NCBI RefSeq assembly: GCF_018977255.1
Contig: NW_024704742.1
Span: 11,968,001 to 12,032,000, forward strand
Source of the DNA: Callorhinchus milii
Taxonomy: Eukaryota
Length of the DNA: 64,000 nt
Direction: 5' to 3'
The notes beneath the pieces are model-generated. The model worked only from the letters and a program-made list of their open reading frames with translations, made no database searches and had not been told where the DNA came from. This document shows positions 1 to 64,000 of the stretch, piece by piece. The position numbers and the translations under genes are program-made. Each line of letters begins with the position of its first letter. Position 1 is the first letter of the stretch.

Positions 1-759
1 ATGTCTTGAAGACATGATGAGGCGCTATATCAAATGCAAGGATTATTATTATAATTTTGCTCTTCACGGTAAGATTGCTATGTATTTTTTAATGCCATCT
101 TTAACTTGCATGACGGTTGCCAAAGAAAGCAGCATTACTGAGAATGTACCTATAGAATTCAGGGTCTGTGACCTTGTCCTTTTCACCAGAAGATTACCAC
201 CAGTGATTTGAGAACAGGACATTGACAACTCAAACAGAAAGACAAAAATGAGTTCCACTCTGATTACTTTATCCAGAACTTCCTAAAATATTCAACCTAG
301 GCCTGACAACTGTCATGTTCCAGTACATTGTCACGATCAGAATCCGTCATGTCATCATCGCCAGGCTTCATTTGTGAAGTGCAATAAGATGGCCTAAAGT
401 GCCACAGTAATATACTTGTTTCCTGGCTTGTCTTTTCTCCTAACCCTATGGATATGCGTGAACTGTCACTGTTCTGATTGGGCAAAGACAGTTTTCGGGC
501 TATCAATTGGGTATACCATAAAATGATTAACTTCAGTTGATAATGCAATATGTATTTTTTTAAAGCATTTCTGAGAGGCAGGATGTACAGCATCTGGAAC
601 TGTAGATACTATTCTACAGTATAGAATAATTAATTCTAGCTCTATGTGTATGTGTGTTTGTGCTATAAGGCGGATACCCTTACCATAATCAAAACTATAA
701 TTACTTAGCATTGGAACATTTGAAACTTGCACTCAATTCTTATTTGTGTGCAGGTGTGT

Positions 760-1408
760 CGGCCTGACTTAGTAGTATATCCTTTGAGTCAGAAGGTTGT
801 GGGTTCAAGCCAGGGACTTGGAGTCACCTAGTCTAAGATGACACTTCAGTGCAGTGGGGTTGCATTACATTGTCAGAGGTGCTGTCCTTTGGACGAGATC
901 CTGTCTACCTGTTCTCACCCGCACCAAACTTCGTACCCCGATTACTCCAGTCCTCGCCAAACTCCACTGGCTCCCTGTCACAGAGCAGATTGACTTCAAG
1001 ATCCTCACTCTAGTGTTTAAATCCCTCCATTCCTTGCCCTCCCCACCCATCTCTCTAACGTCTCTCCCCACAGCAGCACCGCCGCCTCTGCTCTACTGGG
1101 TCCGGCCTCCCCCGCGTCCCACGAATCCTTCGCTCCATCATCGGCAGCCGTGCCTTCAGCCTTACGCTCTAAAACTTTGGAACTCCCTCCCTCAACACCG
1201 TCACCTCGCCCCCTCCTTCCCCATCTTCAGGTCACGCCTGAAGACCTTCCTTTTCGCCCTTATGGTCGGTCACCTTCCCCCTCCCCCTGGCTCGGCCTTG
1301 GGTTCCACCATTGTTAAGTTCTCTGAGACACCGCCCGGTGTGGAGGATGCTATATAAGTGCAAGTTGTTGTTATTGTTCAGGTGGTGTTAAAGATCCCAT
1401 GGCACTTA
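760..1408 (+). mobile_element. DeuSINE relic interrupted by an L2 3' fragment (915-1374)
   Basis: GAGTCAGAAGGTTGTGGGTTCAAG head. The sequence resumes AGGTGGTGTTAAAGATCCCATGGCACT after the L2 (ORF 854-1357: ITPVLAKLHWLPV...IDFKIL). TGTTC is duplicated at 910-914 / 1375-1379. Confidence 0.8.
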
Positions 1409-1889
1409 GAAGCACTCCAGGACACTACCCCATGTGAAGAGCTCTATATAAAAGTTGTTGTTGCTGCTGTTAGCACTATTCAAATAAAGAAGGGATCCAC
1501 AAGTGACTAATCCACTTTGTAACTAGACCAATCTTATGACTTTGTATGACAGCAACAAAAAGCTTCAACCTTATCCAGTTGCTGTCAATGTCACTTCGGT
1601 GACCTGGTGAAGCAAATCAGCTTGTTTCAGTAAATGGAATGGTCAATTTGTGAGTCGTCGCAACTCTGTCAACGTTACTTTTGGCTCACTGTGTTCAACA
1701 GTCATTTATAATGCTGTGCACATGCCAATCACATTTCTGCACTGTATATTCTGGTTTGAAAAAATTATTCCAGACCAAATGATGCAAAAAATGAGGAAGA
1801 AACTTACAGTCGAGGTTGACAAATCAGAGCTTTTTAGTAATTATTGTCAAGTGTGGTGATTGGCTATTTTTGTAGAGAAATACAAAAAC

Positions 1890-2215
1890 ACATTTTGGCA
1901 TATATTGCCATCAGAGTTCCTCAAACAGCAATGACATAGTTTTGAATAATTAATTTATCTGGATGATTGTTGGCTAAAACATTGGGCAAAAACTCCCTTT
2001 TTTCAATTAATCGTGACGGATCTTTAAAGTATACTTAAAGAATTAGCAGATGGGACTTTTATTTAACATCTGATTCAAAAGATAGCATGTCTAACAATGT
2101 AACCCTTCCATAGTACAGCGCTGGAGTCTACGTCTATGAGCGTAGTCTATGAGCTTAAGTCTGACTTGTGGCTCCAGTCCCAGAGATGACAGTGTCACCA
2201 ATTGAACCAAGTTGC
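1890..2215 (-). mobile_element. Degraded DeuSINE relic
   Basis: GGATCTTT, TTTAACATCTGATTCAAAAGATAGCA and CAGAGATGACAGTGTCACCAATTGAACC are colinear with the 18598-18984 copy. Confidence 0.5.
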
Positions 2216-2346
2216 CAATGTAAGTGCTGATGGTTTCCTAATAACAGACTAGGGATTACCTGGAGCTATTTTGCTACATATATGAGGTAAACAACAGATA
2301 CATAGCATGGCAACATACTTGACATAAAGTCAGATAAAGTCAGATT

Positions 2347-2662
2347 GTGGAGTCCTGTAGCTCAGTGGTTAGAGCACTCGCTTTGCAAGTGAGAGACCTG
2401 AGTTCAATTCCAGGCAGAGGGCGAAACCTTGGGCAAGTTTCCTTACTCCACACACCTAATAATAATCCCTCCAAAACCAAAAACAGTAATAAATTGGTCA
2501 TTTTCAATCTACGACTGTTTGTGGGACATTGCTGTGCGCAATTGGCTGCCGCGTTCGCCCACAAATATACAGTCAATTCACTTTACAGTGTGTTCTGTGA
2601 AGCGCTTTGGGATGTCCTCCTGACGTGAAAAGCGCTATATCAAATGCAAGGATTATTATTAT
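2347..2662 (+). mobile_element. Young tRNA-derived SINE, short variant, full length
   Basis: tRNA-Ala(TGC)-like head with A box TAGCTCAGTGG (2358-2368) and B box GAGTTCAATTC (~2400-2410). Deu-type body TGTTTGTGGGACATTGCTGTGCGCAATTGGCTGCCGCG, then an L2-like tail GACGTGAAAAGCGCTATATCAAATGCAAGG(ATT)n. Confidence 0.92.
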
Positions 2663-3112
2663 AAAAACTGGCAGTATGCATACTTCAGTGAGGAGTCCAA
2701 TATGTACAGTCACTGACATACAATGAACAGTCAGATAGTGATGTGGGGAAAGAAAAGACAGATGTATATTGCAATGTAATGTTTTTGAGTCATATGATCT
2801 TATAATCAAAGTGACAGCTGATTAGGGAGGATGTATTGAGTCTCTGCTGAAAACTTTTAAGATACCCTACTGTGAAAATATCTTGTAAATCTGAGGCACC
2901 AAAACACACTACATGAAATGCTTTGGAGTAAAGAAGATGGCTTGTGTTCTTATAGATAATAATAATAATTCTTGCATTTGATATAGCGCCTTATCACTTC
3001 TTCGAGACGTCTCAAAGCGCTTCACAGAATATACTGTAACGTGAATTGACTGTATACTTTGTGGGCGAAACACGGCAGTCAATTGCGCTTATGTTCTCAT
3101 GCTTCAGGCTAT

Positions 3113-3746
3113 AACAACATCAACAAAATTACATTTATAGAGCGCCTTTCACGTCGAGAGGACATCCCAAAGCGCTTCACAGTCAGGTGTCGGGGCCTGA
3201 GCATGGGGGAGGGAAGGCAGAGAGGTGGGAGGAAGACCAAAGGCACGGTCGAAGAGAAGGGTCTTGAGACCGGTCTTGAAGGTGGCAAGGGAGGAAGCGA
3301 GGCGAAGGGACCGTGGGACGGATTTCCAGAGTGTGGGCAGAGAGGCTGAAAGCTCGGCCACCGATGGTAGGGCGAGTCTAGCGGGAGATATGGAGCAGGC
3401 CGGAGCCCGATGAACGGAGATTGGTAGGGAGTCAGCAGGTCAGAGAGGTAGGAGGGGGCAAGGTCATGGATGGCCTTAAAGGTGAGGACGAAGATCTTGA
3501 ACTTGATCCTGTGGGGGATGGGGAGTCAGTGGAGTCGGGCAAGGGTGGGAGTGATGGGGTCACGGAGCCTGGTGCGTGAGTGTACACGAGCTGCAGAGTT
3601 TTGGATGATCTGCAGCTTGTGAAGGGAAGAGTTGGAAAGGCCAATGAGGAGGGAGTTCCCGTAATCAAGCCTTGAAGGTTGAGGTGGGAGGAGAGGTGGT
3701 GGAGGAGGATTGAGTGGTCCATGGTGTCAAAGGCGGCGGAAAGGCT
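3113..3746 (-). mobile_element. L2 3' fragment with internal deletion
   Basis: Same subfamily as 53040-53800 (FKTGLKTLLFDRAFG; tail TGTAATTTTGTTG). At 3669-3675 it jumps to LSAAFDTMDHSILL sequence. Confidence 0.9.
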
Positions 3747-3879
3747 ACTTTTTAGGGGGAAACTAAAATATTTGGTAACTAATTTATTATTTACATAACT
3801 ATGATTCATACTTGTCATGAACACTCTTTAACTGATCTCAACTGATGTTGGCATTGAATATCATTGAATGGAGGGTTAA

Positions 3880-4210
3880 GTTTGGTTCAGTTGTTTTATC
3901 TCCTCTGAATGAGCTCTGGTTGTGAGCTCAAGACCCATAATGGACTTTGAGCTTCCAGTCTAGGTTGCAAGTCTAGTGCAGCTTTTGGGGGGACAGGACG
4001 GGGACGAAGACTTCATTTTCAGAGGTGTCATCCCTCGAATGAAATTTGAATTTGAGGCCCCATTTGAAGCAGCACTATTCAAAAAGAGAAGGAAGTTTCT
4101 CCGGGTGTCCTGGCCAACAATCCTACTGATAAAATTGAACACTTACTTGACTGTTTGTGGGTCATACTGTGTGCAAATTGGCTGTCTTGTTTATCTACAA
4201 ATACAGACAC
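3880..4210 (+). mobile_element. Degraded DeuSINE
   Basis: CAGAGGTGTC...GAGGCCC...GCACTATTCAAAAAGAG...GGTGTCCTGGCCAACAATC...CTGTTTGTGGG...CAAATTGGCTG. Confidence 0.65.
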
Positions 4211-5489
4211 TCCATTTTACGATGTATCCTGTTGAGTCATCCTTTTTTTTAAGTCATCCTTTTTTTAACGTAAAAACAGCTATAGCAAAAGTAACGATTA
4301 TTACTATTGTTACTAAAAGATTGTTTCACAATATTGGGGACTCACAAATGACTAAAATAGACTGACACTCAGAGAAAATAAACGGTTTGGATTCCACAGA
4401 GATCATAAGCATTCAGGCTGAAGATTCCCAGCAATGTTGAGACGAGAAATGGAAACAATTTTGTACATAAACAGTGACAGTGACGTATGACAGATAGCTG
4501 TTCACGAGAACCTGTGAAGCAAACATCTAGGTACATGTTTTTAAGATTTAGTCTCGATAGTGACAGATTCGGATCAGTGGTTTGACTGACCCCTGTCATA
4601 TTGTTCAGTCACATACTGATAGAAACCTTTAATCTTTGGATAATCCTGTACGTACACATTTATTGCTGAGGGAAGTGTGACAGTATGTCCAGTATTAGGC
4701 AATTGGACAACACGACACATAGGCGTACTAAGGAATGCCCCTTTAAACTATCTAAATATCTGAATCATTGTTTAAGCATACCAGAGAATACTAAATATTT
4801 CCATATAAGGACTCTGGTGTTCTGTCTTTCCTGCGTACAGCTGATTTTTTGCTGGCTATGGGGATTGTGTTTGGTGGGTGGGGTGCGGAAGTGTAGGGGG
4901 AGAGTGTGTGGAGAGGTTGAGTTGTTAGTTAGCATAGAATGCTACAGCACAGAAACAACCCATTCAGTCCATCAGGTGTGCTTCGGTATTTTTCTCCAAC
5001 AGCCACCTAAGCCGATTCTTTTGCATGCTCCAAGTACTTTATCAGCATTTATCAAGAATTCTCTTTGGAAATATTTTCCACATATCTCCAGCAATACTAT
5101 GGGATGACTGTGCAGCAATTGATTTTTTTGCCAAATAGCTAGCCAATTCCCTCTTGAATTTATGGGCATATTACCAGTTTATTGATGCCATTTAGAGACT
5201 TAAAAAAGATCTGAGGGAAATGTTGCTTTCTATCTTTTAATTCTATAACCATTTAAAAATGTAACATTTCAAGAATCAAGTCTTGAAACATTCTTTCCTC
5301 CTTTTACTCCCATTGTGCTATATTTATAAGGGAGTTTCTCCTGGTGTTCTGACCAACAATCAATCCCCCAATAAAATTGGTCATTCACTTCCTGGCAGTG
5401 TGTGGGACACTGCTGTGTGCAAATTGGCTGCTGCATTCATCTACAAAGTCAACCCAATGTGAAAGCCACTATACCAATATTATTATTAT

Positions 5490-5915
5490 TTTTGGGCATG
5501 TTCACACTGGAGAAGAGAAGGTTGAGGGGTGATATGATTGCTGTCTTTAAGATTCTGAAGGGAATAGATATTGTAGACCATGATAAACTGCTTTATCTTG
5601 TACTGAACAGTTGAACCAGATGACATGCCCTTTGATTGAAGGGGGGTAAATTCAGAACAAATCTGCAGAAACAGAAACAGATCACTACTTCAGTGAGCGA
5701 GTCGTAAACTTATGGAACACGCTTTCTAGGGCGACAGTAGAAGCAGAAAAGTCATTTGTTTCAAGAACAAATTAAATAGATTTCTGGTAGAAAATAATAT
5801 CTCAGGATACAGTATATAGTTTGGGATGCGACACATCAAGCGACTGCCAGGATGGTGGAAGGCGAATTAGATGGACCTTGGTCTTCTTTCGCCAGCGAAT
5901 TCTTATGTTCTTATT
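5490..5915 (+). mobile_element. CR1 3' end
   Basis: LGMFTLEKRRLRGDMIAVFKILKG in ORF 5402-5614. TTCTTATGTTCTTAT tail. Confidence 0.85.
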
Positions 5916-6399
5916 ACCAGCAGCGAATTCTTATGTTCTTATTACCTGCAGCCTTCTACCAATTGCCCTTTATAAGCGTTCCTTGAGCTCACTTCTTTCA
6001 CTTGCACATGACTGATAATGCTACTATTTCTTCTTCTTCTCAACTGGCAGCATTTATTCTTTTCGTTAACTCTCAGTCTAGGTCTGACCTATCATTCCAT
6101 ACTCACGTTTTCATCAGCCTGTTGAGCTGCATCATTTCATATGTGTTTGTCCTTTGTGGCTTTTGACAGGCTGAATTGATTTTGTTTTGCTGAAGAATGT
6201 CATTGTGGATTTGCAGAAGTGGCATTTGGGGATTTTCATTGAACAATTGTTTAATGTGAACTTGTGTCCTTTTCACTACCTTTATCAAAGAGAGGACATT
6301 TAGCATCTACATTACACTGCTAATCCTTCCATTTGTAATAATGTCTTTCACTTTAGGAGAATGTTGCAAAATATTTTACTAGATTTACTGTAAAGTGTA

Positions 6400-6695
6400 A
6401 TGAATGTGTTTAGTTGGCAAACATGACAGCTAATTTGGACACAGCAATTGTCTTAAAAACACCCTGAAATGTGTGACCGATTTTAAACTTGTCGATTTTT
6501 TTTTACGGATCTTTAACATATACCTGAATAGGCAGACACAAGATTGGTTTGTCTCATCCAAAAGGCAGCATCTCTGTCAATGCAGCACTTCCCAGCAGTT
6601 TCAGCCTAGACGTAGTTCAAAGTCCTGATGCGGCGCTGGAACCCACAACATTCTGACTCAGAGGTGAAAGGGCTATTAACTAAACCAGGTTGATG
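6400..6695 (-). mobile_element. Degraded DeuSINE
   Basis: GGATCTTTAACA, TCTCATCCAAAAGGCAGCATCTCTG and GAACCCACAACATTCTGACTCAGAGGTGA. Confidence 0.65.
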
Positions 6696-8019
6696 CCAAG
6701 ATTAGTAACTTTCAGACGGAAATCAATTTAAATTTACAAGGTTACAAACAAAATGGACAGAATTTAGGAGTTTAAAATTGTGTGCATTCCATTTCTAATA
6801 CAGCATGTAAATAATTGTTAATAGTATTTTTAAACAGTCTAGCAAAAAATGTTTACAATAGGTATGAAATAGCTGCAGTTGGACGCAGATCTACATTTAA
6901 ACACTAGTGAATCTGAGCAAATATTAAACAAATAAGCTTTTAATATGCAGTTAATTTATGATCTAGTAAAAATGCCATGTCAAGTTAATAAGAAATGTCT
7001 TGCTTTTTGTTTTTCTGCAATGGATAAATTGGTTTTCGGAAGCCATAAAGCCATATTAAAATATGACTCTATTAGCACAAATGTGTCAAAGTCTCCTAAT
7101 CTGTCATTCCATGTTAAAATTAATCCTCTTAGTTTAATATCACATTCAAAATCCTGTTTATGGATTAAAATTTATACAGGATTACAATTTATACTTTTCC
7201 AGGTGGATAGTTTGCTGTTAAATTAAATTGCCTTAAACCAACATTACAGATAATCCTTGATTATATATATATATATATTAAAGTACGCTTGGGTGTTGCA
7301 ACTTTTTATTATTTCTCCAGTCAAGAAATTAAACATTAGAGTCATTATGCCATGAAAATTCTCATTCACTACTTTGTCAAATTGGTTATCATCTGATTTT
7401 TAAGTAAGATTACCTCACTTTTTGTGACTTTTAAGAGCTTTTTATATTTTGGGGATTACTTCAGTAATTTAAAGAGTACCACATATGTATGCCACCCACA
7501 CACTGAAATTTCCCTGTCGAGAATGAAATGTGCTTAATCTCAGAAAGTACCAAATTGTCGTTATTATTGTTGGAATTTAAGCAGCAAAAACCACATTGAG
7601 TGTTATTAAGAGCATGTCTGACAAACTTGTCCACTTTAACCGTTTGGGCTTGAGTTGAGGCTTAACAGGAGCTGAGTGGAAAGAGTGCTTGCCCCAGTGG
7701 CTAGTCTCACCATCCATATCCTGCCAATGAGCCAGGCTGGGCTGTCATCAGCAGTACTCTGAAATACTCTAGACCCATCCGGTTTAGGATCTGGGCTACC
7801 AAAACTAGCACAGAAGATTGACTAATTTCTGACATTCTGTTGCCAAGCACGTTACATCAGAGCCACCTGGGCTCTATGCAGACCCCACTTATATTCCCTC
7901 CCAGAGAAGTCACTGTATCTTACCATTTTAAGTATCTTGTCATTTTAAATGATCAAGATAATCTGGCCAGTTAAGGTAACGAGTAAAATTTTGGAATGTT
8001 GGAACTAAGGCTGTTAAAC

Positions 8020-8295
8020 AATACAATACAAAATTACATTTATACAGCGACTTTCACATCGGGAGCACGTCCCGAGATGCTGGACAGTCAGAGATTTGGA
8101 CCCGAGCTGTGGGGGGATAAGGATGGGAGAGGGTCAAAGAAGAGGGTCTTCAGGCACGCATTGAAGGAGGCAAGGAAGGGAAAGAGGCGAAGGGAATGTG
8201 AGATGGAGTTCTAAAGTGTGGGGGCTGAAGGCCTGACCGCTGATGGTGGGGGGGGTGATCGGGTGGGCGATGTGGAGCAGGCCGGAGCCTGATCT
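8020..8295 (-). mobile_element. L2 3' fragment
   Basis: L2 tail and GAGGGTCTTCAGGCACG block. Same subfamily as 20085-20575. Confidence 0.75.
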
Positions 8296-9100
8296 TATAA
8301 CTGATCATATATTCAAAAAGGGGCAAGTGATAATGGAAAAATTACTTGAAATTTTTCACAAGAGGAAAATTGTTGCTATAGCTTTACCTTATCTTGCTGA
8401 TGTGTTGTGAAAAGTATATTTCTATTCCATTTTCAGCTGGGTCCCATTGGGTGAAGTTGCTTAGTCAAAGTAAAAGAAGAATAAGGAATGGCGTCGGAGA
8501 AAATTGATGGTGGAAAATTAATGAGGGGGAAAAATATTCCTTTGTGATGCATGTGTGCTGTGATGTATTTGTTCAGATTATGTATCATACCAGAGATTAT
8601 CATTAAAACAACATTGTTCTATGGCAAAATAAAGGCAGATTCATTAAAAGTTAATAAGAGTATCACTTGAAAGCAATTCCTGCTAAGCATGAATTGTAAT
8701 ACAGGTAAATTTTGAGAACCTTGGGATTACAGACAACTGTGAATATTAGCAAATGTACAACACTGGGAAGCATGCCTTGAAGTTTCTTGACACCTAATTA
8801 TCATTGAACATGCTGCTGCTAACCACACAAACTCTATGCTTCACAGAGGACGGAGAGTTGCTTCTCTGCAAATGGAAGAGATTTCCTTTCAATTTGATAT
8901 TTTCTCTTCCAGCCGGTCAGCATTCAGTGTGCACCCACTTCAGTTTCCAGCCCAGATCTGCTTCCAGATTCTGTATCATCGCAACGATAAGTTAGCTACT
9001 GTCAAGTCAGAGATAGATTTTTTTTAAAAATGGTGAAATGCAATCTCTGATGTAAAAATTTAAGCAAGTTTCTCTCCTTGATAGCCTTTGGCAAAGTCTC

Positions 9101-9434
9101 AAATAAATAAATAAATTAATTAATTCCTTGCATTTGACATAGCGCGTTTCACGTCGGGAGGACGTCCCACAGCGCTTCACAGGACACACTGTAAAGTGAA
9201 TTGACTGTATATTTGTGGGCGAACGCAGCAGCCAATTGTGCACAGCAATGTCCCACAAACAGTCATATGGATTGAAAATGACCAATTTATTATTGTTTTG
9301 TTTTTTTGGAGGAATTATTATTAGGCTCTGTGTGGAGTAAGGAAACTTGCCCAAGGTTTCGCCCTCTGCCTGGAATTGAACTCAGGTCTCTCACTTGCAA
9401 AGCGAGTGCTCTAACCACTGAGCTACAGGACTTC
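9101..9434 (-). mobile_element. Young SINE, short variant
   Basis: Near-identical reverse complement of 2347-2662. Confidence 0.92.
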
Positions 9435-12400
9435 TTAACAAGATACAAGGGAGGTATGGATGAAGAAAACCCCTTTGGCCATATGGATCCCACCCTTCCA
9501 GGATACCTTCCTTCACACGTCCAACTAAACTGTCAGATTAGAAAATTGAGCATTGTCTTAAATTATTCCAGTGATTTGGTCTCTCTGTATTTAGTTCTCA
9601 TCCTCACCCATTCCTCGCTATGCATTGTCATTTTGCGCTTTCATATTATTTTGTTCTGAGTATTCTAAACTGGTTCTCGTATCTTCAAATGCTGTAGCAG
9701 CTGCCATTGTTCAGTGAACAAAACAATGAGATGTAAGAAATGTTTTAGCATATGCCTTTATTGATTATTGGTCATTCACTTCATAGCTATTTGTGCGATG
9801 CTGGTATGTGCCATGTTTCCCCCACAAAACAAACCGTCAAAACCACTTTACAGTATATTCTGTGAAGCACTTTGAGATGTCTCGATGATGTAATAAGGCA
9901 ATATATCAAATGCAAGGATTATTATTATTTCATCTGAAAAACAGCAGCTCCAACAATGAAGCACACCCCCCAGCACTGCATTTGTCAGCTAAACTATATG
10001 GTTTCCGTGTCCCTTGAACCCACAATTGACTCACAAATGAGAGGCTACCAACTGAGCCAGGCTGCCTCGTGATTAACATATTGTTTGTACGCATTTTTGA
10101 ATATTTTCATCTCCCAAGCCCATCAAATAATTCCTTCCATTAGACAAATGTAAAGATATTAAATAATAGACAGTTTCAGGACTGGAGTTAATGAAAGGTC
10201 ATTTAGCCCTAATGACTATTTCTTTGCCAAATAACACACAAGTTAAATAACAATAATAATCCTTGCATTCAATGCAGCATCTTCAAAACATCTCAAAGCG
10301 CTTCACAGAATTGACTGTATACTTTGCGGGTGAAACACGGCAGCCAATTGTGCACAGCAATGTCCCACAAACAGTCGTGGATTAAGTGAGCAAATTCATT
10401 GGTTTCAGGGGAGGTCAAAGTGTACAACATGGAAGCACAAGCTATTTAATCAACCAAAACAAACACTGAGCTGACTCCAGTCCACCACATCCTATGTCTA
10501 TTGTTCTGATGCAGATCCTGAGAGTGGTTCTTTTCCCTTTTCAGCGAGATTGTTATTTATTACAATGAAAGGAGCAGGACGGTACCACAGGGACCTGAAG
10601 CTGCGATTGGGTGGGTTCGGGAGAGGGGAAAGCCAGAGATGAGGAGAGAAAGGTACATTGAAGGGAAGCAGAATCTTTACGTTACACAGCACAGGACGAC
10701 TCTGTGATTCCAATATCCGGCTTCAAACAATCAGCTGCAACTTCCACTTCCATCCAACCATACACGTGTATAATACGCATACACTCTAATCATGTGTGTG
10801 TGTGTATATATATATAGTCATATATAAAACTCAAATGACAGAGAGCAATGCAAATGACCAAGGAAATCCGAGCCGGAATATTTATTTATCTCCACCTCGA
10901 TTACGGGCAATCTATCAAGATCTGCACTGGTGGGGGGAAGAGGGGGAGTTTTATTTCACTCATTAAACAGGCCGATAACCTCGCCTTTCTCCAGTTCCTT
11001 CCCCTTACAGGTCAGAAAGCATCTAGATATTTTTATCAAAGATTTTATAAACTATGTCCCCAGCCAGAGAATGGGCTGATAACATTCAATTCAGGAACCC
11101 TGCCTCCACCCAGCCCATAAACCACATAATCTCCCAAACTATTTATTATTCAGTGCAACAAAAGCTTCATTCAGATCTACCTTTTTCGATTTTTTATTAT
11201 TAAAAAAAGCAAACCAGAATCTGTGGAAAATGAAAGAACAGGAATAAAGCAAACAACACATAACCAGTGGAAATTTTTTTTTTGAAATTGCTTTAAAAAA
11301 AAACAGTGTGAACATTAAACAAATAAATGTATTTGAATTAACTGTAAAGTCAGTTAGAATTATAAAGCTACAAGAAAGAGGTTCATTATGAATGCAGCTA
11401 TGACTTTCTTCCGTGTGCCAAAATGTCCTGTTATTATGCAATGTGATAAAGAGTAATTTATACTTTTTTTAATGTTCATATTTTTNGTAATAATAGAAGG
11501 ATTTTATTATTAAATATGGAACCTGTATGTAAAAAGGTGCCAGTGTAATGGCCTTTGAACAATATTGCAAGGCGGTGCAGGCTGATTTATCATTCCTGTG
11601 ATGTTTGGGAACCCAGAACTGGCAAGGAAATTTATAGCCTCTATTTCTGTTGAACAAACACCTGTGAGGTCTTTCATAGAAGCACTCATTGTAATTGTGT
11701 TGTATGATACATTTTCACCATGCGTTATAGCTACTCATCTGTTTTGTGCTCTGTTTGTTCAGATTGGTACGAGCCCTGGTTAAAGATATGTCTCACTGAA
11801 ACCCTCTTGGTTTGGGACAAATTTTCAGTTCAGGTAATTGTAACTCCATGAGTTAAAAAGGTAGCATTGAAGATTCATACTCAGGACCAGACTGTTGAGT
11901 GAGTCTCCAAACAACAAATGATGCAACGCTCTCTGAATACAGAGTTCACTTTGGGGAAGGGAGAAGGTTGAGATAGACTTCACCTTCAGGAAAGATGATC
12001 ATAATTTCTCTTTTCAATTGCTATTAACATTTTAACTTTCTTTTGCTGAGGCCTCTCAATTTCAAAATGGATTTATCTAAGTGACGAGCAAAGGTTAAGT
12101 GTCTTGATGAAATGGATTCTGGAAGACACTTTGCTCTCTGCTTACTGTCAGCCTGGCTCAGTAGGTAGGTGAGTGCTGCATTCCTGGAGTCCTTCGAAGA
12201 TCACTATTTGACAACAGAAGAGAGTTTCTCCAAACCCACTATTTGTCTTCTTATATGTTAAAAACTTGCTGTTCATGCTAAGCTCTCCAAGACACTACCT
12301 GTGTGAAGGGTGCTATATAACTTATTGTTATTGTTGCATTTTCTAAATATGCTGAAAAGCTGGAGATTTCTTATAATTTTTCCACTTTGTAATTACATGC

Positions 12401-13184
12401 ACAATACTTTAGAGTAAATACATTAGAGTTATCTGGTTAAGCAGTGATCAGCTGCAGAGTTCTTTAGAGTATCAATAAAGTATCAATATTGTCTGATCAT
12501 ATTTGGAGGTAGAAGGACCAGTGATAAAATGACTGTGATTCTGCCTTAAGATGTTAATGATACTCTTCAACTGTTTCATAGAAATACATTTGCTAAAAAT
12601 AAAATCTGGGTAAATGTATAAAAAGAACAAGATTTGAATTGAAAGCAAATCATGATGGGTGTGGTGGGAGAATTGTAAAAGAAGATAAAACAATATTTCA
12701 TTAGAAACAATGGAATAGAAAAGCAGACGTCATGTGTTAAATTATGATCTTTTATAGTGACTAGAAACTTATGTTCAACAGCTGGTAAATAGAGGAAAAA
12801 ATTAGCTCACATTTTCAGTGAGTCTTATGTTTCAAGTAACCCTAACAATACTTTGACAATTATGAGTATTCAAATTCTGTCAGATTTTAGATCTGAATTC
12901 TTTGTCACTTTGCAGCCTGGTGCTCAGCACTCCATAATTCTATGCTGTGTGAAGGGTGTTATATAAACATAATTTGTTGTCGTTGTTGATTAGTTGTTGG
13001 TGAAAAGGGGGCACAGCAAAGTCATCTCTCTGTGATGGACTTAATGATCCAAATAATTGACCCCACCACCAATAGCTGCCTCCCACCCTCCCACTCCATA
13101 AACTCGGATGAAGAAACTCTATTTTCATGGCTTACCAGTGGATGGAACCAGAACAATTTCCACATGTTAGATTTCCAGCTGACT

Positions 13185-13500
13185 GAACAACAACAACTTC
13201 CATTTATATAGTGCCCCTCATGCAGGGTAGAGTCCCAGAGTGCTTGACCGTAGCGGAGCATGATGCCAAGCCGGGGAGAGGAGGAGGTGACCATAGTACG
13301 GTCGAAAAGGAAGGTCTTCAGGCATGACCTGAAGGTGGGGAAGGAAAGAGCAAGGTGGAGGGATAGAGGAAGAGTGTTCCTGAGTTCCGGGGGGTAGTGG
13401 CTGCAAAAAATTGTAATGGGGGTATGGAAATTAGTATGGGTGAGTATGCAGGCGGGGAAGTTTTGGATCAGCTGGATCTTGTGGATGGTGGAGCTGGAAA
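13185..13500 (-). mobile_element. L2 3' fragment
   Basis: ORF 13022-13531 contains IHKIQLIQN and FRSCLKTFLFDR. Confidence 0.75.
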
Positions 13501-14189
13501 TCTTTAGACAAATGGGGGTGTTCATGAGCAAGGCAAAATATACTCTTTTTGCCCCATGTTTGTTGTTCTGTCATATATTTAGCTGCTTCAAAATTTGAAT
13601 TACAAATGTACAATGAAGCTAAATCCTAAAGAAAATTGAATTACGTTAATGACGTTAAGTGTATGTAGAAAAATTAGGTCTTCTGCCATCAGATTACAAT
13701 TATAAATCCATTTTACAGAGCATCTGAGGCAGTCTAGAGTGATAGGTTTTCCATTATTTCTGAAAGCAGAATCACAGTCATTTTACCACTGGTTTTCCGC
13801 CTCTAAATACTACTCAGTTTTTTTTATGAACTTTGAAAAATGCAATTTTACCATATCTGCATTCCTAAATTTCCACATATGGCTAGTGACTAACATACTG
13901 GACAACCCTATATTAGACAAACTAAATACAATGGAATTGTGTTATGACACTCTTCATTGGAAGGCAGGTTTACTTATTCCAGGATTTGGACCCTGATATT
14001 AACCTACTCAAAATATCCAAATGTTCACCTGCTCCATCGCCACTTTATCATACATGTGCAGAAAGACTTAACTGGCTGATGAGGAGAAGCCAAAATGGCT
14101 GACTTCTGGATCACAAGGTTCCTGCTAACACAATTTGCTCATCACTGGGCATGTACATCAGGCAAAACAGGATTGGTTTGGCTGAAAAG

Positions 14190-14590
14190 GGTCCTTTGGC
14201 CCATTTAATCTCCTTTCAGAATTCCCACCGTACCATCTTTCCTTCACAGCATCAAGATGATTTTGAAATGGATCCAGTGTCCTGCCCCAACCATCATTCT
14301 TGGCAACCTGTTCCAGACATTAGTTAGCCTATGGGAAAAAGAAATACCACTTGTTATCTGTTCTGAAAATTGTCCTTTGCAATTATAGATCTGTGTCCTC
14401 TTGTTCTACTGTCTTGGTGCATCATAAATCATTGCTCAGGTTCACTTTTTCAATCTCATTTACAATGTCTGAAACCTCCATAAGGTCCCCTCTGAGATGT
14501 CTCCTTTCAAAACTGAGGAGCCCTTGCTTATCTAATCGTTACTCATAGCTACATTTCTCTAACATTGGCAATCATTCGTGTTGCCCTCTT
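14190..14590 (-). mobile_element. CR1 3' relic
   Basis: TAAGGTCCCCTCTGAGATGTCTCCTTTCAAAACTGAGGAG encodes an FSFERRHLRGDL-like motif on the minus strand. Confidence 0.6.
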
Positions 14591-14812
14591 GATAACCTGG
14601 TGATCTGCAATTCTAGCATTTTGGCATCCACCCACCAGGCAGTGTTTTGCCTTTTTTGCAGACATGCACAATGAATGCAGAAGTACTGATTGGGATTTTA
14701 TGCTGTGTTGTTAAATGTAATGTACTGTTTTATGCAGAGGAGCGAATAGGACTAAAGAAAAAATAGTTAGACTAGGCCCAGTGGCAAAATACTGTAGGTA
14801 TAGAACTAATAA

Positions 14813-15140
14813 AATAATAATAATAATAATAATCCTTGCATTTGATATAGTGCTTTTCACGTCGGGAGAACGTCCCAAAGCGCTTCACAGAACACACTGT
14901 AAAGTGAATTGACTGTATATTTGTGGGCGAACACGGCAGCCAGTTGCGCACAGCAATGTCCCACAAACAGTCATATGGATTGAAAATGACCAATTTATTA
15001 TTGTTTTGTTTTTTTGGAGGAATTATTATTAGGCGTCTGGAGGAAGGAAACTTGTCGAAGGTTTTGCCCTCTACCTGGAATTGAACTCAGGTCTCTCACT
15101 TGCAAAGCGAGTTCTTTAACCACTGAGCTACAGGATTCCA
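14813..15140 (-). mobile_element. Young SINE, short variant
   Basis: Near-identical reverse complement of 2347-2662. Confidence 0.92.
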
Positions 15141-16713
15141 TGAATGCATTTACAGTGACCAGAATGGAAATTTGCCACAAGTCCCTTAAGTAACTAACTG
15201 AAAATACTCAATTTTTGGGGTAACTGTAATCTTGACAAGTATAGATTGCAAATAGGACCAGGTGAAGTATCAATTTTCCACAGAGAACTGGACTTTCATA
15301 GGGACTGACATTCACATGAACTTTCAAATGAGATACAATTTTATAAACATTAATTTCATTGGGAGTTATTGGGAGATAAAGATGATGACAAAAGGCAGAG
15401 CAGACAATTGGTAACAAATGTTGATTAAATAGTTCTTAATGACATTTCAAAAAGAGTGTAAATAAGTTTAAAGCACACTTAATGTGCCAATGACAAAAGA
15501 AACATTGAGCTCTGAAGGTTCTCAATTATGTTACAAGAATTGGGTTTTACAATGAATATATGAATATTTAATCATTTTGTTTTTTCTTAAATGCGGGAGT
15601 GAATTATTCAAATAGCTTTCAAAATTAAATGATGCCAAGCAAGAAACCCACAAATTAGAATTCATTTACCTATCATTTCCCAATCAAAACAAGAGAAGCT
15701 GAGAAGATTAGAAGCAAATTGATTTTACAGATAGAGATGTGGAAGACAGGATTGACAGCTGGGGTACCTGAAAAGTGGTGCTAAACTTAATGCCGCTCCT
15801 CCATAGTAGTCAGAGAGAGAGTGATCATATTTCGCCCACAAAATATACGGTCAATTCAGTTTACAGTATATTGTGTGAAGTGCTTTGAAACGTCTCTTTT
15901 TGCCCTGACAGGAATCGAACCCAGGTCTCTCACTTGTGAGGCAAGTGCTCTAACCACTGAACTCCAGGACTCCATTAATAATGTATTTCAATGAGTAGGA
16001 GCAATTGTAATGAGAGAAAGGGGATATACTTGAGTCCATTTGATTGTTAGTCAGGAACAGAACACAACATTTACATCAAATTTAAACAGACTTGAAAACA
16101 AAAATGTTTACTGGCACACAGTAAGGCGTCATCACTATGCAGGTGGCTCTGATAGAACACATTCCCACTCTTGTACACCCATTTTCTCCAGGCTCAATTC
16201 TACATGCGGTTAATGAAATGAGATGCAAATAAATGCTTGTGTTCCTCACAGTGCCTTCACATTACAGTGTTACTTTATGACAAAATATATATGTTTCTAA
16301 ACCTGATATCACTGTCAAATCTATGTCTTCCAGCCCAAACCCAGGTCTTCTTTTGGTTAGCCGTGTGTTTGACATTTGCGGAAACCAATCAACATGCTTA
16401 AGAGTATTTAAATCAGACTGAGAATTCCATGTATGCTACTTAACACATGGAAATTCACAGGTCTTGAATGAATACACACTCTCTAAAGCCAAGCGTTAGT
16501 GACTCCAATGTGTTGCATTATTGCTGGAGTTCACCCAGCTAAAAATGTATAACTTGCCATTGAACATACTTACTCCTGGAAGAATCCTCCAAGTCCTGCT
16601 GAGAATCCGGGTTTATCTGTCAACTCAAGACTTAGATCACCATTTTTAGAGATGGACATAAGAATATCATTTTTCTCAGAATTTAGGGCTTTTAAAATTA
16701 GGATAATTCAAAC

Positions 16714-17080
16714 AATAATAAATAATCTTTCATTTGATGTAGCACCTTATATTTTTGAGGCATCTCAAAGCGTCACAATATACTGTAAAGTGAATTGACT
16801 GTATATTATGGGGCAAAACCTGGCAGCCGATTGAGCACAGCAGTGTCCCACAAACAGTCATGGATTGAGTGACCAAATTATTATTATTTTCTTTAAGGAA
16901 TTTTTTATCCTGGAAAGCAATCTGCCAATTGACTAACAACTGGGTTCTTACTTACTGCTAGGTAAACAGAGGCATGTGGAGTAAGGAAACTTGCCTAAGG
17001 TTTCTCTCTGCCTGGGAATTGAACTTGGGTCCTCTGGCTTGCGAGGCGAGCATGCTCAGCACTATATTGCAGGATTCCAC
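16714..17080 (-). mobile_element. SINE, older long variant
   Basis: Same head and tail as the short variant, plus the extra block CTGTTTACCTAGCAGTAAGTA...GTTGTTAGTC...GCTTTCCAGGA. Confidence 0.88.
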
Positions 17081-18597
17081 TGTAATAAAAATTACAGTGT
17101 GCGAGAAAGCCAATCAAACTACTGACCCTAAATTTCTGCTAGCTGGAACTAACCAGTTTTATCCCAATTCCCTACTCTTTTCTTCCTTGTGTGATAATCA
17201 TTAGAAAAGCTGGTCTGCGAGTCTGTGTATTAGCAACAGATTATGAGGAAGAATTAAAATCAAATTAAACAATTGAGAATGTGCTCCAACACCCCAGTGC
17301 TCAAAGCTGTCGGGATTTAGACCCATTCGCCATTTACATTACCATCAATGTGAAATCCCCATCCTGAACTGTTTGTGATTAAGATTCCCCCACAAGACTG
17401 CCAGGAATCGGATCCCCTGCAATCCATCAGCAGATAATTTCTTATCTCTTTCATGTGATAAGAAAACATAAAACATAACTGAGTTGCTGTGGCTGATCTG
17501 GCAGCTCTTTGGTTTACAGCACAGGAATGAGGAACCTTGCGACAGATTAGACACCATGGCAACAGATGGGAAGTGAGCACAATTTTTGGTCCCTGGTCAC
17601 ATGATTCCTGCCTTCTCCCCATAAATGGACAGGCACAGTGGAGCCCAGGCTTCAAGATAAACTAATCTTCACAATGTCACAAATTGGGCCAATTTGGATG
17701 AGTTCAGAAACTGCTTTGATGCTCACCACTCCCCAAAATACCATGTAATGGAATTAAAGTCTGAGTATTGTACCCAGTCCCTGAAACAAAAATATTCCCT
17801 TCTCCAATACTGTTATTTCCGTTATTTGCAAGGACTGCTTGCAATTACTGTGTAAACAAGGCAATGGCCTTTAAGGGGTCACCCTTCAGCAATTTCAGTA
17901 ATGAAAACCATACAGAGCTTCCACTCTATTAAAGTAGCCAGGCTGCCTCACAACATGAACAAAATATCAAATTTAGATTCTTACTTAAGAATAATGGCTT
18001 GTATTTTCTAACAGATCATGTTCAATCGCAACTAATTGGCTCTCTTGGGAATACCTTATTAGCAAAGTGAGCCTGCTCCCCTTGTATGCTGCATTATGGG
18101 ACTCTTTCGTTCAGGTTTTGAAGCAGCCACTTAGAGCGGTAGCCTCACAGTCACGACATCATTTTGAAATCAAGCTCTTCTTAAAGAACTATGATTTTTT
18201 GGGGGGTCTATTTTTGAATATGTTCAACAAACTGTCAGCATGGACACTGATTTGGTAATTCCTACTTGCCCTTTCCCTCCAAACATTCAAAGCCAGCTTT
18301 AAGATTTGCATTTTGACCACTCTAATTTTCCCTCCTTCTCTGACAGAAATGTAAAGAGCTTTGAAACGTCTTCCTGACATGAAAGGCCCTATCTAAATTG
18401 TACTGTATTTGGTAAAGATTGTATTTGGCTGGGCCTAGGAGTAAGATGGGAGTAGTATTTGGGGTGCTCGAATTGCTCTAAGAGACCCAGGTTAGGGAGT
18501 AGAATATCAGCGAGAGTTTCTGATAATTATAGAGAAACCCTTTGATGGAAGGTGCCAGCACTTGATATAAGATGAAGAGAGGATTTATGGTGAGCAC

Positions 18598-18984
18598 TAT
18601 AATAATGATAATAACAGCCCTTGCATTTGATGTAGCAGTAGATTGATTGTGTATTTTGTGTGCCAGTAATGTCCCACAAACAGCCATGGAGTGAGTGACC
18701 AATTTTATTTTACACGATTGTTGGCCAGGTCAGTGGGAGTAAGTCTCTTCTCTTTTCAAGTATTAGCATAGGATCTTCAGCATCGACTTGAAGAGGCAGA
18801 TGGGACTTCGGTTTAAATTCCTCATCCGAAGAATGGCACCTCTGACAATGCAACACCCCCCCACCCCGCCTAGCACTGTATTGGAGTGTCAGCTTAGACA
18901 ATGTGAATCCAATTCCCAATGTGGGGCTTGAACCCACAACCTTCTGACTCAGAGGCGAGAGTGCTACCACTGCGCCAGGCTGAC
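18598..18984 (-). mobile_element. SacSINE1-like DeuSINE (best-preserved copy)
   Basis: The minus strand reads GGTAGCACTCTCGCCTCTGAGTCAGAAGGTTGTGGGTTCAAG...GCTGACACTCCA...TGTCAGAGGTGCC...CGGATGAG...TAAACCGA...GATCC...GCTGTTTGTGGGA. This matches the recalled shark DeuSINE architecture. Confidence 0.75.
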
Positions 18985-20084
18985 ACAAGTTGTATATACT
19001 GTCGAGACTTGTAGGTGAAAAATACTCACTGGGGCAAGATATTGGAGGCTGACGATTGAACCTCATCTCAATTGAAGGATACTGTCAGCAGGGTGGGGTG
19101 AGATTTTTTAAAAATTAGTTAAAGAAAATTACAGATTCCACTAAAACCTGTGTATCGTGACATAGTGATATTGCAAAACAACTGCAATAGAGCCCATCTG
19201 GTTGCAGATGATTTGTAAGCCTGCTAATAAAGATTGCACACTTTAAAATCTATTTGTTGGAAGATCTGGCTTTGTCAACGAATGCAAGATACTGTCCCTG
19301 CAGTGATTTGTTTTTGTAAATTTTTCCCAATTGGGCTACTGAAGTCCCACTAGTCTCTCGTGAATCCTGCAGCTGCTCCTCTCACTGATCATGCCAGCCT
19401 GGGTAGCCTTCTGACAGACTGTGTGAAGAAAACAAATCCAGTGGAGGTGTTGTGCTTCAACATTTTTTTAATCGTTTTAGAGATTGCCAGGAATGAGGCG
19501 AAAAATATTGACCTTCCATTTTCCAATTTAAAATTTCATACTGCAGCATTGTCTTCACCGTGGAACAATCCCCATCACAAGAACGTTTATTTCCTCCTGG
19601 CACAGTAAACTTGCTCCAATGTAACATTTATTTTTAATTGGAGACTCTAAAATAAATATTATTCTCCTTGTCTGCTGATCCCAAATAAGATTATGAATTC
19701 TGTGGCTGCAGCCTCCTGCAATGTGGTCCTCCTTTTCAACGAGGCTGTAGGTAATGTTATAATAGTCCTTGCATTTGATAAAATAGAAAATTACATTCAT
19801 AAAGTCTGCCCCCTCCTCCTCCTTCCTTTGGTCATTGCTCGTCAACCATAAATTAGTGTCCCCCCGCCCCATTTCCATTCCCAATTTCACCACTGTCGTA
19901 ATCTCTTGTGAAATATTTGTACAAGCAAATGCTTCAGAATTTTTTTTATATATACTTGTTGCCAACATGGATCCTAGAAGCAGTGGCTCTGGTGAATAGT
20001 ATAATTGTGGCTCAAGTCCAGGCTCAATGATAACAAGAGCTGGGGTATCCTGCTTGTTGGGCTTTCCAACTCTTCCCTCCACAA

Positions 20085-20575
20085 GCTACAGATCTGCAGC
20101 TTGTGTCCTCTCCCACACCAGGCACCGTGACCCTATCACCCCCACCCTCGCCCGGCTCCACTGGCTCCCCATTCTCCAGAGATAGAATTCAACATCTTTA
20201 TCCTCGCCTTCAAGACCCTCCACGGCCTTGCCCCTTTCTACCTCTGTGACCCTCTAAACCCTCTGTCCGCTCCTTATGCTCAGCAGTCTCCAGTCTGCTC
20301 CAGGTCCCACGCCTGGCTGGCTCCACCATCTGCGGTCGGGCTTCAGCCTCTCTGCCCCCAAACTTTGGAACTCCATCCCACATTCCCTTCGCCTTCCTTG
20401 CCTCCTTCAAGACATGTCTCAAGACCCTCCTCTTTGACTGGGCCTTTGGCCACCCTGCTACCCTCCATGCCCTTCACCCTCTCTGATTCCATCCACCCCT
20501 TCTGCTCAGGTCCAAATCGTTGACTGTCCAGCACCTTGGGACGTCCACCCGACGTATGTAATTTTATATCGTATT
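20085..20575 (+). mobile_element. L2 3' fragment
   Basis: CTCGCCCGGCTCCACTGGCTCCCC (LARLHWLP) and CCTTCAAGACATGTCTCAAGACCCTCCTCTTTGAC. Confidence 0.85.
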
Positions 20576-20849
20576 TTACAGCAGCTGCCTTTGATGCATG
20601 CGTGCTGTGAAGTGACGACCCAGCTCCTTCTCTCGCTCTCGTTTTGAAACTGGCAGTTTAGATAAAAGAAATGTAGATCGTTAATCTTTGCATTTTACAA
20701 CGTAAACAATGTAACCTATCAAAATATTGTCAGATAATCTCATTACTAGTACCTAGAAATCCCAACACAATTGAAAACGTGCTGACAACCCATCCAAAGA
20801 GTGACATAGATGTCTAGAAACTGCTGACCAGTGTATGCAATCTGCTATC

Positions 20850-21080
20850 TTCTCTTTGACCGTGCCTTCAGCTCCCCTCTCGACTTTCTTCCTCCTCCTC
20901 GCTCCCTCCCTTCCCTCCCCTCACCCTGACCATTTCCCCCCTCCTCTCTCCCTCCCTTCCCTCCCCTCACCCTGACCATTTCCCCCCTGCTCGGGTCATG
21001 ACCCAACTGTGCAGCGCCTTGGGACGTCCTCCTGACGTGAAAGGCGCTCTATAAATGGAATCTTGTTGTTGTTGTTGTTG
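20850..21080 (+). mobile_element. L2 3' UTR/tail with internal ~50-bp tandem duplication
   Basis: Matches the reverse complement of 30315-30500. CTCCCTCCCTTCCCTCCCCTCACCCTGACCATTTCCCCCCT occurs twice. Confidence 0.88.
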
Positions 21081-21215
21081 TATATTTAACCATCATTAAA
21101 AATAGATTAAATTGAAAATAAGCGAAATAATCAGAAAGATGTGTTATGTACAAAGTAACTGATAGTGGGAATGTGTTTCAATAAAACAGTTATGCAAGGG
21201 CTTTGACATGAATTT

Positions 21216-21546
21216 GTGAAGTCCTGTAGCTCAGTGGTTAGAGAACTCGCTTTGCAAGTGAGAGACCTGAGTTCAATTCCAGGCAGCGGGCGAAACCTTG
21301 GGCAAGTTTCCTTACTCCACACAGAGCCTAATAATAATCCCTCCAAAACAAAACAATAATAAATTGGTCATTTTCAATCTACGACTGTTTGTGGGACATT
21401 GCTGTGCGCAATTGGCGGCCCCGTTCGCCCACAAATATACAGTCAATTCACTTTACAGTGTGTTCTGTGAAGCGCTTTGGGGCGTCCTCCCGACGTGAAA
21501 AGCGCTATATCAAATGCAAGGATTATTATTATCATTATTATTATTA
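21216..21546 (+). mobile_element. Young SINE, short variant
   Basis: Near-identical to 2347-2662. Followed tail-to-tail by a truncated minus-strand copy at ~21615-21820. Confidence 0.92.
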
Positions 21547-23619
21547 GTTCATTATCTGCAGTATAAGTGTAGATTTACAGCACCAACTGCGGATTGATCT
21601 GATTTAAAAACAGATAATAATAATCCTTGCATTTGATATAGTGTCTTATCATGTCTTCGAGATGTCTCAAAGCACTTCACAGAATATACTGTCAAGTGAA
21701 TTGACTGTATGTTTTCTGGGCGAATCATGTCAGCCAATTGCACACAGCAGTGTCCCACAAACAGTTGTGGTTTGAGTGACCAAATTCTTTTTTTTTTAAT
21801 TATTTTGAAGGAATTATTACCACCAATAACTAATCATTAGCTGGTGTGGAATAAACCTTTTGAACTTGAAATTTAAGGTTCCCAGCTGGCCTGCTTGACT
21901 GCCTAGTTGTGTGCAACTCTTCACTGGCATTTAGGTTGAATATTTAATGCAATCACTTTGTAACTGGCATATTGGATAACTTGACCAGCATTTAAGCATT
22001 AACTAGTGAAGCACTGAGCATTTGAGTCAATGCTCATAGAAAGAGATCTGCTTCAGTACAGAATAATGTGCAGCTGCCAGTGTAAACAGAACTTTGTTAG
22101 GCATAGGTACAAATTGGCTGTCACTTTCACCCACAAAACACCTAGTCACTGCATTTTATTGTATACCCTGTGAAGCACTTTGAAATACCCTCCCAATCTG
22201 AAAGACACTATACTAGATATAAAGATTATTATTAGTAGTAGTAGTGTCAATTATTTATTTTCCATGTAACTGGATCATGTCATAAATGAAATATCTAGAT
22301 TATGTCATTTGGATAAATATTTGAAGAGAAACAAAACAAAACTCATATGGAGAAAAGCAGGGAATTGGGAGGAGAGTACAAGGTCGCAGCTGAGGAGTTA
22401 ACATGAGCATCAGCTTCATGGGCTGCATTGCTGCTTCTATGTGGTAATTTCTGTGATTCATTTTTATTCTTGTATATAATGATTTGGACTCATTGTTATA
22501 GAAATTTGATATTATGTACACTTGATGTGTATTTAAAGAATGAAATACCACATACTTTCTCTGTAAGGACAGCTTAAAATGTGTCAAACCTGAGACAAGA
22601 GCATTTATGCTACAATAGCTGTAATCTGAAATTCATTTTTCTAATCTCTGAATCTAGTAATAAGAACATAAGAATTGCTGGACAAAAGAAGTCCAAGGTC
22701 CATCCAGTTTGCCTTCCACCATCTTGGCAGTAGCTTTCAGATGTTATGTCCCAAACTATATGAGATATCCCAATAATAATGATATTTTTTGCATTTGATG
22801 TAGTGCCTTATCATGTTTTTGAGACATCTCAAAGCGCTTCACAGAATATACTGTAAAGTGAATTGACTGTATATTTTGTGGGTGAAATGTGGCAGCCAAT
22901 TGCACACAGCAGCATACCACAAACAGTTGTGGATTGAGTGACCAAATTATTTTTATGCTGCAAAATGAAAATGATAAAATAAAAATATTAAAAACCCTAC
23001 TTTTTAATATGTTTATGTAGTATGAAGACCACACTATGATTAAGGCACATAACTATTGTGGATTTATTAATATATTAAAACATATTATTTTCTAAAAGAA
23101 ATGTATCTAATTTGCTTTTGAAATCTAAACATTGGACCTCTACACCGCACTGATCTTTCCATGTTGAAATGTAATGTGTCTCAGTCGTGAAACCAAATTT
23201 GGTCCATTCGTATTGTAAGAGAAATATGGCATCCAAGACAAGCTTCCCTTGACCCTGTTGATGCATGCTTCTCTGCATGCTATGTAAAGGTCTAAATACA
23301 TTCATGTATTCTCAGAAGAAATTAATTAATTATTGACCATCTTTCTAATTCTAACTTCAAAACCAGAACCCAAATACCCAAGTAAGGCAAATGAGGATAT
23401 TTTAGACTAGAGAAAAAGACAAAGCCCCAGTTTGTTCCAAGGAGAAAAAGAAGTGAGCTTGGGTAACCTGCCAAAGAAGTCTTTCGGTATATTAATTTTA
23501 CCATGTTTTCTAGTCCACTTTTCCTCATGTATTCCCAGCAATGAAATTTTAAAAAAATTGTGTTTTTATAGAGCTTGTCAGATGGAAACATCTGAAAGCA
23601 TTTCATAGGTAATTCCTGT

Positions 23620-24012
23620 TAAGTGTTTTTGTAGGCAAATATGGCAAGAATTTTGCACTGGCAAGATCCCTCAAACACCTATGAGGTGAATTAATTATTC
23701 CATAGAATCATTGACCTGGACTTGAAGAGACAGACACTATCTTGATTCAATGTCACATTAGAAGGGTGTTATCTCTGACAATGCAGCGGTCCCTTCATAC
23801 TGCATTGGAGTGCCAGCCTGGACCATGGCCTCAAAGTCCCAGTGTGAGACTTAAACACAATTTCTTTTCCATGCCTAACATCATATCCCACTCCTTCTCC
23901 CATTGATAAGGTCCAACCGCACAACTTTGCAGCACACTGAGACACTGTCCTGTGTAAATGCAAATTGTTTTTTCCATCTGGAGTTCGGAGTGCTACCAGC
24001 TGAGCCAGGCTT
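23620..24012 (-). mobile_element. Degraded DeuSINE with insertion
   Basis: TCTGACAATGCAGC...ACTGCATTGGAGTGCCAGCCT...GAGTGCTACCAGCTGAGCCAGGC. Confidence 0.55.
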
Positions 24013-24722
24013 ATGCCTGTTGCTCTTGGCATAATGAGGTTTATGTCTTTGTAAGATTGAAACTGGAATTTCAGCTCTGATATCGTGAAAACAAAACTTG
24101 TGAAAAAGTTTCAGGGCTCACATCAAAAACATGGAAACAAAGAAAGTTACAGCCCCTACCTAAGAAGGTCATTGTCTGCTACTCAAAGGCAAAAGACCAA
24201 AGCCCACATTACTTTATGCATCTTATTTTTTCTGCTCTCTTAATTTTTCCTCCCTATCTCTGGAGATATCTGTAGGTTGTGATCATCACCTTCCCTTGTG
24301 GAAAATCAGATATTGGGGAATACTACACGTGGGAAATCATGGCCTATTAATCTCTGTAGTCCCTTGACCAAGTGGCAACTATTCATACATAAGCCTTAAT
24401 GGTGAGTTTTCACAGAAGATGGGGACAGGAAAGGCCAAGGATGACAACACAGCCAAACTTTATCCTTGCGTATTATCCACATAGACAAGACACCTTCAGC
24501 AGCTGGGATCACTTAGTAGTCACCAGGAAACCAGACTGATGCTATGTTCCTTAACTGAAGGCACTGAATCCAATTGTAACTGACCAATTGCTGACCTGAC
24601 TGAGTTCAGCCAATTCAGTACTGTCTGGGGACAGTACTGTCTGGGGAGTCTGGATAAACTTTCTGATCCATTAGTGGAGCAATTGTAGTAGTCTTAATAG
24701 TTAATAATTTGGAAAGTTATTT

Positions 24723-26801
24723 GTGGATTCCTGTAGCTCAGTGGTTAGAGCACTTGCTTTGCAAGCGAGAGACCTGGGTTTGAATCCCGGCAGCGTGAAA
24801 CCTTGGGCAAGTTTCTTTACTCACACGCCTGATGATAATCACTCAAGAAAAAAAAAAAATTAGTCACTTCAATCCACGACTGTTTGTATCCCTGTTTGTG
24901 GGACTGTTTGTGGGTCACTGCTGTGCGTAATTGGCTGCTGCATTTCACCCACAAATATAGTCAATTCACTTTACAGTCTATTCTGTGAAGCGCTTTGAGA
25001 CATCTAGATTCATAGAATCATATAGCAAAGAAAGCAAAAAAAGTTGCTATTGAATCAGTTTCCACTACCCTTTCAGGTAATGCATTCCAGATCCGAACAA
25101 CTCACTGGTGAAAATAAATTTCCCAACCTCCCCTCTGTTTCTTTTAGCAACTAACTTAAATCTGTGTCCTCGGGTTACTGACCCACATGTCAGTGGAAAC
25201 AGTTTATCCCGGTTCAACCTATCAAATCCTCTCATGATCTTGAAAACCTCTATTGAATCTTAAAACCTCTTAATCTTCTCTGCTGTAGGGAGAATAATCC
25301 TAGTTTCGCCAACCTCTCCTCATAACTAAGGTCCTTCATCCCTGGTACCATCCTGGTAAACCTCCTTTGCACCCTCTCCAATGCCCTAACATCTTTCCTA
25401 AAGTGCGGTGCCCAGAACTGAGCGCAGTACTCCTACTGAGGCCTAACCAGCATTTTATAAATATTCAACATAACCTCCTGACTTGTATTCTATGCCCCTA
25501 TTTATAAAACCTAGCATTCCCGTATGCTTTTTTAACAGCTTTATCTACCTGTCCTGCCACCTTCAGAGATTTGTTTATGTGGACCCCCAGGTCTCTCTGC
25601 TCATTTACACCCCCTTTAAGATTGTACCATCAGCTTATACTGCCTCTCCTCATTCTTCCTACCAAATGTCTCCACATTAAACCTCATCTGCCACGTTTCT
25701 GCCCATTTTACCAATCTGTCTAAGTCCTCTTGGAGTCTGATGTTATCCTCCTCACCATTAACTACTTTTCCTAGCTTAGTATCATCTGCAAATTTGGAAA
25801 TTGTGCTCTCTATATCCAGGTTCACGTCATTAATATAGATCAGAAAGAGCAGTGGTCCCAATACCGACCCCCAGGGACACCGCTACACACCTCTCTCCAT
25901 TCAGGAAAGCAACCGTTTACTACCACTCTCTGCTTTCTGTCTCCTAACCAGTTCTGGATCTATGTTGCCACAGTCCCTTTAATACCATGGGCTTCTATTT
26001 TGGTTATAGGTGTCTTATCAAATGCCTTTTGAAAATCTAGATAAATTATATCTACTGCACTACCTTCATCCACCCTCTCAGTCACCACTTCATCAAAAAA
26101 TTCTATTAATTTTGTCAGACATGATCTGCCTTTAACAAATCCATGTTGACTGTCCTTTATTAAACCATATGTTTCTAAGTGAAATTTTTTATTGTCCCGG
26201 TTTATAGTCTCCAGAAGTTTCCCTACTACTGATGTGAGGCTGATTGGCCTGTAGCTCTCAGGTTTATCCTTCTGCTCCTTTTTGTACAGGGGAGTTACAT
26301 TTGCAATCTGAAGAGGATTGAAAGATTGTGGCCAGAGCCTCCGCTATTTCCACCCTTGCTTCCCTCAGTAACCTAGGATGCATCCCGTCCAGACCAGGTG
26401 ATTTATCTATGATTTATCTATGTTGAGCACCAACAGCCTTTTTATACCTCCTCTCTGTTGAGAGAAGGCCTGCGATATTGTGGCATTATTTGCATCGTCT
26501 TCTTTTGTGAAAACAGTTGCAAAGTACTTATTTAGTACATCAGCCAATGCCCTCTGCCTCCACAAGAAGATTGCCACTTGGGTCCCTAATTGGACCCACC
26601 TTTGACTAACCTTTTACTCTTGATAAGCTTATAAAATACCTTAGGTTTCCCTTTTATGTTTCCTGCTAATCTTTTCTCGTACTAATCTCTTCGCCCCTCT
26701 TATTTCCCTTTTCACTTTTCCTCTGTACTTCCTATATTCTATTTCATTGTCCTGTAGAAAACGTGAAAAGTGCTATATCAAATGCAAGGATTATTATTAT
26801 T
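24723..26801 (+). mobile_element. SINE split by a CR1 insertion (head/body 24723-25008, tail 26755-26801)
   Basis: The SINE stops at GAGACATCTAGA and resumes TAGAAAACGTGAAAAGTGCTATATCAAATGCAAGG. TAGA is duplicated (25005-25008 / 26755-26758). Confidence 0.85.
25009..26754 (-). mobile_element. CR1-clade LINE, degraded, with RT fragment and 3' end
   Basis: ORF 25616-25861 reads GPLLFLIYINDV...ISKFADDTKLGKVV...LQEDLDRLVKWAETWQMRFNV. CR1-type tail CATAGAATCATA on the plus strand. Confidence 0.92.
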
Positions 26802-27361
26802 GTAATATTTTAATTAAGCCTGTTCCTTTTGCAAAACACAACTTATTTGCCCACATTCCACTGGAGAGCATTGTGATTGCCCTTGCAATATTTTTACATC
26901 AATTAGTAAAATAAGGCACTGGGATCTCTTTTCGTTGAGCCTTGGCCAGCCTCCATACTGCCTCTTTGGCAGGAATGTACAAGGGCAAATGTGGCAATGA
27001 ACCAGTCATGCCTATCCCTGCTGTCTATGCTGCCTGGAAAACAAGGCCAGGCCACAGGTGAATGAGAATTTACATTCACATTTTGTCAGGCTGCCCTGGT
27101 CACATAGCCCTGAAAATAGCAACCCTGGTAGAATAGTAGTGGTCACGTTCATAGGTTCAGTTTGGGCACAGCTTGTGTCTGAGGATTCTGCTTGTTTTTG
27201 AAGCAAATTTACAAGGATCGGTTCTCAATTCCAGTGCCCATCTTCTAAGCAACTGTGCTGCTAACTTGGTTTGCGATTGGTTTGCATAGTATTAAATAGC
27301 AAGTCTGGGCTTGGAAGCAGACACAAAATATGTATTTTTTTCTCTCTCAACATTGTACTGT

Positions 27362-27640
27362 TAGAATTATAGAATCATACAGCACAGATGAAGGCCATTC
27401 AGCCCATAGTGCATGTGCTGGCTTTTTGAAAGTTATTCAATTTAATATTTATATTATTATTATTTAGTTTAGTCCACTCCCCCACTCTTTCCCCATAACC
27501 TTGCAATTTTTTTCTTTTCAAGTATATAGCAAACTTTTTGAAAGTTTTATTGAAGCTGCTTCCACCATCCTTTTAAGAGAGCATTGCAGATTGTAACAAC
27601 TCACTGTGTGCAAATAAAATCTCCTCACTCCCCTCTGTTG
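27362..27640 (-). mobile_element. CR1 3' end
   Basis: TAGAATTATAGAATCATACAGCACAGATGAAGGCCATTCAGCCC, as at 37055. Confidence 0.75.
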
Positions 27641-29444
27641 TGGATGTTACTCTGAAAAGAAAAAAAATGAGCATTTGGGCCATGGAATATAAACAACTGT
27701 TATCTTTCTAACATTTATATACACTTCAAAGTTAACACCAAAAAAAGAAGTTAACTTTTGGTATTCTTGCCAAGGTGAAGAGTATCAATACTGGAGATCC
27801 GGAGAATTTTCATAGCTTTTGCACCTAATGTCAAGAGTGAGGACATCCAGGTCAGTGAATGTACCTGATCTCAGAAGAGCAAAGCCTTCTGCACCAGTCT
27901 GCTTTTTTCCACATTTGTTACTTACCCATGCACTGAAGTAGAGCTCAATGCTAAATAAAGTCCTTCATGCCTTGCTTCCAACAGTGTCTGCCCTTTAAAC
28001 CCTTAACCTTCAAAAGCACCATCTTGTGTGTGTATTACGCTACCCACCTCCCTAAGATTCCCAATTTGGTGCTATATTTTAAGCTAAGGTGCTCTACTCT
28101 CTAGGCACTGAGTCTATAGAATCGAAATTAATTTGATGTATTGGTTCTTCCAGCAAGCAGAAGAAAGAGACTTTGTCAGTTTGAACTTGACTCAAAATGT
28201 CTTCACCCTGTTCTCTCAGCTCAGTGTCAATGGTGTAAAGCCATACATAAATAGGAGGAATCCAATACAAACTTGATAGAGAGTGCTGTCCCTGCTGAAC
28301 TACACACTCTGACCTTGTACCACAAGGAAGATTAACCGTTTTTAGAATTCCAGGCCAAAACAAGCTGAGGTGTAATATCAACCAAACCTGCGCCTCAGAC
28401 TCTCAGACTAACTAAACTGGATCAAAATTTAATTGAAATCTAAGTCACTATTCTGATTTTTTTGTTTTTATTTGCAAGAGAACTTGGTACTGTTAAGATT
28501 ATTATGCCATGCAATATCTGTTTGATGTTTCTCTTTATTTTGAAATGGTTGGTGGTTGGAATTAGGGAAGGGAAACCTTTCAAACATACAATGGGAACAG
28601 GCAAAAATACAGCTGTGGCAACTCTAGATTTTTTCAGTATGTAGCAATTGAACATTCTGCACTGTCAATGCACATTTAGCACTTACACAATGTGCAGGAC
28701 TCCCTTCAATGTTGGAACAGAAAATTAGTAAACTCAACATCTGATAGCACTATTGAACTATAAGACCAAGGCATTGCTTTTTCATCATCTTTCTGTGGTG
28801 TATTTGGTCCCTTGTTTTGTTCTAATGAGGCAGTGCTGAAATAGTAGTTTAGTTTTCAAACTCACACATCAAGGCTAACCTCGGAACAAAGAAATTACAA
28901 GAATGTGACTTAGGAAATTTACATAGAATTAGATAGAATCTACAGCACTGAAACATGCCATTTGGCCCAAAATAGGCCTGTGCCCATCCTAATCCCTAGC
29001 CCCCAGCCCCCCACCCTTGCCATCTCCACTCGTCTGTTCCCTTCTCATTCATGTATGCATGAAGAATCATTCATTATGGATGTTTTTGCTGATTTGCTAA
29101 TTTTTGCCTTTTAAGATGCTTTAGTCCAGGGCTTGTTCGTGTAAGTGAGCCAACAATGCAGGTTATGTTGTGGAAAAGTCCCTCCATGGGTCTATAACAA
29201 CTGCTTTTTTGCTTTCTGCGGTTTATCTTTCTGGGGGAAAATGTAAAAATAGAACAGGGTTTGTATGAGATTCTCAATTGCTTTCTATTTTCAGTATTTG
29301 CCTATAAGGTCAAAGTACAGTCACTACACTTTACAGTAAGTCCTATGAAGCGCTTTGAGATGCCCTCCCAACTTGAAATGTGCTAGACCAAAGATTATTA
29401 AATGCATTATTTACTGTATTAGTGTTCCTTACTTTCATGCACAT

Positions 29445-29695
29445 GAACCTTGGCGTCTTGTTTGACTCTCAACTGTCCTTTCCACCCCACATCTGTGCTC
29501 TGCTTCCCCACCTCTGCAACATTGCCTGGCTCCGCCCCGCCTCTCACCTCAGGCCGCTGAAACTCTCATTCATGTATTTATTACATCTAGGCTTGACTAT
29601 GCCAACTCCCTGCTTGTCGGCCTTCCCAACTCCTCCCTCCACAGCCTCCGGATCATTCAGAACTCTGCAGCTCATGTTCTCTCCCACACCAGACT
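29445..29695 (+). mobile_element. L2 ORF2 fragment
   Basis: NLGVLFDSQLSFPPHI and HLCNIAWLRP. Confidence 0.75.
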
Positions 29696-29699
29696 CCGG

Positions 29700-29880
29700 A
29701 AAGATAAGAACTCCAGATCATATTGGGTAAAAGATGAAAAAGGAAAGATATATAGATGAACATCATGGGATATCAAACAAAGAAAAATAAAAAAAAGGAG
29801 GAAAAGGAAAATCAGAAGGAGAATCACCGAGTGGCAGAAATGATAAGAACAATCAGATATGGAAGAGAAACAAAAAAGGG
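29700..29880 (+). mobile_element. Possible Ty3/Gypsy integrase C-terminal fragment
   Basis: Reads NSRSYWVKDEKGKIYR*TSWDIK (from 29709) and, in another frame, IRTIRYGRETKK. These resemble the PRSYxV..G..YRR and T.R.GR..K motifs of Gypsy integrase tails. Confidence 0.4.
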
Positions 29881-30156
29881 TACTTCACTCATCTCTGTTT
29901 ACCTAGCAGTAAATAGGAACCCGGTTGTTAGTCGATTGGCGGATTGCTTTTCCAATTAAAAAATATATAATAAATTGGTCACTTCAATCCACAACTGTTT
30001 GTGGGACACTGCTGTGTGCAATTGACTGCCACATTTTGCCCACAAAATATAGTCAATTCACTTTACAGTATATTCTGTGAAGCACTTTGAGAAACATCAA
30101 AGACCTGAAAAGGTACTATATCAAATGCAAGGATTATTATTATGATTATTATTATT
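29881..30156 (+). mobile_element. SINE, long variant, 5'-truncated
   Basis: CTCTGTTTACCTAGCAGTAAATAGGAACCC block, Deu-type body and tail. The tRNA head is missing. Confidence 0.85.
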
Positions 30157-30314
30157 CACCTGAACCAATCTTGTGTTCTTGTGACCTCCTGTTAACCTTG
30201 CAAGCAGAAGCTCTAATGGGTAGGATTGTTCTAACTGGACAAGCAATTCAAAGTTTGTCAGACAATACCCTCAATTACAATTTATACAGTGATAGCAGGG
30301 TAACTCTAGCAATA

Positions 30315-32463
30315 ACAACAACAACAACAAGATTCCATTTATAAAGCGCCTTTCACGTCAGGAGGACGTCCCAAGGCGCTGCACAGTTGGGTCAGCACCC
30401 GAGCAGGGGGGAAATGGTCAGGGTGAGGGGAGGGAAGGGAGGGAGCGAGGAGCAGGAAGAGAGTCGAGAGGGGAGCTGAAGGCTCGGTCAAAGAGAAAGG
30501 TTTTGAGACCGGCCTTGAAGGAGGAGAGGGAGGAGGCGGCGAAGGCACTGGGTGATGGAGTTCCAGAGCCTGGGGGCTGAGAGACTGAAGGCCCGACCAC
30601 CGATGGTAGGGCGATTGGGGTGGGGGACGTGGAGCAGACCGGAGCCAGAGGAACGGAGGGTACAGGCAGGTAGGTAGGGGGATAGTAGGTCAGAGAGGTA
30701 GGAGGGAGCAAGGCCGTGGATGGCCTTATAGGTGAGGATGAGGATCTTGAAATCAATCCTCTGGGGGATGGGGAGCCAGTGGAGGCGAGCGAGGGTGGGA
30801 GTGATGTGGTCCCGAAGCCTGGTGCGGGACAGTACACGAGCTGCAGAGTTCTGAATGACCTGCAGCTTGTGGAGGGAGGTGGCGGGAAGGCCGGCGAGGA
30901 GAGAGTTCCCATAGTCCAGCCTTGAGGTGACAAAGGCGTGGACCAGGGTTTCAGCAGCGTGAGGGGTGAGGTAGTGCCGTAGTCTGGCGATGTTCCGGAG
31001 GTGATGGAAGGCGGTGCCAGTTGTGGTGCGGATGTGAGGGAGAAAGGACAGCTCAGGGTCGAACAAAACGCCGAGGTTCCTGACTGGCTTTGAGAGGTGG
31101 AGAGTGCAGCCTTGGATGCTGATGGTGTCAGCGCCTGAGGTGCGGAGGCGCTGACGTGAGCCAATCAGGAGGGCCTCGGTTTTTCGCACGTTGAGCTGAA
31201 GAAAGTTGTCTCTCGTCCAGGACTCGATGTCGGACAGGCAGCTGTCAGGACATCGGTGGTCGTGGAGTTGAGAGTAGAGGAGGAAAGGTAGAGTTGGGTG
31301 TCATCCGCATACATGTGGAAGTTAACTCCATGTCTGCGGATGATGTCACCAAGGGGGAGCATATAGAGGGTGAAGAGGAGGGGACCGAGGACAGAGCCCT
31401 GAGGGACACCACATGAGACAGTGCGGGGGGTGGAGGAGAAGCCATTTGTAGAGACAAAGTGAAGACGGTGAGAAAGGTACGACCTAAACCATTCAAGGAC
31501 AGTGCCTTGAAGGTTGAGGTGGGAGGACAAGCGGTGGAGTAGGATAGCGTGGTCGACCGTATCGAATGCTGCCGATAGGTCGAGGAGGACGAGGAGGCAG
31601 AGGGAGCCCTGGTCACAGATGGTCAGGATATCATTGGTGACCTTGACCAGGGCAGTTTCTGTGCTATGGGCAGCACGGAAACCTGACTGAAGGGGTTCGA
31701 AAAGTGAATGGGTGGAAAGGAAAGAGCGCAGTTGGGAGGCGACAACTCTTTCCAGGACCTTGGAGAGAAAGGGGAGGTTGGAGATGGGCCGGTAGCTTGA
31801 TAGCTGCGACGCATCAAGGGAGGGTTTTTTCAGGGTGGGCGTGATGGTGGCAGTTTTTAAGGGAATGGGGACAGAGCCAGAGGAGAGGGACAGGTTGACG
31901 ATGTCGGTGATATGTGGGGCAAGAAAGTGGAGCTGGGAGATAAGGAGTGGAGTGGGGATGGGGTCAAGGGAGCAGGTGGTTGGTTTCAGGGATAGGATGA
32001 GTTTGGTGACAGAGGGTGGGGAAACGGGTAAAAAGGTAAGTAGGGGAGGATGGGTAGCAGTCGGAGTGTGGGAGTGAGGGGGTAGGGGGTTGGTGGATGT
32101 TGGAGGGGAAGTGACCGCGGAGCGAATTCCCTTGATCTTGGATTCAAGGAAATCCAGCATCTCCTCGCAGTGAAGGTTGGAGGAGATGACCTGCGCGGGG
32201 TGGCGGGGGGGACGGAGGAGTCGGGTTGTGGTGGAAAACAGTAGCCTGGGGTTGTTCTTCGCCTCCAGGATTATCCTGGAGTAGAAGGACGACTTGGCCG
32301 AGGCTAGAGTGGAGCGGTAAATTTTGAGGAGGTCCAGCCAGATTTGTCGGTGGACCGTTAGGCCAGATTTGACCCAGGTGCGTTCAGCAGCCCGCACCTG
32401 GCTTTTCAGTGAGCGGAGGTGGGTGGTGTACCAGGGGGAGGAGCGGGAGTAGGAGACAGGGAG
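30315..32463 (-). mobile_element. L2-clade LINE, 5'-truncated, with nearly intact ORF2 reverse transcriptase and 3' tail
   Basis: ORFs 31165-32397 and 30488-31189 carry [59 protein letters not shown] (31300-31311), NLGVLFD and LHWLP. There are two frameshifts (~31241, ~30540) and a (TTG)n tail. A candidate 8-bp TSD is TAGCAATA 30307-30314 / TAGCAGTA 32464-32471. No endonuclease domain is present. Confidence 0.95.
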
Positions 32464-35239
32464 TAGCAGTACCTCAACAGATACTTTGAGGTGTCTCAGG
32501 ACTTAACTCACCAGCCTGCACCTTATGCTCTCCAGAATTAGGTAAGCAATGTGTGTTTCTCCAGACAGAGAGTGCGTACTCCATTCCAGACCCCAGGGAA
32601 TTCCCATCTGTAAATGGCATACATATGTGGAATTCAGTTTGGTTTTCATGCTCTTAAGCATGACGATGGGTTTCTGCTTTTGTCAGACCAAAAAAGTGGA
32701 AAGCAACCAGTCAGAGTTCAACAATCCAATATTATGTAGACATGGTCTGACTTGATTACCTTGAAGAAGAAAAACAACAACTCACATTTGTAGAATGCCA
32801 TTAGTTTCTCAGACCCCTGAAACATGCGTTGAAAAACAACAAAAAATTTTGCAGAACTGTTCTTCAGATGATCTGTTCCATGATACAGTAAATTGTGCAC
32901 AGCGTAGCGAAGGAATAATTTCATGTGCAGATTGGCCTTTTTTATGTTATTCTTATATTCAAATACAAAGATTATTAGTATTATTCTCCAATTTATTTTT
33001 GTTAACATTTTGTATGCTTCTCTTTGCTTTTATTCCATTCCTTATACTTTAAACTCTTATCTCCTCCTTTCCCCTGCTAAACTGGCTAGCCTGTGCAACA
33101 TTCTGCAACAGCATATGCATTAATATTTTGGGAGAAAGAGCATTGATGAAAGTGTTGACTTAGCGGTGAGGTTACATGTATTAATATCAGTGCCAATTTT
33201 GGATGATTACTGGCCATTAAGCAGCTGTTTTGTCCATCGGATATTTATTGGACCATTGGAATGTGATCCATCACTTTGCAAAAACTCACTGCAAATCATT
33301 AAATCTATTAGTTGCAACCAAGAAGTCACAATTAATATGTTCCGTTTTGACCTGAATATCTCGTTTGTCGACCAGATGAAATATAATTGATAAATAAGAA
33401 AGGATTGAAGTTGGCATGCTTGCCTGCAAATGTTGTTAATGAGTTTTCTGCCCTCGGAAAATTACTTTGTTTGCAATTCCTCTACATCCGTGTTATAGAC
33501 ACAAAAAGCCAGAAAAAAATATTGAATGAATTCTATCATAAAACAAAATTTGCTCAGTAGCTTTGTGAATGTTTGGGCTGTCAGCTCCTCAAAAAAGTTT
33601 ATTAAATTGGTCAGATGAGACCTACCCTTTCAGAACCTATTTTGTCTGTCATTTATTAGGTTATTTTATACAAATAATCAAGGTTTCCCTTATGGGTTGT
33701 TAAGTAAATGCTCAATGTAGAAACTCTGCAATGACATAGACTAATACAAAGCCATGTTCAGTGGGGAATTGGGTGATCTCAATCATCAAAGTAGTTTTTT
33801 TTTGGTCATCCAGGAATCTGACCCACCCATCACCATGCTTAAGAGTATCCAAACCAGACTGAGAATTCCATCTATGCCATCTACACATGAAAATTCTAGT
33901 GTCATGAAAGTGGGGCTGTACTCTGCTGGGTGACACAGTGGAAAAGTTACCAGTGGAATGGTATTCACTTTTCCCTACAGAAAAGCACGTGAATAGGGGG
34001 TCAGGACAGAAATAGGCTAACCTGTGAAAGCACCCATGTTTGAATAGCCTGCTAACATTCATTCTCTCCTGTGACATGTGCACAGTAGCCATAATAGTAG
34101 GATAATAGAGGGTCTGCATACCTGCTCAATTGTTTTTATATTTTGTTTCGCCCACCAAATACACAGTCACTCTACTTTACAGTATATTCTGTGAAGCACT
34201 TTGAAATGTCTCAATAATGTGAAGGTGCTATATCAAATGCAAGGATTATTATTTTTATTATTATATTCCAGCAGATTTTCAGTGACTTCACAAAAGGACA
34301 GAAATTGGGAGAAAGGAAAAATAAACACAGAAAACTAGTTGACACAAATATTTTGGTACCAAAAATTATACATAAATAGTCAGTGTGTTTGAGTTTTATA
34401 AAGAAAATTTAAGCAGCTGATAAATAATCTATAGATAATAAATGAAGAACTCTAACTATGTAAACTGAAGTTTAGAAATATCTAACTTTAGTCATCTTTG
34501 CTTGATTTTTCCAATTCACTTTAAGATGTATGTGTTTGGTATGTACTAAATGTCAGTGATTCAAATTCCAAAATGATTCAGGTCAAAATAACATTGTATA
34601 TTCTGTATTATGTGTTAATCAGATTTTGAATTCAATTGAGACCTCATTCCCGAAGTCTCAGCAGAGAAAAAGTGAAGATTTTTTTTATCACTTCCAACTT
34701 CCGTCTGAAAAATTCTGTGATTCAGTTTCATCCTTTGTGACCCTATGTTTCTGCTCTGGTGGTGAACAAATTTAACAACTTTTCTAGTACTCCCTCTGGA
34801 AGGAAAAGTGTCATTGACCTAACCAGGGTGATTGCCTGGAGCTAGACTCATACAGTAGATCTAATAAATTCAGTTCTTTGCCTTGTTTCATCGGTAAACA
34901 TCAATAATTTTCCTTGTTTCCCCCCGCCCGCCACCCTCCCTGACCCCAAACCCCAACTTGGGTCCGAAACTCTGTCTGTTCAGCGCCTTGGGACATCCTC
35001 CTGACGTGAAAGGCACTATACAAATGGAATTTTGTTGTTGTTGTTATATACCACTGCGTATAATCACTTTCTCTGCTGTGAGCTCAATTACCCCCCTCAT
35101 ATTTCTTTGTTGTTTTATTCTGAAGAAGTCCCATTGATTTAAGACCATCGGATTGTATTTTTTTAGAGAGAGTAGGTGCATTACCCAATTTTTGTCCCAG
35201 GTTAAAAAAAAGTTCAGCCCACACTCACACTGCCACACA

Positions 35240-35607
35240 TGTTTTCAAATCCCTTCATGCCCTCGGACCTCCCTACCTATCCAATTTGCTTAACCCCACT
35301 CCATCACCCACTGCCTCCGCTCGGCTGGCTCCGGCCTCCTGTTCGTTCCTCACCCCATCCGCTCCACCATTGGCAGCTATGCTTTCAGTCACGATGCCCT
35401 GAAAATCTGGAACTTGATTCCTCAATCCCTCTGCCTTGCACCCTTCCTCCCCCACTTTCAAATAAACACCTTCCTTTTTGATCATGCTTATCGTCATCTG
35501 CCCTTTCTCTTTCTCCTCCTGGCTCAGGGTCAGACTTCACCACTGTCAAGCGTTCCAGGACGCTACCTCCCTTGATGGTCAATATATAAATGCAAGTTAT
35601 TGTTGTT
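35240..35607 (+). mobile_element. L2 3' fragment, degraded
   Basis: CCACCATTGGCAGCTATGCTTTCAG, CACCTTCCTTTTTGATC and the tail TATAAATGCAAGTTATTGTTG. Confidence 0.7.
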
Positions 35608-36112
35608 GCCAGCAAAGTGTGACCACTGCTTGAAGCAGAATAATGTCAGAATAAGGTGTGAGTATATAGTTATATACAGTAGAAGTTGCATGTTGTTGTG
35701 GCTGCTGATGTGTCCCCGTTTACCTACCCCTTCACCCCTTTTAATAATGTGCTGCTTCATAACACAGTTTCAGGGTGTGAAGGGCAAGTTTAGCACATTA
35801 CACCAGGGTGTCTCTCTTTACAGAAAGGATAATCAACAGTTGCAATAACTTACCAGGGAGGGTGGTTTGAGATCAGGACACTGGACTCATTTAAGTAATA
35901 GCTTGGTGTTGTAAGAGATGTGAATAAATCATCTTCATCCATCCACTCATTTGATCGCTTGCAATTTTTTCTGTCAACATTATTCTCCCACCTATTCTGC
36001 CATTTATTTCCATGGGCACTGGATTACTGCTGTTACTTCACATCACTCACATGTGAGCTTTACAAAGTGTATTGGCAGGGTTCGCCCAGACTCTGGTTAT
36101 CTGAGCCCTTTA

Positions 36113-36469
36113 TAATAATAATTCTTGCATTTATTTGATATTTGATATAGCACCTTATCATGTCTTTGAGACATCTCAAAGCATTTCACAGAATATACCG
36201 TATATTTTGTGGGCAAAATGCTGCAGTCAATTGTGCACAATAGCATCCCAAACAGTCTTGGATTGAGTGACCTAATTATCATTATTTTTTTGGGAGCGAT
36301 TATTATCCCTGGAAAAGCGATCTACCAATCAACTAACAACTGGATTCCTACTTACTGCTAGGTAAACAGAGGCAATTAGAGTAAGGAAACTTGCCCAATG
36401 TTTTGCGCTGCCCAGGAATTGAACATGGGTCCTCTTGCTTGTTTTAAACACTGAGCTACAGGACTCCAC
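36113..36469 (-). mobile_element. SINE, long variant
   Basis: Contains the CCTACTTACTGCTAGGTAAACAGAGGC block, with head and tail. Confidence 0.88.
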
Positions 36470-37054
36470 TTCCTCTGCTCATTCAATGCCTACATGCATC
36501 GACTTTCCAATGCTTTCTAGTTAGTGATCATCAACGTGCTGATAATCCCTTCCTGAAACGAGAGTTCCTCAGAACAATTGTACTGTTCCAACTGCTGCCT
36601 TGACTCTGTTATGCTACAGATGGGTGTTAGACCCTATTATTTTCAGCCTCATATTGACTAATATGACTAATACTAATACCGACTGTTAAGGAGCTGCCTT
36701 CTGAGCTCTGTTTAAAGTGCACATTTTCCCACCACTAAACTTGACAGTGAATCCTAAGAAGCACTTTGAGATGTCCTCTTGACGTGAAAGGCACTGTATA
36801 AAATACAAGAATTATTACCACTTCTCACATCTCACTTGCTCTCCTAGAGCTTGTACTCTTCCTCACCTCTGGGCTCCATCCTTTTTCACACTGCCACAGC
36901 AATTTTAGCTTTCCATTTTATCAATAGCCTTATTCACTGTTGCTCTTAACTTTCCATCTTGTTCCTGCCAATCTTCAAATAGTTGAAGTCTCATTCTCTT
37001 TCTCCTCTGTATATCTGATTGTATTGAAAACGCATTGTATCTTCTCCTGGTTTT

Positions 37055-38670
37055 CATAGAATCATAGAATTATACAGCACAGAAGGAGGCCATTTGGCCC
37101 ATCATGTCTGTGCCGGCTCTTTCAAAAAAGAGCTATCCAAATCAATCCCACTCCCCGCTTTCTCCCCATAGCCCTGCAAATTTGTCCTCCCCAAATAATT
37201 ATTTACTTCTCTCTTAAACGTTGTTATCGAATCGGCTTCCACCACCCTTTCAGGCAATGCATTCCAGATCCAAGCAACTCGTTGTGTAAACAAATTTCTC
37301 CTCACCTCCCCTCAGTTTCTTTTAACAACTACTTTGAATCGGTACCCTCAGGTTACCAACTCACCTGCCAGTGGGAGTAGTTTCTCCTTGTTCACCCTAT
37401 TGAATCCCCTCATAATTTTGAAAATCTCTATTAAGTTTCCTCATAACCTTCTCTGCTCCAAGGAGAATAATCCTAGCGTCTCTAACATAACCTGATAACT
37501 GAAGTCCCTCATTCCTGGTACGATCTTGGTAAATAATAATAAATAATATTAATCCTTGCATTTGATATAGCGCTTTTCACATCATCTAGACATCGCAAAG
37601 CGCTTCACAGAATAGACTGTAAAGTGAATTGACCGTATATTTGTGGGTGAAACGCAGCAGCCATTTGCACACAGCACTGTCCCACAAACAGTCGTCGATT
37701 GAAAATGACCAATTTATTATTGTTTCTTTATTTCCTTGAGGGATTATTATTAGGCGTGTGGAGTAAGGAAACTTGCTCAAGGTTTCGCTCTGCCTGGAAT
37801 TGAACTCAAGTGTCTCGCTTGCAAAGCGAGTGCTCTAACCACTGAGCTACAGGACTCCACAAATCTTCTGTGCACCCTCCTCAATGTCTTGACATTCATC
37901 CTAAAGTGTGGGGCCCAGAACTGAACAGTCTCTCGCTGAGGCCTAACCAGTGTTTTTTAATGGTTCATCATAACTTCCTGCCTTTTGTATTCTATGCCCC
38001 TATTTATAAAGTCTAGTATCCCGGATGCTTTTTAACAGCTTTATGTACCTGTCCTGTCACCTTCAAAGATTTATTTATATGACACCCAGATCTCTCTGTT
38101 CCTTCACCGCCTTTAAGATTGTACCATCAGCTTATATCGTCTTTCCTCATTCTTCCTCCCAAAATGCATCACTTTGCATTTTTCCACATTAAACTTCATC
38201 TGCCACATGTCTGCCCGTTTTACCAGTCTGTCTGTGTCCGTTTTCAGTCTGCTACTGTCCTGCTCACTGTTTACTGCTTTCCCTCGCTTAGTATCATCTG
38301 CAATCTTGGAAATTGTACTCCCTATACCCAAGTCCAGGTCATTTATATGGCTCAAAAACAGCAGTGGTCTCAATACTGATCGCTGGGGGACACCACTGCA
38401 CACTTCCGTCCAGTCAGAAAAACAACCATTCACCACTACTCTTTGCCTTCTGTCTCCCAGCCAGTTCTGCATCCATGTTGCCACTACCTTTTTAATACCG
38501 TGGGCTTCTATTTTGCTTACAGGTCTCTTATGTGGCATTTTATCAAAAGCTTTTTTGAAAATCCATATAAACTATATCGATTGCACTAACTTCACCCACC
38601 CTTTTCCTTACTTCATTCAAAAATCTCTATCAGGTTTGTTAGACATGATTTAACAAATCCTTGTTAACAA
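37055..38670 (-). mobile_element. CR1-clade LINE, degraded, interrupted by a SINE
   Basis: ORF 38113-38538 (RRQRVVVNGCFSDW...GVPQRSVL...IADDTK) and ORF 37102-37305 (FTQRVAWIWNALP). CATAGAATCATAGAAT tail. Confidence 0.92.
37534..37860 (-). mobile_element. SINE, short variant, nested in CR1
   Basis: Full head-to-tail match to the family. CR1 sequence resumes at 37861 and AAAT flanks both sides. Confidence 0.9.
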
Positions 38671-39376
38671 ATGCAAGGATTATTACTAATATCTAGCAAC
38701 TGAATCAACCGCGATCATCTTTGATTAGGTCTATGAATAATTTGCATTTTGATACCACTTTGCTCATTTCCTTTGCGAAATACTATAGATTGTCTAAGAA
38801 ATTAAATATAAGTTGTTTTCAAATAGACTCCTCAAGAAAGGTGTAATGTTTAAAAATTAAAGTAAACACATTCCTAATCCAGTTGATGTTGTAAGTAGTT
38901 TAACCCAGCTTTGCCCAGCGCACAAGCTTACCATCTTGTGAACAGAATCTAATTCATCTCTCTTAAGCCAAGCCCCAGACAAGCTGTTCTTCCAATAGGT
39001 AGTGAGTCATGCAAATTGACTGAGAGGCAAGAGTGTTCAGCAGAATACCACAAATGGGCGACTTCAAAAAACATTGTGATTCCTTAACCCTTCACCTAGT
39101 TTGTAAACTAGGTGGAAAGTAGTAGGTAACATTGGATTGGGGTGTGAAAAGAACGAGGAGTTTTGGGTAACTTGGTTTATGCTATACTAGCTATGCTTGT
39201 TGCAGCTATGCTTCCAACCAAGTTTCATTTAATTGGCATTCTCTCTTTCGTCTGGCATTTGTGTTTGTCCTTGAAAGGCTTGATCTTCACTTCTTAGGCA
39301 TCATTATCCCTTAAGAAAATATATTATTGAACTTATTAGCATCCCTTGTTCACATATTTGCACACATATCCACATT

Positions 39377-39680
39377 GTGGAGTCCTGTAGCTCAGTGGTT
39401 AGAGCACTCACCTTGCAAGCGAAACACCTGGGTTCAATTCCAGGCAGGGTGAAACCTTGGGCCAGTTTCCTTACTCCACATGCCTAATAATAATCCCTCC
39501 AAAACAAAAACAATAATAAATTGGTCATTTTCAATCCACGACTGTTGTGCGCAATTCGCTGCCGCATTTGGCCCACAAATATACAGTCAATTCACTTTAC
39601 AGCATATTCTGTGAAGCACTTTGAGACATCTAGAAGACATGAAAAAGCGCTATATCAAATGCAAAGATTATTATTATTAT
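39377..39680 (+). mobile_element. SINE, short variant
   Basis: tRNA head, body and (ATT)n tail, with a small internal deletion. Confidence 0.9.
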
Positions 39681-40914
39681 CCTTTTGGGAAGACTCGTGT
39701 TGGGAGGACTACCATTGATGCGTCTGTCAATTAGTTAGACAGGCAGACATTTTGTCTTTATTAGTATAGATGAATCTGTCCAGAAGGGTGTGTGAACTCT
39801 TGTCACTACTTTGTTGAGGAATACCATGCGTATCTTTTTGCGGGCTTATATTTTTGAATATAGCTCATCAACGATAGGAGATCCTGAAAAAAATATGCCC
39901 TTGCAAGACCTTTCCGATGAGGTATAAATCATGTCTCTACGTCAATCGGTTATTGAATTCTTGGTGGACACAAACACACTTTTTGTCTTTATTGGTATAG
40001 ATGCATGACCTAATCTATATGACTATAAAAGTTGACAAGTCTGTTAACTTTTGTAAAACAAATTGTACAGAATAAGATAATTAAGTTTATTTGTTTTGCT
40101 TTCGATAGCAGTATAATGGTATTTCCCCAGAGTTAATTTGGTGTCATATTGTACTTTTGCTAATGATCTACAGGGTGACATTTTTTTTAAAAGATATCCT
40201 CCCCCAATAATTGCTTCAATATTAAAAAATAAACATCACAGTTGCTGCGAGTTTAGGGCATTGTTAATGCAGCACCATCTACAGGGCAAGGATGGTTCCT
40301 GAAATGTAGAGTGCCTTTCAATGATAGGAAAATTTGGCACTCACTCCCCAGAATTGCAAATAATGTCTGAGTCACAAATAGCGACTCCAGTCATTCATTC
40401 ACAGAAATGCCCTTCTGCACATAGATTGGTTCCGAGCTGTTCAGTTCCCCTGGTTTGGCATGACACACATATGGTGAGGAGTCACTTTTTGTGGTGAGAT
40501 TGTGAATATTGCATTTTCTATCAAGTGTGCTGTCATTGATTTTTTGCACAAATGCAATCTGACATGCAAGTTCACTTTAGAAAATCATATTGTATCAATT
40601 GAGAATAAAGTATCCAATATGCCGGAGGCAAATTACCCCAATCCCCAAACTCATCTTCAGTGCTAATTAAGCTGTGTCATTTGTCTGACTGCCTGAGTAA
40701 ATCCATATTACCAACCCACTGACCAGCAGCTAAATTTCATGAGCTGCAACTCAAATGTGTGACCCAGCTTGGAGTGAAGAATTATGTCACAACATTGTGA
40801 GTTCACAATCAATGCTTTACAAATTTTCTAAACTTAAATCACATGTTAATTCATTTATTTGTTGTGGATAATTTATCCAACTTATTGAAGTTGAACCACT
40901 GAAATATCTTAGAT

Positions 40915-41335
40915 GTCTGCCTCAGTTACTCTTACCTCTGAGTCGGAATGTTGTGGATGCAAGCCCCGTGTTGGGGACTTTGAGTCATTGTTTAAGTCAA
41001 CACTTGCACTGAAGACTGACACTTCAGTGCAAGTGTTGGAGAGTTTTGCCAGAGGTACGATTCTTCAGATAAAATTAAATCAAGGTCTTGTCTGCCTATT
41101 GAGGTGGTCGTTAAAGATTCCATGGTGTTATTTGAAAAGGGAAGAGTTTCTCCTGGTATCCTGGTCAACCATCTCCCAAATACAATTGCTCGTGGCTGTT
41201 TGTGGGACATTGCTGTGCACAAATTCGTTGCCACATTTGAATACAAAATACATGGTCACTATATTTTTTCAGTAAATCCTGCTTTCAGAAGTAATCCTGA
41301 CATGAAAGTATATCAAATTCAAGAATTATTATCTT
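40915..41335 (+). mobile_element. DeuSINE, degraded but full length
   Basis: CTCTGAGTCGGAATGTTGTGG head, GACTGACACTTCAGTGCA, TTAAAGATTCCATGG, Deu body and tail. Confidence 0.7.
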
Positions 41336-41543
41336 GATGTCAGCCAATCTCATAGAATTTTCTGTGCTCCACAGAACAAATTAAGAGAAATTTAAACAAA
41401 TATTACTACCTATATAACAGCAGTGTTGAGGTGATCGTTAAAGATTGCATGATGTTATTTGAAAAGGGAGGAGTTTCTCTTGGTATCCTGGTCAACCATC
41501 TCCCAAATACAATTGGTCATGGCTGTTTGTGGGACATTGCTGT
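41099..41543 (+). repeat. Local 118-bp direct duplication of a DeuSINE segment
   Basis: 41099-41216 and 41426-41543 are colinear with only a few substitutions and share idiosyncratic sequence (CAACCATCTCCCAAATACAATTG). Confidence 0.85.
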
Positions 41544-43249
41544 AGCACAGATATAAAAAGGATTTTGTTTTTATTCAGAAAAAGATTTCTAATGTTTCCC
41601 CTTCAATTTCTCTTTTCCTATGCAACAGCCATCCTCCTATTTTCTACCTTTCTTGATATACGAACCTAAACAGTAAGTTTTGCCAATTTATGCCAACTTT
41701 TGCCTAGCTGTTCCACCGGGGGATAGTGGGGGTAGTGGAGGGTGTGGGGTGGGGTGAGCATCAGACTTGGGTCTTTAATAGGAATGGCCTTATTTTTCAC
41801 TTTTGGACCCAATCATATACAAGACAAGTGTAGTGCCCTATCTTCTACCCCAAATAAGATTAGCTATTGGATGGATTCAGCACTGGACAAAGTTATTGCC
41901 AGCTTAGCCACCAGGGAGGATGGTTGACACAAAACATTTATGACTTTGTTTGTTGTGAGTTATAAGGTCACCTGCAGCAGTGAAATATGGAACTCTGTTT
42001 CAGAGCTCCCCCCACACACACCCATTACACATCCTGCATTATATTGAAGCTGAAAACAAATAAATGCAAAATACAATTTGCTTTTGAATCCATAATGACA
42101 CAATGGGGAGGTTTTGGGGGTGACAATGGGCCATAAAAGTGCTCAGCTGAATGAATTGGAACACAATGGAGCTACAAACAAACATGCCTGAGATTTTATT
42201 AGGTATTTGAGCTGTTTATTTTTAGTGAGTCCTTAAGCAGTAACAAATGAGCATGTGTGCTGCTCTAAAGGATTGATAATAGACTGATCTATTCAAGGTT
42301 GTGGCCACATGTTGATCCGTGACAATGAGATTGGAATATCTTGCAGACAATCTTTAATTCTTAGCTATAGTTATGGCTGCTTGGATCCTCTCCTTTCACG
42401 CCTGGAAGGAAATGACTCCCTTTATTTAAGAAACTAGTTTAGATGTTTTTTTTGCTGCAGTTTCCAAGCATAGGATGGTGTTAGCAGCTGATGACAGTAT
42501 TGTCCATTATGTGAAGGCAACCTTGGTCAACTGGGAAAAGATGATCAAGAAAAAATCAGCTGGAATCATGACATTATCCATTGGTTTGCAAAAAATAACG
42601 AACAGATTACTGAAATCCTAGAAATAACGTTTCCCCAGCCCCAATATTTCCCGATTCGCACAGTAATCAAGGTGGCACTCAATAGGGTAAAGGTTCATCA
42701 TCAGTGCAATTGACTTCCACCAACATCTCACTCTCCACTTTAAGGAAACTACAAATGTAATTGAAGTTCATTTCAGGTTTGCTGTGCATATTTAAAAACA
42801 TGAAGTCACTCATTTAGTTATTTCACAGATGAATTACCTCACCACATAAAATTTTACTCCCAGTGGAATATCCTTTCAATATTCTGCTCCATTGCACTAG
42901 AAAAGTACAAATTCTTAAGAGTCAAGGTCTTTCTATCACCAGCATAATTCTGTGGTATGAAAGTGTGGGGATGAAATGCAAACCACTACAGTGGTGCTTT
43001 CTGATCTTTCTGTTTGATATAATATACTGTCTGATGTTGTGTTGGGAATAGGTTTTTAATTGAGAATCCCTACAGACCAGGTTCCTGATAGTTAACATAG
43101 CCTTGGCATTGGAAATCCACACACACATTCATACACACACCTTCATACTCATGAAAGAGAGGTTTGGATGAAGAAAGACTTTTTTTAATATAAAAATATA
43201 TTAATTTATAATACAATAATATATAAAATTTGATCTCATGCTTCCAGAA

Positions 43250-43580
43250 TACCCGAGCTGTCAAGCCTGTTTCTTAATGAAATCCAATGCATTGACTTCA
43301 TCCTTCCTGGCAACCCATTCCAGCTCTTGATTACCATTTACATGAATAAAACATTCCTGGTTTGCCCTCCGAACCCTGAACTTGCTTGTCCTGTTGCTTT
43401 GGCGCAATATTTTGCCCATATTTGAAGCCACGATAATTGCTCTGAGAGATCTCCGTTTATACGGCTGAGGAGCCTCAGTCATTCTTCACGGCTCATTCCT
43501 CTAACCCGAGAGATCAGTTCCATTGCTCTTCTCTGTAGTGATAACTAAGACAGTACTCCGCTGTGGCTCAATCAGAGAAA
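43250..43580 (-). mobile_element. Highly degraded CR1 3' relic
   Basis: Minus-strand remnants resembling the end of CR1 ORF2 (ORF 43261-43482). CAGTACTCCGCTGTGGC block. Confidence 0.45.
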
Positions 43581-44033
43581 CCCTATATCTATTACTGACC
43601 CTCTTGGCTGCAGAGTGTGCACAATTTGAGGCAGCGTTATAGAGTGTGGTAAATTAAAATGATTGGAAATTTGGAAAAATAAAGAAGAATTTTATTTAAA
43701 TCTTTCAAAACATTCGCACCATCTTGACTTGCATTTAAACATAATCAATGTTTCTTCATTGCCAGACAGTCTGGGACATACACTGCTTCATACAGTAATG
43801 CATTCATAGAATTTGTTTTTCATTGAAAAATCTAGGTTAAAGGCCAAGGATAGGAAGTGTAAGGAAAAGCTCATCTTCTGGTTGATAATCTCTTTGTCAT
43901 AGGACTATAGCAACTGTGTGTGTGTTTGGAACTGCAGTATATGATGTGATAATTATTAGCACCACTTAGGATAATCTTTCTTCGGGTTACAAAGAATGCA
44001 GATTTCCTATTTCTTCACCAGATAGTACCATAA

Positions 44034-44459
44034 AAATGCACAGTTACTACACCTTACAGTAAATTGTGAAGTGGTTTGAGATGGTTCAAAGACTTGAAAG
44101 CCGGTAAATCAGATGTAAGGATTATTATTATTATTATTCCTCCAGGCCTTTAGAACTGATGCAGAGCCACCTTGGATTTTAACATCGCTAATAGATGTTT
44201 GGATTCCTAATCATTTAACTTTTTTAAAAAATTATATCATTTTAATTTTTTAAAAAAGTTAAATGATTAGGAATCCAAACATCTATTAGCGATGTTAAAA
44301 TCCAGCGATGTTAAAATCCAAGGTGGCTCTGCATCAGTTCTAAAGGCCTGGAGGAATAATAATAATAATAATCCTTACATCTGATTTACCGGCTTTCAAG
44401 TCTTTGAACCATCTCAAACCACTTCACAATTTACTGTAAGGTGTAGTAACTGTGCATTT
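44034..44459. repeat. Perfect long palindrome (inverted duplication)
   Basis: Left arm 44034-44234 (201 bp), 8-nt loop TATCATTT, right arm 44243-44459. The arms are identical except for a 16-bp tandem duplication AGCGATGTTAAAATCC (44288-44319). Confidence 0.97.
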
Positions 44460-46156
44460 GAGGGGAATACAGCAGTCAATGTTAGGAACTGTTGACCAGG
44501 ACTTCAGAAGAAAATCCCTTCTCTTTCTGCATAGTGCTCTGGGATCTTGAACCTGAACAAATCTTAGGAAGGTGTCTAGAGATGTGAAAGAGAAGAAGAT
44601 TCTTCAATTATAATTTTTTTCTTTATGGGACAGGTAGCGGTGTCCTCCCGACCTGAATGGCACTATACAAGTGTAATTTTGTTGTTGTTGTTAAGGACAC
44701 AAAACTTCCACTTTTTCTGCTGTAATAATTATCAGACTGGAAACCCTGTTTCTTTATTGCCTAACTCATGCAGATGAAGCTACTGTTAGATTCGCACCAC
44801 AAAGGACTATCCATGTGAATATAAGCACTTTAAACACTGTCAAGGATTTGACTCAATTCTCTTGATAGATCAGGCAGTATTCTATAATATGATCTTCAGC
44901 TTACAGTCATTTCAATATCTTTAGTGGCTGCATTTTCTGAGGAAGATTTACATATTTTCAGGCACACAGGCATTCTTACCCAATCTTCTGCAGCTCTGGT
45001 TTCTGATCAGACCACAGACTTCAACGACCACTTGAATGGGAAAACCTTCATTAATTTTACTGTCACACTTTTTCTGTTCTATTCTTTACCTACTTGTCAG
45101 GAAAGGTGGTCAAAGCCAGGACACTGGACTCATTAAAAAAAGTTGTTTGATGCAGTGATGGGGAGACAGTGTTCTGGAAGGAAGAGATTGGATGAGCTGA
45201 AGGGTCTTCTCCGTCCAAACTGATCTTGTGACATTTAAGTTTTGCAGATAGTTGCTTATTTCAAATCAATTGAATGATTGCTCAGTATTATTTTCTTAAA
45301 GTCTGAACCAAGCCTCAAGAATTTGTAAGCCCTGAAAATCCCTGAAAAACCTCTTCAGGACAAAAAAAACACAACCCAGGCCATTTTCTAAATGCTAGAA
45401 TTGTGGTGATGTCTTTCCTGATCTCAGCTTCATTATTTTTTTACCATGATAATATGCACTGCAGTGTTCCTCTCATGTTCAGCAGCAGGCACTCGCTATA
45501 TGACAGGCAAGTCAGATTTTTGCTCATATCCTTTGGAGGGAATGACTGTTTGTTGAAAGATTTTTCTGACTGTGACAAAGGAAATCTTAGTTCCAGCTTT
45601 TCCAAAATCACATCTAAAAAGATTCAACAAGCAAAAGGGACCCGCTCAGACACCAGAAGTAATATCAGAAGTCAACAGATATTCTGAGATATTCTGAGAT
45701 GCTACACAGATTGTTGATTATTTGTTCCTTACTTCTTTTGGCAAACATTTGCCAGATTATGTGCGAAAAGCCTAAGTAATAATTTAGTCGTACAAAATGT
45801 ACCATTTAGATCATGTTTCCTATCTATCTATATAGGATTTATTTCAGGGATAATGTGCTTTCTTCCTCAATACAGCTTTTTCCTGGCATAAGTTGCAGTC
45901 TTTGGAATAATTGCCCAAAGTAAGTCTTATCTTTAACAATGACTTGTAATGGGGCATATCCTGTCTCTTTCATGGTTCTCTCAATTTATCTTAGGTCTGC
46001 GTCACTGTTTAGGTGATGCCTGATAATAATAGATTTTTTNGTCCTATTGAAAATAAACACATCTGCATTAATTGGCTTTTTTTTTAAACTTTGCTGACAA
46101 AATAGATTAAACGTGAGTCAATGGCAGTGACTTTAAATATTTTAACTGTTTAGATG

Positions 46157-46471
46157 TAATAATAATATAATAATCCTTGCATTTGATATAGGGCTTTTCA
46201 CATCTTCTAGACATCTCAAAGCGCTTCACAGAATATACTGTAAAGTGAATCGACTGCATATTTGTGGGCGAAACGTGGCAACCAATTGCGCACAGCAGTG
46301 TCCCACAAACAGTCATGGATTGAAATGACTAATTTATTATTGTTCTTTTTTCTTGAGGGATTATTATCAGGTGTATGGAGTAAGGAAACTTGCCCAAGGT
46401 TTCACCCTGCCGGGAGTCAAACCTAGGTCTCTCGCTTGCAAAGCGAGTGCTCTAACCACTACAAACTCCAC
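46157..46471 (-). mobile_element. SINE, short variant
   Basis: Reverse-complement match to the family. Confidence 0.88.
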
Positions 46472-46514
46472 ACTAAGTCACATCTCTGTGAATTTAAATA
46501 TTTCCCTTTTGAAA

Positions 46515-46890
46515 ATTGCAGTTTGTATAGCACCTTTCATTTTGGGAGGACATCCTAAGGACAGTCAGGGATTGAGCTAGAGCTGGGGGTTGAGATCAGG
46601 AGGGGTGGAAGCCAGAAAGGGTAGGGGTAGAAGGGTGGCCGAAGGCACAGTCGAAGAGGAGGGTCTTGAGAAGAGCCTTGAAGGAGGCAAAGGATGGAGT
46701 GAGGTGAAGGGACTGCGGATGGAGTTCCAAAGGGTGGGGCAGAGAGGCTCAAGACCCAACCGCTGATGGTGACGTGGGCTGGGCGGGGGATATGGAGCAG
46801 GCCTGCTGAGCAGAAGGAGTGGACAGGTCTATATGGAGTTAGCGGACACAGAGATAGGGAGGAGCAAGGCCACAGAAGGCTTTAAAAGCA
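46515..46890 (-). mobile_element. L2 3' fragment
   Basis: PTLWNSIRS and GAGGGTCTTGAGAAGAGCCTTGAAGGAGGCAA. Confidence 0.8.
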
Positions 46891-47411
46891 TCACAGCACC
46901 CATTCTACCACTGTAAACAAATTAATATATAATCCTTAATTCTTGCATTTGATATAGCACCTATGATGTCAGAAAGGTGCAAAACACTTCACAGATAATT
47001 GCTGTCAAGCATATTGACTGTAATTGTAGAAAAACATGGTGCAGCCAATCAAGGTCTCTGAAACAGCCATGAAGTGAATGGCCAGTTACAATCCAACCCT
47101 ATTATAAAACATATTTTTGCATAGTGCAAATTTGGTTATTAAGTAAATTGCATTGTGGACCTCATTTACTGCTCAAATGCCCTGCTGGACTGATTGCTTC
47201 CTATGTGCCAGCTGGCCAGCTTTTGTACCAAAATAACCCTGCGGGAATAATAATAATAATAATGAAATAATAATCCATGCATTTGATATAGCGTAAGGCC
47301 TATAATATATATCTTAACACCCTACCAGGTCTTCGAGACGTTTCAAAGTGCAAAGTGACATAAGGTCACTACTGATGTCACTTCCTACTTTGCGCATGTG
47401 CAACAAACATC

Positions 47412-47916
47412 GTGGAGTCCTGTAGCTCAGTGGTTAGAGCACTCGCTTTGCAAGTGAGAGACCTGAGTTCATTTCCAGGCAGGTCAGGGCGAAACCTTGG
47501 GCAAGTTTCCTTACTCCACACGCCTAATAATAATCCCTCCAAAACCAAAAACAATAATAAATTGGTCATTTTCAATCTACGACTGCTTGTGGGACATTGC
47601 TGTGCGCAATTGGCTGCCGCGTTCGCCCACAAATATACAGTCAATTCACTTTACAGTGTGTTCTGTGAAGCGCTTTGGGACGTCCTCCCGACGTGAAAAG
47701 CGCTATATCAAATGCAAGGATTATTATTATTATTATTATTATTATTTTCAATCTACGACTGTTTGTGGGACATTGCTGTGCGCAATTGGCTGCCGCGTTC
47801 GCCCACAAATATGCAGTCAATTCACTTTACAGTGTGTACTGTGAAGCGCTTTGGGACGTCCTCCCGACGTGAAAAGCGCTATATCAAATGCAAGGATTAT
47901 TATTATTATTATTATT
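47412..47916 (+). mobile_element. Young SINE with duplicated 3' half
   Basis: Full copy at 47412-47743. The 3' half (from 47568) is repeated at 47744-47916. Confidence 0.92.
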
Positions 47917-47964
47917 GAAGTGACATTGACAATGATTCTTTTTTCTTCTTCTAGCACAGGAACT

Positions 47965-48291
47965 ATAATAATAATAATAATAATAATAATCCTTGCATTT
48001 GATATAGCGCTTTTCACTCGGGAGGACATCCCAAAGCGCTTCACAGAACACACTGTAAAGTGAATTGACTGTATATTTGTGGGCGAACGCGGCAGCCAAT
48101 TGCGCACAGCAATGTCCCACAAACAGTCGTAGATTGAAAATGACCAATTTATTATTGTTTTGTTTTGGAGGGACTATTATTAGGAGTGTGGAGTAAGGAA
48201 ACTTGCCCAAGGGTTCGCCCTCTGCCTGGAATTGAACTCAGGTCTCTCGCTTGCAAAGCGAGTGCTCTAACCACTGAGCTACAGGACTCCA
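47965..48291 (-). mobile_element. Young SINE, short variant
   Basis: Near-identical reverse complement of the family consensus, 48 bp from the preceding copy. Confidence 0.92.
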
Positions 48292-50956
48292 AACTACCTT
48301 GAATGCACGAAGCGAGTTGGAGTTAAATTTGCTATTGGGGATTTTGTGGATCCCGAACACCATTTTATAACAAGGCTGCACTGTAATACAGCAAGACACC
48401 GCATAGTGCTTCATGGTCTGCTGCAGTTTACATGTCAACTGATGGTAGATGTAATTCCTGCATCTCAGTATAATTTAATCACACAGTGTCCCACAAGGAA
48501 TACTGAAGCAGACATAAATGAGGAAGGAAGATAAAAATCTCAGATGGTGACTTACCTTCAGGTTAATTGAAGAAACTATGCCTGTCAAGCAACCTGTATC
48601 CCTGCAGCCAATTCACAAACTTAAAAGAGTTTGGCAGCTGTCTCCTCTGTCATTGTTAGTTATTCTTGGGAGCTTGGGTCACCTCCTGTGGTCTTGAGTG
48701 AGGCTTGATGCTTGTCAATTTTGCCTTAGCACGCTCGCCACTCTTTATGTTCCTTCTGTTTTAACAGCTTCGAAGTCCTCTTAACTTAACTTTGGAGGTA
48801 GCATTTTAACTTGTAATTGTCACTTGCTGCACTCGATGTGCTTCTTTTGCCTGGGCTGTCATTTTCGATACTGAAGGTTTCTGCATTGACATTTTACTGT
48901 CTCAAACACAATCCACCTTTCATCATGAACTTGTTGTTCCTTCCTGAGCCCCACATTCCTCATGTGTGCTCGCAGGCTTCTCCTTCCTTTGCTCAAGTGA
49001 GCACACAACAACCTCTATGTAAATTAGCTATGCCAATTGCCTTGAATATGATTGATAATATTTATCAATATGATGACATAATTGGCATCTTGAATCAGGT
49101 CAGTGTCTGCAAATTTAGTGGATGATAAAAACATTTTGCACACATTTGACCCACAACAGATGTATATAAACAGCCCCTAATGTAAATTAGTTATACTGTG
49201 CACACTAGTTACAGTTGATTTTCAGGTTAAAGCAGTACAATCACTGCATTTCTACTAGCCTGAATCTGACTCCAATTGAGCAAAACAATGAGAGTCTTCC
49301 TCCTGGAGGCAGTCTTGCAATCTTTTGGCTTTGCACGGATTGCATTATAATTACTGTTATTGCAAGCAAATATTTAGTCTTCGAAGTTTAAAACAATCTC
49401 GGGCGATTTGATAGATTGTCTTATAAGATTTTATTTTGATGCTTTCTGCTTGTTTTCTCTTCTCTTCTCTTCCAACTAAGTGATTCCTTCACACATTTAC
49501 GTAATTTGATATCATGATGAGTAACTCGCTAAAGAAGAGGATATATATGAGGAAAGCTAGATTAAAATAGAAAAAGGTATTGAGTGGGGTACCTTGCATA
49601 CATTAATGACTTGAATTCGTAGACAAGTTAGGGAGAATTATAATAATAATAATAATTCTAAAGCAGCAGCAGCATTACTGGCACTTCACTGCCTGCAAAA
49701 GAGCCTTGGATGCAAACTGGATCTCCAGCAGAGAGTCTATTTACATCACTATGACTCATGAGGCTTCAGCTCTGAGGTGATCTTGGGTTGGGGCCAAGGT
49801 CTTGCATGTCAACGTGATGTACGTGGGGTTCACCCTCTGAGAATTCACCTTAACCTTGTTGATGCTTTATTTTGTTGTTCATGCTGTTTGAGACTTTGAG
49901 TGTTGCAGATATGTGATGTGGATATATTCTGCATGTGAACTTGTGGAGCTGCTTTCTAAATGGGTCGCATTCATTCCATTCAGTTTCATCAGCTGAGCCT
50001 TGGTCAAAGCACTGGTGTAAATAAGGGCTGTAGAGTACATCACCATTGCATAGATGTGGATTTAATTATATATCAGAGTGCTCATGTTTTCTGAAGCAGT
50101 GACTTTAGAGGTTCTGAAATCCTGATATCCACAAACACAAAGCTTTCTGATCAGCTGACCCTGAAAACCTCACAAGTAACACTGTTTGTCCAGTTGAGAA
50201 ACCACACATTATAGAGAATATTTAATGTATCGCAAAGTAAATTGGAATAGGCTTGATACGTCAAACAATCATCTCCTTTTCTTCATTCTAAGGCAGCACA
50301 GGCTTGATGGACACAATGGTCTGTTTCTTTGCTGTGGTTTTAATGCCACACTCACTCTTTTTTCCTCCGAAGGATTGTTAATATCCAGCTAAATACTAAT
50401 TAGCCATCAACCTCAGAGTGCAAGTTGGACAAGGATCAGTTAAATTGTTGCTCTTCTATGAAATATTGATCTCACACAGACGAGAGGTGTTTACTGGAAG
50501 AGTGTTTGAATGAATTGCCACCTTAGCGTAAGCAGGAAGCAGGACTAATCCATACTTGGCAACAAAACAGCCTGTCCTGAATAATTGGAAAATGAAAGAA
50601 TCAATGAAAAGTACAATGGAAGAGTACTGGTTTGGAAAGAACCTGACAAATGATAGCTAACAAAAAGAGATATCAACAGCTGGCATGTGTTACCAGGAAG
50701 GCTGGTAGAAATCAGGACATTGGCTCATTTGAAAAACACTGCCGCTGTTGGTGGGTATTCTGGAATTATGGAATCATATCTCAAAGCACATTCTTCATCA
50801 AGTAATTGTTTCCCTGTGATCCTTGTGATCTAGTTACAGCCAGTTATGTATCAAGCTATTGTAGTGTCACCAAACTTTCTACCTTGTAACTCGATCCTCA
50901 ACGTACAGCCTGTGCTATTAGGCATCTCCAACATACAACTCTGAGTCAGGAGCTTA

Positions 50957-51297
50957 CAATAATAATTTCATACCTTTAAGGGGTCTCAAAGTGATTTACG
51001 GAACATATTGTCAAGTGAATTGACTGTGTATTTTGTAGATGAAATGCGGCAGCCAATTGTGCACAGTAGTGTCCCACAAACAGTTGCGGATTGAGTGACT
51101 ATATTATTATTTTAAGGGATTTTACCCCCGGAAAAGCTATCCACCAATCATCTAACTACTGGGTTCCTACTTACTGCTAGATAAACAGAGGTGTATGGAG
51201 TAAGAAAACTTACATAATGTTTCGCCCTGCTCGGGAATCAAACCCAGGTCCTCTCGCTTGCGAGGCGAGTGCTCTAGCCACTGAGCCAAAGGACTCC
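50957..51297 (-). mobile_element. SINE, long variant
   Basis: Contains the extra central block and the tRNA head. Confidence 0.88.
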
Positions 51298-51879
51298 TAA
51301 TGATAATGCCACATCAACTGTCCATTTTATTGTTGAAGTGGACAGTTCAGATTTTTTATTTATTATCATGTATGAATCATAACTTTCAGAAAACTAGGAC
51401 TGAGCATGTTCACTGCCTTGTAAGGTTAGAATTCTATGTATTTTTTATAGTCTATTGCACAATAAATATATAAAATCTTATATTTTGGGTGTATTTTGCA
51501 TGTTAACCAGGATTTTATAGGTGATAAAAAACATTGGATTTATTTATATGCATGTTAGAATATACACTTTTTGTATACTGCTAGAATCATAATAGATGTT
51601 GTGAATGGGTTAACTTTTAAGTTAAGTGTGGGGGACAACTGGACTGACAGTCATGGGATAGGACACATCTGGTTTTCTCTGTTTTTGGAAGAATAACGGA
51701 CAGGGGCAGAGGGTCACCTCTTATCAGTAAATGACAACAAGCCACAGAGGTAACGGTCCAAGGTACCAGTCGACACAGGATCTCGACTGAGCAATAAGTC
51801 GCTAGATTCTGACAGGGCCTGCCAACCGACAGAAGGCAGCCCTCAAGAATAGCAGCTAATGAGCAAGTTGCTTAAACTA

Positions 51880-52227
51880 GAGGACTAGCTTAGTGGTTAG
51901 CGCACTCGCTTCGCAGGTTAGAGAATCTGGATTCGATCTCCTAGCAGGGCAAAATTTTCAGCAAGTTTCCTTACTCCACATGCCTGTTTATCTAGCCGTA
52001 AGTCGGAACCTGGTTGTTAGTCGTTCATTTTTCCCTGGTAATAATTCCTTCAAAATAAATCCTCAACTCAAGACTGTTTGTGGAACAATGCTGTGTGCAA
52101 ATGGCTGCTGTGTTTCGTCCACAAAATATGTAGTCAATTCACTTTACAGTATATTGTGAAGCGCTTTGAAATGTTTCGAAGACGTGATAAGGCGCTATAT
52201 CAAATGCAAGGATTATTATTATTATAA
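51880..52227 (+). mobile_element. SINE, long variant
   Basis: tRNA head, extra block CCTGTTTATCTAGCCGTAAGTCGGAACC, and tail. Confidence 0.85.
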
Positions 52228-52399
52228 TGATCACATTTGAGGTTTAATCGAAGTTAAATTTAACCACCGCTGAAATTGACCCTTTTCAGTCGCCTCATGC
52301 TGATTGTTATCACCACTTTACATGACCTCAAATGTGTAAAAGTTCCTGCTGCTAATACTCCCAGTGCAAAGGTAGTAGTGGCCTGTCAGAGGGCTCAAA

Positions 52400-53035
52400 A
52401 GAATGGCATTGACGAGGACACATGGTATACGGTATCAAGGTTTGCAGATGATGCCAAGCTAGGAAGTATTGCGATTACTGATGAGGATGGCAAGAGACAG
52501 CAAAAGGATTTAAGCAGTACAATGGACTGATCGGAGGCGGATGAGGTTCAATAAGAGGAAATATTAGGTGATTCATTTGGTAGGAAAAACAAGGGGTGTA
52601 TATGTTGAATGGCTGTATTTTGCAAGGAGCTGAGGAGCAAAGGGTTTGGGAATGCAGGCATTCATTGAAAATAGCATCACAAGTGAGACTGTAAAGAGGT
52701 TTCATATATAGCGGCATAGAGTACAAAAGAAAAGCAATAATGTTTGTTTAAATCATTGGTTAGCTCAGAATTGGAGTATTGCATTCGGTTCTGGGCGCCT
52801 CACTTCAGGAAAGATGTCATGGCTTCAAAAGGGATGCAGAGGAGGTTTACAAGAATGATACCGGGGATGAAAGGCTGAAGAGACCAGAGAAGCTGGATCT
52901 GTTTTCATTGGAGCAGAGGGTGAAGGGGAACCTGATTGAAGTGTGCACAAAATTCTGAGGGATTTTGCTAGGGTAAGTTGAGAGAAGTTATTTTCATTAA
53001 TAGGGAAATCAGTGACTAAGGGCCATAGTTATAAC
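52400..53035 (+). mobile_element. CR1 ORF2 fragment, degraded
   Basis: VSRFADDAKLGSI...QKDL. TTGGAGTATTGCATTCGGTTCTGGGCGCCTCAC (LEYCIRFWAPH). Confidence 0.85.
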
Positions 53036-53039
53036 CAAC

Positions 53040-53800
53040 AACTACCAACAACAACAACAAAATTACATTTATAGAGCGCTTTTCACATCGGTAGGACGTC
53101 CCAAAGCGCTGAACAGTCAGGTGTCGGGGCCCGAGCATGGGGGAGGGGTGGTGTAGGGGTGAGGGAAGGCAGAGAGGTGGGAGGGAGACCAAAGGCACGG
53201 TCGAAGAGAAGGGTCTTGAGACCAGCCTTGAAGGAGGCAAGGGAGGAAGCGAGGTGAAGGGACCGTGGGGCGGAGTTCCAGAGTGTGGGGGCAGAGAGGC
53301 TGAAAGCTCGGCCACCGATGGTAGGGTGGGTCGGGCGGGAGACATGGAGCAGGTTGGAGCCTGATGAACGGAGGGAGTGGGCAGGTTGGTAGGGAGCCAT
53401 CAGGTCAGAGAGGTAGGAGGGGACAAGGCCATGGATGGCCTTAAAGGTGAGGATGAGGATCTTGAACTTGATCCTCTGGGGGATGGGGAGCTAATGGAGT
53501 CGGGCAAGGGTGGGAGTGATGGGGATGTGGAGCCTGGTGCGTGAGAGTACACGAGCTGCAGAGTTTTGGATGATCTGAAGCTTGTGAAGGGAAGAGGTGG
53601 GAAGGCCGATGAGGAGGGAGTTCCCGTAATCAAGCCTTGAGGTGACGAATGCATGGGTGAGGGTTTCGGCAGCCTGAGGGGTGAGGCAGTGGCTGAGTCT
53701 GGCAATGTTGCGGAGGTGGTGGTAGGCAGCAGTGCCGTCATGGCGTGTATGTGGGGGAGAAAGGATAGTTCCGGGTCAAACAAGACACCCAGGTTCCTGA
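53040..53800 (-). mobile_element. L2 3' portion
   Basis: FDPELSFLPHI; LRSSGSNLLHV...IGGRAFSLSAPTLWNS...FKAGLKTLLFDRAFG; (TTG)n tail. Confidence 0.92.
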
Positions 53801-56800
53801 TACAGTGCTACAGTTTATGTAAACAGGAAATACGTGTTCTTAGGGGCCAGACAGGGTAACTGGCACTAGAAACCAGGCAGGGACTGGAACGACTAGTACT
53901 TGTTCCTCGGGTCTGGCAGGGTAGACCGGACTGGAAAATACCCACTTTTGAGAATAAAAGAGAGCAGGCAGGGACTGGAACGACAGGTTAATTCTTGGCA
54001 GGAGAACATAAACTCATAAAACCAAGGTTATATCAGTTATAAAATGAGCAGAGAACAGAAACGGAGGGAAGAATTCCAGAAACACAGTAGACAGAATGAA
54101 CAAAAAGAGGATAGGTTTGCCGAGGGATGGTTCAGATGAGCAGTAAGAGAAATTAGAAATCATGCAGAGCACCAGTTCGAGTCTGGGGCACAGGTAGAGG
54201 AATGGCTCAGGAATAAGTTTGTGGCAGGAGAGGTTAAAATGTGAAGACTCTCGGTAAACTGCGAGGGTTCTTTCGACAAGGGTTAATTGGTCAACTTGCA
54301 ACACGTAAAGAAGCCCAAGTAAAAGACGTGGAAGAGTGTAAGATATTAGAGGCGAAGGTAACAGAGCTGGAGGAGCAATGTGATAAAATGAAGGGAGAAG
54401 GTATGCAGAGAAGGAACAGTGGGATCGGAAAGATACACAGAATGAGGAGGTACAAAGAGAGCAGAGAGTAAGGATTGCAGAGCTAAGTAGTATGGTGGCA
54501 AGTCAAGCAATGTTGATTAACGTGGGCTTGTAGGAACAAAAAGAGTTAGGTGAAGTAAGAAGGGAGCTGAAAGTGTTAAAGAAGGAGGTGGAGCGATTGA
54601 AGGGTGAAAATGATAATCTGCAAGGTGCCTACCGGGTGGCTCTTAAGGCAGGAGAAGCTGGACGTCAGGTATACCATCAGGTTTGCAGGGAACAAGTTGT
54701 TGAGTTAAAGGGGCAGCTGCACGAGAAATGGGCTTTTGAGTGGGCAGTAACAGGAGGAAGGGGTAGTAATTGGAGTAATGCCTCTAGCAAATGCTATAAA
54801 GGTGGGGGTAGAGGGCACTTTGTTCGTGATTATCCAAGCGAGCTACAACCAGGGTCTAACCAAATTGAAAATTGCCCCTATATCACCTCTAAACCTTTGC
54901 CCAAGGACCAAAAATTGGATAGATTGATTGCCTTATTAACCCTCCAGCAGGACTGGAGGTGGTATTCAAATCAATAAAACCTCCAGTTCTAAACGTGAGA
55001 AAGATAAAGGAGTGGACAGACTTAAAGCACAAGTAGCAGCCTTAGTGGAGGAAAAAACTTAAAAAGTACAGGAGAACAAGGTTTAAAAGACAAAACAAGA
55101 CAAATTAATTCAGGTAAAAGAAAGGGCAAGGTTAAAGGGATAAACTCAAATCCAATGACAAAACCACCAATACCGAAGGATTGTAAAGGTGAAACTAAGA
55201 AAGGTATTAAAGAGTCAAATTTTGAAGAAAGATTGGGACAAATGGTTACTTCTGAATTTGAAAGATTACAGAAGGAGTTACAAGCAATGAGACAACTGAT
55301 TGAGCAATGTATAGATCCTTGTGTCTCACCGATATGCCTCCAGACCAAACAGATGACGTTTTGGCTAATTTGGAAGCCCTCAAACAGTTCAGCCTCCTTG
55401 ATACTTGTGAGGAGTCAGGAAAGGTCAAAATGCTGTTTGCTCAAATAAAGAGATTAACAAAAGTTGAGAGAGAAAGAGAGTAGGATGGGTTCATTGAAAA
55501 AAACAAGAGAAGAGAACTTTATACAGCACAGAAACTTTAAAAAATCACAAACTGTAGCCACTGAATGTGAGCAGTTTAAATTCACTGACTGCTCGGACTT
55601 CGATTTTTGTAAACAAACGGACACTCACTGCTTCATGCTGACCAGCACCAGCTGCTCAGAGAGAGTTAACCCTTTGGTTTCCACATAAAGCAAAACTGTA
55701 TTTACAGCTAATGATCATGTCCAAGCTACAATTGAATCCCTGGTAAAGCTAGTAGTACAAGTATTTTGAGGTAGTAACACAAATAGATCAAATTTCTATT
55801 CCCACTTCACATGATGGTCACCAACTTTACTGCAATCTTATTAACTAACTGAAGTGTTTAAAGAAACGGGAGATTTCACTTTGTGATTTAGTTCCTACAG
55901 ATACTGACAATGGCTCATTACACCCTATGGAGGTCACTTTCCTTCCGGCGACTTCTTCTGGGATGACTTATACTTCACTTACCCTCCCACCCACAAAGCC
56001 GGTCTTCACATTCAATTTCAGCTCGAAGGTCTGGAGGGGAGATGAGTGGACAAGTCAACCCAATTAATCGTCTACTTCACAACAGCGGCCAATACCTGTA
56101 CAGAGGACAAGGTCTACATTGGCAACCGCGCGGGTTTTGTATGGGCCGGGTGTGGTACAGTGCGCGATGACGGGGTCAATAGGTAAACACTGATAGTTCA
56201 AGAAGGAGAAGTAATAGTATTAAGAATGTCATTGTTCTGATTTATTTTATGTAACATTTACTTTGTCTATTCCAGTATTTCAGTGATGCTCAAAGCCAGC
56301 AGGCAAGGATAGAGAGAACATCCACTGAAATAATATTTCACATTTCTGTGACCATACTATTTGTTAATCATGATATTATTGATTCTATGGACTCTCAAGG
56401 ACATTGGTAACATCAGTACATAAAGGTTGCCAAGAACAAAAGGAGTTTACCGACCTTGAAGGATGCGTTTTTAACCCTACAAAGAATGGTAAAAAGAAGC
56501 TGTTGAAGGTCTCACTGCTGACTTGGCAGACGTGACTAAAAAGATCTAAGTTTGGGAACAAAGAAAAGTCTAACCAATCTTAAGAAGAGATATTCTACAA
56601 TCAACATTGATCGAACCACGTTGACAAGTTGATTCCTAATCACAGCCACTATATCAATCTGATTAATTAATTTATTACTCATGTCTTATCCTTTTGTGAT
56701 TGCCAAAGCCATAATATTATTTACAATGATTGTTTTTTTATTTGCTTTATTGGTCTTGGTGTATTTGTGAGACCTCATTATTATCATTATTTCGGTCTCA

Positions 56801-56810
56801 CGATGGGGAC
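53800..56810 (+). mobile_element. Decayed internal region of an LTR retroelement / endogenous retrovirus-like element
   Basis: A broken coiled-coil-rich ORF from ATG 54044 ends in a degenerate CCHC knuckle, CYKgGGRGHFVRDyP (54792-54836; both lost Cys codons are one substitution from TGT). A second Gag-like segment reads TDDVLANLEALKQFSLLDTCEESGKVKMLF (from 55349). A hydrophobic TM-like stretch lies at 56708-56770, and a purine tract GATGGGGAC (56802-56810) precedes TG. Confidence 0.7.
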
Positions 56811-57504
56811 TGTTAGATTGACTAGAAAATATAGAAATTAAAACACCTTACAGCAATTATAAAACATTAGTTTAAAAATGTTAGAAGAACGCTGAGCCTG
56901 TCAGTTCCAAGGGGCTGGGAGAAGCAGGCACGACCTCTAGTCCTGGAGTATGAGGTAAGGGCCACCTGGAGATAGGGGGAGACCCTGAGCCTGGCACCAG
57001 GACAATGGAATATGTGTCCGAAAGCTTTTCTTGTAAACCAGTTACACTCTCAAGGACAGTACTGAGATACGGTTAAGCCTGTCTCAATTCCAGATGGCCA
57101 AAAAGAAGAGAATGTTGTTGATCAGGTTAGACAGAACAAAGGAAGAGTAAAATTCTGGAGACCATAATCTTATCTGGCCAAAGCAAAAGTTAGAGGGGAA
57201 TTTAGTATAATTGGGATGCCACCGAACAGAGAGGGGTGGGAGCAGGGAGAGAGAGATTAAGAGAAATGTGGAAGCAGGGAGAGAGAGAGACAAAGAGAGA
57301 ACATGAGTATCGCAAATGCTTGAGCCTGAGAAGCCGACATGAAAGACTGAATTCAGCCTACAAACTGCACAGAACTGGTAGTATGTCTATTTATTTACCT
57401 CTTTTGCCATATACTCATAAACTGCTTGTGAATAATAAACCATTGTACCTTTATTAAGGATGTTGAGTCATTATTTCGGGCGGACGGGCGGGCGGGGGGA
57501 GACA
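56811..57504 (+). mobile_element. 3' LTR of the preceding element
   Basis: Begins TGTTAG immediately after a PPT-like tract and has AATAAA at 57434-57439. A CA end at 57503-57504 is plausible but uncertain. No matching 5' LTR is in the window. Confidence 0.6.
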
Positions 57505-57789
57505 CTGTTGCAGGATGTACTATTCTGTACCATACTGTGTTGTAGCTGCTACCAGGGATTCAAACCTAGCGGGCGGAATTGACGTCATGCGGAATGGTGG
57601 GAAAATCTGGAGGTTTAAAATGGCGTCCCCCCTTGACCGGTATTGGCAGCCGCCCCATCTCAAGGTCCATGAGATGCCCAGCCCAGCCGGCAGTTACCTG
57701 CCCCTGCCTCTGGCTAACGCTGGTCCCGATCCGCGGGTCCCCGGCCCACGCTTTGGCTAAAGCTGGTCCCGATCCCAATAAGAATAGCT

Positions 57790-58025
57790 AAAGGAAAACT
57801 TAGGAGGAAATTTTTTCACCCAGAGATTAGTTGGGATGTGGAACATCCTGCTAAGTTGGGTGGTGGAGATGGAGTCCATTGTAGCTTTCAAGAGGGAAGT
57901 AGACAGGCATATTAAAGAGAGGGTCTTGAAGGAGTATGGGGATAAAATGCAATATCCTTGCTCTGTGACCCAGTACAGAGTCGATGGGCTGAATGGCTTC
58001 CTTGTGCCCTGGGATATCTGTTTCT
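57790..58025 (+). mobile_element. CR1 3' end
   Basis: TTTTTCACCCAGAG...TGTGGAAC...GTGGTGGAG...TTTCAAGAGGGAAGTAGAC...GATGGGCTGAATGGC. Confidence 0.75.
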
Positions 58026-58511
58026 AACTCTGCACTACAGGTTTCACCATCATGCTCACTCACATAGGAAGAAAGCTCCAAATAAGAATAAAGTGCTCTG
58101 TCTACCTTTGCAAGAGTCCTTAAGATTTGCTTCCATTCCTGGTTCCTGGATCTGTAGGCTTCCTGAGACAGTACTCAATTATCCTGGATTGATATTGATG
58201 TCTTTCTCAATGGATGCTCAATGGTTCCCTGGACAATGCCTCAGGATTTCTTAAATGAAGACACATGACTTCTTAGATCAATGTCTGAAGGCTTACTGTA
58301 TCAAAGAGTCAATACTTTCCTAATGTTAGTCTCTTTCGCAGTTCTCATTCAATGGACAATTAGCTGGATGCCAATACTCTTGATACCGGATACAGTTTTT
58401 GAATTAGGGAGAATGTGAAGTCCTGAGCACAGTGGTTAGAGCACTCACCTCGCAAGCGAGAAAGCCCAGGTTGTTAGTCGATTGGCAGCTCGCTTTTCCA
58501 GGGATAATAAT

Positions 58512-58840
58512 ATAATAATAACCCTTGCGTTTGAAACAGCGCCTTCACAGAATACACTGTATATTTTGTGGGTGAAACACAGCAGCTAATTGCCCACAAC
58601 AGTGTCCCACAAACAGTCGTGGATTTAGTCACCCAATTATTAGCTTGATCACTATATTTTTTTGGAGGGATTATTACGGAAAGCGATCCGCCAATTCACT
58701 AACATGTGGATTCCTGCTTACTGCTAGGTAAACAGAGGTGCTTGTGGAGTAAGGAAACATGCTCAACAATTCGCCATGCCAGGGCGAAACCCAGGCCCTC
58801 TTGTTTGCGAGGCAAGTGCTTTAACCACTACACTACAGGA
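58512..58840 (-). mobile_element. SINE (long variant) fused at its 5' end to the FLNA fragment
   Basis: The minus strand starts TCCTGTAGTGTAGTGGTTAAAGCAC at 58840 and includes the central block, body and (ATT)n tail. Confidence 0.88.
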
Positions 58841-59176
58841 GGCGGGGGAGGGGGGTGGGTGGGGAGGGAAAGGGGGGACGATTTAGTGCATGGACACGTG
58901 GAAAGTGCTCCAGGGATGTGGCTATCCTCCAATTTGACCACCAGGATGTAATCGCTTTTCTCCTTGAGCAGGTAGGAGACATTGTCAAGTTTGCTCCCCG
59001 GGAGTTTGACCACAACCTTTCACAGGGGCTGATGGGTCTGTGCACAGCCACCATCAACATGTTAGACCGCACTTTGCTGCAGTCCATGGTGAAGCAGTTT
59101 TTCTGGATGACAAATGCCTTTATTAGACCGAGACCTTTGGCCGTCACTTTGCTATGTTGGCTCTGGGGGGGACCCT
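58841..59176 (-). pseudogene. FLNA: Processed pseudogene fragment of filamin A (C-terminal Ig repeat 24, stop codon, ~40 nt of 3'UTR)
   Basis: Minus-strand translation across two 1-nt frameshifts (~59018 and ~58909) gives SKVTAKGLGLIKAFVIQKNCFTMDCSKVRSNMLMVAVHRPISPCE/VVVKLPGSKLDNVSYLLKEKSDYILVVKLEDSHIPG/STFHVSMH*. This is colinear with the recalled FLNA C-terminus ([90 protein letters not shown]). The stop (58883-58885) is at the equivalent position. AKGLGL and VSYLLK favour FLNA over FLNB/FLNC. Confidence 0.9.
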
Positions 59177-60629
59177 TAATAATTCCTTAAAAATAATAAT
59201 AATTTGATCGCTCAATCCACGACTGTATGTGGGACACTGCTGTGTGCAATTGGCTGCCATGTTTCATCCACAAAATATACAGTCAATTCACTTTACAGTA
59301 TATTCTGCAAAGCGCTTTGAGACGTCTCGAAGATGTAATAAGCGCTATATCAGATGCAAGGATTATTAGTATTATTACTTCAGTTATCTAGTTTTATGTT
59401 AATTGCATACATGTAACCTAAAATCTCACATGATCCCATTTTGGAAATAAAATAATTTTCTATGATTTTAATGAAAGGCTAAAAGTGAAATTCTGAAAAG
59501 TTTAGATGTGACCAAGTTCACATTAAATTCGCTATTAAATCTGCAATACAAATTGGATGAAAACTCAATTTTGAAAATAAATCAAGCCAGTGGGATAATT
59601 AGCTCCTACAAATTTAGTATTAAAACATTAATCTATAGAATGGCATTTATCTGCATATTAAACAATTCTCATTTCCAGAGCCAATGAAAATTGCGGAAAT
59701 ATTTCCCAAAAATATGGGGAAGGTTTTGTGGAAAATTGCAGGGGGCTGATTGATGGTGTTGAGAGGTATATTATACTGCCAAGCTACATTTTACTTTATT
59801 GATAAAGACTGAACATGAAGAAATAACGCATATTAGATTTTTGCATAAAAAAATGTTTTCTTTAACAAAAACTGGGTGGCCCACTCGAGGCGGTGGGGAT
59901 GGGGAACGGGGATGGGAACACTGGCGCAGGCCCAAAGGGCTGAATGGTCCGTTTCCACCCTGCACTAAAGCTTGAAGGCCAGTCTCCTGACAGAGGGGCT
60001 CCAGGAGGTCATCACCTTCTGCCTCCCAAGACCTGCCACTGCACACAGACACAGACACACAGACTCACACGCATACACTCACAGATACACAGACAGACAG
60101 TATATTTTCCAGGGGAGGTAAACTGGAGCAGAACTGGTTCGGAACATGGTTGGCAATCAAAGACTCTTTCCAACCTGTGCCTAATATTCTCCGGATTAAA
60201 ATTGAATTGAGTTTTCCAAGCCAGAACAGTTTCACCTATCATAATAATGTTAATAATAATATATAATCCTTGCATTTGATAAAGCGCTTTTCACGTATTC
60301 GCAACATCTCAAAGCGCTTCACAGAATATGCTGTAAAGTGAATTAACCGTATATTTGTGGGCAAAATTTGCAATTTGCAATCTGACTTTTAAGGTCCCAA
60401 CAACAATAGGACAACATTTGAAAATGCAATTCCTTCTGCTCCATGAACATTTGAGGTTTAGTAAACACATATACAAACTGCTACAAATAATAGCAATTAT
60501 CAGCAAGATTACACATTTCACTATGTTTTGCACAGCATATTTTTTCATGACATTAAGGTTTAGTTTTTTTAATTAAATATAATTGGCTCTAGGATATTAG
60601 TCAGCAAGTGTTGGGAAGCATGAAATCTA

Positions 60630-60948
60630 TCTGACCTGCTTATCCCCCCCCTCCTCTAACCGCTGCCTGTACTCGGCCGGCTCCAGCCTCCTGTTTGAAC
60701 CTTGTCCCCTCCGTTCCACCATCGGTGACCATGCCTTCAGCCACTACACCCCGAAACTCTGTAACTCTCTCCCACAATTCCTCCACCTTCCCCCTCCTTC
60801 CTCCCTCCCCGCCTTCAACTTCCACCAAAAGATCTTCCTTTTTGATCGTGCTTACGGTCACCTTCCCCCTGACTCTGTGTCAGACTCTGCCACTGGGAAG
60901 CGCTCCGAGACTTTACCCCGTGTGAATAAGTGCAAGTTTTGTTGTTGT
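60630..60948 (+). mobile_element. L2 3' fragment
   Basis: TCCACCATCGGTGACCATGCCTTCAGC and the tail AAGTGCAAGTTTTGTTGTTG. Confidence 0.7.
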
Positions 60949-61199
60949 AAAAGGTCCCAAGCACACTTTTAAATCACCTTAGTTGTCCTTAGCCAGACCA
61001 GAATAGACCATGCAGAATTGAATAGTTTTTGAGTAGGTTTGTTATGTGATCCATATTTTAAAAAATAATATTTTTCAAAACTGCTAATAAATTAGTTCAG
61101 TGGTAAATAACTAAATTAGTTCAGTGGCAAGTACCACAAAAGTCACTTCCAGTATTCCTTGATAGTTTAACAGTCCTCGAACACTTTCTTATACTGTGG

Positions 61200-61527
61200 A
61201 CATGGTTGTGGAGAATTCCATGGTTTAATATGGTGGGGGTGTGCTGCATTGCAGATAGTCTCCCTCAGATGAAAGGTCAATCTGAGGACCAGCATTCCTG
61301 CTCAAGTGGACGTTAAAAATCCCATGGCACTATTGGAAAGGAGAAGGGAGTTTCTCCCGGTGCCCTGGCCAAGAATCCTCCAGATAAAATTGACCATTCA
61401 CTTCAAGACTGTTTGTGGGACATTGCTGTGTACCAATTGATTTATCGCCTTTGCTTACAAAATACAGTCACTCTAAGACATTTTGACGATGTGAAAGGCA
61501 CCATATCAAATGCAAGGATTATTATTA
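61200..61527 (+). mobile_element. DeuSINE, degraded
   Basis: GTGGACGTTAAAAATCCCATGGCACTATT...GGTGCCCTGGCCAA...GACTGTTTGTGGGACATTGCTGTG, then tail. Confidence 0.75.
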
Positions 61528-61740
61528 AATTGTTTTATCTTGATGTCAGAAGAGAGGGAAGAAAATAACAAAAATGTCTGAAAATAAGGAATAAAATGCC
61601 TTAAAAGAGCATTTGTTGAAGTAAAACTTACTTTATATATAATAATAATCCTTGCATTTGATATGGTGCCTTTCACATCGTCAAAATGTCTTAGAGTGAC
61701 TGTATTTTGTAAGCAAAGGCGATAAATCAATTGGTACACA
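61427..61740. repeat. Perfect 101-bp inverted duplication with 112-bp spacer
   Basis: 61427-61527 is the exact reverse complement of 61640-61740. Confidence 0.95.
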
Positions 61741-62379
61741 TCAAGTCTTCAAGACCTCTCAAAGAGCTTCACAGAATATACTGTAAAGTGAATTGACTGT
61801 ATACTTTGTGGGCTGTATATCCAACTTTGCTGAAGTAGGATAGAAATTGAGATTTCTGATTTAGTGCTGTGTTTCATTTTGCCTTGCTATCATTCTGAAA
61901 CATTCAAGTTGTGAGCTTCTAAGAACCTCTTCAGTAAATCTGACCACACTGACTCTGAACCTGTAGATCATCTTTGTATGAGTGTGTTAACACAACCAGC
62001 CATTTGCCACTTAATTGTGGCAAGTTAAAATGATCTGGCAATAATCCAACATTTAGTTATAACTGTAAATTGGAATTTAGTTGATTTGTAATATCGCATA
62101 GGTAATATTTGAGAGTGGATTTGAAGTAAAATCAACAGGAATTACATGTTTTATTTCAAACAGCATTGTGTACCTTGAATATCATTTTGAATCGTGATTT
62201 CAAATAGCAATAAATGCTCTTCAGCTGTTAGCCACAGCTGAAGATCTTACTCTTCAACCTGCCTACAGTCACCTCACCCTCTCCACGGCGCGGTGTCAAG
62301 CTCTGCCACTGTTAAACACTACAAGTTGCTACCCCGTGTGAAGGGCCCTATTCAAATGCAAATTGTTGTTGTTATTACA

Positions 62380-62610
62380 CCATAGAACCATGCAGCACCA
62401 TTTGGCCCACAGTGTTATAGAGCAACCCAATCAGTTCCATTATCTGTTTTTTTCCTGCAAATTACAGTTTTTTTGATATCTATCTCAATGCCTCTTAAAA
62501 GTTAATATGGATCTTGCCTCAAGCACCACACCTGGCAGAGCATTCCACATTCCTACAACTCTGTGTGTAGAAATTCCTAATGTTCCGTTTTGCTTCTTTG
62601 CTAATATAAT
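62380..62610 (-). mobile_element. CR1 3' relic
   Basis: CATAGAACCA tail and GCAGAGCATTCCACATTCCTACAACTCTGTGTGTAG. Confidence 0.6.
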
Positions 62611-63374
62611 GGAAACCTGTTCAAACCACTTCATTGGAACACGGGTTCCCTTGTTGAATATTAAGGGTTTGGATCCAGAAGTTTACAAAATATGCAAATT
62701 GCTTGAGGTTGCTACATCTCATGCATAAAAAAGGACAAAACGCCAGCTGGCATGGGGAAGCCAAAACAGCTAACTTCTGGGTGATCAGGTCACCACCAAA
62801 GCCACTTTTTCCACAATATACAGAATCTAATAAAACCACAATGTTTTGGCAAACGCCATCAGTTAAACATATGGAAAGCAAATTATTAGCAAATAGATAG
62901 AAATTGCACGCACAAATACCATTTATTGTACATGTCAAACTCTTTTCCTTTTTCAAAGAAAAAAGTAGACACGATTTGAAGATAACAACAATTTGCATTT
63001 ATATAGCTCCCCTCACACAGGATAGCTTCCCAGAGCACTTTTATGTTGCACAAATCACAAAGAGCTGTGAACATAACCCTTAAAATGGCCACACACATGT
63101 AACGAATGAAAATATTGGTAGCCTTATGAGAGTGCGATCAGTCAACCGAAGGGCAATCCTTTTAGGTGCTGCAACCTTTTCAGCAGAGGAATAAAGCGGG
63201 TACCTTTTAAAGTCATTGACTTGTAAAGGTAAATCAGAATCCAGCCATTTGAGCCAGTTTATATTCTTCAGGTAAAGGAGAGGGGATTGGGAATGGTGGA
63301 GGTTCATGTGGAGTATAATACAAGCACTGACTGGAATGAACAAATGGCCTCTTTTGATGCTATACAGTCTCTGT

Positions 63375-63470
63375 AATAATAATATAATAATCCTTGCATT
63401 TGATATAGCGCCTGTCTCCAAGCACATCACAGAACATACTGTAAAGTGAATTGATTGTATATTTTGTGGG
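63375..63470 (-). mobile_element. SINE 3' fragment (one of many; others at ~1-52, 2955-3090, 9765-9927, 10250-10400, 22775-22950, 34145-34263, 60240-60380)
   Basis: AATAATCCTTGCATTTGATATAGCG...CTGTAAAGTGAATTGA family signature. Confidence 0.8.
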
Positions 63471-64000
63471 TATAATCTATTCTATTCTACAGCCCAAAAT
63501 TTTCAAGAGCTACAGCCTATCTTGTGTTTAATATAACCACAATTTGTGGTATATAATCACACGGTACCATTCTATTTGTTCATTTCTGAGGCTGAGTGAT
63601 GGATGCCATGTGTGTCTTTTTGGCCCAATTCTCATCCCTTTTCACAAAAGCAATATTCTGTATTATTTAGAACCAAAACCCCCAAAAAAGGAAGAGCCGC
63701 CCAGGAATGTAACAGTACATGAAGGGCTAATAGATATTGAGGCATGGATTGTCATGAGGGGAAAGTCGAACATGTGCAGAGAATATTCTTATAACTTGCC
63801 ATAAGACTTTATTTTATTTTGTTAAAAACTCAGGCTGAGCTGAATTATTTTTAGAACAAAATATGTCAAAATAGTTTGAAGGAAGGTCTAAGGAACAAAG
63901 CATATTTGAAACATAATATGACACAAGGCAAACAGACACGATGATTTGTGATCCTAGAAAAGAACCTACACTTTTTTAGCATCTAAAACATCTCAAGATG

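What the first reader, a model, noticed from the sequence alone, without database searches (positions are those of the whole stretch)
58505..59183. Filamin A mRNA fragment fused to a SINE and inserted as one unit: candidate template-switch retro-chimera
Seen: on the minus strand, ~335 nt of FLNA (end of CDS, stop, ~40 nt of 3'UTR) runs with no poly(A) straight into the 5' end of a nearly full-length SINE (junction 58841/58840). The 665-bp unit interrupts a plus-strand SINE and is bracketed by a single pair of TAATAAT repeats (58505-58511, 59177-59183). Known: LINE reverse transcriptases can switch templates during target-primed reverse transcription, as in U6-L1 chimeras. L2/CR1 enzymes are generally thought to need a specific 3' tail and so rarely copy mRNAs. 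Inference: an L2-type RT primed on the SINE tail, copied the SINE to its 5' end, then jumped onto FLNA mRNA. This would be a route for retrocopying host mRNA by hitch-hiking on a SINE in an L2/CR1-dominated genome.
Basis: partly seen in the sequence, partly recalled or inferred. Interest (0 to 1): 0.8.

Follow-up and report, generated by a model that had tools for sequence, protein, structure and literature searches.

The report
Filamin mRNA piece fused to SINE
A spliced fragment of a filamin messenger RNA, joined to a short mobile element (SINE), was pasted into this genome as one piece, and a second copy elsewhere shows a very similar joint, so the fusion is not a one-off accident.

Summary
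On the minus strand, 58512-59176 holds the last ~290 nt of a filamin repeat-24 coding sequence, a TAA stop, 43 nt of C-rich 3'UTR and a near full-length tRNA-Ala-derived SINE. The 665-bp unit splits an older plus-strand SINE at its internal TAATAAT, which now flanks both sides.

New findings:
- The fragment crosses, without an intron, the intron position conserved in both filamin genes of the assembly. It is therefore mRNA-derived.
- Its parent is a third, FLNA-like paralogue that I could not find in the assembly.
- A second chimera on another contig (C2) joins a SINE 5' end to the same UTR stretch, 27-30 nt past the stop. Its lesions, 5' end and insertion site are independent.
- The SINE shares its 3' hairpin and tail with an RT-bearing LINE in the window.
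- The two SINE heads are 35% apart, against 20% for the coding parts, and share almost no private variants.

The joint reflects a property of the source RNA, not an accident at this locus. A SINE resident in the parental 3'UTR (0.42) and recurrent template jumping onto a preferred acceptor site (0.33) remain nearly tied. This is a new variant of known chimeric or transduced retrocopies.

The parts
58414..58504 (+). 5' part of the older host SINE (tRNA-like head, with an internal deletion of consensus nt ~70-140)
   Evidence: Alignment to other SINE copies and to the consensus. 8 of 69 aligned bases differ from the consensus.
58505..58511 (.). Left TAATAAT: the host SINE's internal target site, or one copy of the target-site duplication. 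It adjoins the inserted SINE's (ATT)n tail.
   Evidence: The family consensus has one TAATAAT here.
58512..58840 (-). Inserted SINE of the long subfamily, from about nt 9 to the (ATT)n tail. It carries two internal deletions; one removes the 38-nt 3' hairpin.
   Evidence: 50 of 321 bases differ from the 376-nt consensus.
58841..58883 (-). C-rich stretch after the stop, taken as filamin 3'UTR. The first ~11-27 nt are alignable with the C2 copy.
58884..58886 (-). Filamin stop codon TAA, at the same place in the C2 copy
58887..59176 (-). Processed filamin repeat-24 coding fragment (end of hinge 2 to the C-terminus). The exon-exon joint lies between 59069 and 59068. One-base deletions lie near 59012 and 58908.
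59177..59183 (.). Right TAATAAT (host SINE sequence, or the second copy of the target-site duplication)
59184..59378 (+). 3' part of the host SINE (core, hairpin and ATT-type tail)
   Evidence: 14 of 192 bases differ from the consensus. Best genome hits are 88-91% identical.
30311..32502 (-). LINE fragment with a reverse transcriptase domain and a 3' end homologous to the SINE 3' end. It is the candidate partner family, not part of the insertion.
   Evidence: RVT_1 E 2.6e-31. The 3' end 30386-30311 matches the SINE 3' end at 60 of 72 nt. Both fold into the same two-tier hairpin.

Best explanation
A messenger RNA of an FLNA-like filamin gene was copied into DNA by the reverse transcriptase of the LINE family that mobilises this SINE. 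The mRNA gained access to that tail-specific enzyme because a SINE sequence sat in sense orientation directly behind its stop codon.

Most likely the SINE was already resident in the parental 3'UTR, about 30-45 nt past the stop, when the copies were made. In that case the joint is a feature of the source RNA and not an accident at this locus.

At this locus the LINE endonuclease nicked the internal TAATAAT of an older SINE, a recurrent target. The nicked end paired with the (AUU)n tail. Reverse transcription then ran through the SINE, the 43-nt UTR and ~290 nt of spliced coding sequence before stopping.

A second copy on contig C2 arose separately from the same kind of RNA. There, only the old SINE head came with the filamin piece. 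The rest of the SINE looks like younger SINE sequence, either a host SINE split at the homologous position or a second SINE template reached by a homologous switch.

Shown: one-unit insertion, mRNA origin, a joint recurring within 16 nt, and a shared SINE/LINE tail. Inferred: that the SINE was resident in the parental UTR, and the priming details.
For: 1. Two loci carry filamin end + TAA + C/T-rich UTR + SINE 5' end in the same orientation. They were the only 2 matches in the genome to either copy.
2. Their coding parts share 26 derived bases against both genomic paralogues at 168 paralogue-conserved sites. They share no frameshift or stop, and have 13 versus 14 private changes. They are therefore separate copies of one third paralogue.
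3. Both are contiguous over the conserved intron site.
4. The SINE joined to filamin looks pre-aged in both loci.
   - In the window it is more diverged than the host SINE it interrupts: 50/321 against 22/261, p 0.011. Best genome hits are 83-87% against 88-91%.
   - In C2 its head is 48/175 from the consensus, against 16/198 for the rest and 19/176 for the upstream head (p 9e-7 and 7e-5).
5. Both SINE heads carry the minor variant GT at nt 16-17, seen in 2 of 53 other heads.
6. An AU test does not reject the two heads as sisters (p 0.53).
7. The SINE 3' hairpin and tail are shared with an RT-bearing LINE.
8. The internal TAATAAT is a repeated insertion target. There are 3 exact-pattern nested insertions genome-wide against 0 for the reversed control pattern.
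Against: - If one resident SINE were the template for both copies, the two SINE heads should be each other's nearest relatives, about as far apart as the coding parts. They are not.
  - They differ at 58/166 (35%), against 51/250 (20%) for the coding parts (p 0.0014).
  - Each is the other's most distant relative among 45 heads.
  - They share only 4 non-consensus bases in 318 columns, where about 2.8 are expected by chance.
- The joints are not identical. C2 has 27-30 nt of UTR and then SINE nt 1. The window has 16 more C-rich bases and starts at SINE nt ~9.
- The SINE consensus was built from copies chosen for likeness to the C2 upstream head. This flatters that head and may inflate the apparent age of other sub-lineages.
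- The parental gene was not seen, so the central premise is untested.
Confidence: 0.42

Rival explanations
1. Recurrent template jumping. The parental 3'UTR held no SINE. Twice, the LINE reverse transcriptase copied a free SINE RNA to or near its 5' end and then continued on a filamin RNA. It landed both times in the same C/T-rich stretch just past the stop. That stretch would be either a preferred pairing site or the 3' end of a discrete filamin RNA fragment.
For: - The two SINE heads behave as unrelated family members: 35% apart, rank 44 of 45, and 4 shared variants against 2.8 expected by chance.
- The joints differ in detail: UTR +27/30 to SINE nt 1, against UTR +43 to SINE nt ~9.
- The SINE 5' end sits at or near the joint and there is no poly(A).
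- In C2 the filamin piece is followed upstream by another SINE head that stops at the SINE's internal TTTT. This would be expected if the enzyme jumped again, to the 3' end of a short pol III transcript.
- Multi-part chimeras made by double template jumps of a non-L1 LINE are reported in Magnaporthe (PMC2104539; I saw only the search listing and the start of the abstract).
Against: - Two independent jumps landing within 16 nt of each other on an mRNA of several kb need a hot spot, for which I have no independent evidence.
- Fresh SINE RNA should look no older than its surroundings. In both loci the filamin-linked SINE looks older.
- The shared rare GT variant would be a coincidence (2 of 53 other heads).
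- The mosaic C2 SINE needs extra switches.
Confidence: 0.33
2. One founder chimera, made once by any route, was later transcribed and copied again. The two loci would then be parent and offspring, or two offspring of a lost master.
For: - The two copies cover nearly the same filamin interval. The 5' ends lie 23 nt apart and the UTR ends 16 nt apart.
- The C2 chimera's filamin part was covered by one ~358-nt contig in each of two runs guessed to be RNA (88 nt of it aligned to the window copy), so the C2 chimera may be transcribed.
Against: - No frameshift or stop is shared, although the window copy has 2 disabling lesions and the C2 copy has 6.
- The SINE heads are far more different than the coding parts. 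A dead master would age evenly along its length.
- No third copy is in the assembly.
Confidence: 0.1
3. RNA-level joining before reverse transcription. A cleaved filamin RNA 3' end was ligated to a SINE RNA 5' end, and the chimeric RNA was then copied through the SINE tail.
For: - The clean head-to-tail joint has no poly(A).
- RtcB-type ligation has been reported to precede retrotransposition of U6/L1 chimeras (PMC6789731; I saw only the search listing and the start of the abstract).
Against: - Nothing in the sequence separates this from template jumping.
- It needs the same unexplained preferred cleavage site in the UTR.
Confidence: 0.05
4. Two unrelated insertions that happen to lie side by side: a SINE, and separately a filamin retrocopy.
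For: None beyond the fact that the host's TAATAAT is a repeated target.
Against: - There is one pair of flanking repeats, and the host SINE resumes with no bases lost.
- The filamin part has no tail of its own with which to prime.
- The same pairing recurs at a second locus.
Confidence: 0.02

Closest known systems
Chimeric retrocopies made by LINE template switching (U6-L1 type; tripartite chimeras of the Magnaporthe MGL LINE, PMC2104539)
   Same: - Two unrelated transcripts are fused head to tail in one orientation.
- The retroelement part lies at the 3' end, and a single pair of target repeats flanks the whole unit.
- The C2 copy even has three or four parts.
   Different: - The 3' partner is a tRNA-derived SINE whose tail matches a non-poly(A) LINE, not L1 or Alu.
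- The acceptor is an mRNA joined inside its proximal 3'UTR, not the 3' end of a small RNA.
- The joint recurs at nearly the same place in two loci, which one-off switching does not predict.
5' transduction and exon capture by non-autonomous retroelements (for example SVA with captured upstream exons, PMC6139936; only the search listing and the start of the abstract seen)
   Same: Host-gene sequence lying upstream of a non-autonomous element in one transcript is carried along when the element's 3' end is used for priming. The carried part is spliced.
   Different: - Here the carried part would be the 3' end of a coding mRNA with the element inside its 3'UTR.
- The enzyme would be a tail-specific LINE, not L1.
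- The source locus was not found.
- The SINE parts of the two offspring do not match each other.
Ordinary processed pseudogenes (L1-type, poly(A)-primed)
   Same: The fragment is intron-less, 5'-truncated and decayed (frameshifts), and is flanked by a short duplication.
   Different: - There is no poly(A) and the 3'UTR is cut at 43 nt.
- The 3' end is a SINE tail.
- Passages of PMC3136929 report that retrocopy numbers in non-mammalian chordates follow L1 counts and not L2, CR1 or RTE counts.
- Passages of PMC5470649 say CR1-type sequence recognition limits which cellular RNAs can hitch-hike.
SINE/LINE pairs with a shared 3' tail ('stringent' recognition; passages of PMC3747384)
   Same: - The SINE has a tRNA-Ala-like head (ARAGORN).
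- It has a 3' hairpin and microsatellite tail homologous to a LINE in the window (60/72 nt).
   Different: That literature concerns SINE mobilisation. Carrying a coding mRNA fragment along is the extra step seen here.

Membership tests
Processed (retro)pseudogene | Lacks the introns of the parental gene | tested here: met
   Both genomic filamin genes have a phase-1 intron between DCSKAG and (S/T)N(M/I)L, with GCAG|gt...ag|GG boundaries. The window copy and the C2 copy are contiguous there.
Processed (retro)pseudogene | Poly(A) tract at the 3' end | tested here: not met
   There is no A-run at 58841/58840 or at the unit's 3' end. The unit ends in the SINE's (ATT)n tail.
Processed (retro)pseudogene | Identifiable parental gene elsewhere in the genome | tested here: not met
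   Four protein queries found filamin exons only on contigs C5 and C12, plus the two copies. The copies are 37.5-42.3% different from both genes. The parent is absent from this assembly.
Template-switch chimeric retrocopy (U6-L1 type) | Two transcripts fused in the same orientation inside one pair of target-site duplications | tested here: met
   The 665-bp unit lies between TAATAAT copies and the host SINE is restored exactly. Caveat: the left repeat may belong to the (ATT)n tail.
Template-switch chimeric retrocopy (U6-L1 type) | The donor element is copied to, or near, its 5' end at the joint | tested here: met
   The joint lies at SINE nt ~9 in the window and nt 1 in C2, relative to the 5' end defined from 29 copies.
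Template-switch chimeric retrocopy (U6-L1 type) | The joint is created de novo at each event, so the source gene has no such joint | not testable with these tools
   The parental gene is not in the assembly. Contigs of 4 runs laid at 80% likeness gave no parental sequence (see Tried and rejected).
5' transduction from a SINE resident in a gene's 3'UTR | Independent offspring share the same gene-SINE joint | tested here: inconclusive
   The joints lie at +27/30 and +43 nt past the same stop, in low-complexity C/T-rich sequence. They are the same to within 16 nt but not identical.
5' transduction from a SINE resident in a gene's 3'UTR | Offspring carry the same SINE copy (shared private variants) | tested here: not met
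   There are 4 shared non-consensus bases in 318 columns, against ~2.8 expected by chance. The heads are 58/166 apart, at rank 44 of 45. The AU test does not reject sisterhood (p 0.53).
tRNA-derived SINE with a LINE-derived tail | tRNA-like 5' head | tested here: met
   ARAGORN SINE heads in 47000-59500 as tRNA-Ala. The filamin-linked head aligns to them.
tRNA-derived SINE with a LINE-derived tail | 3' end homologous to that of an autonomous LINE in the same genome | tested here: met
   The LINE 3' end 30386-30311 matches the SINE 3' end at 60/72 nt. Both fold into the same hairpin. RVT_1 lies upstream with E 2.6e-31. The LINE clade (L2, CR1 or other) was not determined.

The most novel reading that the evidence does not exclude
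In this genome a tail-specific LINE reverse transcriptase repeatedly makes end-to-end jumps from SINE RNA onto a discrete, non-polyadenylated filamin RNA fragment. The 3' end of that fragment lies in a C-rich element 27-43 nt past the stop, and its 5' end lies in the hinge-2 codons. The enzyme can then jump on again, to pol III-terminated SINE head transcripts. SINEs would then be a general vehicle for retrocopying pieces of host mRNA, including decay intermediates, in genomes whose LINEs do not accept poly(A).
Probability: 0.25. Interest if true: 0.75.

Novelty: new variant of a known kind. Interest (0 to 1): 0.5.

Why it matters
Genomes dominated by tail-specific LINEs (L2, CR1, RTE types) are thought to make few gene retrocopies, because their enzymes ignore poly(A) mRNAs. 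Passages of PMC5470649 and PMC3136929 say this.

This locus, with its sister on another contig, is a concrete case of a spliced mRNA piece that entered the genome on a SINE tail. Whichever sub-model is right, it shows a route by which such genomes can still copy coding sequence.

The two loci also give a test system. The parental 3'UTR decides between 'resident SINE as entry ticket' and 'recurrent template jump'.

The scale here is anecdotal. There are two decayed, non-functional fragments, so the immediate biological consequence is small.

Tried and rejected
- **Pfam** on both filamin frames gave no Filamin hit. The assignment rests on PDB matches and on the genome's own filamin genes.
- **The search for homologous proteins** with 'longer' scans only up to 2000 aa and so cannot reach filamins. 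It found nothing. The paralogue call therefore rests on PDB E-values alone.
- **Sequencing runs**: no RNA holder was listed. Rows X5-X12 are only guessed to be RNA.
- **Laying contigs of X1, X5, X6 and X8** at 80% likeness gave no parental filamin contig on 58855-59150. The only foreign contig there (58926-59013, 13 differences) is the C2 copy itself. The lack of cover is not evidence.
- **** spliced the paralogue exons one base short, which put the codon positions out of frame. Both were redone, and only numbers are used for codon-position and private-change counts.
- **A or G editing as the cause of the diverged C2 head** is rejected. Its changes are 27 transitions and 21 transversions of mixed types.
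- **A distinct SINE subfamily as the source of the C2 head** is not supported. The best genome hits are 77-80% identical (40 scored of 3234 candidates).
- **Head-head-rest duplications as a sign of internal priming.** The 3 exact-pattern hits are all ordinary complete nested insertions.
- **Earlier notes of this scan**: none by place, words or sequence.
- **Literature searches** listed no report of an mRNA retrocopy carried on a tRNA-SINE tail by a non-L1 LINE. These were word searches of an open-access library, so absence is weak. Suh 2015 on CR1 and retrogenes is not held, and I saw it only as cited in PMC5470649. One search used a species name that was only my guess. The organism is not known to me.
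Full report
**1. What is there**

- TAATAAT stands at 58505-58511 and again at 59177-59183, with 665 bp between the two copies.
- On the minus strand the 665 bp read, 5' to 3': about 290 nt of coding sequence, TAA (58886-58884), 43 nt of C-rich sequence (58883-58841), then a SINE running to an (ATT)n tail at 58512.
- Two minus-strand frames match filamin repeat 24 in the PDB.
  - First half: E 1.6e-14 for FLNB, 3.8e-14 and 4.7e-14 for FLNC, and 5.5e-14 for FLNA. These were the only 4 sequences returned.
  - Last 44 residues: 2.7e-7 for FLNA, 1.6e-6 for FLNC and 1.2e-5 for FLNB.
- Pfam did not report the Filamin repeat.
- The two frames are linked by a one-base deletion near 59012. A second one-base deletion near 58908 disturbs the last codons.

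**2. The SINE and its host**

- blastn of the SINE against the window gave 51 matching pieces, roughly 25 copies in 64 kb.
- A genome search with a SINE head found at least 6025 first-look candidates, of which 40 were scored.
- From 29 of these copies I derived a 376-nt consensus for the 'long' subfamily. Its 5' end is TGTGGAGTCCTGTAGC.
- ARAGORN reads three heads in 47000-59500 as tRNA-Ala.
- The plus-strand flanks 58414-58511 and 59177-59378 are two halves of one SINE, broken at the single TAATAAT of the consensus with no host base missing.
- That internal TAATAAT is a repeated target. An exact pattern for 'end of head, then a new SINE 5' end' found 3 sites genome-wide, against 0 for the reversed control. 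All three are complete SINEs nested at this site.
- The left TAATAAT adjoins the inserted SINE's own tail repeat, so the real duplication may be anything from 0 to 7 bp. Either way the unit fits the host exactly.

**3. The enzyme**

- Of 24 long ORFs scanned, 2 carry RVT_1.
- The LINE at 32502-30311 (minus strand) ends with a stretch that matches the SINE 3' end at 60 of 72 nt, followed by a (TTG)n tail.
- The LINE end and the host SINE end fold into the same two-tier hairpin.
- This is the classic shared-tail arrangement of 'stringent' LINE/SINE pairs (passages of PMC3747384).
- The filamin-linked SINE in the window lacks 38 nt covering this hairpin. I cannot tell whether they were lost before or after insertion.

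**4. mRNA origin**

- The window lies in a 991-Mb assembly. Protein searches find filamin exons only on contigs C5 (FLNC-like) and C12 (FLNB-like).
- Both genes have a phase-1 intron between ...DCSKAG and (S/T)N(M/I)L..., about 0.7 kb long in C5 and 3.3 kb in C12.
- The window copy reads straight through this point, between 59069 and 59068. The fragment therefore derives from spliced RNA.
- It differs from both genes by 38.5% and 38.9%. Those two genes differ from each other by 33%.
- The parent is thus a third paralogue, which is not in the assembly.

**5. A second chimera**

- DNA searches with either copy return exactly two places: the window, and G000:C2:53600341-53600640 (locus L002).
- L002 reads, on one strand: a partial SINE head (nt 1 to ~172, ending ...GGATCGCTTTTCCCC), filamin coding sequence from AGCAAA..., TAA, 27-30 nt of C/T-rich sequence, then a complete SINE from nt 1 (TGTGTAGTCC...) to its tail.
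- It is also contiguous over the intron site.
- The two coding parts differ at 51 of 250 sites.
- At 168 sites where the two genomic paralogues agree, 26 changes are shared by both copies, 13 are private to the window copy and 14 are private to C2.
- No disabling lesion is shared. The window copy has 2. The C2 copy has 6: deletions of 1, 11, 7 and 1 nt, one insertion, and a TAA.
- The window copy extends 23 nt further 5'.
- These are therefore two separate copies of one source, of similar age.

**6. What the second copy says about mechanism**

*For a joint that pre-dates both insertions*
- In an mRNA of several kb, two SINE 5' ends sit within 16 nt of each other just past the same stop.
- Both SINE heads carry GT at nt 16-17, seen in only 2 of 53 other heads.
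- In both loci the filamin-linked SINE looks older than its surroundings.
  - In the window it is 50/321 from the consensus, against 22/261 for the host it interrupts (p 0.011). Best genome hits are 83-87% against 88-91%.
  - In C2 the head is 48/175 from the consensus, against 16/198 for the rest of the same SINE and 19/176 for the upstream head (p 9e-7 and 7e-5). The contrast holds at non-CpG sites, 39/153 against 11/179.
- An old SINE sitting in a pol II transcript would give this pattern. Fresh SINE RNA would not.

*Against one resident SINE as the template for both*
- The heads differ at 58/166, against 51/250 for the coding parts (p 0.0014).
- Each is the other's most distant relative among 45 heads.
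- Over 318 columns they share 4 non-consensus bases, where about 2.8 are expected by chance.
- The 3' halves differ at 27/152, no more than the coding parts. Equally close unrelated pairs exist.
- The joints differ: the window has 16 extra C-rich bases and lacks SINE nt 1-8.

*Limits of this evidence*
- The AU test does not reject the two heads as sisters (p 0.53). Both sit on long branches, so this is weak.
- The consensus was built from copies chosen by likeness to the C2 upstream head, which biases some of the distances.

**7. The C2 mosaic**

- The young upstream head (nt 1-172) and the young 3' part (nt 176 to the end) would together make one SINE.
- That SINE is split at the same internal site as the window's host, by 'filamin + UTR + old head'.
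- Two readings fit.
  - A genomic SINE was nicked at its TAATAAT/T-run and primed on the homologous internal site of a SINE-bearing filamin RNA.
  - One reverse-transcription run switched between SINE templates by homology.
- The upstream head stops at the SINE's internal TTTT, which resembles a pol III terminator. That resemblance is my recollection of the motif, not a test.

**8. Verdict**

- Shown: a single retro-insertion; spliced mRNA origin from a third, FLNA-like paralogue; a SINE tail at the 3' end; a LINE with the same tail; a recurring joint.
- Not shown: where the joint was made.
- I rate the models as follows.

| Model | Probability |
|---|---|
| SINE resident in the parental 3'UTR, possibly with homology-guided exchange with other SINE sequence | 0.42 |
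| Recurrent template jumping onto a preferred site or RNA end | 0.33 |
| A re-copied founder chimera | 0.10 |
| RNA ligation before reverse transcription | 0.05 |
| Two separate insertions side by side | 0.02 |

The claim of a one-off template switch at this locus does not.

**9. Comparison with known cases**

- The closest known cases are listed below.
  - LINE template-switch chimeras (PMC2104539; preprint 10.1101/2025.02.02.635956 on L1 recombination with other RNAs; listings and starts of abstracts only).
  - 5' transduction or exon capture by SVA (PMC6139936; listing and start of abstract only).
  - RNA ligation before retrotransposition (PMC6789731; listing and start of abstract only).
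- Reviews state that CR1-type recognition limits which RNAs can hitch-hike (PMC5470649, passages) and that retrocopy counts in non-mammalian chordates follow L1 (PMC3136929, passages).
- My seven word searches listed no case of an mRNA fragment carried on a tRNA-SINE tail by such a LINE. This is weak evidence of absence.
- I file the finding as a new variant of a known kind. Interest is moderate: the finding is real and mechanistically puzzling, but it rests on two decayed copies.

Noticed in passing
L002 (G000:C2:53598841-53602119), about 1328-2170: The second filamin-SINE chimera has a mosaic SINE (old head, young 3' part). It also has an extra upstream SINE head that stops at the SINE's internal TTTT. 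Together the two young parts would make one SINE split at the same internal site as the window's host SINE.
   Followed up: partly
L002, filamin part (C2:53600341-53600640): A ~358-nt contig identical in its differences to the C2 copy is present in two runs guessed to be RNA, at depth 12-15. The window copy is not covered in those runs. The C2 chimera may be transcribed, but the runs' RNA status is only a guess.
   Followed up: partly
window 30311-32502 (-) and 38113-38571 (-): Two LINE fragments carry reverse transcriptase domains. The first keeps a 3' end with the same hairpin as the SINE and a (TTG)n tail, whereas the SINE tail is (ATT)n.
   Followed up: partly
window, whole: SINE density is very high, about 25 copies in 64 kb. 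There are at least two subfamilies, a long form and a short form that lacks ~65 nt of the head region. Several copies are nested or adjacent head to tail (for example 47418-47914 and 47972-48290).
   Followed up: partly
G000:C3:96261077, C4:12790465, C8:3797786 (L081-L083): Short-subfamily SINEs are inserted in sense orientation exactly at the internal TAATAAT of long-subfamily SINEs. This site is a recurrent target, probably because it pairs with the tail repeat.
   Followed up: yes
whole assembly G000: Only two filamin genes (FLNB-like on C12, FLNC-like on C5) are detectable with four exon queries. An FLNA-like gene, the inferred parent of both retrocopies, is missing from the assembly or from the lineage.
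   Followed up: partly
window 58512-58570 (-): The filamin-linked SINE has lost 38 nt between two AAGCGCT-type repeats. This removes the hairpin thought to be recognised by the LINE enzyme. A second deletion of ~17 nt lies just upstream.
   Followed up: no
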